From Haliotis rubra (lineage: Eukaryota), in assembly GCF_003918875.1 (NCBI RefSeq), contig NW_025765033.1, forward strand, positions 1-64,000: DNA of 64,000 nucleotides, in the 5' to 3' direction. The position numbers and the translations under genes are program-made. How positions within the stretch are numbered: position 1 is the stretch's first letter; every line of letters begins with the position of its first letter. Of the stretch, positions 1 through 64,000 are shown in pieces. The notes beneath the pieces are model-generated. The model made no database searches. It was given only the letters and a program-made list of their open reading frames with translations, and was not told the DNA's origin.

Positions 1-545
1 ATGGTGTGTGCCAATACACAACCTGTGTATCAACCATCAAGGCCTTCCCACCCATGTGCCAGCTCCTACCTGCAGAGGGATGGCAATGGACTTCACCCAT
101 AATGACGGTCACTTAGAGATTGACACCTGAACAAGGAAACGCTTGATAGAGAAAGCACTTTCGCAAACTAACATATATGGTGAAAGTTTTACAACAGTTC
201 GATTGTTTTCCCTTGTAGATGTCGGCATGAAGAGAAATAAATAACCAATTTTTTTGATAAAAATATAATCTTTTTAATAAATTTAACAATGGAAAATACA
301 CTAAAGTACACATACAAGATCTTATGTTATGAATGTACACTGGTATTTTGATAAGGACTTGTTGTATTTGTATCGAAATAGGAACATTACAAAGCATCAT
401 TAAATTGGTTCATTTTTTCAAATTTCTGGGTTATCCAAAGGCACAAACTTCAACTTCATATGTACATCAAATGGATGTAAATTTCATAACCAATTTCATC
501 CAATGCTAATACAAATAACAAGTTCACCATAGAAAACAATCTTTG
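1..545 (+). repeat. Indel-rich duplicate of the Harbinger transposase last exon and 3' flank (homologous to ~6999-7610)
   Basis: Direct similarity read by eye: atggtgtgtgcc...acacaacctgtgtatcaaccatc, ...gatgtcggcatgaagagaaataaataacc, ...atttcataaccaatttcatccaa and acaagttcaccata all recur at 6999-7610. Confidence 0.85.
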
Positions 546-750
546 ATGCAATTCAATACGAGAGACGTCTTCCTACATCGGCTAGTGGATTACAGAAGGA
601 TCACTAGGTGAATATTGTGTTATTTCCGCTGTGTGATCTTTGACATTTTACGGACACTTCTCTTATCCAGGTCTATGGGCGGGCACTGAGTACTCTTTAG
701 TACTCAGTGGACCTTTAGATAGTGTCACCCCCACTTGCTCTTTCATCACA

Positions 751-1946
751 ATGGCCTTGGCTGCGGCGCCAGTTTTGACACCCGTTCATCGGATGTACAG
801 AGACGAGTCAAGTTATGCATGCACCATCAAGGCGGAGTGCAAGGTGAGACCATTCACGAGAGAACTGTTGTTTGATGCTATTGTTGCTACATTTCAAAAT
901 ATTTCTGGAAAGGATGTTATTTCCATCTGGAATACCAATCAAGGGGGAACATTTTATGTTACCTTTAAGGACAAAAGGAGGGCAAAACTTTTGATTGAGG
1001 CCGGGAGAATCTATTACAAGGGAATAGACATCCTTATTACCTCGTATGAAAAAAAGATTCATGAAATAAAAATCCACTGGTTGCATGATGATGTAAAAGA
1101 ATCCTTCATTAGAAACTTTTTGAAAGGATATGGTGAGATATTGGATATCACCAGAGACACTGTGACACTTTCTGGAAAGGCAACGGTTAGGACTGGAGTG
1201 AGAACTGTTCGCATGGTCCTGAATCAAGGTGTGATTGATGATGTTCCTCACATAGTGAGATTAGGAGATGGAATGACCATGTTGCTTGCCATTTTGGGAA
1301 GATCTCCCATGTGTCTTCGATGTGGCTTTAAAGGTCACATGAGGAACAATTGTCAGGCACAGCCATACGAGTTCTTTAACCGTGTAATGCAGCGGAGTAT
1401 CAGAGAGGAGAAAAAGAGGAGGTCTGAAGGAGACAATGTGTCAGAGGAGGTGAGTGAGAATGGTGGAGAAGGTGTAGGTGAAGGTGATGACTCAGAGAAT
1501 ATTTGGCACAAGGAAAATGAACCAGTATGTAATGATGACATGTGCAAGCAGGTAGATGAGGAAATGGAGAAGGTAGATGAGGAAAGGAGAAGGAGAAAGA
1601 AGGTGAGAATGTGAACGTGGCTGAATCAAAGCCCAGTACCTCTTCTACAGTGGATGTCATTGCAGCAGTAGCTGCAAGTCTTTCTGATTCTGATTCGCAG
1701 TGCCTTAAAGAAATTCATAACCTTATGGATACGAGTGACGATGCTTTTACTGTGCCTACAGAGACAGCTAAGAGAAAGAGTAGGTCCAAAAGTAGGGGAA
1801 AAGGTAGGGGAAAGACGAGGCGAGAGTTGAGTAACAGTCCATGTACTCCAAGGCAGGCCAGAGACAGTAGGTCCACTGTTAAATCTTACTCGGATGTGGT
1901 GTGTGACACAGGAGGGTCAGAGTTGAGAGTGATCCTGTCTTCTTGA
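751..1946 (+). CDS. LINE ORF1p, nucleic-acid-binding protein with CCHC zinc knuckle; probable frameshift near 1610
   Basis: CLRCGFKGHMRNNC knuckle preceded by a Tx1-like YGEILDI...RTGVRTV segment. The low-complexity acidic/basic tail seems to continue in ORF 1611-1946. Confidence 0.8.
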
Positions 1947-2082
1947 TAATAACCTAAGCAATGCCCATCGACTATGAGACAGAAGAATGGATGTAACACA
2001 GACTCAGAAAACATATCCTCAAAAGAGGAGGTATATTACATTATTTCTGTTATGTACAATTGTTTCATGCATATCATATAAA

Positions 2083-5000
2083 ATGTATAATGTAACAAAA
2101 ATCAACTGTAATGGTTTGCTGGATGATTCGTCAAAAATTAATATTTTATCACAGAAATTTAATTCCAGCATTGATGTACTATTTCTACAAGAGACCCATG
2201 TATATAATTTAAAATTAGCAAAGTTTTATGAATCAAAATTTAATGGGAAGGGATTCTGGGCTTTTGGATCTAATTTTAGCAGAGGGGTGGGAATAATAGT
2301 AAATAATTGTGTTAATTATGCTGTTGATCAGTTTCGTTTAGACGTTGATGGTCGATATATCATATTGGATTTAACAATACAAGGGAAGAAGATACGTTTT
2401 TTCAACGTTTATGCACCAAATATTCCAGCTGATAGAGTGGCGTTTTACAATTCATTAAGTAAATATTTAGTTACCAATAGAATTTTAGTAATAGGGGGAG
2501 ATTTTAACTGTGTCCTTAATGTTAAATTAGATAAAATTGGTGGAAATAAAAAAACTGATCAAGCAGGAAGTAGTATTATTAAAAAATGGGTCTCTGATTT
2601 TTCTATATCTGACACATTTCGTTCTTCTTTTCCAGACTTGGTGGCGGTATCTTGGCGAAATTCTACTGGTGTTGGTTCCCGACTTGATAGATTCTATGTA
2701 ACATCTTCCCTCCTGTCCGCTGTCGAATCTACGAGAATCTCCCCATGCTCATTCTCAGACCATGAATATGTGACGGTAAGAATTAAAGATATTGAAGGCA
2801 TAGATTTTGGTAACTCTTATTGGAAATGTAATAATAATATTTTCGATGAATCTTTTTAAAATTTTGTTTGGTGGATTTTGTAAAGACACATATACCTACT
2901 TTGGATAAAATTGATTTCATATGGTGGGACAATTTTAAAATCAAAATTCAAAAATTTCTAAATTTGATACAAATTACAAGAAAATCTGACCGTCTGTCCC
3001 TCCGTAAAAATTTGGAAGCAAAGTATCGTAATCTATGTCACGCAGAATCTTGTCATCCTGGACTTTATATTGATCAAATCCGTGAAACAAAAAACAGCTC
3101 AATGATTTGGAAATATTGGAATTTAATGGACATATTATTCGATCAAAAGCTAAAAACATTGAAAATAGTGAAAAGCCTTCTAGTTTACTTTTGCGCAAGG
3201 AAGCCAAGAGAGGTAAAAATAAATCGATTTCTTCAATATTAGACCCTTCTGGCGTTTCAGTAAAATCCTCTCAAGATATCATGGGTGTTTTGTTGATTAC
3301 TATTCTGAACTTTGGCTGAAGAACCCATTGATGATAAAATTTGTAATGAATTTCTTACTGGTCTTCCTCAACTCAATTCGGCTAATTCGGATCTACTAGA
3401 AGGTGAAATAACAAAAGATGAAATTATAAAACCCTTAAGGATATGGAGAATGATAAATCTCCAGGTCCAGATGGCCTTACCAAGGAGTTCTATTTGTTTA
3501 ATTTTGACTTACTTGGTGATGTCTTACTACGTATTGTCCAATTGTGTTTTTCTGAGGGTTCTTTACCCGAATCTTCTAAAACTTCCTATATTACTCTGCT
3601 GTGTAAGGATGTTAACAATTCAGAAAATGTTAAAAATTGGCGTCCGATTTCATTATTAAATGTGGATGCAAAATTGATATCAAAAACGTTATGCACACGT
3701 TTGGGACAAGTTATTGGTGATATAGTTCATCTTGATCAGTCTTGCGCTATACCAGGTCGGTCTATTCAGGATAATTGTCATTTAATACGCAATGTGCATG
3801 ATTATGTGGAACAGAAAAATATTCCATGTGCTTTAATCAGTTTAGATCAAGAAAAGGCATTTGATAGGGTCTCCCACGAGTATTTATTTAAAGTACTGGA
3901 CGCTTTTGGCTTTGGTCCAAATTTCAAAAAGTGGGTCAAAATATTATATACTGACATTTCCAGCTGTGTAATTGTAAATCAGCACATTTCTCGGCCAATT
4001 CCGGTAACGAGGTCAGTCAGGCAAGGATGTGGTTTGTCGCCAGCCTTGTATGTTTTATCGCTGGAACCTCTTTTACAAAACATTCGTAAAAATCAAATTA
4101 TTAAAGGTGTACACCTTCCAGGTACTAATGATTCAGCAAAAATATCTGCATATGCTGATGATGGTCTTGGGTTTTGTACTTCAGATGCTTCAATTCAGAA
4201 ACTTTTAGAACTTTACAGTATTTATGGGAAAGCATCTGGGTCAAAATTGAATAAGTCCAAAACTAAAGGAATTTTTATTGGGAAATGGAAAAACAGGTCC
4301 GACCATCCTTTTGGCATTTCATGGATTGACCAGACAAAAATTGTAGGAATTATTACAGGCAATGAGGTCAGTGAAGATGATCAATTTCATTCTTTACTTA
4401 CAAAATTTCGTACAGGTTTAAATTTCAGTAAAGGACGCTCCTTATCTATATTTGGTAAAACTGTACTGTGCAATGTTTTGGGGTTATCCAAACTGTGGTA
4501 CCGTGGAGCAGTAACACCAGTTTCAAATCATTATGTAGATCTCTTTCAGAGGGAGACATTTCGATTTATTTGGCAGTCCAAAGCTGAACCCATTAGGCGC
4601 TCCGTTTTGTATCAACATATTTTGGAAGGGGGCTTGGTGTTATTCACATCAAATCAAAATTGCAATCATTTCAACTTCAAAACATGTCCAAAACCTATTG
4701 AAAGGTAGTTCAGCAAAATGGACGTTTTTGCAAAATATTGGATAGGGTTATCTTTACGTCAGTACTGTCCTTCTTTTCTATCTCTCCGTATCCCTCACTC
4801 TGAGACGATGCCATTATATTATAAACAATGTATTCAGGCCGTTAAATTATTTGAAAAAACCGTTTTGACTCCTAAAGATGCCATTTTGGACTATACTTCT
4901 AAAGCATTTTATGAGTGTTTGCTTCAAAAAGTAACTGAAAACAGAGTGGAACGTTTATATCCACAAATCAACTTTAGACTTGTTTGGAAAAATTTACATC

Positions 5001-5540
5001 TTTCATTTGTGGATCCTTTACTAAAATCTGTTAATTACCGTCTCATCTATGATTCTTTACCTTTAGGCTATAGGCTCTACACTAGAGGTATGTCTGTTTC
5101 TCCTGACTGTGTTCTTTGTCGGTCTGCAGTTGAAACTTCAGACCATCTTTTTATTCACTGTCCCTGTTCTATTGTCCTGTGGAATATCGTTTTTCCATGG
5201 TTGCGGTACTTATCATCAGGATTAATTAAAAATGTCACGAAATTATTAAATTTGGGGTTATTCCAAAAAATCCAAATCATCAAAAATATTCTGTTTGTGT
5301 ATATTTATTATCCTTGGTGAAATATTCTATTTGGACTATTAGAAATTTAAACAAATTTGAACGCAAACAGTTAAATGGAAACGATATTGTCTTGCGTTTT
5401 ATGTCTCTTCTTCAAACACGTATTCGGGTCGATTTCTTTAGACTATCAAAGTCTTCTTTTCCCAATATTGGCTTTCTTCTCCTTTTTCTGTTTCATCAAT
5501 GCAAATAACCAGTTATGTTTTTCTTTAAGTGCTAAACTGT
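2083..5540 (+). pseudogene. LINE ORF2p (AP endonuclease, reverse transcriptase, C-terminal zinc finger), split by several frameshifts
   Basis: Endonuclease motifs NCNGL, LQETH, YAPN, GGDFN, SRLDRFY, FSDH. RT motifs SPGPDG, NWRPISLLN, DQEKAFD, VRQGCGLSP, YADD. C-terminal CVLC...ETSDHLFIHC. Confidence 0.92.
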
Positions 5541-6464
5541 AAATTATAATTTATTTTATCATATCCAGCTTGCTTATTACATGTATTGTATATAGTTGCA
5601 TACATATAATGTTGTAATAATAATACATATTATTGAATTGTCTATAATTGTTGTTAATATTAATAACAACTTTGTACATATACAGCAGTATTATATAAAT
5701 TGTACATTTTATAATATGTAAAGTTTGTACATAGCATCACTGTTTAACATATTTAGATATATATGACAATTCTAACGGATTATCTCTTGCAATATGCCTT
5801 CATTGTTAACTATTATAATAATACCACTATTGTAATATATGTATTTCTTTCCATGATGTTCATTTTGGCAAATAGGCCGTCATTTTGTCTTCTGTGCCTA
5901 TTATAAATGTAATGCATGTAAGATTATGCTATAAAGTTACAAATGTAATGCTGCATTAATTAGTTCTGCTTTATGTCCCTGTTTCGCATGTTTTCAACTG
6001 TTATATGACTGTATAAATTGATAAATGCATGGTATAAATATTGATATCTACTTTATTTCTTATAATTAGATTAATAATAACTGGGAAAAATGTCCATATT
6101 AGAATATTAGGTCCCGATTTATGGCCCACTTCCCTCTTTCCTCTGTAGTTCTTTTATTGTTAAAATTGTCATCCCAAAACTCTGTGATAACTTTTATTTT
6201 AAGGGATGATAATAATGAGCACTGTCTGCAAATGTAAGTACCTGTATTAATAAATATTTTATTCAAACGAAAAAAAATTTGATTATCATTTTGGAATAAC
6301 ATAGCTTAAAATGAGTGAAGTTTCATAAATAAAATATATGTACTTGATAATTCCATTTACTAAGAGTAAGAATACATCCAGTTTAAATTTGTGTTGTATT
6401 TACTAACATTGTCTTCATATTTCTCTTATAAATCATTTGCATGTATATCTACAAAATCCTTCAG

Positions 6465-7153
6465 ATATGCCTGCAGACCATGGATGGTCACCCCCCTGAG
6501 CCACCCCCAGACACAGGGAGAGGAGAGATTTAAACAAGGAACACAGTGGAAAGAGCTTTTGGCCTAATGAAGTCTCGGTTTCGGTTAGTTCGATTATCAT
6601 AATGAAAATAATATTTCAGAATAAGAAAAATAAATAATTAAAAATATATAATCTCACGGTGTTAAACACAAAGATTAAAAGTTCATTTATATCAAAACTG
6701 AAGGCATGAATCTGTCATTTACTTACAAAGAATTAAACCATTTTGCAAAATGAAGTTTAAGATAAAGTATGAAAATACTGGAAAAATTATCCATATATTT
6801 ATTGTCTGATAGAGTAAGGAGACTATCTTTTTACAGATATAGCGCCAAAACCTATAAAGGGAACTTTCAATCACTGAGGTATCGATAAATTGATATAGCT
6901 TTAACATGAATGTAGTAGGTTCTCTTTAATTATTAGATGCCTACACAAGTCAACGGGCTGCCTGCCTTTCAAACCAGACAAGTGTCATCAGCTCGTGTAT
7001 GGTGTGTGCCAGCTACACAACCTGTGTATCAACCATCGCCTTCCACCCATGCCAGCCCTACCTGCAGAGGATGGCAATGACCAGCCATATGACGGTCCAC
7101 TTAGAGATGGACACCAGACAAGGAAACGCTTGATAGAAAGCACTTTCAACTAA
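6465..7153 (+). pseudogene. PIF/Harbinger DDE transposase, last two exons (6465-6583, 6937-7153)
   Basis: Manual spliced translation: YACRPWMVTPLSHPQTQGEERF..TRNTVERAFGLMKSRFR|CLHKSTGCLPFKPDKCHQLVYGVCQLHNLCI...RKRLIESTFN*, matching the HARBI1-like pattern. GT-AG intron; a short frameshifting deletion near 6532. Confidence 0.88.
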
Positions 7154-8585
7154 CATATATGGTAAGTTTTTACAACAGTTCATTTGTTTTCCTTGTAGAT
7201 GTCGGCATGAAGAGAAATAAATAACCAATTTTTTGATAAAAATATAATCTTTTAATAAATTTAACAATGGAAAATACACTAAGTACATACATCTTATGTT
7301 ATGAATGTACACTGGTATTTTGATAAGGACTTGTTGTATTTGTAAATAGGAACATTGCAAAGCATCATTAAATTGGTTCATTTTTTCAAATTTCTGGGTT
7401 ATCCAAAGGCACAAACTTCAACTTCATATGTACATCAAATGAATGTGTAAATTTCATAACCAATTTCATCCAAACATTTTATTTAAGTAAATTTAGTATC
7501 ATTAAAATGTCAAAATATATACATTTTTCAATCTTCTTAATTAATTTCAAGGATATATTTCAGAATATGATAAGAGAATTCAATGCCATAACAAGTTCAC
7601 CATATGAATAATCAAAATACATTTGTACCTCACATACATTGCAAGTTTGTCAATTGCCAATATCATGAATTATTGGAGCAACGTAAAATTATATCTAGTA
7701 ATCAATCATAACATTATTCTGCAGATAAGGAAAATAGGACTTAGATGATAAATGTCATCAAAAGACACCACTGAACCATCTGTGGAATGTTTCAGTAAAA
7801 TATTCAGTAAAATAACAGTTGATGTTTGAGATATGCATGGCATAAACAATGGGACGGATTGAGTGAAAAACAATTTTAGGGACATGTATACCAACTCCTG
7901 TGCAAGTGGTGGTACAATAAATAGATTCATTTTCACAAAACCATTATATCAGCAGACACATGGAAGTTTTATTCAGTATTTTAGCCCATATGACCTATTA
8001 CAGTACACTTGTAGATGTTTTACACTGTACAGTATAGTTAAAATAGAAATATATATACATAAATGAACTTCTATTTGCAAAAATAATATTAGATTGATAT
8101 TTCTTGAGTTTAATAAGTTTTCCATTAGTTGATCATCTTTGTACAAAGTTGTGAACATAGGGAGGTATCTGTTTCTAAGAAAATTAAAACTTTTACAAAT
8201 GAAAAGTTCATGACACTCATCCTTGACATTGCCTTCATGACAATAATGACATAAACTATTATTGTTATCATGTACATTTCTCTTTCTAAGATTTAAGCCA
8301 TGAAATTTTGATAATGATATTTGTTATGTAACATATGTTTTATTTAGGATTACTCTTTCTTAGTGTATTAATAATATTTTCCTAAAGTTCTAGCCTGCAG
8401 TTAAGGTACATATTTTTCTGTAACAACAAATGATTTCATACAAATTATTAACAACCAATGGTACTTGATAATTTAACAGGACAACTCGAACAAGCTTGAA
8501 CTACTCACATCCCCAACATATGACAATATGGATTAAGTTCACTTCATTGTAAGAATTTCTTAATAGCAAAGTATTGTATATACAT

Positions 8586-11500
8586 TCAAGAGTCAAATGT
8601 GATGATCGGCGAGATGCACATGGGAGTTACATTCTGATCTGCCTGTTTTCTCATCAGCCGCAATTCATTGAGTATTTCTTTTTCAACTTGCAGGCGCTCT
8701 CTGTCGATCTGCAAGCGTTCCCGCATGATGGCCACCTTCTCCCTCTCAAGCTGCACCACTTCAGCTGCCTGGGCTGCACTATCTTCTAAAAAACAAACAA
8801 CAATCATGTCATATCCACAATAAATTTCAACAATTTCAGATACAAACATTGTTTTGTTTTTCTTTTTGTATTTTTTACTATAAAGGAACTTACTTGCAAT
8901 ACTCATTGATTGCATTGTACCTTGTGTAAAGTTGAACTGGTATATCACATTGTTAACATATGAGACAATTTCATCTTTGAAAAAACTTATCATACAATCA
9001 TTACGAAATATTACTCATTGACATTACAAAGGTTAATAATTACCATGTGTATGAACTTTTGTCTTTTGTTTCTTACTCCCAGGTCTTGAAACTACAAAGA
9101 AAATTCACAATATAATTGTTTCAAGGATATATTGCAGAATTTGAATGTAATAACATTAAATTGTTTTTTTGACTGCATCAAATTATAAATGCAGTACGTA
9201 TACATAATTCTTCCATTACTATAAGAAAATAGTATTGAACTGGAACTTGGAAATCTGGAAGTTAAATCTTGGAATTTATTAAAATGTTAAGTATTTATAG
9301 ACTGATAAACATTGTATTTGTCAAGAATGGACATATTTTCTATTTATTTTCATTGTAATATCACTGATCTCTCATTGAGTGACGTAGTAAGTGATATCAC
9401 ACTGAAAACACCAAATATCATCATATATTAGTCTGAGGTATATTGTCTAATTTTGCACACCAAATCTAAACGAGATAAATCTATAATTATCATGATTTGC
9501 TTTGATGTGATATTATTACCTATGACTGGTGACAATTGGAACGATGCTGGTGGATCATGCGGTGTTGGTGGTGCTGCTTGTCGAGGTAGAGTGCAGGACA
9601 GGAGGATAGGTGATGTCCGGGCAGAGTGGACATTCAAATTGTTGCTGCTAGTTGAAGTCGAGGGAACAGCTGCATCACACAACACACTACCCAATCCTGA
9701 GAAGGCTGGAAATTAATGTTTTATATGTCAGAATACCTTTGCAAGTATATTCTTTAACAAAATATATAAATTTATTTGGAATATTAAAAAAGTACACATG
9801 ACACTTAGACAAAGAGGTAAGTTCCTGGTTTGCAAATATTTTAGGGGACAACTTATCATTATGCAATTTATGCTATAGGCCCCCCATACTGTCACTTATA
9901 CAAAACATTAATTTCACACATTACTTGGTGATCACTTGTATATCATAAGTGTTTTATGATAACGGATGAATACCTGACAAGTCTTCACTATCCAACCCCT
10001 GTGCAACCATTGATTTGTACTGATGGAATGAGGGACACCACCTGTAAAAATTAAATGAACTTTTCAGTAATTAAACAAAAGCATAAATTTGATTATACAT
10101 AGACACATTGTTACAGGTGTGACAATGCAAAATTTAACTTGAGACATGTGCAGGTATACAGTACAAAAAGTGACTGTACCATGATACTGAAAATATCATT
10201 GATTTATACATTCTCATATCAACAACATCCAGTAATAAACAAGTTTTAAATTCATAATTTTATAATTTCATTACTTAAGTTTCCTCATACAAATATAGAT
10301 TTATGCAATATACCTTATACTCAAAGTCACTCAGTGGAGATGGTGATGGCCCTCCGCCTGTCTGGAATATAGCCTTCTTTAGGCTAGTGGCTTTCCTCCT
10401 TGAGTCACTCCTGTTACAGATTAAAGTACATTATATCAAATTATTTCCATCTTTAAGATCATTTAGATTCAAATAACACTGACCTTGATAAATTCATTTC
10501 TTTGAAGAAAATTATCAGCCTGAAACTGAATTATTGTAAAAGTAAATATGTACATTTTCAATTTTAGTAGATTTTAAGGTTCTCACAAAGATGTTATTTT
10601 AATAAATAAAATTATCCTTTTGGAAGTTAGTTCTTTGTTTCAGCTTGTTTGTCAAAGTTAAAGCCCCAGTATTGAAGGCATCCTTATAATATTGTCCATT
10701 GTATTATGTATTTTCGTTCAAAGAAATTGGAGATTAGCAACAGTATACATTTTCTTAAACCACTCACTACACTTGATGTAAAAAACAATGTTTCCAATTT
10801 TTCCCATCACCCCATTGGCGGCCATCTTGGATTTCAAAATGGCCGCCACATTCAATAATGTGCCACCCTTTTTTTTCACTTTTAAGTACAATTCTGGTTC
10901 TATTTTCAGTATATATTTGAAGCTTTTATGCTGTTAAGGATTACTTGTATGCACCCCAGTATCAAAGACACTGTTAATGTGTATACATGAAGGGGAAATG
11001 TGTTATTATATACAAAATCTTACTTTAGAGTGGTCCATTTTTTTTCACATCCTCTGATGAGCGGATAGAGGACCCGCAAGCACTGACTCTGAGAAAAAAA
11101 TACAATAGGATTTCAACATTCAATGTGTACTTCACTGCAGACATTCTAATCTTTTCTTATCAGTTATGAAAACTTTAGTAGCATGTAATATACTGTTAAA
11201 CAGTATAATTTATTATCAAAAGAATAGATTGAATAAAATCATATCAGTACTCAGAGCTCATGATAAAATATCTAATGTCTTTCTGAAATTCACTCATCAA
11301 AATATTGTGATCAATAACATTAGCCATTTCTGTGGGATTGCTAAAAATATAATCAGATAAAGTTATTTTGGATTATTTTTCGAGAGGAGAAATTGCAATA
11401 TGTACATGCCTGTGAAAACAATAATTTTGACTAAAATGACCAACAGAGCCAATGAGTCCTACTTTGACATTGCATTGTTTACATTTACGAGCTGATCGCG

Positions 11501-11709
11501 ATCAATAAATTGAATAATTAGATTCACCTGTTTGATATGTACTTCCAAATCTGTTGCTTCTTGCTGTTGGTCACAAGTGATGAAAATGAGCTAAATAAAT
11601 TAGACTTATGGTTCTCCACCTCATCAACTAAACAATACATCTCGTTCCGAGTCCAGTTGACTTTTCTCGCTTTCTTTTCTGCGGTCGCCATCTCGCTTGA
11701 GCTTGACAT
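8586..11709 (-). CDS. Harbinger accessory Myb/SANT-like DNA-binding protein; exons ~11528-11709, 11024-11088, 10314-10410, 9974-10041, 9521-9706, 9046-9091, 8586-8786
   Basis: RKVNWTRNEMYCLVDEV...TNSKKQQIW|VSACGSSIRSSEDVKKKWTTLK|SDSRRK...QTGGGP, plus a C-terminal coiled coil (LEREKVAIMRERLQIDRERL). GT-AG boundaries; two 1-nt homopolymer frameshifts. The middle exons are less certain. Confidence 0.85.
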
Positions 11710-12404
11710 TTTCACGTCTGCTCGGGGATTTCCCAAAAAGCTGTGACGTCATATGGGAAATCCCTTCGCTTTTCTATCTCACCGACTGAAGAGCTCGCTA
11801 TCCAAGTTAGGACAGGGATAGGATCGTTTCGAGAATGGGTCTTATCTTAAAGTTAGGATGTCCTAACTTCTGTCCTAACTAGTTAGGATCTGTCTTAGCT
11901 GGGACACTTTCGAGAATAGGATACTATATCTCATAGCGTGTGTGACCGGGGCTATGTACTCAGACATTCCCTGATACTGTTTCGTTAAAAACCTCCTTTC
12001 AACCTCACCCATTAACCCTCCTTTCTCCCACCCTCCCCACTCACCGATGTAGCGTCCCCTGGCTTCGTCCCCGAGCCCCTCTCCCGACCCCCTGAGTGTT
12101 TTCACCCCGTTCTGGGCTTCTTTTGTCCTTGTCGAAGTCGTCTCATGCATACCCGCGACGTGATATGTTACTTACTCTGTTATGGTGTGCTGAAAGTCTG
12201 TCCCCGGGTACCCTCTCCCATTTACACATTAACATTTCTTTCTAACAATCTATCAGCATGCTTGTCGTTGGATAGTATATCTCACAGCGTGTGTGACCAG
12301 GGGCTATGCACTCAGACATTCTCTAACACTGTTTCGTTAAAAACCTCCTATCAACCTCACCCATTAACCCTCCTTTCTCCCACCCTCCCCACTCACCGAT
12401 GTAG

Positions 12405-12629
12405 CGTCCCCTGGCTTCGTCCCCGAGCCCCTCTTCCGAGCCCCTGAGTGTTTTCACCCCGTTCTGGGCCCGCCCTGACCACGGCGAGACGCTCCCTGCC
12501 CCAGTCACCATCACCTATGTCGACTATTACCCTGTCCCAAGTGACGACGACAGTGACTACTGGGTCTATGAGGATGAGGACGACGACAGCTGGAGAGTGG
12601 CTGCCTTCTTTAGGAGAGTATTCTCGTAG
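12405..12629 (+). pseudogene. Isolated exon 3 of the orphan gene, with an in-frame 36-bp deletion; exons 1-2 absent
   Basis: 225 nt versus 261 nt in the intact copy; reads ...EDEDDDSWRVAAFFRRVFS*. Confidence 0.55.
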
Positions 12630-13256
12630 ATTCCTCATCCAGAGTGTGCATGTGTGCGCGCGCGCGCGCGTGTGTGCATAGGTGTAAACGTGTATGTGTG
12701 ATTCGATGTATTTGTGCAAGAGTGCATGTTGTGTGATTGGGTGTGCATGTGAGTGTATGCGATTTGCATGTGCATTTGAATGCAGATGAGAGAGATAGTG
12801 TTTTTCATGTGACAGAGCGTGTTATAGATGTGTGATTGGGTGTATGTGTGAGAGGATGTGTGTGAGAGAGAGAGAGAGGGGGGTTAGAGAGAATATGTTT
12901 TCATGGGCCATTTAGTGTGATTGTGAATGCGTGATGATGAGTTTTGCATGTATGTTCGTGTGTAAGTGTTTTGTGTGAGATGATGTGTTTTGGTGCTCGT
13001 CTGGTATACCATTTCCCATTTTTGGTCTCTTTTGGCTACACCCTTTTGGCTTATTTCAGGACACACCCTTTCGATCAAGTATATTTTGGCTTACCTTTTG
13101 ACTGACATTTCTAAGTTTATTTCTCTTCTAATAAGAGAATTGATCTTCCCTCAGCACTTGCCATTCTATTTCTTGATTATATGTAAATAAATATTAATGA
13201 ATGGTATACACATGAGTCTGTTTTCCTTCCTTGATTGGATCAATTCCAATTCTTAG

Positions 13257-13399
13257 CTAGGTGACAGCAACACAGCAGGAGAGGCAGCCGAAGCAAGCCT
13301 ATTTTTGAAATATCTTGGAGTTGCTATAAGAGTAAACTAATTACAAATGAAGATAATGAAGGGTCATTTGCTCTATCCCGCTGTGTTGCTGTCACCCAG
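13257..13399. mobile_element. MITE-like element inside the tandem unit (also at ~17248-17389, and split at ~21238/23339)
   Basis: ~26-bp terminal inverted repeats CT(A/G)GGTGACAGCAACACAGC(A/G)GGA(G/T)A. Confidence 0.65.
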
Positions 13400-15351
13400 A
13401 TGAGTGTATTACACGTTTTTTGTGATGGAAATCACGAAGTCTGTACTCGTGTGTAGCCATGGCTACAAACCTGATGTCGGATGACTGGATATTTTACGAT
13501 GGCTTCACTTGCTATACGTTACATGCACACGGGAATAATCGAGAGTAGTCTCCCCATTGCTCAGTGTAGCTGTTTAACCGCCCCTTGTTCTGTGGATGTT
13601 TATACACGTTCTGAGACTGGCAGAGGGGATTTCCTCCTCGCCTAATGCTCATTTTCAATCCAGGTAATAGACATAATAATAAGTGCCTTGTATGATACTT
13701 GGACAGGATTGGTGCCCTTTACTTCGAGGTCAAATATGGGCTACAATACACAATATCAGCGATGTGAGTGAGTGAGGTAGATCAGGTTCACTGACCAACT
13801 CCATGCACGGACAACCCGTGCTGACTGTCACAACAGGTCGATCATTACGAGCAATGCAGGTTACACTATGTCTTATAACTAGACGCACCGCTATCTAATC
13901 GCGCGAGCAGGTTAATTAGCTTTAATTTACTGTGTATTTGGAGGGAACGGATGGACCAGTCTCTTGTCCAGCTTGCTCGCGGCCCTATGCACAAGGGAGA
14001 CTACCCTTGTCAGCTTATTAGCGCGCGTTTATCAGCCAGGCAGGCCTCAGACCACAATTATTTTCCTTCTTTGCTATCTACAGTGACATGCCAGTGCACC
14101 ATAATTAATATCGGTCGTAGGCTGTTCTCCTGTTGCATGCTGACCAACCTTCCACTTGTCATTTAACCGGCAAAATATGGGCCTGGATCGACCATGTCAA
14201 TTTTGCTGTATCCACTGTAAACAATGGTCACGGGAAGTTACGAGCCGAAACACACTAGACAGCCTTGAACTTGGGGTCAAATCAAGGAAGGCTGGTGTCA
14301 ATACCATGTGTAGATTGTGGACCCAAAAAATTTTGCAATAAAGTACAATGTCTTACCTTTCATTTAAGCTATCACAAGTCACCCTGAAAAAATTAGCACA
14401 AACAGAACAGCCCATTTAAACAAGGCACTATATTCTCATATTTTCCTTCCGGGTCATGGTAAAACTTAAGGGGGGTAACTGTGGTCTGAGGCCTGTGTCC
14501 GAGGCGAAGTGCGCCGCTTGTCTTTCCGCAGCAATTAGTGCCGCTACCGGCATCCTTAAACGTACACCACGCCCTACACACCACCAGACAGTCCCCACGT
14601 CAGATGAATGGACATTGTCAGCAACTACCTACATTCACCAGTTTGCCAGTTAATACTCGTTGTTCAAACAAACACAACATGCACTTCTTTTTATCACCGA
14701 CGGGAACCATGACAACGGCCTTCAAAGCAGGATCTGCTTCCTTTTGTTCTGGCGTTTGATTTCAGCCGTCAGTAAGTCCAGTGTCCATGACAAGAAATGG
14801 TCCCCGTCAAGAAATTATGTCCTCTGTATTTCAGCTTCACGCAGATGTCTTTAATCCCGAAGTACATCTATCCATTATTGCTGGCACAACAAGCATATAG
14901 ACTACAACTTCTCTGTCGGAGATAAACATAAGTGAATTAGCGAAAAGGGAATCGGAAGACTTGCACTTTTCTGACTGAAAACGAATCCTTAACCTTCTCC
15001 TTATTAGCACTAATCTTTACACGGTTTCAGAGAGTTAATAGTGTGTTTTCAACATCTAACAGGTACGGCGTTTTCGTGAACTACGGTATGTCCGGTGTTT
15101 GAACATATAGGCATTGATTTAAAACCTTAAAGTCGCCAGTGGTATTTGGCCCCATGACATGCAGCCATGGCCGGCTGTTTGACGTTGCCGAAAACATTCG
15201 ATGACGCCTCGTTCTGACTTCGTCTCTATGTAGTTACCGTTGTCGTTGCCAACGGTCCCTCTGTTTTTTAACAGAATCGCCATTGCTCTTACTACCTATC
15301 GCTCTGCATTTCGTTGACTACAGCATCGTTCCGAGTTCTGCTACTGACAAG

Positions 15352-16542
15352 ATGTTTACAAGGCTGCATATTCAAGGTATTTAAGCAGACATTCATTGTA
15401 TTTTAAAGTGTTAAGAGCGTACATTAGTACTGAAATCGGCCATAGTTTGACAGTAACGGTGTGGATGCTACTGGCCGCCATTTGCAATTTTGGGGAAATT
15501 TAGAAATGTTGATCTTTCTAATGTCTTTCTACAAGTAAATTGAGAGCTGTCGGTATTTATGTACTATGGCGGATGTTGTTACATGACAATAGATGTTTTT
15601 AGTATATTTAAGACGTGGATTTGGTATATTGTTTCTTTAAACATTTCTTTTCAACTATGCGGAGTATAGTAGCATTACTAATAGATGGATTGTATATCAA
15701 AACAATGATTAAATGCCCAGATGAATTCCTCTAACGCATTTTCGAGGCCTATGCTTGTCCCCAAAGACTCTCTATTTTCTTGCTATCGTTTCAACGGCCT
15801 CAAAAACATTTTGGTTCCACTGTACATGTATTTGGTGTGTCTATAAATGGGTTGTTTGTGTTATTTTCAGCACGGGAAGACATGATACGGTATCACGTCA
15901 CTCCTGCTGCTAGTCTATGGCCGTCGCTGGATGAGGAATCCGACTGTGTATGTATTTTCTCGACATGACCTTCAGACTGGTCCGAAAGCTTGCTTCTTTT
16001 CTCCTTGTCGAAGTCGTCTCATGCATACCCGCGACGTGATATGTTACTTACTCTGTTATGGTGTGCTGAAAGTCTGTCCCCGGGTACCCTCTCCCATTTA
16101 CACATTAACATTTCTTTCTAACAATCTATCAGCATGCTTGTCGTTGGATAGTATATCTCACAGCGTGTGTGACCAGGGGCTATGCACTCAGACATTCTCT
16201 AACACTGTTTCGTTAAAAAACCTCCTATCAACCTCACCCATTAACCCTCCTTTCTCCCACCCTCCCCACTCACCGATGTAGCGTCCCCTGGCTTCGTCCC
16301 CGAGCCCCTCTTCCGACCCCCTGAGTGTTTTCACCCCGTTCTGGGCCCGCCCTGACCACGGCGAGACGCTCCCTGCCCCAGTCACCATCACCTATGTCGA
16401 CTATTACCCTGTCCCAAGTGACGACGACAGTGACTACTGGGTCTATGAGGATGAGGACGACGACAGCTTCGTGGAGGATATTCACCCCGTTAGGAAGGCG
16501 CTGAGGAGAGTGGCTGCCTTCTTTAGGAGAGTATTCTCGTAG
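15352..16542 (+). CDS. Predicted three-exon orphan gene, 120 aa (exons 15352-15376, 15871-15947, 16282-16542)
   Basis: Splice sites CAAG|gtattt, ttattttcag|, TGT|gtatgt and atgtag| join in frame (phases 1 and 0) from ATG to TAG. AATAAA at ~17177. Confidence 0.6.
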
Positions 16543-16807
16543 ATTCCTCATCCAGTGTGCGTGTGTGTATGTGTATGTGTGTAAGTGTGTGTGCGCGCGT
16601 GTATGTGTGCATAAGGGTAGACGTGTATGTGTGATTCGATGTATCTGTGTATGTGTGCAAGAGTGCATGTTGTGTGATTGAGTGTGCATGTGAGAGTATG
16701 CGATTTGCATGTGCATTTGAATGCAGATAAGAGAGATAGTGTTTTTCATGTGACAGGGCGTGTTACTGATGTGTGATTGGGTGTATGTGTGAGTGTGTGA
16801 GAGACGA

Positions 16808-16839
<32 letters not shown>

Positions 16840-19332
16840 GGGTGGGCGGGTGGGAAGGGAGTGTGTTTTCATGGGCTATTTAGTGTGAGGGCGAATGCGT
16901 GATGATGAGTTTTGCATGTATGTTCGTGTGTAAGTGGTTTTTGTGAGATTATGTGTTTTGGTGCTCGTCTGGTATACCATTTCCCATTTTGGGTCTCTTT
17001 GGCTACACCCTTTTGGCTTATTTCAGGACACACCCTTCGATCAAGTATATTTTGGCTTACCTTTTGACTGACATTTCTAAGTTTATTTCTCTTACTAATA
17101 AGAGAATTGATCTTCTTTGGCCCCGATTTGGATACTTTCTTTCAGCACTTGCCATTCTATTTCTTGATTATATGTAAATAAATATTAATGAATGGTATAC
17201 ACATGAGTCTGTTTTCCTTCCTTCATTGGATCAATTCCAATTCTTAGCTAGGTGACAGCAACACAGCAGGAGAGGCAGCCGAAGCAAGCCTATTTTTGAA
17301 ATATCTGGAGTTGCTATAAGAGTAAACTAATTACAAATGAAGATAATGAAGGGTCATTTGCTCTATCCCGCTGTGTTGCTGTCACCCAGATGAGTGTATT
17401 ACACGTTTTTTGTGATGGAAATCACGAAGTCTGTACTCGTGTGTAGCCATGGCTACAAACCTGATGTCGGATGACTGGATATTTTACGATGGCTTCACTT
17501 GCTATACGTTACATGCACACGGGAATAATCGAGAGTAGTCTCCCATTGCTCAGTGTAGCTGTTTAACCGCTCCCTTGTTCTGTGGATGTTTATACACGTT
17601 CTGAGACTGGCAGAGGGGATTTCCTCCTCGCCTAATGCTCATTTTCAATCCAGGTAATAGACATAATAATAAGTGCCTTGTATGATACTTGGACAGGATT
17701 GGTGCCCTTTACTTCGAGGTCAAATATGGGCTACAATACACAATATCAGCGTGTGAGTGAGTGAGGTAGATCAGGTTCACTGACCAACTCCATGCACGGA
17801 CAACCCGTGCTGACTGTCACAACAGGTCGATCATTACGAGCAATGCAGGTTACACTATGTCTTATAACTAGACGCACCGCTATCTAATCGCGCGAGCAGG
17901 TTAATTAGCTTTAATTTACTGTGTATTTGGGAACGGATGGACCAGTCTCTTGTCCAGCTTGCTCGCGGCCTATGCACAAGGGGAGACTACCCTTGTCAGC
18001 TTATTAGCGCGTTTATCAGCCAGGCAGGCCTCAGACCACAATTATTTTCCTTCTTTGCTATCTACAGTGACATGCCAGTGCACCATAATTAATATCGGTC
18101 GTAGGCTGTTCTCCTGTTGCATGCTGACCAACCTTCCACTTGTCACTTAACCGGCAAAATATGGGCCTGGATCGACCATGTCAATTTTGCTGTATCCACT
18201 GTAAACAATGGTCACGGGAAGTTACGAGCCGAAACACACTAGACAGCCTTGAACTTGGGGTCAAATCAAGGAAGGCTGGTGTCAATATCATGTGTAGATT
18301 GGGGACCCAAAAACATTGCAATAAAGTACAATGTCTTACCTTTCATTTAAGCTATCACAAGTCACCCTGAAAAAATTAGCACAAACAGAACAGCCCATTT
18401 AAACAAGGCACTATATTCTCATATTTTCCTTCCGGGTCATGGTAAAACTTAAGGGGGGTAACTGTGCTCTGAGGCCTGTGTCCGAGGCGAAGTGCGCCGC
18501 TTGTCTTTCCGCAGCAATTAGTGCCGCTACCGGCATCCTTAAACGTACACCACGCCCTACACACCACCAGACAGTCCCCACGTCAGATGAATGGACATTG
18601 TCAGCAACTACCTACATTCACCAGTTTGCCAGTTAATACTCGTTGTTCAAACAAACACAACATGCACTTCTTTTTATCACCGACGGGAACCATGACAACG
18701 GCCTTCAAAGCAGGATCTGCTTCCTTTTGTTCTGGCGTTTGATTTCAGCCGTCAGTAAGTCCAGTGTCCATGACAAGAAATGGTCCCCGTCAAGAAATTA
18801 TGTCCTCTGTATTTCAGCTTCACGCAGATGTCTTTAATCCCGAAGTACATCTATCCATTATTGCTGGCACAACAAGCATATAGACTACAACTTCTCTGTC
18901 GGAGATAAACATATGTGAATTAGCGAAAAGGGAATCGGAAGACTTGCACTTTTCTGACTGAAAACGAATCCTTAACCTTCTCCTTATTAGCACTAATCTT
19001 TACACGGTTTCAGAGAGTTAATAGTGTGTTTTCAACATCTAACAGGTACGGCGTTTTCGTGAACTACGGTATGTCCGGTGTTTGAACATATAGGCATTGA
19101 TTTAAAACCTTAAAGTCGCCAGGTATTTGGCCCCATGACATGCAGCCATGGCCGGCTGTTTGACGTTGCCGAAAACATTCGATGACGCCTCGTTCTGACT
19201 TCGTCTCTATGTAGTTACCGTTGTCGTTGCCAACGGTCCCCTCTGTTTTTAACAGAATCGCCATTGCTCTTACTACCTATCGCTCTGCATTTCGTTGACT
19301 ACAGCATCGTTCCGAGTTCTGCTACTGACAAG

Positions 19333-20525
19333 ATGTTTACAAGGCTGCATATTCAAGGTATTTAAGCAGACATTCATTGTATTTTAAAGTGTTAAGAGCG
19401 TACATTAGTACTGAAATCGGCCATAGTTTGACAGTAACGGTGTGGATGCTACTGGCCGCCATTTGCAATTTTGGGGAAATTTAGAAATGTTGATCTTTCT
19501 AATGTCTTTCTACAAGTAAATTGAGAGCTGTCGGTATTTATGTACTATGGCGGATGTTGTTACATGACAATAGATGTTTTTAGTATATTTAAGACGTGGA
19601 TTTGGTATATTGTTTCTTTAAACATTTCTTTTCAACTATGCGGAGTATAGTAGCATTACTAATAGATGGATTGTATATCAAAACAATGATTAAATGCCCA
19701 GATGAATTCCTCTAACGCATTTTCGAGGCCTATACTTGTCCCAAAAGACTCTCTATTTTCTTGCTATCGTTTCATCGGCCTCAAAAACATTTTGGTTCCA
19801 CTGTACATGTATTTGGTGTGTCTATAAATGGGTTGTTTGTGTTATTTTCAGCACGGGAAGACATGATACGGTATCACGTCACTCCTGCTGCTAGTCTATG
19901 GCCGTCGCTGGATGAGGAATCCGACTGTGTATGTATTTTCTCGACATGACCTTCAGACTGGTCCGAAAAGCTTGCTTCTTTTTGTCCTTGTCGAAGTCGT
20001 CTCATGCATACCCGTGACGTGATATGTTACTTACTCTGTTATGGTGTGCTGAAAGTCTGTCCCCGGGTACCCTCTCCCATTTACACATTAACATTTCTTT
20101 CTAACAATCTATCAGCATGCTTGTCGTTGGATAGTATATCTCACAGCGTGTGTGACCAGGGGCTATGCACTCAGACATTCTCTAACACTGTTTCGTTAAA
20201 AACCTCCTATCAACCTCACCCATTAACCCTCCTTTCTCCCACCCTCCCCACTCACCGATGTAGCGTCCCCTGGCTTCGTCCCCGAGCCCCTCTCCCGACC
20301 CCCCTGAGTGTTTTCACCCCGTTCTGGGCCCGCCCTGACCACGGCGAGACGCTCCCTGCCCCAGTCACCATCACCTATGTCGACTATTACCCTGTCCCAA
20401 GTGACGACGACAGTGACTACTGGGTCTATGAGGATGAGGACGACGACAGCTTCGTGGAGGATATTCACCCCGTTAGGAAGGCGCTGAGGAGAGTGGCTGC
20501 CTTCTTTAGGAGAGTATTCTCGTAG
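19333..20525 (+). CDS. Second copy of the three-exon orphan gene (19333-19357, 19852-19928, 20264-20525), with +1 C in a homopolymer near 20300
   Basis: Same splice sites as the first copy. The C-run has 6 bases instead of 5, which could be real or a consensus error. Confidence 0.5.
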
Positions 20526-20795
20526 ATTCCTCATCCAGTGTGCGTGTGTGTGTATGTATGTGTGTAAGTGTGTGTGCGCGTGTATGTGTGCATAAGGGTA
20601 GACGTGTATGTGTGATTCGATGTATCTGTGTATGTGTGCAAGAGTGCATGTTGTGTGATTGAGTGTGCATGTGAGAGTATGCGATTTGCATGTGCATTTG
20701 AATGCAGATGAGAGAGATAGTGTTTTTCATGTGACAGGGCGTGTTACTGATGTGTGATTGGGTGTATGTGTGAGAGTGTGAGAGACGATGTGTGT

Positions 20796-20826
<31 letters not shown>

Positions 20827-21334
20827 GGGTGGGCGGGTGGGAAGGAGTGTGTTTTCATGGGCTATTTAGTGTGAGGGCGAATGCGTGATGATGAGTTTTG
20901 CATGTATGTTCGTGTGTAAGTGGGTTTTTGTGAGATTATGTGTTTTGGTGCTCGTCTGGTATACCATTTCCCATTTTGGGTCTCTTTTGGCTACACCCTT
21001 TGGCTTATTTCAGGACACACCCTTTCGATCAAGTATATTTTGGCTTACCTTTGACTGACATTTCTAAGTTTATTTCTCTTACTAATAAGAGAATTGATCT
21101 TCTCTTTTGGCCCCGATTTGGATACTTTCTTTCAGCACTTGCCATTCTATTTCTTGATTATATGTAAATAAATATTAATGAATGGTATACACATGAGTCT
21201 GTTTTCCTTCCTTCATTGGATCAATTCCAATTCTTAGCTAGGTGACAGCAACACAGCAGGAGAGGCAGCCGAAGCAAGCCTATTTTTGAAATATCTTGGA
21301 GTTGCTATAAGAGTAAACTAATTACAAATGAAGA

Positions 21335-23292
21335 TTAAAGTTGCAGGCAACATTGACGGCTCCTTGGCTTGGATCATTTCTAAACATTTGGTACCTGATG
21401 TCGAAAGCAGTAAAGGTTATAGCTGATATGGATCGTATCATTGTCAGTAATGAGAAATACTTCAGGAGCCGATTTTACTAGCGCTTACTTCAGCTAGACC
21501 AGAGTTACCCCCCTTAGACCACAGCTAGAACTTTTACCCTGACCCGGAACGTTCAATCACTGACAATCTTTAAAAACTGCCTAAAGACCTCCACTGCAGT
21601 GTAGTTTAATTTTGTGCAGCGCTAGCTCTCGTCATTGTCAACTGAAATCGACATCATCTCCCCATATCTGCACGTGGACCACGCTTTGCAGTGGTAGTCT
21701 CTTTATAGCAGATATCGTCCCTGCACTTTCCTTCAGACTGTCGCATGTTTTGCACGGGTAATCTGCCGTGCTCGTGCTGTAAATGTCGATGAAACTTATG
21801 ATACATTCGGCAATGTATCCCTGGGCCGTCGGTGATATAAAGAAGTCCCTATTTCGTTAAATCTGCCCAAACTTTGGGTTTTTGAATGTAAGTATTATTT
21901 ATGATGACTGGTACGTTGTTGAAAGTCTGTTTGCGTCATATTTAGCGTGTTCAGCCTGGAGTTGTGGGTGAGTTTGTTTGGTAATTTTTCTTTCATTTGG
22001 GGCACGTCTCAAACAGTTTTTTCCCTTTTCCCCTGCATTTGTGCAATTTTCAATGCCATATGGCCGACAAACGATCAAACTTTTGATATGCATGTAAGAA
22101 CACGAAATGTTAAGCATCTTCTGTTGATGCATACCTGCCAAGTTTTACTGCCTTCTGTGCAGAACTTGAGCAGCTATGCTGTTTAGAATGTAGTATCATC
22201 AGAATCTGACGAAATCCAATATGGCCGCCAAGCAATACACATTTTGACATGCACCCAAGAACAAAAATGTTCAACACACTTAGTTACTACGCACTGCCAG
22301 ATTCTAGCTGCATAGTTGCGAAAGTAATGATGCTGCGATTTTTGAAAATACATTTTAGTACAAAATAAACAACAGAAGCAAACATCTAGATATCCGTAGC
22401 TAATCAAGATATCGCAACATAGCTTATGGGCATTAATATTTGAGGTATATGTTGTACATCTGCACATTTACAGCGTTCTGCAGTTCATACATTCAGAGTT
22501 ATGGCTTGCGAAAAATGCCTACCCTACAAAATCTGCACATTTCCGATAAACATCTTCAATCCAATATGGCCGCCGCATCACGTGACTTTTGACATAGGAC
22601 CAAGAACAGAAAATGTTCAACAACCAAAGGCCACTTCAGAACAAGCGTTTAAAGTGTTGTATGTGCTAAGTTTGGTTTGGCACAAAATGGCAAAGAAGCC
22701 CGTGAAAGTTTTTGAAGACAACTTTTTGCCGAAAAGTAGCGTCCAATATGGCGGCCATCATATAAACATAGGCACATTTGACGATGCTACTGTGTAGAAA
22801 CATGCATAGACACAAAGTATGCAACGTTTGAAAGCCGTAGCCCTTGTAGTTTTAGTGCAGCACATTTTGGGAGGTATGCAGTCAGGATTTTGCTGAAAAA
22901 CATCACCAAAAACTTCAATCCCAAATAGCGTCCAAACGGTGCATTTTAGCGACTTGAGCCGTCCAGGCGAAATTGTAGGCATTTTGATTGCGCATCTGCT
23001 CCAGAACTTTGGCAAACATTGGAGCATTAGTTTTGGAGATATTTGCATTTGCGTTTGAAATTTTTGAATTAATTTTGAATTATCTGCCCTTTGCTATTGG
23101 GCCTACAGCCTACAGATTTTAAAGCGCGATATGTACACCTCGGTGGGCATCTGGGTGATTTTTTTCAAGGCATTCTGTCCAGCGGTGCTCTCTGTAGCTC
23201 TGGTACAAAATACGGCGGAAGAATAAATAATAATAATAATAAAAACATTAACGATTACAATAGGTCTCCTGCCTAAAGGCAAAGGAGCCCTA
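21335..23292. mobile_element. ~1.95-kb non-autonomous Helentron/HINE-like insertion
   Basis: Absent from the other array copies (empty site aatgaagataatgaagggtc). Subterminal inverted pair ggctccttggc / gcaaaggagcc, an (AAT)n tract, a terminal hairpin ctcctgcctaaaggcaaaggag, and no long TSD. Confidence 0.7.
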
Positions 23293-24377
23293 ATAATGAA
23301 GGGTCATTTGCTCTATCCCGATGTGTTGCTGTCACCCAGATGAGTGTATTACACTTTTTTTGTGATGGAAATCACGAAGTCTGTACTCGTGTGTAGCCAT
23401 GGCTACAAACCTGATGTCGGATGACTGGCTATTTTACGATGGCTTCACTTGCTATACGTTACATGCACACGGGAATAATCGAGAGTAGTCTCCCATTGCT
23501 CAGTGTAGCTGTTTAACCGCCCCCTTGTTCTGTGGATGTTTATACACGTTCTGAGACTGGCAGAGGGGATTTCCTCCTCGCCTAATGCTCATTTTCAATC
23601 CAGGTAATAGACATTATAATAAGTGCCTTGTATGATACTTGGACAGGATTGGTGCCCTTTACTTCGAGGTTAGGTATGGGCTACAATATCTGATCAAGAA
23701 AACCAAATGGCGTTTAGATAAGAACATAGATCAGACCTACAAGTACTGCCAGTTTGACCTGGTCTGGTCTACGCTTTAAATTTAGACAGGGAAATCGCAA
23801 TGCTCTATGCACATACGTGCGTAAATGTCCAAAATCAGTGAGTGAGTGAGTGAATGAGTATAGTAAACCCTTAGCGATAAGTTCACCATGTCACCTCGTT
23901 GAACAGAAAGAAGTCCCATAGACTTCTATAGTAGCGTTATAATTTATTATTTTTAAATCCTCCAGGCTGTCAACAACCATTCCACGTAGTAGGCATGTAC
24001 ACATGGGTACAGTCTCGCCTTTAAACTACAATAAAAACACAAATTCCCGCTAACTTAGCCTGCCATTTTTCCGAGCACAGTATGCTGAAAGCATTAGGCA
24101 TAAGCATCTTACACTATTTCATCCAGTCACACTGGTCACGTGACTCTATCTCTTCAGATGATTACATACGCAACTCGCTCATGGAGCACGTGATGCTGAT
24201 TTAGCGTAGTGGAAACCCGAGGCGAAGTGCGCAGCTTGTTTTTCCGCAGCAATTAAACGTACACCACGACCTACACACCACCAGACGGTCCCCACGTCAG
24301 ATGAATGGACATTGCCAGCAACTACCTACATTCACCAGTTTTCCAGTTAATACTCGGGGTCCAAACAAACACAACAT

Positions 24378-24785
24378 AATAATAGTAATAATAATAGTCC
24401 ACTTGTAAGGCGCTAAATCCATGCACAATACATACTGACGGCGCACATGTTTGTGAGGAGGTGACAGTAGTTACACAGAGAAGGCAAGTATGTACAGGAA
24501 GGTTTTGAGTTTTGTCTTCAACGATGACAATGATTCACAGTCTTTCAGGTACTTGGGCAGAGAGTTCCAAGCTTTTGTGGCTGAATATGCAAATGTTTTC
24601 TCCCCATAGCGGGATGTTTTTACCATGGGAACTTGGAGCAGGGCTTTTGTTCGGGAACGTCGAGTTCTTGCCAGTGTGTAGGCTTTAATCAGATCAGATA
24701 TCGAGGGAGGAGCCTGACCGGACAGAGACTGGAAGACAACACAAAGAAGTTTGTAGGTAATACGCTGTTCCACGAGGAGCCAGTA
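24378..24785 (-). mobile_element. 5'-truncated L2/CR1-group LINE 3' fragment
   Basis: WLLVEQRITYKLL...GQAP..ISDLI...YGEKTFAYSATKAWNSLP...KTKLKTFL, a (TAT)n tail, and aacat duplicated at 24373-24377 and 24786-24790. Confidence 0.88.
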
Positions 24786-27098
24786 AACATGCACTTCTTT
24801 TTATCACCGACGGGAACCATGACAACGGCCTTCAAAGCAGGATCTGCTTCCGTTTGTTTTGTCGTTTGTTTTTAGCCGCCAGTAAGTCCAGTGTCCATGA
24901 CAAGAAATGGTCCCCGTCAAGAAATTATGTCCTCTGTATTTCAGCTTCACGCAGATGTCTTTAATCCCGAAGTACATCTCTCCATTATTGCTGGCACAAC
25001 AAGCATATAGACTACAACTTCTCTGTCGGAGATAAACATATGTGAATTAGCGAAAAGGGAATCGGAAGACTTGCATTTTCTGACGAACCCTTAACCTTCC
25101 TTATTGGTACTAATCTTTACACGGTTTCAATATCTTGGCGGGCCCCGCCTAGAACCGCCACGCTCATGACAATTTGTATTTCTGTTGTACATTGCGCGAC
25201 CAACCACCCGACCAACGGAGTATATGTTTTGATAATACGTAATGAATACAAAAGGAATATAAAATATGTACAGAGTGAAAAATTCACGTCGTTTCATTTA
25301 CAAATATAGATGTTGACTTTGTCATTGAAGTTTAAACACAATTAATATAATTACTGTTTTTGTAACAGTGCTCACAACATTTCAATAATATAATCAAGTT
25401 TGTTAATACGAAAATAATTATTGTATGTAGTTAATTATGGTAAAACGGATCACTGAGTCAAAATTCACTTTGACAAAATATATTTAGATGCAATTTTGCG
25501 AAAAATACGATTTTATTAGCCCTTCATTCAATTTCTCTGAGATTTCTAGAATCAGGGGAGGTTACTCTAAGTTCTTTTCAGTTTGCCGTGTTTCATCATT
25601 GAAGACATGTTTGTTTTGGTGAGATTTGAAAGTTGGGAATATGGGCCTAACAAAATGGTATGTGTATATTTCCATTGTTAATATATAAGTGACCTCTGTG
25701 TTTGAGTAATGTTAAAGGTTAAAATATTTCTATTATGTAAATTATTTAAGTTTTATTGTAATGTTTTGGTTAAATGTATTCAGTTTTCGCGCACTTCGTG
25801 CATTTTCATCGAGTAAATTTGTGTATATTTTTATGAGGCTACGTGTAGATTAATGTAAAGTTTCTTTCTAAGATTTGAGGTAAATTTCTGATAGTATTTT
25901 AGCTGTTAAAGTAAAAATATTTTATTTATTTTCCTTTGTTTAATATTTTATTGGCTGTAATTCTCAGATTCTGAGATATGTAAAAAGTACCTATTATTGT
26001 TTTTTTAAATGTTTTTACAGTCAATCGTTTCATTCGTCGGTCAAGAATATTTTGAGAAGTGTATCCATGAATATGAACTATGACAAATGAGAACATGAAC
26101 ATGAGAACAGGAATAAAAGACACTGACGATGAGATTAATTTTCATTTTGTTTATTACAGAAATTAATAAATTAATGACTTTAAAATCACAATCATCAATT
26201 CATTTAATACTTTAAGATAAATACAATCACTGTTTTATGAAACTACCAACCTGTGTGGTATAAATAAACATTTCAATCTGATCAAACAATGAAAACTGTT
26301 TTACCTGTACACCGTGACCATATGCGCCCGACTCTAATATATTAATAAGCATAACCTATATATATATAAGATATGAGAAAGGTGTGTCAGTAAATCGAAA
26401 CAAAATGGCGGTTCGGCTCGGCTCGGTTTTGTTCTGACAAACGCTTCCATCGCTTTGACCGTTTAATAAACTGCACAATTTATACTCAGTTGACCTCTGT
26501 AAAGCGGTGATTTTGAAACCTATAAAAATCAGTAGGACAAATGTCCTGAGTGGGTGTCTGGCTATAGGCCATTGACCTAAAGCTCTTTTGACATTTTTTT
26601 AACCCCAATGCCATCATATGACTAAATTGTTAATGACATTTAATGTTGCAACTTGGATTCTAGATATACAGCAAACTTTAAGCTTTTTTCAAAGATTTAT
26701 GACTTATAAACAGATAAATGAACATCAATCACTCCTCTGTGAATAAACACTGAACAAAACAGAAGTGTTGTTATTTTTTAATATTCAGTTGTTTCAAACA
26801 GACCCTTAAAAGTGAACATGTCATAGCTTGCTTCTTTTCATCCAACTATGAAAGTACAATAATTAACACTCAATCAAACTCAGACTTGCAAACTTTAAAC
26901 TTTAAACAGTCAAAACTTCCTGGTTTCAGAAGAAAAATTGGTATGGAGTCATTTCTGCATAGTGAAGAGCAGTCTGCTCCTTTTCCTCCAACACGTCAGT
27001 GCACCTGAAAAGTCAAATTTGCACAAATCAGCCCCTTCAATCTTTACTCGCAAGAGCTTGTCCTGTGTCTCACAGGTTAGACGATTTTGAGTGGTGTC

Positions 27099-27266
27099 GG
27101 GGCGGTGGGGTAGCCTAGTGGTTAAAGCGGTGGCTCGTCACGCCGAAAATCCGGGTTCGAATCCCCACATGGGTACAATGTGTGAAGCCCATTTCTGGTG
27201 TCCCCCGCCGTGATGTTGCTGGAATATTGCTAAAAGCGACGTAAATCCAAACTCAGTCAGTCAGTC
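27099..27266 (+). mobile_element. tRNA-derived SINE family A, inserted in a hAT exon
   Basis: A box ggtagcctagtggttaaagcg, B box gggttcgaatccc, (TCAG)n tail, TSD tgagtggtgtc. Confidence 0.93.
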
Positions 27267-28688
27267 TGAGTGGTGTCAGCACACTGTTCTGTGCGCTGAA
27301 ACCCTGCTCACATCCAGCAGTGTGTACTGGGCACACTAGGGACAGCTGGGCCAACTTGAGGATGTTGGGGAACTCCTCCTTGTTGAACTCATTCACAAGT
27401 GACAACAGATTAACTGTGTTATCCCATGGATACATCTGAGCTAGGACCCTAGGTTTCAGCTGCTTCCACTCAATCCTGGTGGCTTCTGGCTCTATCACAG
27501 GCTGGCTTGTGGTCTCTTCCTCATTGCCTTGGTCAGTCCACTTGTGAGTCTGAGGATATCCAAAGTGACCAATGAGACACTCCAGTTGCTCACACCCCCA
27601 TTTCTCCAGCTCAGTCTCAGACAGGAAACTGATTGGTCTCATACCCAATATTCCAAATGCTGTCAAGATGTCAGTATCTGGAAACCTAGAAATCAGAGTA
27701 TGAAATTCAAACTACAGGTAATACTATATGAAGGAATGATCAACATATTCAAATGGTATAAATAATTATATCACACTCAGTTAATAAATTTCATGTTTAA
27801 GTTTCATCAAAAATCTAAACTTATCCAATTTCAAGGCCTTGAGTAACATACAAACCTTTGAGAAATGTTGGCAATCAAGTTGTCCAGGAACTTTTCCTTT
27901 GCTGACTGAACATCTCTCTTTGGACAACAAGCAACAGTGTTCTCCTTGTACTTCTTCTGGTCCATGTCCAGATGGTCATCCAGCAGGAGCTCGTGCACGC
28001 CTGGTTCCGTCTTCAGGGACTCCAGGGTCCTCAGACACTCATCAAGGTTCACCTTAAACAGTTTGGTGATCATTATCATTGATTACAATGTTCAAATCAT
28101 CTTTAAAAGTTCAAAAAGTTAACGAAATGATGTTACAATGTCAATTTCCATGAAAACAAGAATTGCATTAGAATGAGCTTTAATCTAAAATTCATTCACT
28201 CTTAAATTGTGTATGATGCCATGGTAATTTCAGGTGATATTGATAGCTTTACGAGCTCAGGATAGTATAGCTTTTGAAGTTGGTGTAAAGTATAAGATTA
28301 TCTATAATATTTATTTACCTTTACAAGAGCCACATCAACATTTTCTTTTTGGAAGAACAGGTTCAGTTTTCCAACAACTGGAATAATGTCCATGAGGCAG
28401 TAAGTCAAACTGATGAACTTTGCAGATGCAATCTGAAACAAAAATAAAACATTTAAATAAAAAATTACTAAAAACATTTTTGGTCAAAATTTAACTTAAA
28501 TGAAACATAATACATAATTACGTACCTGAAAATGATTCCAATGCAAAGTGCACTGTATGTTTAACCACTTGTAGAGAATCTTTGAATATTTTAAGAAAAT
28601 AAGCTTGATTTAATTTGTCACTTACTTAGTGTTATTGAGAACTCAATTGAATATTCAATACAAGTCCTTTGTCTCTCGAATGGTTTAT

Positions 28689-28854
28689 GGGGCGGTGGGG
28701 TAGCCTAATGGTTAAAGCGTTGGCTCGTCACGCCGAAGACCCGGGTTCGAATCCCCACATGGGCACAATGTGTGAAGCCCATTTCTGGTGTCCCCCGCCG
28801 TGATCTTGCTGGAATATTGCTAAAAGCGGCGTAAAACCAAATTCAGTCAGTCAG
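28689..28854 (+). mobile_element. SINE family A, in a hAT intron
   Basis: Same consensus; TSD tcgaatggtttat. Confidence 0.93.
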
Positions 28855-28912
28855 TCGAATGGTTTATCCATCAAATGCAAACAGAATCAAACTGCAGCTG
28901 TAAAAGTAAAGA

Positions 28913-29055
28913 AATCAAATCAAGTGAAATTGAATTTAATCAAATCCAAATAATCAAATCAAATCAAAATAATCAAATCAAATCAAATCACAATAATCAA
29001 ATCAAATCAAATCAAATCAAATCAAATCAAATCAAATCAAATTAAATCAAATCAA
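28913..29055. repeat. (AATCA)n microsatellite
   Basis: Visible pentamer run. Confidence 0.95.
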
Positions 29056-29528
29056 AAGAAACAGACACGAAAAGGATAATAAAATACAATGCTACTTATC
29101 ATTTTCAGACAAAAGTAAACTGACATGAATTATCTTCGATAAGTTTAAAAAATGGAGAATAAATTATAATTACCTTCTTTTTCAAACCAATGGCTTTGGC
29201 ATCACTAAGACTGACATTAGTGAGATAAGCCAATAATGTTTCTAGCGTTCTATACACTGTTTCAAGCGCATTATAAAAGCTGAGCCATCTAATGCTGTGA
29301 ACCTCCTTGTACCGGAGCTGAGGGGAATCAAGAATTTTCTGAACTTCTGATATCCGCGAGATCTTGTTTGGGGAGTATTTGAAGTAGTAATAAATGGAGG
29401 TGACCACTTCTTGATAATCCTTCAGGGCTGGAAGCTTCTCAGCTGCTTGGCTGGTACAGAGAGCAAGTCGGTGTGCTACACAGTGGATGTTGATCATATG
29501 TAGGTTGATCCTTTTCATCATGCCGTTG

Positions 29529-29694
29529 GAGGCGGTGGGGTAGTCTAGTGGTTAAAGCGTTGGCTCGTCGCGCCGAAGATCCAGGTTCGAATCCCCACAT
29601 GGGTACAATGTGTGAAGCCCATTTCTGGTGTCCCCCGCCATGATGTTGCTAGAATATTGCTAAAAGCGGCGTAAAACCAAACTCAGTCAGTCAG
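29529..29694 (+). mobile_element. SINE family A, inserted in a hAT exon
   Basis: TSD tcatcatgccgttg; it separates ORFs 29687-30604 and 29105-29521. Confidence 0.93.
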
Positions 29695-32140
29695 TCATCA
29701 TGCCGTTGACCCCTCTACCACAACCGGTCATGACCGCGGCACCCTCTGGGGCTAGCCCCATCACTTTTCCACTGTCTATTCCCCTCTTTTCCAATTCGAG
29801 CCAAATGGTGTAAGCAATAGCCCTGCCTGTTCCCTCTTGTAAGTGAATATTTGTCAAAAATCTTGTCGACGGCATCATTGTGATTGGATCCAATAATTGC
29901 ATGTAAATGCAGAGGCGTTTTTCGACACAGATATCTGTACTTTCATCTGCTAAAACAGATACAGCTGGGGACTTCTGAAGAGAGGTAGTTACTTGTTGGT
30001 CAATGGTGTCAGATATGGCTTCAAGAAACTCAGTTGCTACATATGATGATGTGTAATTAATTCCATCAGAAGCCATCAAATAGCCAATGTCTGGAACCTT
30101 TAATTCCTGCAAAAATTCAATGAGAGACTTGAATTTTAACAGAGGTATGCCTTCTTTAGTGAGCCAGTAAGCTGCTTTCAATCCAATGACAGCCCCTTTT
30201 TCCTGGTCACTGTGACATTTTTTCTTAGCTTCCTGGAACTGTGTTTGGAGTTGTGGGGCAATTAGAGACGCCTGGTGATCACTGGTTTTCATATGGTCAT
30301 TCAGAGAACTGGTCCTGTAATTTGTACATCCATCAGTGAATGTGTTTCGTCTCCCGGCACTCATACACGATGTGCATGACATGCCCCGCCCATCTTCGTA
30401 TGCAAGCCAAGGGTACAACTTTAACCATCGGTCTTGGAAGGCTCGTTTCTGGGGTTTTTCTACTTCCTCTCCGTTAATAGGCTCTGGTATGTCTGTTTCA
30501 TCAGGCTGATCAGATACAGATCTTGCGCCAAACGATAGAGTGGTTTGCCCTTTCAATTTCATTCGTTTTTTAGGTGGCATCGTTCTGCAATCAACGATCA
30601 GCAATGGAATGTTGGGGATTCCGCGAAGCTACGAAGCATTAATCTGATTGGCCAAGAAGAGCCAATCATGCCAGCAGTTACATACAATTGCGGGTGGGTC
30701 GGGAAACCCCATCTCTGATTGGCCAATGCTTAAAATAGCCAATCGCGCAATCCAATACATGTACATTTGGCAGCTTATTGTGATAAAAATGGATGCGTAA
30801 ACACGTACACGCTGCGGAAACATGATCAAGATTTCGTGGTTAGTTTTTGATGAATTTGTAAATGACAATGTTCGTAATTTATTAGGTCCATATGTGAAAA
30901 TAACATCGAAATTATCGATCGGCCCGAGTGTCCTAATTAATAAGAAAGTAGTCGGTCATTTGAAAATGTTATCGGACTATGACCGAAGGCCGATGACAAT
31001 CTGAAACCCTGTAAAGTACCTTGCGTATCACAAACCTGATGATTTTATTCCCATTTAAAGCTTTCAATAATTTTGCCGTCCATTCTCGGATGAAGTCAGG
31101 ACATATGCCCGGAAGTAAACAAATCTCAGGCTACAGACCCGCACCGAATAGTAGAGCGAGTCTCTGATTGGATAGCGTCTTCTATTATTCCCACCTCTTT
31201 TAACGTGCAACTATATTATCCAATCAGAGACTCGCTCTACTATTCGATTCGGGTCTGTAGCCTGAGATTTGTTTACTTCCGGGCATTTGTCCTGACTTCG
31301 TCCAAGAATGGACGGCAAAATTATTGAAAGCTTTAAATGGGAATAAAATCATCAGGTTTGTGATACTTTATCGGGTGCCAACTGAGTATAAATTGTGCAG
31401 TTTATTCAACGGTCAAAGCAATGGAAGCGTTTGTCAGAACGAAACCGAGCCGGGCCGCCATTTTGTTTCGATTTACTGACACACCTTTCTTATATCTTAT
31501 ATATATAGGTCATGCTTATAAATATATCGGGCGCCTATTCTGTACACAAAGTAATACATATGGCCAAATTTAAAGAAATGTAAAGAAAAACATCAACACA
31601 GGGAAATATTCATGAAATTGTCGTCTGTATTGTCATATCGTTATCGATTTACATTTGTAGATTTTATCCATCAGAAATGTAGAGGATATCGCAATGCATC
31701 AATGCCACTATTTTTAGCCTGGTGTTTTTCAAAACTGCTATATTTTATTTAACAATACTTCGATGTCATTGTGGAAAGGTAACCTTTTTCAAGGAGAAAT
31801 AGAATTGACAGAGGTAATTTGAGAATTGACTTTAAAATATTCCAGACACAGTGACTGACAGCCTTTGAAATTACTGGATATTTTAACTTTTTACTTGTCA
31901 AAGTCTGGTATATACCGGTAAACGGAAACACTGCAAACCGCTTTTGACCAAACCGTATACAGTTCTGACATAAACGGCAACAGTTTCACTTTTATACAAC
32001 TCACTTGCTGTATTAAATAATTAATAATAATACAGAGAAACATACATAGGTAGTGTAACTAGTAAGAAAATAAATAAAGTAAATTAATTAATAATGATAT
32101 AATGTTAATTAATATCTTTTAATTATATTTTCTTCTTTTA

Positions 32141-33065
32141 GAGAACGAAAAGCCATTGAAGAAGAAATTCGTACTTCACCAGTGTCCTCCATTTATCAAG
32201 TCTTTGGAGGACTTTGCTGAGCATGCACCTGTGGAAAGAGTGTATAGGATTCGTTTTGGTGATCAATGGAGAGGTCAAAATTTAAGAGATTTACATGACG
32301 ACTACATGGCATGGGGCACAATATCCGGCAAAGAGACATGTAAACTGAGAGGATTCACACTGAATTATACCAACTCGCAATTGATCAAAGATATGGTGCT
32401 TTATCGCAATAGAAATCAATCTATGGACATTACCAACCTTTCCAAAATTACCAGAGATAAATATTCAGCCAAAATACATAACAAAAGAACCCAAAACTTA
32501 TAGAATGGTATTCACAAAACATGTCATTCAGCATAACTTGGATACATTACTATATGGTTTTTGAGATGAGAGTCATCTGTGAACTTGTTGGGGCCATATT
32601 ATTTAGTCAGGGCCTGAACATCGTGTTCCAACAGGGATCACCAACAGAAGCAGAAATTGAACAGTTTTCCTCTGATGGACAACATGGACTCATCATACTG
32701 GATGATCTCTTGCATCAAGTGTTAAGCTCTAAAGACATGGAACTGTTGTTTACACATCGATGCCTTAGTGTTATATTTATGAGTCAGAATTTGTATGGTT
32801 AAGGCAAATCTGCCAGAACCATTGCATTGAACACTTGGTACCTGGTCTGATTCAAGAATGTGCACAATACCTCACAGATGATGACACTTGGAAGACCGTT
32901 ATTTCCTGGAGGTGCAGAAGTTCTCGTGGATATACACAGATGTTATGAGACGGCCATATGGATATCTGGTGTTGGACATGTCTCCACGTGCAGAAAATAA
33001 GCTGAGGCTCAGAACCAGAATTTTTTCCTGGAGAAGATCCCCTTGTGTATGTACCCAAAGTATAA
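32141..33065 (+). pseudogene. Maverick/Polinton relic: protein-primed PolB fragments followed by a packaging ATPase fragment
   Basis: GKETCKLRGFTLNYTNSQLI and KTYRMVFTKHV...TLLYGF* resemble the pPolB C-terminus. IILDDL, SVIFMSQNLY, ARTIALN, FKN, PYGYLVLD and RLRTRIF are A32-like ATPase motifs. Confidence 0.78.
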
Positions 33066-33396
33066 ACAACACTGACTGTTTGCTATGTTCATTCAGTGGG
33101 TAGGTATCCTGTGAGCAAGACTGTTGTGTATAAATAGTGGTGAACATTGAATGAAACGCCATTATGTCTAGACACTCGGAACGAATATTTATTACGCTTT
33201 TTTGCAGAGTACATCTGCTGTTCAAGAGTTGTTGCTGTTGCAAATTTTCTTTGGTAATAAAACAATATCTTATGCACAGAAAAAAGCAATTGCTGTCAAA
33301 GAGTGTGGCTGTCATTAGTTAAGTGTTGAAGGTTGCTGGACCTCTATTGAAGTCTTTGTAATGGAGCATATCCAAAAACATTCCTATGGATAATAA

Positions 33397-33640
33397 CATG
33401 TGAAGGTCCGGGTTAGAATGAACCTTCAGTAACCCATGCTTGTATATACGAGGCGACTAACGGGATCGGGTGGTCAGGCTCGCAGGCTTGGTTGACACCT
33501 GTCATCGGTTCCCAGTTGCGCAGGTCGATGCTCATGCTGTTGATCACTGGATTGTCTGGTCCAGACTCGATTATTTACAGACCGCAGCCATATAGCTGGA
33601 ATATTGCTGAGTGCGGCATAAACCTAAACTCACTCTCACT
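33397..33640 (+). mobile_element. SINE-like family B (no tRNA head)
   Basis: Shared consensus gtgaagatccgggttagaattg...aacccatgcttgtcgtaagaggcgactaacggg...gctggaatattgctgagtgcggcg, seen in about 8 copies. Confidence 0.88.
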
Positions 33641-34399
33641 TCTAGCGACGACTGGGATCCACGACCCTGTCGGTTTCAAGACAGGCTGTATCCACTACAC
33701 CATGGGTGGATCCAGGTTATGAAACTACAGTTCAACAGAAACAGAAGGAAATAAACCTTTTGAATATTGTGGAATAATGTATGTATTTATCTTATGAGTG
33801 AGTCATTTAGGAAAAGCACGCTCATGTCACTGAGCGGCTCATGTCATTCAAAAGACCCTGTGAACACATCGAAGTGTTATTGTTTATATATTATATCTCC
33901 CTTCAGTGCCACTGGGAGACTGCCCTTTATCTGATAGAACCTGGGGTCCAGAGACCTACACTTACACAGGCTCTTCCCAAATTATAGAACTTGATTGTTA
34001 ATCTTATTATATGCGTATTCAGTATTCATATATGGGTCATTTAAAAATTGGTAGGATTTTCTGTCCGTTCCGAATAAAAAAAAAATCTGTGAGTTTAAAA
34101 GGATTTTTTGGTTCAATAAAACATATTTAGATGTTTACTAGTCAGTAAATGTGGTATATCATTAGTCTTGTCATTTTAAAATTTATACTTAACCACATTT
34201 TGGGGTCAAAATTGACAGATTTGCTCCGTCCGGAGGTGACGGTCCTAATATCAATGTTCACAAATAATGTAAATATAAATGCAAATAGACAAATTAATTC
34301 ATATTATGCCAATTAGGATTGATCAAGCATACTCAGACTGCATTTAATTTTTTTTTAACTTAAAAAAGTTTTTTTCTACAAATTGTCACATGCTTGTCC

Positions 34400-35985
34400 T
34401 GTGATTCTGTGTCCTGACCATTACCAGTGTATGAAATTCCTGCAATAATATCTCCCTGGAGCTGGATTGTAATACTACTTCCTGTGTCTGTTTGAGCTAG
34501 CCCCCTGTGGATGTGACAGCAGATGAAATAAAGAGATTCAATACATTTTGAAGAAAACTGACACCGTCAAATAAGTATAAATGTTATGTGTCAACCTTAA
34601 TTGTCCAGACCGTTACCAGTGTATTTTGTGTCAAATATGTATCTCTTTTTTTTTAAATTTCAATGGATATGGTGCCCAGAAATGGAAGAGGTGGAAGGCA
34701 TGTCCTTTGAAATCTTTTAGGGATCATTCATTTTTTTATTTAAGATTTACTTACAAATTGTCTTAACAGTTACTGTCCAAACCGTTACCATTCTGCAAAG
34801 TAACGGTTTGGACAGTCCTTGTAATGGTCAGGACAAAATGATTTGCATTTCAAAACGTTATTCATTAATATTTGAAGTATAACAAATTTATAATTTCTTT
34901 AAGAGTTAAGATAGTTTAAGCATGGACTTGTACTGTTCAAAGGAGTTTTGATGTAGTAGCATAAAAAACACAGTCTCTAGTAACGGTTTGGACAAATAAT
35001 AGTAACGGTCGGGACATTTCTTTAATAAATTTCAATTTTGAAGCATATGTTCTATGGTATGATAATAAATTTCTATTTACTTGTCTATCTGCTTTTGATA
35101 ATAAAAACCAAAACGAATTTATCACGTTAAGTTCTATTTTCTATAAGATGTATAGCCTTTATGAATTAAAGGTAACGGTTAGGACAAAATGTAGTAACGT
35201 TAAACAACTTAATTGTATTCCAACCTTTAAAGATTATTTTGGTGTAGTCTGTTTTGACTTTGTGAGATATGTAAGACTACCATTTACTTAGAATATAGAT
35301 AAGTGCTAATATGTTGGCCTTTGTATTTGATAAATATGTGTTACCATCTCACTATCAACAAAACTAAAAGGTATCCAAGTGAATGAAAAAGTATATTTCA
35401 ATGGAGACTAATATTGCACCATAATATCAATAGCAAAATGATATCTATGCAGTGGCCTGTGTAGCATGACCATGTGTACAGTATCATAGTTGTTGCAGTA
35501 CCTTTCAGAATTTAATCTTTTGCAACATTTTAGAGGGATAACATTTGTTTGTTACACTGATGTCCTGACCGTTACCAATAATGTCACAACCGTTACTATT
35601 CATTCAATTTTCGTTCCCCAATTGCACTCTTCTTTAGATTATAAGTGATTTTCAGTCTAGACAGGTATGTTTTTCTATTCTTTAGAAGCTACAGTTTGTT
35701 TTTATTCAAAAGCTTAATTCATTCACAAGTTTTATATTGATATAACAAATGTCCAAACCGTTACCACAGCATGGAAGAAAACATGTCATGTTAGTTACGA
35801 GTTACAATTTCTATTACACATTTCACTGTCTGTCCAAAATAGGGTTAGCAGTTCAAGTAAATGATATCATATTTTTCCTTTCATGTTACCTGTTTCTATG
35901 TTGAATTAAATTGTTAAGGCTTATGTCCAGCCCATTACCATTCCTGTCCAAACCATTACCACTATAGTCCTAACTATTACTGGTG
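34400..35985. repeat. Cluster of a dispersed ~17-bp motif TGTCC(A/T)(A/G)ACCGTTACCA in both orientations; probable DNA-transposon remnant
   Basis: About 14 copies: forward ~34411, 34602, 34774, 35561, 35582, 35750, 35924, 35945, 35967; reverse ~34800, 34821, 34980, 35002, 35172. Confidence 0.7.
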
Positions 35986-36389
35986 TTAATTGACTGCTCT
36001 AATTAATTCAGGATAATACATGAAACACTCCTCTTTATGCTGGTGTCATTTTTTTTTTTGTCTACACTCGATAGGAATTTAGAGTGATCTCCCTTGGTTT
36101 ATTCGTTTTGCGGCTCTAGCTTTTGGCGATGATAATGCTTGGCTTGTGGCCTGGTTAAACATAGCGTGGAAATTAAGGGCCATTTTCTTGACAGATTTCT
36201 GTATGGACGTTTTGTGGATACCTTTCGTGGAAGCATTCCTAGCAGACGAGAATACATGTAAAACACAGAACTTTAGGCAGAGCGAAGTACATTCATTTCT
36301 TCAAATTCATATTGTTTGAACGACGAAAGAAGTAAATTATGAAAAACGAGGTGTATGAAAAAACAGATACATGATGTATGGGATGTATG

Positions 36390-36625
36390 TGTGTTTCTTT
36401 GTTGTTTAACGCCGCACTCAGCAATATTCCAGCAATATGGCGGCGGTCTGTAAATAATCAAGTCTGGACCAGACAATCCAGTGATCCACATCATGAGCAT
36501 CGATGTACGCAATCGGGATACGATGACATTTGTCAACCAAATCGGCGAGAACCTGACTATCTGTTCCTGTTAGTTGGCGCTTACGACAAGCATTGGATGC
36601 TGAAGACCAATTCTATCTTCACGGT
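36390..36625 (-). mobile_element. SINE family B
   Basis: Reverse complement of the family B consensus. Confidence 0.85.
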
Positions 36626-37289
36626 TATATATGATGTATGACCTAAAGCGAGGCGAACGAACGCTTTAACCACTGGGCTACCCCATTGCTCCTATAGCAC
36701 ACTACAACAATATATCATCACATCTAAAAGTACAAATTTAGTTAATATTTTTTGCGTACATCATCATGATCATATCACCATAAAGACACAATATTGCGTT
36801 TTCGAACTTTTATGAAAAACGGGCATTCTTGCCTCATTTCGTCATACTCAGATGCTTAAATAATCTTCGAATATACATGTAAACATCTCAAGGAGTGCTT
36901 CTCTATATGCGAAGTATACTTTCTTAAGACCTCTCTCCTTCCCAGAGCTCATCAGCGCATAGCAAAACCAGACAGATACATGGCAAATAGTGAGGTTTTA
37001 AGCTTTTTATCTTCCAAAATCTCTTTTGGAAAGCTAAACTATGAGAGCGATTAAAAGCTTTCCAGCTTTGAGTTTTTCAGAAGAAGAATTAAAAGGGTCT
37101 TGAGCTTTGTGTCTTTCACAACAAGATTTTGAAAGCTGACTCAAAATCAATGTTGAGCCTTCAATCTTTTGTTTATTAAGAAACTGACTAACAGAGGGCA
37201 ACTGTATTAGCCGAAACTTCTGATGGCAATCCCAATAGAAATAGGTCACAAATCATAGTCATGGTCATAAATATCAATAGTCATATTAA

Positions 37290-38620
37290 TCATTAGATTA
37301 GATTCGGCCTTCAAAAACATATGTTTGAAGGAGGCGATTAACGGGTAGTCTGGCTCGCTAACTTAGTGTGAGAAAGTGGTCGTATCCCAGTTAGGCAGAT
37401 TGATGTTATTATCCCCCGCAACGCGTTTTGCGGGGGGTATTAAAATGGACTCCGTCCGTGCGTGCGTGCGTGCGTGCGTGCGTCCGTCCGTCCGTCCGTG
37501 CACATTTGTCTTTTCCGGAGCAGAACTCTAAAACCGTTCAATATTTCTTCACCAAACTTGGCACATACATGGATCTGGTGGTGTACTGGTGCCTTTTGGT
37601 AGTTTTGGAATTCTGAATTAAATATTTTTGGCGTTTCCATGGCAACAAGTTCGACTTTGACTGAAATTGGTGGTAGTGCTCTTTTCCGGAGCAGAACTCT
37701 AAAACCGTTCAATATTTCTTCTCCAAACTTGGCACATAGATAGATCTGGTGGTGTACTGGTGCCTTTTGGTAGTTTTGGAATTCTGAATTAAATATTTTT
37801 GGCGTTTCCATGGCAACAAGTTCGACTTTGACTGAAATTGGTGGTAGTGCTCTTTTCCGGAGCAGAACTCTAAAACCGTTCAATATTTCTTCACCAAACT
37901 TGGCACATAGATAGATCTGGTGGTGTACTGGTGCCTTTTGGTAGTTTTGGAATTCTGAATAAAATATTTTTGGCGTTTCCATAGCAACAAGTTCGACTTT
38001 GACTGAAATTAGTGGTAGTGCTCTTTTCCGGAGCAGAACTCTAAAACCGTTCAATATTTCTTCACCAAACTTGGCACATAGATAGATCTGGTGGTGTACT
38101 GGTGCCTTTTGGTAGTTTTGGAATTCTGAATAAAATATTTTTGGCGTTTCCATGGCAACAAGTTTGACTTAGACTGAAATTGGTGGTAGTGCTCTTTTCC
38201 GGAGCAGAACTCTAAAACCGTTCAATATTTCTTCTCCAAACTTGGCACATAGATAGATCTGGTGGTGTACTGGTGCCTTTTGGTAGTTTTGGAATTCTGA
38301 ATAAAATATTTTTGGCGTTTCCATAGCAACAAGTTTGACTTAGCCTGAAATGGTGATAGTGCTCCTTTCTGGAGCAGAACTTTAAAAACCTTTCAATACT
38401 CTCCTTCCACTTTTCTATATACACACCTAAATATTTGACATAATCATAACTCGTAGACATAATCATGAAGAGTATTTTGCCATTGCGGGGGATATCGATG
38501 ACTTTGTCTTCTTGTTGATATCATGCATTGGATTGTCTGAACCAGTCTCGATTATTTACATACCCAAGCTATGTAGCTGGAAATTCCCTTCATGCGGCGG
38601 TAAACAACAAACAAACAAAT
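37290..38620 (+). mobile_element. Diverged SINE family B copy split by the Helentron-type element
   Basis: The 5' half ends ...cgtatcccagttaggcagattgatg; the 3' half resumes ...ttggattgtctgaaccagtctcgattatttaca. Confidence 0.7.
37406..38516. mobile_element. Helentron-associated (HINE/DINE-1-like) element carrying ~5.3 tandem copies of a 171-bp unit
   Basis: TT ends, a 5' hairpin cccccgcaacgcgttttgcggggg, a (CGTG/CGTC)n tract, subTIR pair atcccccgcaa/ttgcgggggat, and units at ~37510, 37681, 37852, 38023, 38194, 38365. Confidence 0.88.
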
Positions 38621-38814
38621 CATAATTGTCAAAATTGTAAACTGCTGGTCAAAAGTAAATTTAATATACACTTGAAAATTAGATTTAACAGCAACATTAC
38701 CAAACATTATCAAAACGTTACATTGCCGAAAACAGCCGTGGAAATACTGGGCTCCAAAACAACTAAATGTATACGTGTATCAATTACCATACCATTGAAT
38801 ACTGTTTATTGGTT

Positions 38815-39195
38815 GTTTTAAGTTTAGCCACATCGCCATTGAATAACCGTTTATCGTTTGTTTCAACTTTAGCCGCATCGCCATTGAATAATCGTTTATT
38901 GTTTGTTTCAACTTTAGCCGCATCACCATTGAATAACCGTTTATTGTTTGTTTCAAATTTAGCCGCATCGCCATTGAATAATCGTTTATTGTTTGTTTCA
39001 ACTTTAGCCGCATCGCCATTGAATAACTGTTTATCGTTTGTTTCAACTTTAGCCGCATCGCCATTGAATAACTGTTTATCGTTTGTTTCAACTTTAGCCG
39101 CATCACCATTGAATAACTGTTTATCGTTTGGTTCAACTTTAGCCGCACCACCATTGAATAACCTTTTATTGTTTGTTCCATCTTTAGCCGCCACC
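38815..39195. repeat. 45-bp minisatellite, ~8 copies
   Basis: Unit tttagccgcatcgccattgaataaccgtttattgtttgtttcaac. Confidence 0.95.
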
Positions 39196-39607
39196 AAGCA
39201 AGGGTGTATAATTTCTTTTGCCTGTCTGATTAATAGTCAAAATTATCACAATCACGATAGTCATAAATACATGTTACATTTTTACAGTGTGAGTGAGTGA
39301 GTTGGGTTTTACGCCACTTTTAGCAATATTCTAGCAGTATCATGGCGGGGGACACCAGAAATGGGCTTCACATGTTTTATATTTTTTGTCCATATGCCGT
39401 AATCATGTTCATGTCATTTTTTTTGGACTAAGTTACGATTAGGAGAATTATGTTTTTTAAATACGATATCAAGAATCGCTGAACCCGTTGGCGAGATGAT
39501 TCTTGTTTACGAGCCAACTGTCACAATTATGTTCCCGAACTTTCAACGACAGAAATAATGCCTTCTTTTTCCAACTTAAAGACATTCCTTCTTTCTCTAA
39601 CCTTCTT

Positions 39608-40075
39608 TGGGCGCGGTGGGCGAGCTGGCTAAGGCGCCAGGTTAGTGATCCAGCGAGCTTGAGGTGTCGGGATCGAGCCCACCTGTGACCGGGTGTAAAA
39701 AAAAACCTTGGAGTCAATTTTGTGTGTAGACTCATTTAGTGTTGTCACAACCTCTAGTGTACAGTACACAACCCTGTGCACTTAAAAGAACCCACGAATC
39801 CGTTGGTATATTTGCGAGTACAGCAGTGAACTTGGACAAAGTACTGTGACTATGTATCCCAGTCCACCCAGCTGTGGGGTACCTCGTTAAGATGAGAAAA
39901 CCACAATAACTCGGTGCGCCTAGTGGCTGCAAGAGTTGTATACTCCTCAGGGAGTTGAGATTGATAATAGGATGTGCCATTGAGATTGACGTCCAATGAT
40001 CGAGGGAAAAAATATCAGCGCCTTGAGCACGCACTAGTTGCCTGGATATGTGCGCTATATAAAAATCCTATGATG
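39608..40075 (+). mobile_element. Long composite tRNA-headed SINE, family C
   Basis: A/B-box-like head, central gtgcacttaaaagaacccacg and cccagtccacccagctgt blocks, L2-like tail. A second copy lies antisense at ~58280-58727. Confidence 0.8.
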
Positions 40076-40846
40076 ATCGGACCGGGATTCGAACCCACGA
40101 ATATTAATAAGCGCTGCAGCCTATTCAGGTCAGAACTAGGTCAAGCCACTTTCCTATCATTTTGCAACGTCACGGAGACACTGTCAGTTTCCCTATTGCG
40201 TCTAACAAATTTCATGCATTTCAGAGTTTATACATAACTAACATCATTCAAAAACCCATTAAGAATTTGTAGAACAAGTAAACCTATTATGACGTGTTAT
40301 GAATAAGCGTTAAAATATAGAAATTCATGCTTCAAATTTAATTACCCATAAGCAACCTTGGACGTTTCAGAAATCTATTACAAAAGCAAATATTCAAATC
40401 GGAATATAAAAGCATAAGAAATCAGACAGCGCAATGAGTCGAAACTCTTAAATCATCACATGAAATTGGAATAATATGGGAATATATTCAAAGGTAGGTT
40501 GATACAAGTTATGAGAATCAGTTTCAGCTGCCAAATTTTCGAGCACAATAGAAAAACCTGTTATCTCAGCTTTCATCTTCATTGACGTAGACGTTTTAAT
40601 CCTGTGTGGCTTCTTAAGACTGTGCCAGACCTCGCCTTCTTAGCTTACCGCTGCGTTGATGCCGATGGCGCCAGCATCGTATTGCGTCGTATCGAGGACC
40701 AAAGGTTATTTGGCGCCATGGGTTCTCTGTTTGATGTTTATTCAATGAAGGATCGATCGCAGAATATGCACATAAAGAACATTGAATGAACTTTGAACTC
40801 GGTGCTAGCGGTGACTAGTGGAAATCCTCCCACTACGTACGATATT

Positions 40847-41093
40847 GAGTGAGTGAGTGAGTTTAGTTTAACGCCTCACTCAGCAATATTCCAGCTATAT
40901 GGGGGCGGTCTGTAAATAATCGAGTCTGGATCAGACTCTCCAGTCATCAACAGTATGAGCATCGATCTACGCAATTGGGATACGATGACATGTGTCAACC
41001 AAGTCAGCGAGTCTGACCACCCGATCCCGTTAGTCGCCTCTTACGACAAGCATGGGTTGCTGAAGATCAATTCTAACCGGTATCTTCACCGGT
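40847..41093 (-). mobile_element. SINE family B
   Basis: Full-length antisense copy with a (TCAC)n tail. Confidence 0.9.
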
Positions 41094-41151
41094 CAGTACG
41101 ATAATAGTGAAAACAATAGCGTCAGACGCACTTGTTGCTCCTTTGTGTAGA

Positions 41152-42560
41152 TGGGCGCTGGGCTAGCATAGTGGTTAATGGGCCGAAACCCGGGTTCGAT
41201 TCCCCACATGGGTACAATGAGTGAAACCCATTTCAGGTGTCCTCACCCACGATATTGCTGGAATATTGCTGACATCGGCGTAACACTAAACTCACTCACT
41301 CCATGGTGCAGAACATTGTAATGACGCCAATTTGTTTCAACTCCACTTTGAACAGTACTTTGAATATCACGGCGTATCACCATGATGCGAATGAGTGAGT
41401 GAGTTAGTTTAGTTTTACGCCGCTTTTAGCAATATTCCAGCAATCACGGCAGGGGATACCAGAAATGGGCTTCACACATTGTACCCATGTGAGGAGTCGA
41501 ACCCGGGCCTTCGGCGTGACGAGCGAACGCTTTAACCACAAGGCTACCCCACCGCCCACTTGATGTGAGAGCAGAGCCAGAACGCAACGAAGAAACATAA
41601 TAATGATGGGTCTGGAATCCGAACCCAGGAACATAGGTTCTGGCTCTCCAAAGGTACGCAATTCTGCTCAGCTTAACCATGCCCTTGTCTTTAGGAAACT
41701 CTTTCTCTACAATTACAAAAAAATGTTTTCCCAGTGGCTCTTGTACGGTTCCATTCCAAACGTTTGAAAAACGGTTTCTTCCTGATGTAACTATATATCA
41801 ACGACTAAATGACGCAAAAGTAGTTCCGTGAAAGTGAACGAAATACAAAAAATATGCATGCCCATATCCGCAGAAATATCGGGATATTTATCAATTACTG
41901 ACCATTCATTGTTCGCGGAAACCAGAAACTAACCTTCGCAAACTGCGTCTAAATAGGGTGTTTCATGTTAAACTGAGTTATTGCAGTGAGCTGGCAATTA
42001 GTCCCGACTAGAATGAGTGAGTGAGTTGGGTTTTACGCCTCTCTTGGCAATATTCCAGCAATATCATGGCGGGGGAGCACCAGAAATGGTCTTCACACAT
42101 TGTACCCATGTGGGGAATAGAACCCGGGCCTTCGGCGTGACAAGCGAACGCTTTAACCACTAGGCTATCCTACCGTCCCCAGTCCCGACTAGAACAAGCA
42201 GTCACATTAACGCATGTACATTCATGCACGATGCTATATAAATACAAGACTCATGACAGGACGTAACACCATATTCCACCTCTTTATTGAAGGGGGCGAT
42301 GGGGTAGCCTAATGGTTAAACGTCACGCCGAAGACGAACCATGGGCACAATTGAAGCCCATTTCTGGTGTCCCCCGCCGTGATGTTGCTGGAATATTGCT
42401 AAAAGCGGCGTAAAACCAAACTCAGTCAGTCAGTCTTTATTGAAGAGCACAGTGGGGGACACCAGAAATGGTCTTCACACATTGTAACTATGTGGGGAAT
42501 CGAACCCGGGTCTTCGGGGTGAGCGTACGCTTTAACTTCTAGCCTACCTCAGCTACCCCC
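41152..42560. mobile_element. Cluster of five SINE family A copies (41152-41301 +, 41391-41557 -, 42014-42180 -, 42293-42433 +, 42452-42560 -)
   Basis: Consensus matches; TSDs agtcccgactagaa (42014 copy) and tctttattgaag (42293 copy). Confidence 0.88.
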
Positions 42561-43464
42561 TTCTACCACGAGCCTCGGTGGACAATCACACAGCTAGTCT
42601 GTTAAAATGTTATCCATGATCCCATCTGTTCCTGAAAAGGCTAAAAGAGTTTATTCACAGATTTTACTCATGCATTTCAACTGTCATGTTGAAAATGTCT
42701 TGCAAGGCTAATATACACTGACGCAGTGAATTCTTGACCTTGACATTCTGCTCTAAACCTTGTCAGATTTAATTGTTGGAACTTTACATGCAGAGACAAT
42801 ACAACGATTTAACATTTCGAGCAGATGTTTCCATGCACAACTCCTAAACCAACAGAAGAAATACATTGTATGTTGCTAAATATCAGCCTTTGTGTTGTAT
42901 TTAGGCGCTATTTATCTCAAAGGTGTCGACTTGCTGCTTTAAAACGCTTTTTTAACGGTAACACGTCAGATTGGCGTTGATTTTAACACTTTATCAAACT
43001 TAAAATCCGGAAGGAAGGCTATAAATTGTTTCCACAAACCCATCTCAGTTTTAGCAAAGGGGCGAAGAAGCCAACAATCGGCTTCGAAAAACGAAAATAA
43101 AACGCCGTACTTACATGTAATGAAAAAATCTCCTTCACAATAGCAAGTCAAACGTGACCATGGCAATAAAATGTCTTTGATCAACGTCAAACATTCAGTG
43201 CTGCTGAATTATTATGAAATGCGTGAAGTATGAAAATAAGGAAAAATTGGATAGATATAGAAAAAAAAAAATGTTGAACGGTGGCAACGAGAAAGTGGAT
43301 CTATTTTCATAAACTGTAGAAAACAATTGAAACAGTGGCACTTAAGATAAGAATTAATGTATAGAGTCTTGTTAAATGATATTTCTTGCACTAAAGTCAT
43401 AGCTAGAGAAGAAAACAGTGAAATAAACTGGATTTAACTTAGACATCAAGAATACATCATCTAC

Positions 43465-43466
<2 letters not shown>

Positions 43467-43524
<58 letters not shown>
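43467..43524. repeat. (AG)n microsatellite
   Basis: Visible run. Confidence 0.97.
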
Positions 43525-43528
<4 letters not shown>

Positions 43529-43807
43529 AGACTGTATTTCCGGTGACATGCGATTAGAAATTATTACAGACTAACCAACCACGTTCCACATGAACCTGAA
43601 AGTAGTACCAAAGGCAGTAACATATAGTAAAGCAACAATGGATTAATCTTAAGACAATAGCATATGGTAAACATTTTATCAAAGTAGAAGATAGTAAATG
43701 GATGATGAGTTTATTAGACAGCCACCGAATGATTCGTGACTGTCTGTCGTCCGTATTTTATACTTATTCTAGCTATCACAGGCAATCGCCTTTGCTGATT
43801 TAACTGT

Positions 43808-43935
43808 GTCGGTGGGATAGCCTAGTGGTTAAAGCGTTCGCTCGTCACGCCGAAGACACGGGTTCGATTCCCCACATGAGTACAATGTGTGAAGCCCTTT
43901 CTGGTGTCCCCCGCCGTGATATTGCTGGAATATTT
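43808..43935 (+). mobile_element. SINE family A, 3'-truncated
   Basis: A/B boxes and body match the consensus. Confidence 0.88.
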
Positions 43936-44205
43936 GACCGAAACATTGATGACCAATGTGTTGAACAGCCAGATGCGAGTTGGAAAAGTATATAAACATA
44001 CAATAAGATAAACGGATTGCACCTTGGATCATGTCCGATGCTGATTATCCATGTGCCCCTTGGCAGGTGTAAAATAGTGCAATGTGGTCAGTTAGTCATT
44101 ATTAATATTTCCAATTTCCAATCGCATATATCGGAAAAAACACTTCTGAAACTTTGTTCATTTTTCCCATGTTATTAAATCCATAGAGACGTGCATAACT
44201 CTGTG

Positions 44206-44241
<36 letters not shown>

Positions 44242-44436
44242 TGTGTGTGTCACATTGTACTAGACTAAAGCAGTTTTGTGCTATGAAATGCATGGACACA
44301 TCGCTCATATATATTGTAACAAATATTCATGTCTAATCTTGGCTTCAAGCACAGAGATAATCAAGCTCTCAGCCATCAAAGTGATTCCAGCCAAGATACC
44401 AGCCTCATGCTGCATTTTATTAAGGTGACATACCTT

Positions 44437-45213
44437 TGTGACGTCTGCTTCCAAGCTACAGTATCAAGTATAACAGTAAATTCCAGCACATGTAACGTCA
44501 GTCATGTTTACAGTCGCCATCTTGGATTTATGACGTCACGTTTGCGTATCATGTGACCTTAGGTTACCTATAAATAGAGCTGTCAAGGTTAGCGTCGGGG
44601 CGGCAATTTTGACTTTGACAAGCAAGGTAGGGTTCCAGGGTTACGTCACAGCTTAATTTTCATTTTCACTTTATAAGACATTTTTATTGTATAACTGTAA
44701 TTAACAATGCTATTATCAACACTTGGTCCACTCTCTAAGTATCTAGTTGTGGTTTGGTGATTTTAAGGGGGTTATTTTCAATTTTGTTGACATCCGGATT
44801 TCGTCTGACAGTTCCGAGAATCCGACAGTCGATCCGCGGATTCATTCCGACGGAATATCCCAGGATCGTATGATTCAAATGTACAGAGTACAGATACAGT
44901 TATCAATCACAAGTCGCAGTTCACAGTTACAGTTACAATCACAATTACAGTTCACAGATTATTCAATGCTTTGACAGTCGCTGATTGCATTCGCGATCCG
45001 GGGGTTCCAAGGTCATTCCGACCTGCTATGTATACTTTATCAAGTTACAGTCTCTGCTAAGGGTTTCTTCCACGGGGATTAGTGGAATCTTTTAAAGCCG
45101 AGATATACGTACTTCACTGCAAGTTATAATTAGGATTTGATTTCATTATTACTTGTATCACATTTTTGACAGCTGTCGGAGGTGTGGCCTCCATGGTATT
45201 CATTCCGGGTCAC
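44437..45213 (+). mobile_element. Possible solo LTR
   Basis: Begins TGTGAC, ends GTCAC, internal CTATAAATAG; no TSD seen. Confidence 0.3.
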
Positions 45214-45361
45214 GTGGTTAAAGCGTACATTCGTCACGCCAAAGACCCGGGTTCGAATCACCACATGGATACATTATGTGAAGCCCATTTCTGGTGTCCC
45301 CACCGTGATATTGCTGTAATATTGTTAAAAGCGGTGCAAAACTAAACTAAACTCACTCACT
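45214..45361 (+). mobile_element. SINE family A, 5'-truncated
   Basis: gtggttaaagcg...gggttcgaatc...actcactcac. Confidence 0.88.
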
Positions 45362-47306
45362 CCCTTTGAGGTGGATATTAGGCGCTCAACAAAGCAATGG
45401 CATTTTAGAAATGGAAAAATTATTTTGCTGTACAGAGTAAAAGATAGGACAAAGATAGTCTCCCTGCAGCACCTAACTTCTCAACTTTGGGATAACACCC
45501 CATTTGTCAACCAACGTACCGACACCTTTACTGTCACAAATGACATTTGTTTTCTTAATCCCAAAGGATTCTTTATCTTTTTCCAAAACACGGAGCGGAT
45601 GGGTATATTGGGTTGGATTAAAAGTTGAAACAGACTTGAATCTGACATCTATCCAACACATGAAACCCACGCACGTTGTGCAACGTTCCCGCAGTATTGC
45701 CGTTAGGTGGACATTTATTTGTACCAAGTCTTGGCCAAATGTAGGAGACATGTTCACGGCTTACTGCACTAATGACAACAGCTCGCCAACGTTCCATGGC
45801 ATTGAACATGCCAACTCCTAACAAAGAGCTTTCTAGGTCTATTTTTTTCACCTCCTTTGGAAACGTTCCTTGCGTTCATTACATACACCTTAGTCCCAGC
45901 TTCGTGACGACCCAGCATTTCCTCTTGTTTTGTTGTAGATTTTAATACGTGAAATTCCCTGTTGACTTATGAAATCTGCTTCACGCATACAATATAAAGG
46001 CTCGAGTCTCAAATAGTTTTTAGCTTGGAACAGTGAGGCCTGCAAATGAAAATCAAGGTCTTCCTAATCAAACATTAGATGTGACAGGAAAACAGTGCAT
46101 GAGGCCCAAGTATACCCAACTAACATGGAGCGTTGGGCAAATAAACAACCTGTGCCAACATCGCCTTGACATCGTATGCTTTGGATAAAGTGTTCATATA
46201 AGATCCGCAAATATTAATGTCCGTTTTATTGACTCAATTATCCTGCTTGTTTGACAAAATTCAAGAATGTTTAAAACTGACATAATGTTTTCCTAAGGAA
46301 TAACCTTATGTCCACAGGAAAATATTATACTAAGGCCCTTTTTTGACAATTATCTTCACTATTATTTGTGTAAATTTGAACATGAAACGTTCAGCAGAAG
46401 CTAGAGTTAGTTATGTTGGAAGTGATGAGATCAAACGTAGTAAAGCAAATTTTTCTCGGACAATTTAATACCACAAACTCGTAATATTCATATCGATGCG
46501 TCATGGATAAATTCAAATATTTCCATTGTGTTTAATCAAATATACGGAAAGGTTTATAAGACAGATAGGTACATTGCAATTGTTCAGAGAATTTAGACAA
46601 TTAGACGTGTTCACTGGTGTTCACTGGTTTTATGTCCACTGACTTGGATTTGTAGCGTTGAAATCTCCTATCGTTTGTATTTTGGATTACAAAATCTTGC
46701 GTAATCCTGCATGGGTTTTTGGTTGTTGTTTTTCAGAAATAGGAAACAACACACCAAAAGCTATCTGAATTTGCTAGTGCTGCCATAAGTGTTGTCAAAT
46801 GGATTGTTGAGTTCAGAATAAATACGCATGATATTGAAAAACCAAAACATAAAATGTTACAAACTGTTTTATCTTCATAATTTTCTTTTGGCGCATTCAG
46901 CATGTTCCGACGACATCGTTCCAAAAGGGGATACAGACCCAGTTAACTGGTACATAAAAAAGTTATTCTAAAAAGTTTAGTTAACGATTAAACTGTTCGA
47001 AAAAATTGTTTTGTATTTTATGAATGTATATATTTTACAAACTGTTTTGTTATATTCATCACTTCCTTTTTAGTGCATTAAACGTGATCAGACAACATCG
47101 TTCCGAATGTAGATCCAGGTAACTGGTACAATATAAGCTTTTCTAAAACATTTAGATAACGATTAAACTGTTCGAAAATTTTTTAATGTATTTTTGCATT
47201 TTTATTTTTACATGTTTGAAATAGAAATTACAAATCCTTTTTGACTTTGAAAATTTGGAAAATGGAATGAAAATAATTACGATCTTCAGGTATCAATGTG
47301 AAGATT

Positions 47307-47515
47307 GTTTGCCGTGTTCAGCAATATTCCAGCTAACTGGCGGCTGTCTGTAAATAATCGAGTCCGGACCAGACAATTCAGTGATCAACATATTGAGCAT
47401 CGACATACGCAGTTGGGATACGATGACATGTGTCAACCGAGTCAGCGAGCCTGACCACCCGATCCCGTTATTCGCCTCTAACGACAAACATGGGTTGTTG
47501 AAAACCAGTTCTTCA
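47307..47515 (-). mobile_element. SINE family B
   Basis: Antisense match to the consensus. Confidence 0.85.
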
Positions 47516-47764
47516 TGGGTGTCAAACATGTAAAGAAGAATGCATTACTCAGTGTATCTAAGGTTTGATATGTATTCGGCTTGAATTAAACAATACACAT
47601 TGTTTACAAGACGAAAACGAACGACAGCGTCTTGTGTGTTTTATCAAAGGTTTGCTTTATACTTAAATTAAATTATACAATATGCATTGTTCAAATAACA
47701 TATGTCAGCAAAAATACATTACTGTTTTTGTACTCATCGCTCAAACTCATGTTAACAAGATATA

Positions 47765-48661
47765 CACTAAACGCCAAAAGAAACGTTACCCTCCTTCCTT
47801 AATGACGGAGGTACCTATCTTCAGCTGGCGATGTGATGCGTGGACGTCCGCTTCTTGGTCTGTCTACGGTGACTCCAGTCTGTCTTACGCCCTTAATAAG
47901 TCTTAGAACCGTGCTACGGTGGCATCCGAGGGCGTTGGCAACAGCATTGCATGTCGACCCCATCTGCACCATCGCAATGGCTTTTTCTCTCTCTTCAGCT
48001 GTTAATCGTGGCATATTTCTCGTACTTGTGTATCATAACATCTTTTCTAGACTCTCTTCATACCCTATAGAATCATTCTACATGTGAAATGGATGCAAAT
48101 ACTGCTTGAATATTGCTGCGTTTTGGCGATTGATATTGCTATGTGTAAACAGAAAATGGAAAAAATGTTACTTTGCCAGCAACAATGTTAACGAAGATCA
48201 TTGTAGAAGTTCCTGAACATTGTTTCACAATATCACGACATGTTTTACTTGTTTTCAATAATGCAAATCAGCAGAATGTGTTTTAAAAGAATAAAATCAT
48301 AGGAATGATTATTTTACAATTGTACACACTCTACAACAGTTGTTTTCCTGTTTTAATAGTTAAAAATGGAGATTTTAATGGTTTATCTTTGTCCCAAAGC
48401 AGAATTTTATTTCAACCTTTCTTTTGGATATCTAAATTACTGTTAATGGTTTATTTCGGCATGGACGAAAATAGGACAATTTAATTCTTCTGAAAAGATG
48501 CATTTCACCTAAATATGAATGCATTTGAGAATTTATTTTCGTGATTTGCTTAACGCTGTGTTGTTAAGCTTTCTTGTAAACTAATACCTTCTACCATATC
48601 TTTGATAGTTTTTAAGTAATTCATAAAGGTAGGAGGGTAACGTTTCTTTTGGCGTCTAGTG
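47765..48661 (-). mobile_element. Tc1/mariner internal-deletion derivative (897 bp)
   Basis: ~36-bp TIRs cacta(a/g)acgccaaaagaaacgttaccctcct(t/a)cctt, with TA on both flanks. Confidence 0.93.
47799..48014 (-). CDS. Truncated Tc1-type transposase: N-terminal HTH and GRPR motif only (71 aa)
   Basis: MPRLT..ERE.AI.M...G.....VA..LGCHRSTV.RL...RQTG...DRPRSGRPRITS..EDRYL. Confidence 0.85.
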   Translation of the reverse strand: MPRLTAEEREKAIAMVQMGSTCNAVANALGCHRSTVLRLIKGVRQTGVTVDRPRSGRPRITSPAEDRYLRH

Positions 48662-51039
48662 TATTGCTTTTCCAAAGTGTCTGGTTTATACTAAGACTGA
48701 ATGAAAAACATTACAGCGTTCATAAAGCATAATTATGTTAACAAGAATGCATTTCGTTTCACCAAAGGTTTGGTTTATAATACAATTAAAAGAAACAATA
48801 AACATGGTTCAGAAACATTGCATGGTTTATCAAAGTTTTATAAAAATACCATTTCCATAGATTTGTAACATCGTAAATACGGAAATGGTTTGTGTTAATA
48901 AATTAATGGAGTCTCGAGTGTTCATAGTTGAACAGAAAACACAATACGTTAATGCCAAGGAATAACAAATATCGATTGTCCACTGAAACTGATCCATTAG
49001 CGGTAAGAAGCAAAATATGAAAATTGTAGCAATGGATCCGTTTATATCAGTGATGACACCAGGTGTTCACGACACGGGTAAGCACGTCCTTCTTACTGAT
49101 GTTCACACTCACACAGTTTGCATGAATAAATGTAGAACAGAAACATACTCATATACGCCTTATGTTTAATGTAAATTTAAATTAAGTTCATGCTGCTGAA
49201 ATATTACAAAAGTAAATATTGATTAGAAATATAAATGCATGGTGTCATGTCCATATGTACACTTGGATTCAGTTTATGTAGCTGAAAATTCCTTTAGAAA
49301 ATATTGCAAGAAAAATATATGCAATCGTTTAGTTTTAGATATTTGTTCTTAAATCAATGTTTGAAACATCGGACCCTTACTTTTAATACTAACAGTTAGC
49401 CTCATGTTGGGTATAAAGGGAACTAATCCATATTGTACAACAAGTTATTGTTCACATTGTGGAATGTTTTAAAAACGATTTCTGATTGACGTATTTTGAA
49501 GTATTAATTTGGTTTTCCAAATGTTAAAATCTTATCTTCATACATGACAAGGCAGAGACTGCTTCTACTGTTAAATTGAGAGTCTAAGTAATTCCCGTAG
49601 GTACAGACATGTGGGTATTGAAAACACTTGTTCAAATGTTGGCTCGGAAAAAAAGGGACTCTTCAGAAAAGATACTTTTCCCCTGAAAGTCGACCGCAAA
49701 TAAGGAATACAATTAGAGCAAAGATGTAAATGACTTGGATTTGGAAAGCGTCCAGTTTAACAAGAATCACAAAATCAATTTGCATAGCAGCGACCTCAGA
49801 ATGTCTGGCAATGGCCATACGCCAACATCGTCCTTAACTAAATGTTTAGCGAAACCCAGATTTTCTTGATCAAATGTTGAAGGAAAATGGGTAATTTAGC
49901 CCTTTGTGTTCTTATTCTAAAGTTGAATATGTTCGCTTCTTCAAGAAATAATGTGTGTTTGTGCTATTGGTATATCAAATTACTTGTCATACTACAGCTT
50001 GATTTCTTCAACAATATCTCATCGTTATAGAAATATTTGATAATGTTTTAGAGAAATCAACTACTCCAATTTCAGTCAAAAACTGATAACAACAATTATT
50101 GATGTATTTTCTTAATCGGATTTTCTGAAGGCAGTTTAAAAACAAGAACAATATAATCTTAAAAAGCTTAACAAAATAAAAAATTTAATGCAACCATGGA
50201 GATATTTGAGTAATGTTTTTGAAATACCAGTTACTCTTTTCAGCACTCCAATCTCAGTAAAAAAATATGTAAACAATCACATTTGCTGTAATCCTTAATC
50301 GGATTTTCTTAAAATTGAAAAACAAGACCGTAAGAATGTGGAAATACGGGCACAATTCAGCCAGTTTATTAATACACAAATATTAATATTTGAACCGTCG
50401 AAACAATCTCGGTATTGTACTCTTTTCAACAAAACTTCTACTTTTTAACCTTGAAGCATGTTTAACAAGCTCCTCCTTAAACGGAGAAAGATGCGCGGCG
50501 TCAACTGGAGATCGAATGAATATTATATCTCAAGCCTTTTACAAATATCAAAACAAAAACACCCTCTTCGAATATTGAATGAGTGGCCATGACCTTCGAG
50601 GACCACTTCCAAGAGTATTTTCATCATATCGTGGAGCGCATTCCACGACAATATATACCGCACATGTTTGTGGCTAACATCTAAATACAAAGGTTTTATT
50701 CAGACATATTGAATGTTTTACCTGTCACCAATCACCATGGAGAGCTAATAAGTATAAATGTTGAAACCCCGTGAATGGGAAGGGTGTCTTTATATTTGAA
50801 AATTTTCGACATTATGAGAAATAATGGACAGTATAGTAAGTAAATATCGATATTATGATGATAAAAAATACATTCTATGGTAAGAAATTATCAACATTAT
50901 GATTTAACATTATTAGCACTATGGCCAGAAGATACTGGCAATGTGGCGAAAAACTAAAGACACTTAAAGAAATTGTTGACATTATGATGGGAAACTATGC
51001 AAACTATGATAAGAAATTATCGACATTATAACGGTAAAC

Positions 51040-54000
51040 AAGGGACACTATGGTCAGAGATTATGGACAATAAGATGGTAAACAATGGAGACTATAGTCA
51101 GAGATTATGGACAATAAGATGGTAAACAATGGAGACTATGGTCAGAGATTATGGACAATAAGATGGTAAACAATGGAGACTATGGTCAGAGATTATGGAC
51201 AATAAGATGGTAAACAATGGAGACTATGGTCAGAGATTATGGACAATAAGATGGTAAACAATGGAGACTATGGTCAGAGATTATGGACAATAAGATGGTA
51301 AACAATGGAGACTATAGTCAGAGATTATGGACAATAAGATGGTAAACAATGGAGACTATGGTCAGAGATTATGGACAATATGATGGTAAACAATGGAGAC
51401 TATGGTCAGAGATTATGGACAATATGATGGTAAACAATGGAGACTATGGTCAGAAATTATGGACAATAAGATGGTAAACAATGGAGACTATAGTCAGAAA
51501 TTATGGACAATATGATGGTAAACAATGGAGACTATGGTCAGAAATTATGGACAATAAGATGGTAAACAATGGAGACTATGGTCAGAGAATTATGGACAAT
51601 ATGAGGGTAAACAATGGAGACTATGGTCAGAGATTATGGACAATATGAGGGTAAACAATGGAGACTATGGTCAGAGATTATGGACAATATGATGGTAAAC
51701 AATGGAGACTATAGTCAGAGATTATCGACATTATGGTGGTAAACAATGGAGACTATGGTCAGAAATTATGGACAATATGAGGGTAAACAATGGAGACTAT
51801 GGTCAGAGATTATGGACAATATGATGGTAAACAATGGAGACTATGGTCAGAGATTATCGACAATATGATGGTAAACAATGGAGACTATGGTCAGAGATTA
51901 TGGACAATATGATGGTAAACAATGGAGACTAAGGTCAGAGATTATGGACAATATGATGGTAAACAATGGAGACTATGGTCAGAGATTATCGACATCAAGA
52001 TGGTAAACAATATGATGGTAAACAATGGAGACTATGGTCAGAAATTATGGACAATAAGATGGTAAACAATGGAGACTATAGTCAGAGATTATGGACAATA
52101 TGATGGTAAACAATGGAGACTATAGTCAGAGATTATCGACAATATGATGGTGGTAAACAATGGAGACTATAGTCAGAGATTATGGACAATATGGAGATGG
52201 TAAACAATGGAGACTATGGTCAGAGATTATGGACAATATGATGGTAAACAATGGAGACTATGGTCAGAAATTATGGACAATATGATGGTAAACAATGGAG
52301 ACTATGGTCAGAGATTATCGACAATCATGATGGTAAACAATGGAGACTATAGTCAGAGATTATCGACAATATGGTGGTAAACAATGGAGACTATGGTCAG
52401 AAATTATCGACAATATGATGGTAAACAATGGAGACTATAGTCAGAGATTATCGACAATATGATGGTAAACAATGGAGACTATGGTCAGAAATTATGGACA
52501 ATAAGATGGTAAACAATGGAGACTATAGTCAGAGATTATCGACATTATGGTGGTAAACAATGGAGACTATGGTCAGAAATTATGGACAATAAGATGGTAA
52601 ACAATGGAGACTATGGTCAGAAATTATGGACAATATGATGGTAAACAATGGAGACTATAGTCAGAGATTATGGACAATATGATGGTAAACAATGGAGACT
52701 ATGGTCAGAAATTATGGACAATAAGATGGTAAAACAATGGAGACTATGGTCAGAGATTATGGACAATATAATGGTAAACAATGGAGACTATAGTCAGAAA
52801 TTATGGACAATATGATGGTTAACAATGGAGACTATGGTCAGAAATTATGGACAATATGATGGTAAAGAATGTAGACTATAGTCAGAGATTATCGACATAA
52901 AGGTGGTAAACAATGGAGACTATGGTCAGAAATTATGGACAATAAGATGGTAAACAATGGAGGAGATTATGGTCAGAAATTATGGACAATATGATGGTCA
53001 AACAACAATAGACTAAACAATCAGACTATTATCAGAGATTATGGACAAATGATGGTAAACAATGGAGACTATGGTCAGATTAAATTATGGACAATAAGAT
53101 GGTCAGAACGACATTAATGGAGACTATGGTCAGAGATTATAGACATTATGGTGGTAAACAATGGAGACTATAGTCAGAAATTATGGACAATATGATGGTA
53201 AACAATGGAGACTATAGTCAGAGATTATCGACATTATGGTGGTAAACAATGGAGACTATAGTCAGAAATTATGGACAATATGATGGTAAACAATGGAGAC
53301 TATAGTCAGAGATTATAGACATTATGATGGTAAAACAATGGAGACTATGGTCAGAGAGTCAGACAATATATGGACAATATGGATTATGGACAACATGATG
53401 GTAAACAATGGAGACTATGGTCAGAAATTATGGACAATATGATGGTAAACAATGGAGACTATAGTCAGAAATTATGGACAATATGATGGTAAACAATGGA
53501 GACTATGGTCAGAAATTATGGACAATATGATGGTAAACAATGGAGACTATAGTCAGAGATTATCGACATAAAGGTGGTAAACAATGGAGACTATGGTCAG
53601 AAATTATGGACAATATGATGGTAAACAATGGAGACTATGGTCAGAAATTATGGACAAATTAAGATGGTAAACAATGGAGACTATAGTCAGAAATTATGGA
53701 CAATATGATGGTAAACAATGGAGACTAAGGTCAGAGATTATGGACAATATGATGGTAAACAATGGAGACTATAGTCAGAGATTATGGACAATATGATGGT
53801 AAACAATGGAGACTATAGTCAGAGATTATCGACATTATGATGGTAAACAATGGAGACTATAGTCAGAAATTATCGACATTATGGTGGTAAACAATGGAGA
53901 CGCTATGGTAGGAAATTATGGACAATATGATGGTAAACAATGGAGACTATGGTCAGAAATTATCCACATCAAGATGGTAAACAATGGAGACTATAGTCAG

Positions 54001-54230
54001 AGATTATGGACAATATGATGGTAAACAATGGAGACTATAGTCAGAGATTATCGACAATATGATGGTAAACAATGGAGACTATAGTCAGAAATTATGGACA
54101 ATATGAGGGTAAACAATGGAGACTATGGTCAGAAATTATGGACAATATGATGGTAAACAATGGAGACTATAGTCAGAGATTATCGACAATATGGAGGTAA
54201 ACAATGGAGACTATGGTCAGAAATTATCGA
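51040..54230. repeat. 44-bp minisatellite block 1 (dimer of 22-bp halves), ~70 copies
   Basis: Unit gatggtaaacaatggagactatggtcagagattatggacaata(a/t). Confidence 0.97.
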
Positions 54231-54369
54231 CATGGCGGAAAGCTACAGGAATTGGGATAAGATGACATGTGTCAACAAATTCAGAGAGCCTGATCACCCG
54301 ATCCTCTTAGTCTCCTCTTACGACTAGCATGGGTTACTGAAGATCAATTTTAACCCGGATCTTCACGGT
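54231..54369 (-). mobile_element. SINE family B 5' half, at the junction of the two minisatellite blocks
   Basis: Antisense ccgtgaagatccgggttaaaattgatcttcagtaacccatgc... Confidence 0.85.
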
Positions 54370-54514
54370 CAACAAGATGATGAGAAATAACAAACAATAA
54401 ACTCAGACACCATCTACAAAAGGATGGGACATGAGCGAAAGTATGGTCAACAATGATTATTTTCAAAGATCTCTATTATTGATGCTTTCAACGATTATCA
54501 TCAACGATAGAACA

Positions 54515-55945
54515 GAAAACTATAGACAATTAAAGTCGAAATTATGAACAATATGACGGATAATTACAGACAATATGGTCAGAAATTATTAACAATATGA
54601 CGGAATACACTATAGACAATATGGTCAGAAATTATGAACAATGTGACAGAATACCATAGACAATATAATCAGAAATTATGAACAATATGACGGAATACCA
54701 TAGCCAATATGGTCAGAAATTATTAACAATATGACGGAATACTACAGACAATATGGTCAGAAATTATTAACAATATTACGGATTGCTATAGACAATATGG
54801 TCAAGAAATTATATACAAAATGACGGAATACTTATAGACACTATGGTCAGAAATTATGAACAATATGACGGAATACTACAGACAATATGGTCAGAAATTA
54901 TGACTGACTGGACTGAGTTTTATTTACGCCGCTTTAGCAATATTCCAGCAAACATCACGGCGGGGACACCAGAAATGGGCTTCACACAGAACCCAGGTGG
55001 AGATTCGAACCTGGTCTTCGGCGTGACGAGCCAACGCTTTAACCACTAGGCTACCCCAACCGCCCCGTCAGAAATTATGAACAATATGACGGAATACTAT
55101 GGATACAATGGTCAGAAATTATGAACAATATGACGGAATACTACAGACAGTATGGTCAGAAATTATATACAAAATGACGGAATACTATAGACAATATGAT
55201 CATAAATTATGAACAATATGGCGGAAAACTACAGACAATATGGTCATAAATTATGAACAATATGACTGAATACTATAGACAATATGATCATAAATTATGA
55301 ACAATATGACGGAATACTACAGACAATATAATCAGAAATTATGAACAATATGACGATATACTATAGACAATATGGTCAGAAATTATGAACAATATGACGG
55401 AATACTATAGACGATACGGTCAGAAATTTTGAGACAATATGACTGAATACTATAGACGATACGGTCAGAAATTATGAACAATATGACGGAATACTATAGA
55501 CGATATGGTCAGAAATTATGAACAATATGACGGAATACTATAGACAATATGGTCAGAAATTATGAACAATATGACGGAATACTATAGACAATATGATCAG
55601 AAATTATTAACAATGTGACAGAATACTCACAGAGAATATAATCAGAAATTATGAACAATATGACGGAATACTATAGACAATTTTATGGTCAGAAATGATG
55701 AACAATATGACGATATACTATAGACAATATGGTCAGAAATTATGAACAATATGACGGAATACTATAGACGATACGGTCAGAAATTTTAAAACAATATGAC
55801 GGAATACCATAGACAATATGGTCAGAAATTATGAACAATATGACGGAATATTACAGACAATATGATCAGAAATTATATACAATATGACGGAATACTATAG
55901 ACAATATGGTCAGAAATTATGAACAATATGACAGAAAAGTATCGA
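54515..55945. repeat. 44-bp minisatellite block 2, a related variant
   Basis: Unit gaacaatatgacggaatactatagacaatatggtcagaaattat. Confidence 0.96.
54901..55066 (-). mobile_element. SINE family A inserted into minisatellite block 2
   Basis: Antisense consensus flanked by gtcagaaattatga on both sides. Confidence 0.9.
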
Positions 55946-56370
55946 CACCATCATGGGATGCAATACTTTACCAGGATAAGAAATTTTGGACAATATCATG
56001 GGAGACTATGGACAATATGATTATAAATTATCGACAGTAGGATTCGAATTAATAAACACCAGTGTCAGAAATTATCCACATTATCATAGGAGACTAGGGA
56101 CAAAATGGTCAGAATTTATGGATAGTATGATGGAAAACTCCATACAATATAGTAAGACATTATTGACAATATGACTCGATTTATTAGCACTGTGATAACA
56201 AATTATGGATAATATAATGGGAGACTATAGACAATATGATCAGAAATTATCGACAGTAAGATTAGAAATAATAGACACTTGGGTAAAAAATTATCCATAT
56301 TATCATGGGAAACTAGGGATAAATGAACATAGAGATTTATTCTGGGTTACATCTTCTTTTTATTCTCGAG

Positions 56371-56410
56371 TACAACGTTTCAGGGCTTGTTCTGGCCCCA
56401 TCATCAGGTA
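56371..56410 (-). ncRNA. Minimal type I hammerhead ribozyme motif (Penelope-type) within a 124-bp insertion (56326-56449)
   Basis: The minus strand reads UAC-CUGAUGA-U-GGGGC-cagaacaa-GCCCU-GAAAC-GUU-GUA, followed by AATAAA. TSD ctagggataaatg. Confidence 0.72.
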
Positions 56411-57145
56411 AATCATCAAATATCATCTTCTAAAATGCCAATCAAGCATCTAGGGATAAATGGTCAGAAAATATTGACAATATCATAGGAAACCATGGGC
56501 AATATGGTCAGATTCTACCGACAAACACTACTGTAAGAAACTATCGACAATATTCAACGATATATTTGAAAATGATCTCATGTTTACACCTCAGCCATGG
56601 AGAATGTGACGAACCCATTACAACACGCTGTAATCACAGATTTATTCATTGAAAGCCTGTGACCAGGAAATGACAGTGTTCCGATAATCCTAAACCCTCG
56701 TGGCAATTTCGCGTTATTTTTACCACGGAGGTCCTAACTTCTTGACCACTCGGTGGTCAGGATCCATTGTCAACACGGGCAAAATAGCCACAGAAAATCC
56801 TGACCACTTACTCTGCTATCTTTGTCTGCCAACACCTATATGGCTACTGGCTTACACGACCAAGGCCCACTTTAGCTGCCCAACGTCGGACGTGTACAGT
56901 ACGGTGCAGAAAGAAGTTCCCCTTTGTAAAATTATCTTCAATTTTTTGGTATATATTTCGTTTACGATTTTGGTGGTCTGTCTCATTTTGATGACAAAAG
57001 GTCGATTGATCAATTTATCATCGATATAACGCCAATAAAGATAAATTTTGCAAATGTCATTTATGTCAAAAAGAAAACCGTCGACCCTTTAAATTTATAT
57101 CATTACCGTAACCCTGGATAGTGATGGTCAAATAAACTTTGTGAA

Positions 57146-57290
57146 CGAGTAAGTTGGATTTTACGCCGCTATTAGCAATATTCCAGCAATATCATGTCGG
57201 GGTACATCAGAAATGGGCTCACACATTGTACCCGTATGTGGAATCGAATCTGGATCTTGGGCGTGACAAGCGAACACTTTAACCACTAGA
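57146..57290 (-). mobile_element. SINE family A, diverged
   Basis: Antisense match to the consensus. Confidence 0.85.
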
Positions 57291-58279
57291 CTCGACCCTA
57301 AATAAACTTCAGACTCACCCGACATACTTCAATTTTGGTTTGCGATTTTCACGTTCAAACGGGTGTTTACAGAGTTATGCAAGTGTACACACCAGGTTAT
57401 TACTTTTATACCTCCATAACCGCAATAAAACATTGAATTCTAATTTTAAATACATATCTCCAGCGTAAATACTTCGCAGACTATATATTAAGCCTTAAGA
57501 CAGCGATACATTTGAAATCAGTGACGTTGTACACTGCAATATATATAATGCAACACCAGCCCCGCCCATTCTTTTATCAGCCAATTAGGAAAGAGTAGGC
57601 CGGTAGTGGGGTCCTTACATTAATTGATGGTCAGCCAATCAAATGCCTTGGAATCACTTGCAGTTTATTGATTTTCTCATATATTCCCGAACTCTTTCCT
57701 TGGAAACAAAAGCCTCATGGATCAGACAATGTAATTTCTCTTTCATCTTTCAAAGAATAGTTTTGCAAAGGGAAAAGAAAAGAATGTGTGTAATTCAAAA
57801 GACTATCTAAACATATATATACTACAAACAAAAAGTATGGGAACACCCTCAAATTTGATGGTCATATATAAATTTGAACATGGTGAGGTCATTTATACTC
57901 TAAGGTAAATGAATTTTTTTTGTGCTTAATGGGCACTTTAAACGATATGTTCGAACATGCAGTGAAGCAATTGATTCAATATTCGTTGAGTTTGAGTGAA
58001 ATGAAACATTGTCAAAAACAGCGAAAAACAAGGGTGCTGAAACACACCAGCACCATGTTTGATTCAAACGCCCAAACACAATAGCCTAGTGTATGTGGAA
58101 GACAGACAGGAACAGAAACATAGGATGGATATGACCACGTACAAAAATGAACAAAAATAGGACGCGTCACAATTTAATTATGGAAACCCATAATTCCAGA
58201 AACTTTCCGCACTATGGCCTATTAGGATTCAACGATGCGTCAAGATTGTCATAGTGTGTGAATGTGTGTGTGTAGTTAC

Positions 58280-58727
58280 TATTATTATTAATATAGGATA
58301 TTTATATAGCGCACATATCCGCGCAACTAGTACATGCTCAAGGTGCTGGTATTTTGTCCCTCGATCATAGGATGTCAACCTCAACAGCACATCGTATTAT
58401 CAATCTCAACTTCCTGGGGATCATACAACTTTTGCCGCCACTAGGCGCCACTGCGGCTTTCCCATCCTCACGAGGTACCCATTCACATCTGGGTGGACTG
58501 GGACACATAGTCACAGTACTCTGTCCAAGTTTACTGCACGTTGCTGTACCCGCAGCTAGGTGTTTGCACGTATTCATGTGGCCACCATCTGGTCATATAC
58601 CAACGGATTCGTGGGTTCTTTTAAGTGCACAGGGTTGTGTACTGTACACTAGGGGTTGTGACAACACTGAAAGAGTCTGCACGCCCAAGTTGACTCAAAG
58701 GCTTTTACACCCGGTCACAGGTGGGCT
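58280..58727 (-). mobile_element. SINE family C, head truncated
   Basis: Reverse complement of ~39675-40070, with a (TAT)n-type tail. Confidence 0.82.
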
Positions 58728-59235
58728 CTACTAGTACTTATAAGTGCCAGCCTACTGAGACGCCATGCCGAAGTTTTCATATGGATACCCAAGTCCGTAT
58801 GTTGTATCCGATCAAAGCCAAGCACCAGGAAGGGAAACAACAAGTAACACCTGTTCACATCTTCTGTTATGACGCGGTCGACTCCATCAGCTTGACCAAA
58901 AAGGATGTTGCCACAAAAAGGGATGTGATTGAATGTCAGTATATATCACAGGACTCAAGCAGAAACCTAAAAACCCACGAGCACAGGCATAGTGCTGACA
59001 AACCAAGAGTCCGAATCGGGGCGAATATGGGATTTTAACTATCTTGGATTATAACTGACTATCCTAGCAAGACAAAGGGACGCAACTTTGCACAGCGAAT
59101 TATGCGCTTTAGACGACCGGGCCACTTCAGTACCCATAGAGAACGAGGTTTCGATAAGATAAAAAATTATGTGGAATATATTTAAATGAATCGAAATAAT
59201 CAGATTTAAAATTATATCGGGTTTTGTACAAAATA

Positions 59236-59437
59236 TATAACAAAGTTAACCCTTCGTCATATGCGCCAACATCGGAATAGAACAAGTTAAACTAAAATAA
59301 TATAAATAACAAAGTTAACACTTCGTCATATCCAACATCAGAATAGAACATGTTAAACTAAAATAATATATATAACAAAGTTAACCCTTCGTCATATCCA
59401 ACATCAGAATAAAACATGTTAAACTAAAATAATATAC
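59236..59437. repeat. ~66-69-bp tandem repeat, 3 copies
   Basis: ataacaaagttaacccttcgtcatatccaacatcagaatagaacatgttaaactaaaataatata repeated. Confidence 0.9.
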
Positions 59438-59949
59438 AACCGCAAATAAAAATCATGTTCGGGAACTTACATATGACCGGTACTGTAGCCCTTCATGCCG
59501 TGTGGACACTGCTATGTATAGTTAGTCATGACCTTGTGGAAGGCCGAAAACTAAGTCCTGACCCTGTGGTCGCCAAGTCTCGCCTAAACATACAAGCGAT
59601 CCGTGGCGCTAGTCGACCTTGAAACCAACGGTGGTACATGCACACATTACATATCTAGTGCAACAATGCACGCTGTGACTGACGGCGCAGCTAATGGGAT
59701 CAACGGTACCTCACTTTGAAAAAGACTCAGTATATATGAAGGCATGAAGGTCGGTAAAAAAATACGGCCATGAGAACTGGGATTATTATACAAGAAGGTA
59801 CTTGGTACCTTTGCTAAAAAAAACAGGGAAATGTGGGAAACAATGGAATTTTCAGGTAGACACAAACATTTCTTTGAGTGGCATTTTAGAAGTTGGGAAG
59901 TACAACATAGAACAAACTTTATGGATAACAACTTCTTTTTATTGGTGAG

Positions 59950-59989
59950 TGCGACGTTTCGATACAGATTCTTGTACCGTTGTCAAGCA
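59950..59989 (-). ncRNA. Minimal hammerhead ribozyme motif, U3-A8 core variant, in a Penelope-like terminal repeat remnant (~59904-60350)
   Basis: The minus strand reads UGC-UUGACAA-C-GGUACA-agaauc-UGUAUC-GAAAC-GUC-GCA, then AATAAAAAGAAG, homologous to the 56326-56370 flank. Confidence 0.7.
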
Positions 59990-60435
59990 TAATGGAACAT
60001 GAAGAAGGGGGAAGTGTATATATACTGGATGTAACAATGTAACAAAGAAAACAACATAATTAACATAATTGGCTAGGCAGAAAGCTGATGAAGCCAGAGA
60101 GTAGACAAAGGACAGGCGTGGAAGCCAATGATGTACAAATCTAGACACAAACAGTTGCAAATGGCGCTTGAAGGGCAATGCTGCCCTTTTCCAGATTCAT
60201 CAGTTGATGGAAGAAGTGATGATTCAGAGGGACCTTACTCTTCTGCAGCTTCTTCCAACTTAGGAACTGTAATTTTATAATCAGTGTTGAGGATGATGAG
60301 AGGGACTGCTCAGAATCAGGGAAAAATTAGGTTGACTTTCAAAGGTACTTGAAACGGACACTATTTATGGGGTTGGTGATTCTTTGGACAACGGCTGTTC
60401 AGCGAAATTTGGTTTTAAGTCCATTCGGGTACAGT

Positions 60436-61958
60436 TTGAGTGTAATAGCAATATTCCAGCAATATTACGGCGAAGGACACCAAAAATGGGCTTCACACAT
60501 TGTATCTATGTGGGGAATCGAACATGGGTCTTTGGCGTGACGAGCGAACGTTTAACCACTAGACTACACCCACACACACACACACCACGATAACATGTGC
60601 AAATTATGCGTCGTATAAGTAGATATATATATTTGTATATAGAATAAATAATTGTGGTAAAACAAACTAAGGAAAGGATATGCTCGTAACATCATGACGT
60701 TACAAAGCTAAAACATTGCAAACCTATTGTCCGAATCACAACTGTAATACACACATCAGACGATCACGATTAACCATTTGCTGTTGGTTTAAGTTTTAGC
60801 CAATATGATATATAGCGTAGACAGACTATCTTTTGCTGGGCAGTTTAGATACCTTTAAAACAGGAGCGACAAGGCTGCTGGGTATGATGTGTGAACCATT
60901 TCTAATATACCCCTTGTTATATAGCTGGAAATACAAATTGCGAGGAGCGTAAAAGTAATAGTCAATCAAAACCCAAGCCTCGTCATCTCTTCTTCAAACG
61001 TGCTGAATCGGCGCAAAATAACACTGACTCATTTACTAACTCTTATGTCGGTACCTGCTAGTCTCTGTTGTGAATACTCCGTGGAGATCCGGGTTAGAAT
61101 TGGTCTTCAGCGACCCATGCTTGTCGTAACAGACGACAAACGGGCTCGCTGGCCAGGCTCGCTGACTTGGTTGACACATGCGAACAGCAGCATCTGCGTA
61201 GATCGATGCTCATGATGTTGATCACTGGATTGTCTGGTACAGACTAGATAAATTACGGTAGCGCCATATAGCTGGAATATTGCTGAGTGAGGCGTTAAAC
61301 AACAACCAGACCAAAAAACTCAGTAGTGAACTCCACAAGCGAGAGTACTGTATGGATTCCCAATGTAGACAGACATAGTAAACTGACTTCGATGGGGGAG
61401 TGGTTAAAGCGTTCTCTCGTCACGCTTAAGACCCAGTTTCGATTCCCCATATGGGTACAATGTGCGAAGCCGATTTCTGGTGTCCCCCGCCGTGATATTG
61501 CTGGAATATTGCTAAAATTGGCATAAAACCATATTCACTCACTCAGAGAGATCTGTTCTAACGCCGGGCGGGGTAACAATAAGTATCTTTTGACGTTATA
61601 TGGTGTGACGCGACCCATGATCTACCCACGGTCCTTCCAGTTTCCAGACAGACACTCTATCAACTGCACCCCAGAGGCGGTCCTCTTAACTGAACCTTAT
61701 GTTGTATTGGCTGGCGACTTGTGAAGATCCGGGTTAGAATTGATCTAATGTAACCCATGCTTGTCGTTAGAGGCGACTAACGAGATCGGGTGGGCAGGCT
61801 CGCTGTCTTGGTTGACACATGTCATCGTATCCCAATTGCATAGATCGATGTTCATGCTGTTAATCACTGGCTTGTCTGGTCCAGACACGATCATTTACAG
61901 ACCACCGCCATATAGCTGGAATATTTCTGAGTGCGGCGTAAAACTAAACTCAGTCACT
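60436..61958. mobile_element. SINE cluster: A at 60436-60570 (-), B at 61078-61315 (+), A at 61393-61545 (+), B at 61718-61958 (+)
   Basis: Matches to the family A and B consensus sequences. Confidence 0.85.
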
Positions 61959-62559
61959 TAATGTATTGGTAGGCACTGGAAACGTTGATGTAATCAACTT
62001 ACGACATGTCTACATTTGGTAACATCGTTGATCTAACGTTGATCAGCTCAGTAAAATACCCCCAATTCCAATTGCGCTGTGTAGCGTGTAACCCAATAAT
62101 GAAGACATTCGTCTGTTTTCAGAAACAACGTTACATTATGACATCCGCGTTTCCTCGGCGAGCTTTCAATATGGGTTTTCGTCGAACCGTGTCACTTCCT
62201 TTTCCCAAACAGCTTGAACCAAATTTGGTCAGTGAAACAAAACCAGAGTCCAATTTGGACCGACTTTTCGATTTTTGATATTGACAATAAATAGGTCGGT
62301 GGAAGGGGGGTCTCTGTTCATGCGGAAGACCCGGGTCCAGTTTGTTCATCACCTTGACTTGCAGCACGAGAGAAGAGTCTTGGGGTTATCAATGCTTTCA
62401 TTGTTTTCCCAACCGTTTGTTTATCAACTGAGCAAGAGTTGCAAGTTTTCTGCTCAAATACTTTCGCTGTTAATTTCTTTCTCCACATATTTGTCCGTAA
62501 GTGGCCGAGGGATCGTAACGGTTCTTGTCTGTTTGACACGAAATCTCCCAAATAACACT

Positions 62560-62690
62560 AAAAACTCGCGATCAAACAGCAGACGACAAGAGCAAATAGC
62601 GCCACCGGGCGGGGAAAAAGAGAGGGGATCACGTGACCACGGCGTTACAGGTGTGAGACCCATTGGTCATATCCAGGTAAGATTGAAGGG
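62560..62690. promoter_or_regulatory. Possible promoter in a CpG-rich segment (GC box, E-box, CCAAT box)
   Basis: GGGCGGGG at ~62607, TCACGTGAC at ~62629 and ATTGG at ~62663, clustered within 60 bp. Confidence 0.35.
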
Positions 62691-64000
62691 GAAAGTAAAA
62701 ATAGAAAAAGTGTCAACCGTCCTGGAGTGTGTTTACCAGTTAGAGGTCTGGCTTCATACGGAACGTCCGTCGCCAGGTTCAGCAGACGATCACTGACCGA
62801 CGTCGGAGTTGAACGTCGTCTGCTCTCGCGGGGAAACAGATGCTACGACCATACTGGATAGACAACGAAGCTGGAGTTGTGACATTGTGACGACATGGTG
62901 AAATAAGAAGGACTTCTTCAGCAGATACTTATCGTCTGCCGCTTCGCCGGATTCAGATCTGGAAAATTCCACTGGACAGTGTTGTCTGCTGCTCAAAAAC
63001 ATTCGTAAGCCGAAACAAAATAACCTTGAATTTATTGATGTATTATCTCACTGGAGTTAGATTTAACGCCAAAACACTCCATAAAGAAATGCAAGAGTGA
63101 TCCTCAATCTTTTTGCATTCACCTGTGTGCGTCAAAGCAGGTTGGCACTTCTACCGAAACTTGTAGAACATTTCCATTAGCTTATCCAGCCATCGTGTGT
63201 AGTGTTACGTCAGACTTGGCACCTTGCTCTTCTTGGGTCGAATCCATCAGTTGTTAAAGAATCACTGAAGGTATAGGACTTGCCAGTCTTCCAGGAGTGA
63301 TAGTGTTTCTCTGCACGGAACGTGTGTGTGACTTACATCGTTCACAGACCGGACCCTCTTGGACGGAGGTGTTAAACTTTTTCCTTTTGTAGAAGGTAAG
63401 TGGAATCATACATAGTCTTACTATGAACCTTTAATTCAATAATTAATGAAGAATTAATTAAAATATCATTTAAATTCTCTATTTCAGATTGTTTGCGAAT
63501 TCCAAAGCTTTGCCAATCATAGGTTACACTAATTTGTATGAGACTTGGTATTTGGTACAAACGTTACACTACGTTTGTTCAATTTTACAAGCATGTAAAC
63601 CTTTGTAAACCACCAGAGTATCCAAACATTTACAAACATTTAAACTCGACTTAAGCTCGACTCTGGTGTCAATTCCTTGTTGAAGCGATCACAATCCCGT
63701 CAATGTTAATAAAACAAATGAAAAATAAAATTTACGTTTATCACATCAGCAAACGCACTATTACAAACTCATTTTCATTTTTTGGTAACATCATATTCAT
63801 AAACGTTATAAAACAAAAACTAAAAGTTTTCTTAAAGTAATTTCAAACATTCAAACTGTAAATCTGTATGTTACATTCCATCTTCATGGAGTATAGTTTC
63901 GTGCAATGACGTATAAAGACGGATGACAAAAACAGAAAGGGTGAAAAAACTGCTCCCTGGCAAATGAAAAGCAAGTTTTTGTCCTTTTTGCCCACAAGCA

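What the first reader, a model, noticed from the sequence alone, without database searches (positions are those of the whole stretch)
15352..20525. Tandemly amplified, spliced orphan gene with an acidic core and a basic amphipathic C-terminal helix
Seen in sequence: each ~3.98-kb unit has three segments with canonical GT-AG sites that join in frame to MFTRLHIQAREDMIRYHVTPAASLWPSLDEESDCRPLASSPSPSSDPLSVFTPFWARPDHGETLPAPVTITYVDYYPVPSDDDSDYWVYEDEDDDSFVEDIHPVRKALRRVAAFFRRVFS* (120 aa). There is a YY1-like CCGCCATTT in intron 1, a (GT)/(GA)-rich 3' UTR and an AATAAA. The ORF track shows only fragments of this. The last 17 residues alternate hydrophobic (V, L, V, F, F, V, F) and basic residues with helical periodicity, and there is no signal peptide. 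Inference: a young multicopy gene family whose product may bind membranes, with the Asp/Tyr-rich segment possibly masking the cationic helix. I recognise no homolog. This is the best candidate for an undescribed system in the window.
Basis: partly seen in the sequence, partly recalled or inferred. Interest (0 to 1): 0.78.

Follow-up and report, generated by a model that had tools for sequence, protein, structure and literature searches.

The report
Abalone-specific tandem orphan gene family
This is a real, spliced and expressed abalone-only gene for a small acidic, probably disordered protein ending in a basic amphipathic helix; other abalone genomes already list the family as 'uncharacterized protein', and only one of the roughly three copies in this window is intact.

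Summary
The 3-exon, 120-aa reading frame exists exactly as described, but only in copy 1 (15352-16542). Copy 2 has an extra C in exon 3, which stops the frame after 58 aa. The upstream copy lacks exons 1-2 and has a 36-bp deletion. So 'each unit joins in frame' is wrong, and the window holds about 2.5 units, not a large array.

The gene is real. Exon 3 matches 120-145-aa RefSeq 'uncharacterized proteins' of Haliotis asinina, H. rufescens and H. cracherodii. There the same 3-exon unit forms head-to-tail arrays with a 3.2-4.4 kb period. The window's splice sites, projected onto 52 unit models, are always GT..AG, and 47 give intact ORFs. dN/dS between arrays is 0.07-0.16, and the exons are the best-conserved part of the unit. 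RNA-like contigs show the intron-1 joint, the exon 2-exon 3 junction and a 3'UTR that ends before a conserved AATAAA.

An exhaustive profile search found no credible relative outside Haliotis. Pfam, PDB and Atlas found nothing.

The protein is acidic (pI 4.5) and modelled as coil except for a C-terminal helix (net +6, hydrophobic moment 0.61). Its function is unknown. My best guess is a cytosolic protein without a signal peptide, whose helix docks on anionic membranes or partners. The find is ordinary to moderately interesting.

The parts
11919..15189 (+). 5'-truncated, rearranged upstream unit (copy 0). It begins in intron 2, has no exon 1 or 2, and is about 95% identical to copy 1.
   Evidence: Self-BLAST. 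Exon hits.
12405..12629 (+). Exon-3 relic of copy 0, with an in-frame 36-bp deletion (12 codons lost just before the helix) and one Asp-to-Glu change.
   Evidence: Alignment A1.
15190..19171 (+). Complete repeat unit (copy 1), 3,982 bp.
15199..15300 (+). Conserved promoter-proximal and 5'UTR block. Abundant transcript coverage begins at about 15270-15340.
   Evidence: Alignment of seven units. Depth bins.
15352..15376 (+). Exon 1 coding part (ATG plus 8 codons and 1 base), copy 1.
   Evidence: Intron-1 joint seen in runs X13 and X7.
15474..15489 (+). Invariant 16-mer GCCGCCATTTGCAATT in intron 1, with a YY1-like core.
   Evidence: Identical in the window and in six units from three species, while its flanks diverge.
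15871..15947 (+). Exon 2, copy 1.
16282..16542 (+). Exon 3 coding part with stop codon, copy 1. It encodes the Pro/Ser-rich middle, the acidic-aromatic tract and the C-terminal helix.
   Evidence: An X13 contig runs from 15947 straight into exon-3 sequence.
16543..17200 (+). 3'UTR with imperfect (GT)n and (GA)12. The poly(A) signal AATAAA is at 17177-17182.
   Evidence: X10 contigs cover 16612-16727 and 16938-17168.
17243..17394 (.). 32-nt inverted repeat in the spacer (hairpin-like).
19171..21335 (+). First part of copy 2, 98.4% identical to copy 1.
19333..20338 (+). Copy 2 gene. Exons 1 and 2 are intact (19333-19357, 19852-19928). Exon 3 starts at 20264 and carries a +1 C in the run 20299-20304, giving a premature stop at 20336-20338. 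It is a pseudogene unless this is an assembly error.
21336..23292 (.). 1,957-bp insertion that interrupts copy 2 in the loop of the spacer hairpin. It is absent from all other units.
23293..25129 (+). Fragmented remainder of the copy 2 spacer (23293-23688, 24217-24377, 24786-25129), with foreign sequence between the pieces.

Best explanation
What it is (shown, about 0.9): copy 1 is an intact member of an abalone-restricted, tandemly arrayed gene family. Copy 2 is a frameshifted member and copy 0 a truncated one. Each unit carries a small 3-exon gene that is transcribed, spliced at the predicted sites and polyadenylated after a conserved AATAAA. Its 120-124-aa product is under purifying selection along its whole length. 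Units within an array are kept nearly identical, by concerted evolution or recent amplification, while arrays diverge between loci and species.

How it most likely works (inferred, about 0.3-0.35): the protein has no signal peptide and is strongly acidic. It is probably largely disordered and stays in the cytosol. It carries conserved aromatic/acidic short motifs (FTPFW; SDDDSDYWVYEDEDD). Its 17-18-residue cationic amphipathic C-terminal helix acts as a reversible anchor to negatively charged membrane surfaces or to a partner. The adjacent tract, with net charge -12, either masks the helix electrostatically or is the working end that binds cations or basic partners. The many copies and the very high transcript depth in one sample suggest the protein is needed in bulk in a particular tissue or state.
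For: Homologues and their arrangement:
- Exon 3 matches H. asinina XP_067685017 (E 1e-47, 95% identity) and H. rufescens LOC125376035 (E 3e-33, 74%). The two clusters hold 13 and 26 RefSeq 'uncharacterized' members.
- The genes form head-to-tail arrays: H. asinina, period about 3.3 kb over 70 kb, plus three more arrays; H. rufescens, 3.2-3.5 kb; H. cracherodii, 4.4 kb.
- The window's splice sites, projected on 52 unit models, all show GT..AG, and 47 give intact 120-124-aa ORFs. All length differences are in frame.

Selection:
- dN/dS is 0.07 (95% CI 0-0.22), 0.16 (0.07-0.34) and 0.14-0.15 (0.07-0.28) against the three species. No bootstrap replicate reached 1.
- Introns are 53-73% identical and the coding sequence 82-96%. 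Conservation along the unit peaks on the exons.

Transcription:
- The GT..AG joint 15376/15871 appears in X13 (2 contigs, depth 1201) and in X7.
- An X13 contig runs from 15947 directly into exon-3 sequence. It carries the same three variants seen in other X13 exon-3 contigs.
- X13 exon depth is 7,000-61,000, against 0-1,600 over the introns.
- X10 3'UTR contigs end just before AATAAA.

Protein features:
- pI is 4.5. Net charge is -12 for residues 77-101 and +6 for residues 102-120.
- For the 18-residue segment 103-120, the hydrophobic moment is 0.61, reached by 0.18% of shuffles.
- AlphaFold2 models coil plus a helix at 103-119.
- There is no hydrophobic N-terminal core and no transmembrane segment.
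Against: - No experiment or localisation data exist for this family, and no paper mentions it.
- The AlphaFold2 'disorder' rests on a shallow alignment of 28 very similar sequences (mean pLDDT 60). A fold could have been missed, and the high conservation of many aromatic residues would fit one.
- A basic amphipathic helix can equally be a protein-binding module or a released peptide.
- H. rufescens and H. cracherodii 'X1' isoforms start inside intron 1 with a moderately hydrophobic N-terminus, so a secreted form in those species is not excluded.
- Expression cannot be assigned to copy 1. The abundant X10 3'UTR contig carries copy-2-type indels at 17035 and 17115. The transcripts may therefore come from copy 2 or from copies outside the window.
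- The runs are labelled RNA only by guess. The contrast between exons and introns, and the joints, argue that they are RNA.
Confidence: 0.6

Rival explanations
1. Host-defence peptide precursor. The cationic amphipathic C-terminal 17-19 residues would be the active, membrane-disrupting peptide. The anionic tract in the same chain would keep it harmless until proteolysis or cell lysis releases it. Tandem amplification would provide the dose.
For: - The helix has net charge +6, hydrophobic moment 0.61 and mean hydrophobicity 0.35. The segment immediately before it has net charge -12.
- An anionic pro-piece followed by a cationic peptide is the usual layout of many antimicrobial peptide precursors (my knowledge).
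- The gene is multicopy and reaches very high transcript depth in one sample.
- Some H. rufescens isoforms have a hydrophobic N-terminus.
Against: - The 120-aa form has no signal peptide.
- There is no dibasic or furin-type site before the helix (…EDIHPVRK…).
- The helix is under purifying selection (dN/dS 0-0.28), not the diversifying selection common in such peptides. The N-terminal and acidic parts are conserved even more strongly (dN/dS 0-0.14), which is unexpected for a mere pro-piece.
Confidence: 0.17
2. The C-terminal helix is a protein-docking module, for example a calmodulin-type basic amphipathic target helix, or a phosphorylation-controlled tail with the conserved terminal Phe-x-Arg-x-x-Ser. 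The acidic-aromatic tract would carry short linear motifs for other partners. The protein would be a soluble adaptor or regulator and not membrane-bound.
For: - Basic amphipathic helices of this size are the classical calmodulin targets (my knowledge).
- Invariant aromatic and acidic positions are spread over the whole chain.
- dN/dS is low in every segment, which fits several binding motifs.
Against: No motif was tested with a tool, and no partner is known. The very high copy number and transcript depth fit a bulk or stoichiometric role better than a regulatory one.
Confidence: 0.13
3. Ampliconic, possibly germline-expressed 'conflict' gene. Small acidic disordered proteins encoded in large, homogenised tandem arrays would be selected for dosage in gametogenesis, with no conventional cellular function. 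The window holds a decaying outpost of such an array.
For: - There are several arrays per genome, with near-identical units within an array (dS 0.004-0.016) and divergence between arrays.
- Transcript depth differs more than 1000-fold between samples.
- The window locus is flanked by transposon remnants, and two of its three copies are damaged.
Against: The tissue of expression is unknown because run metadata are coded. Strong purifying selection on the protein shows that the sequence matters, not just the dose. This rival overlaps with the others and does not exclude them.
Confidence: 0.08
4. Not a functional gene: a non-coding repeat or transposon fragment with a chance open frame.
For: - In this window two of three copies are broken.
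- The locus lies among transposon remnants.
- The spacer holds a hairpin-like inverted repeat.
Against: - Splice sites and the frame are conserved in three other species, dN/dS is 0.07-0.16, and conservation peaks on the exons.
- Spliced transcripts are seen.
- The unit has no transposon protein domain and no Rfam family.
Confidence: 0.02

Closest known systems
RefSeq 'uncharacterized protein' family of Haliotis (e.g. H. asinina XP_067685017 and XP_067684667; H. rufescens LOC125376035, LOC125376175 and LOC125372355; H. cracherodii XP_071106956)
   Same: Full-length similarity: three differences in 120 residues to the H. asinina member P0008, and 74-81% identity to the North Pacific type. The three exons, splice positions and phases are the same. 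The genes form head-to-tail arrays of 3.2-4.4 kb units, with the same invariant intron-1 16-mer and the same poly(A) signal.
   Different: The window protein is not identical to any listed member, and no protein from the window's own genome turned up. The locus here is small (about 2.5 units) and partly degraded. Non-coding DNA is only 75-85% identical to the sampled H. asinina arrays.
FITZAP / sp6 of abalone sperm (PMC6952181)
   Same: A small, highly anionic, intrinsically disordered protein found only in abalone. It works by charge complementarity with strongly cationic partners.
   Different: According to the paper, FITZAP has two exons, a signal peptide, an N-terminal poly-Asp run, a mass of about 6 kDa, and is stored in the acrosome. 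The protein here has three exons, no signal peptide and 120 aa, and the cationic element is on the same chain. I did not compare the sequences. This is an analogy, not membership.
Precursors of cationic amphipathic alpha-helical antimicrobial peptides with anionic pro-pieces (general class; from my knowledge)
   Same: A cationic amphipathic helix of about 18 residues sits next to a strongly acidic segment. The genes are multicopy and tandem, and expression is high.
   Different: There is no signal peptide in the 120-aa form and no recognisable processing site. The helix is conserved and not diversifying, and the rest of the chain is conserved at least as strongly.
Ampliconic families of small acidic disordered proteins such as vertebrate GAGE/PAGE (from my knowledge)
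   Same: Proteins of about 120 aa that are acidic and disordered, encoded by homogenised tandem units a few kilobases long, and restricted to one lineage.
   Different: No sequence relation was found. The tissue of expression is unknown here, and no C-terminal amphipathic helix is described for those families.

Membership tests
Haliotis 120-124-aa 'uncharacterized protein' tandem family (RefSeq) | Significant similarity over the full length of the protein | tested here: met
   E 1.4e-47 with 95% identity and 100% coverage of exon 3; the whole 120 aa aligns, with three differences from P0008.
Haliotis 120-124-aa 'uncharacterized protein' tandem family (RefSeq) | Same three-exon structure, with splice sites at homologous positions | tested here: met
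   the window's exon borders, projected onto 52 unit models in L001-L009, all show GT..AG and reproduce the RefSeq proteins.
Haliotis 120-124-aa 'uncharacterized protein' tandem family (RefSeq) | Head-to-tail tandem units of a few kilobases | tested here: met
   The window period is 3,981-3,982 bp. Relatives have periods of 3.2-4.4 kb. The window holds only about 2.5 units.
Haliotis 120-124-aa 'uncharacterized protein' tandem family (RefSeq) | Intact reading frame in the copy at hand | tested here: met
   Copy 1 is intact. Copy 2 is frameshifted and copy 0 truncated.
Cationic alpha-helical antimicrobial peptide precursors | N-terminal signal peptide | tested here: not met
   the most hydrophobic 8-residue stretch in the first 30 residues averages 0.95 on the Kyte-Doolittle scale. 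No dedicated predictor was available. H. rufescens X1 isoforms do have a hydrophobic start.
Cationic alpha-helical antimicrobial peptide precursors | Cationic amphipathic helix of about 12-30 residues | tested here: met
   helix at 103-119, net +6, hydrophobic moment 0.61.
Cationic alpha-helical antimicrobial peptide precursors | Processing site that releases the peptide, and antimicrobial activity | not testable with these tools
   By eye there is no dibasic site before the helix. Activity needs a bench assay.
FITZAP / sp6 | Two exons, a signal peptide and an N-terminal poly-Asp run | tested here: not met
   Architecture taken from PMC6952181. Here there are three exons, no signal peptide, and the acidic tract is near the C-terminus.
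Transposable element or non-coding satellite | Transposon protein domains, or no coding constraint | tested here: not met
   No Pfam domain. dN/dS is 0.07-0.16. Conservation peaks on the exons.

The most novel reading that the evidence does not exclude
The family would be a new, abalone-specific class of self-neutralised proteins made without a signal peptide. A membrane-active cationic helix would be held in check by an adjoining polyanionic, aromatic tract in the same disordered chain and released by an ionic or proteolytic trigger. It would serve as bulk host defence or as a membrane-remodelling agent, and would be produced from dozens of homogenised tandem genes.
Probability: 0.15. Interest if true: 0.6.

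Novelty: new member of a known kind. Interest (0 to 1): 0.4.

Why it matters
The family is restricted to one genus, present in dozens of tandem copies, strongly constrained and sometimes very highly expressed, yet it has no domain, no structure, no literature and no known function. Families like this are where lineage-specific biology hides in molluscs. This one is small enough for direct tests with a synthetic tail peptide, GFP fusions and proteomics. It also exposes two annotation problems. The locus appears unannotated in the window's genome. In H. cracherodii, one RefSeq model fuses the third exons of nine separate genes into a 655-aa protein. The find itself is not surprising, because tandem orphan families are common in abalone genomes.

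Tried and rejected
- Pfam and NCBIfam scans of the product found no family.
- Rfam found nothing over the whole window.
- A PDB profile search gave only noise, with E of 0.9 or more.
- The ESM Atlas best score was 0.76 to a phage cluster, which is noise by the tool's own calibration. The first Atlas call failed because the machine was busy.
- The exhaustive profile search of 1.84 billion representatives gave three hits beyond Haliotis: one from a soil read set, one annotated as a bacterial BamE lipoprotein and one unnamed metagenome (ENA) protein. All are long repeat proteins that collect score over 4-9 stretches from short PFW-type motifs. I rejected them as spurious.
- I did not search folds with the AlphaFold2 model, because it is almost all low-confidence coil and matches would be meaningless.
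- Paper searches for the motif FTPFWARP and for six LOC identifiers found nothing.
- FITZAP was considered and rejected on architecture.
- I could not learn the tissue of the expressing samples, because run metadata are coded.
Full report
**1. What is in the sequence**

A self-comparison shows a 3,982-bp direct repeat.
- Copy 1 is one complete unit at 15190-19171.
- Copy 2 starts at 19171 and is 98.4% identical up to 21335. A 1,957-bp insertion (21336-23292) then interrupts it. Only fragments follow, at 23293-23688, 24217-24377 and 24786-25129.
- Copy 0 is an upstream unit at 11919-15189, about 95% identical. It begins inside intron 2 with a short internal duplication.

The window therefore has about 2.5 units, not a long array. 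It contains no N.

**2. The reading frame**

In copy 1 the three segments 15352-15376, 15871-15947 and 16282-16542 have GT..AG borders. The stop codon is 16540-16542.

Copy 2 keeps exons 1 and 2 but has six C at 20299-20304 where copy 1 has five. With the same acceptor, the frame ends after 58 residues. A C-run is a classic site of assembly error, and I could not test this. Copy 2 also differs by a nearby T-to-C change that matches the H. asinina consensus, so it is a distinct copy.

Copy 0 has no exon 1 or 2. Its exon 3 lacks 36 bp, which is 12 codons just before the helix.

The claim that each unit joins in frame is therefore wrong. One copy of three is intact.

**3. Relatives**

Exon 3 finds two protein clusters: H. 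asinina XP_067685017 (120 aa, 95% identity, E 1e-47) and H. rufescens LOC125376035 (140 aa, 74%).

The clusters hold 13 and 26 distinct RefSeq 'uncharacterized proteins' of H. asinina, H. rufescens and H. cracherodii, 120-145 aa long. They align over their whole length, and many positions are invariant, including most aromatic residues.

In H. asinina the genes tile 70 kb of one chromosome head to tail, about every 3.3 kb. At least three more arrays lie on the same chromosome, with periods of 3.8, 4.0 and 4.3 kb. H. rufescens has arrays of 3.2-3.5 kb units and H. cracherodii one of 4.4 kb units.

The window unit is 75-86% identical in DNA to the sampled H. asinina arrays. It is therefore another locus or, more likely, another species. 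Earlier notes of this scan (s1-347340, s1-335053) name the genome as blacklip abalone, Haliotis rubra. I confirmed only the genus. No protein from the window's own genome appeared in the searches, so the locus seems unannotated there.

**4. Is it coding?**

I projected the window's exon borders onto 52 unit models in the fetched loci. Some loci overlap, so some units are counted twice.
- All 52 have GT..AG at both introns.
- 47 give intact ORFs of 120-124 aa.
- Four are frameshifted and one is cut by the end of a locus.
- Length differences between subfamilies are all in frame.

Nei-Gojobori dN/dS of the window gene, (one search gave means of 0.09, 0.17 and 0.15 over all unique sequences per species):

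| Compared with | dN/dS | Bootstrap 95% CI |
|---|---|---|
| H. asinina | 0.07 | 0-0.22 |
| H. cracherodii | 0.16 | 0.07-0.34 |
| H. rufescens | 0.14-0.15 | 0.07-0.28 |

No bootstrap replicate reached 1.

Every segment is constrained. In the two more diverged comparisons, the N-terminus and the acidic tract are the most constrained (0-0.08). The Pro/Ser-rich middle and the helix are less so (0.26-0.38).

Introns are 53-73% identical, against 82-96% for the coding sequence. A seven-unit alignment shows conservation peaking on the three exons and the promoter-proximal block.

Within an array, units differ at dS 0.004-0.016. Between arrays or species, dS is 0.16-0.70. This is the pattern of concerted evolution or recent amplification.

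**5. Transcription and splicing (contigs, so presence only)**

- Run X13 (organism C) has two contigs with the GT..AG joint 15376/15871, at depth about 1,200. Run X7 (organism A) has one.
- An X13 contig ends at 15947 and continues with 29 letters that are the start of exon 3. These carry three substitutions (16289 T>A, 16294 T>G, 16304 G>C), the same variants seen in other X13 exon-3 contigs. This is the exon 2-exon 3 junction in a relative or paralogue.
- X13 depth over the exons is 7,000-61,000, against 0-1,600 over the introns. This shows RNA and very high abundance in that sample. X1 and X7 show depths of 2-30.
- X10 (organism B) matches the window exactly over 116 bases. Organism B is also the species label of the best DNA holders. 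X10 covers only the 3'UTR (16612-16727 and 16938-17168, depth up to 1,560) and stops just before AATAAA at 17177-17182. That signal is conserved in all units.
- The main X10 3'UTR contig carries indels of the copy-2 type at 17035 and 17115. Expression therefore cannot be assigned to copy 1 in particular.

The runs are RNA only by the tool's guess. The joints and the contrast between exons and introns support RNA.

**6. Regulatory details**

It is identical in the window and in six units from three species, while its flanks diverge. The resemblance to a YY1 site is from my knowledge and is untested.

A conserved block upstream of the ATG (15199-15260) contains TGACG and two inverted CAACGG motifs.

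**7. The protein**

- Size and charge: 13.9 kDa, pI 4.5, net charge -11, with 11% Pro and 11% Ser.
- Residues 77-101 have net charge -12 and residues 102-120 have +6.
- The 18-residue tail (103-120) has a hydrophobic moment of 0.61 and mean hydrophobicity of 0.35. Only 0.18% of shuffles reach that moment. The H. rufescens tail has a moment of 0.56 and charge +5.
- AlphaFold2 with the 28-sequence alignment gives mean pLDDT 60 and pTM 0.18. The model is coil throughout except a helix at 103-119 (pLDDT 72-77). The alignment is shallow, so 'disordered' is a weak inference.
- The N-terminus has no hydrophobic core, and there is no transmembrane-like stretch.
- The longer 'X1' isoforms of H. rufescens and H. 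cracherodii start inside intron 1 and read through the acceptor. They have a moderately hydrophobic start. The window has no ATG for such a form.

**8. Absence of other relatives**

A profile of the family was scored against 1.84 billion representative proteins. It returned:
- the family itself;
- one 655-aa H. cracherodii RefSeq model, which fuses the third exons of nine tandem units, each of which holds an intact 122-aa three-exon gene;
- three long repeat proteins (one from a soil read set, one annotated as bacterial BamE, one unnamed metagenome protein) that I regard as spurious.

Pfam, NCBIfam, PDB sequences and the ESM Atlas gave nothing. No paper holds the motif or the LOC names. Other gastropod genomes could not be searched at the DNA level.

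**9. Interpretation**

Shown: this is a real, spliced, expressed, selectively constrained, Haliotis-restricted tandem gene family. The window holds one intact and two damaged copies among transposon remnants: a LINE at 1987-5320 and hAT pieces at 27253-30604.

Inferred, about one chance in three: the protein is cytosolic, has no signal peptide, and is acidic and largely disordered. Its cationic amphipathic tail docks reversibly on anionic membranes or on a partner. The adjoining polyanionic, aromatic tract acts as a mask or as the working end.

Rivals are a host-defence peptide precursor, a protein-docking (calmodulin-type) tail, and an ampliconic germline gene. 'Not a gene' is essentially excluded for the family.

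**10. Comparison and novelty**

The gene is a member of an already catalogued but wholly uncharacterised RefSeq family, and all four membership features I tested were met. It is not FITZAP, judged on architecture. It fails the signal-peptide criterion of classical antimicrobial peptide precursors. I file it as a new member of a known kind, with moderate interest (0.4).

Noticed in passing
L009:6001-48476 (H. cracherodii GCA_022045235.1, JAJLRC010000004.1): RefSeq XP_071118469 (655 aa) appears to be a mis-merged gene model. It strings together the third exons of nine tandem units, yet each unit holds an intact three-exon 122-aa gene.
   Followed up: yes
window 1987-5320 (+): Non-LTR retrotransposon ORFs with an endonuclease (Exo_endo_phos), a reverse transcriptase (RVT_1) and zf-RVT domains.
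   Followed up: partly
window 27253-30604 (-): Remnants of a hAT-type transposase: zf-C17orf113, DUF4371 and the hAT dimerisation domain.
   Followed up: partly
window 50978-56277: Large satellite block. A 44-bp unit is repeated 73 times (50978-54232), followed by a related 44/22-bp array (54515-56277). The first array shows strong G-over-C and A-over-T skew.
   Followed up: no
window 37509-39191: A 171-bp tandem repeat (5.2 copies, 97% matches) is followed by a 45-bp repeat (8.9 copies, 92% matches).
   Followed up: no
window 15199-15260: Promoter-proximal block conserved across all seven aligned units. It contains CGATGACGCC (a TGACG core) and two inverted CAACGG/CCGTTG motifs. Any transcription-factor assignment is from memory and untested.
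   Followed up: partly
window 17243-17394 and 21336-23292: The spacer holds a 32-nt inverted repeat with an 88-nt loop. In copy 2 a 1,957-bp sequence found nowhere else in the window or the fetched loci is inserted in that loop.
   Followed up: partly
window 16938-17168 (run X10): The most abundant 3'UTR contig of the same-species run carries the copy-2-type indels (+T after 17035, +TCT after 17115) plus others. The transcripts therefore come from copy 2 or from copies outside the window.
   Followed up: partly
window 24471-24794 (-): A 107-aa ORF in the broken tail of copy 2 resembles, from memory only, the C-terminal tail of a LINE ORF2. Pfam found nothing.
   Followed up: partly
window 11524-11736 (-): A 70-aa ORF just upstream of the truncated copy looks, from memory only, like a Myb/MADF-type DNA-binding fragment of a transposon-associated gene. 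It was not scanned.
   Followed up: no
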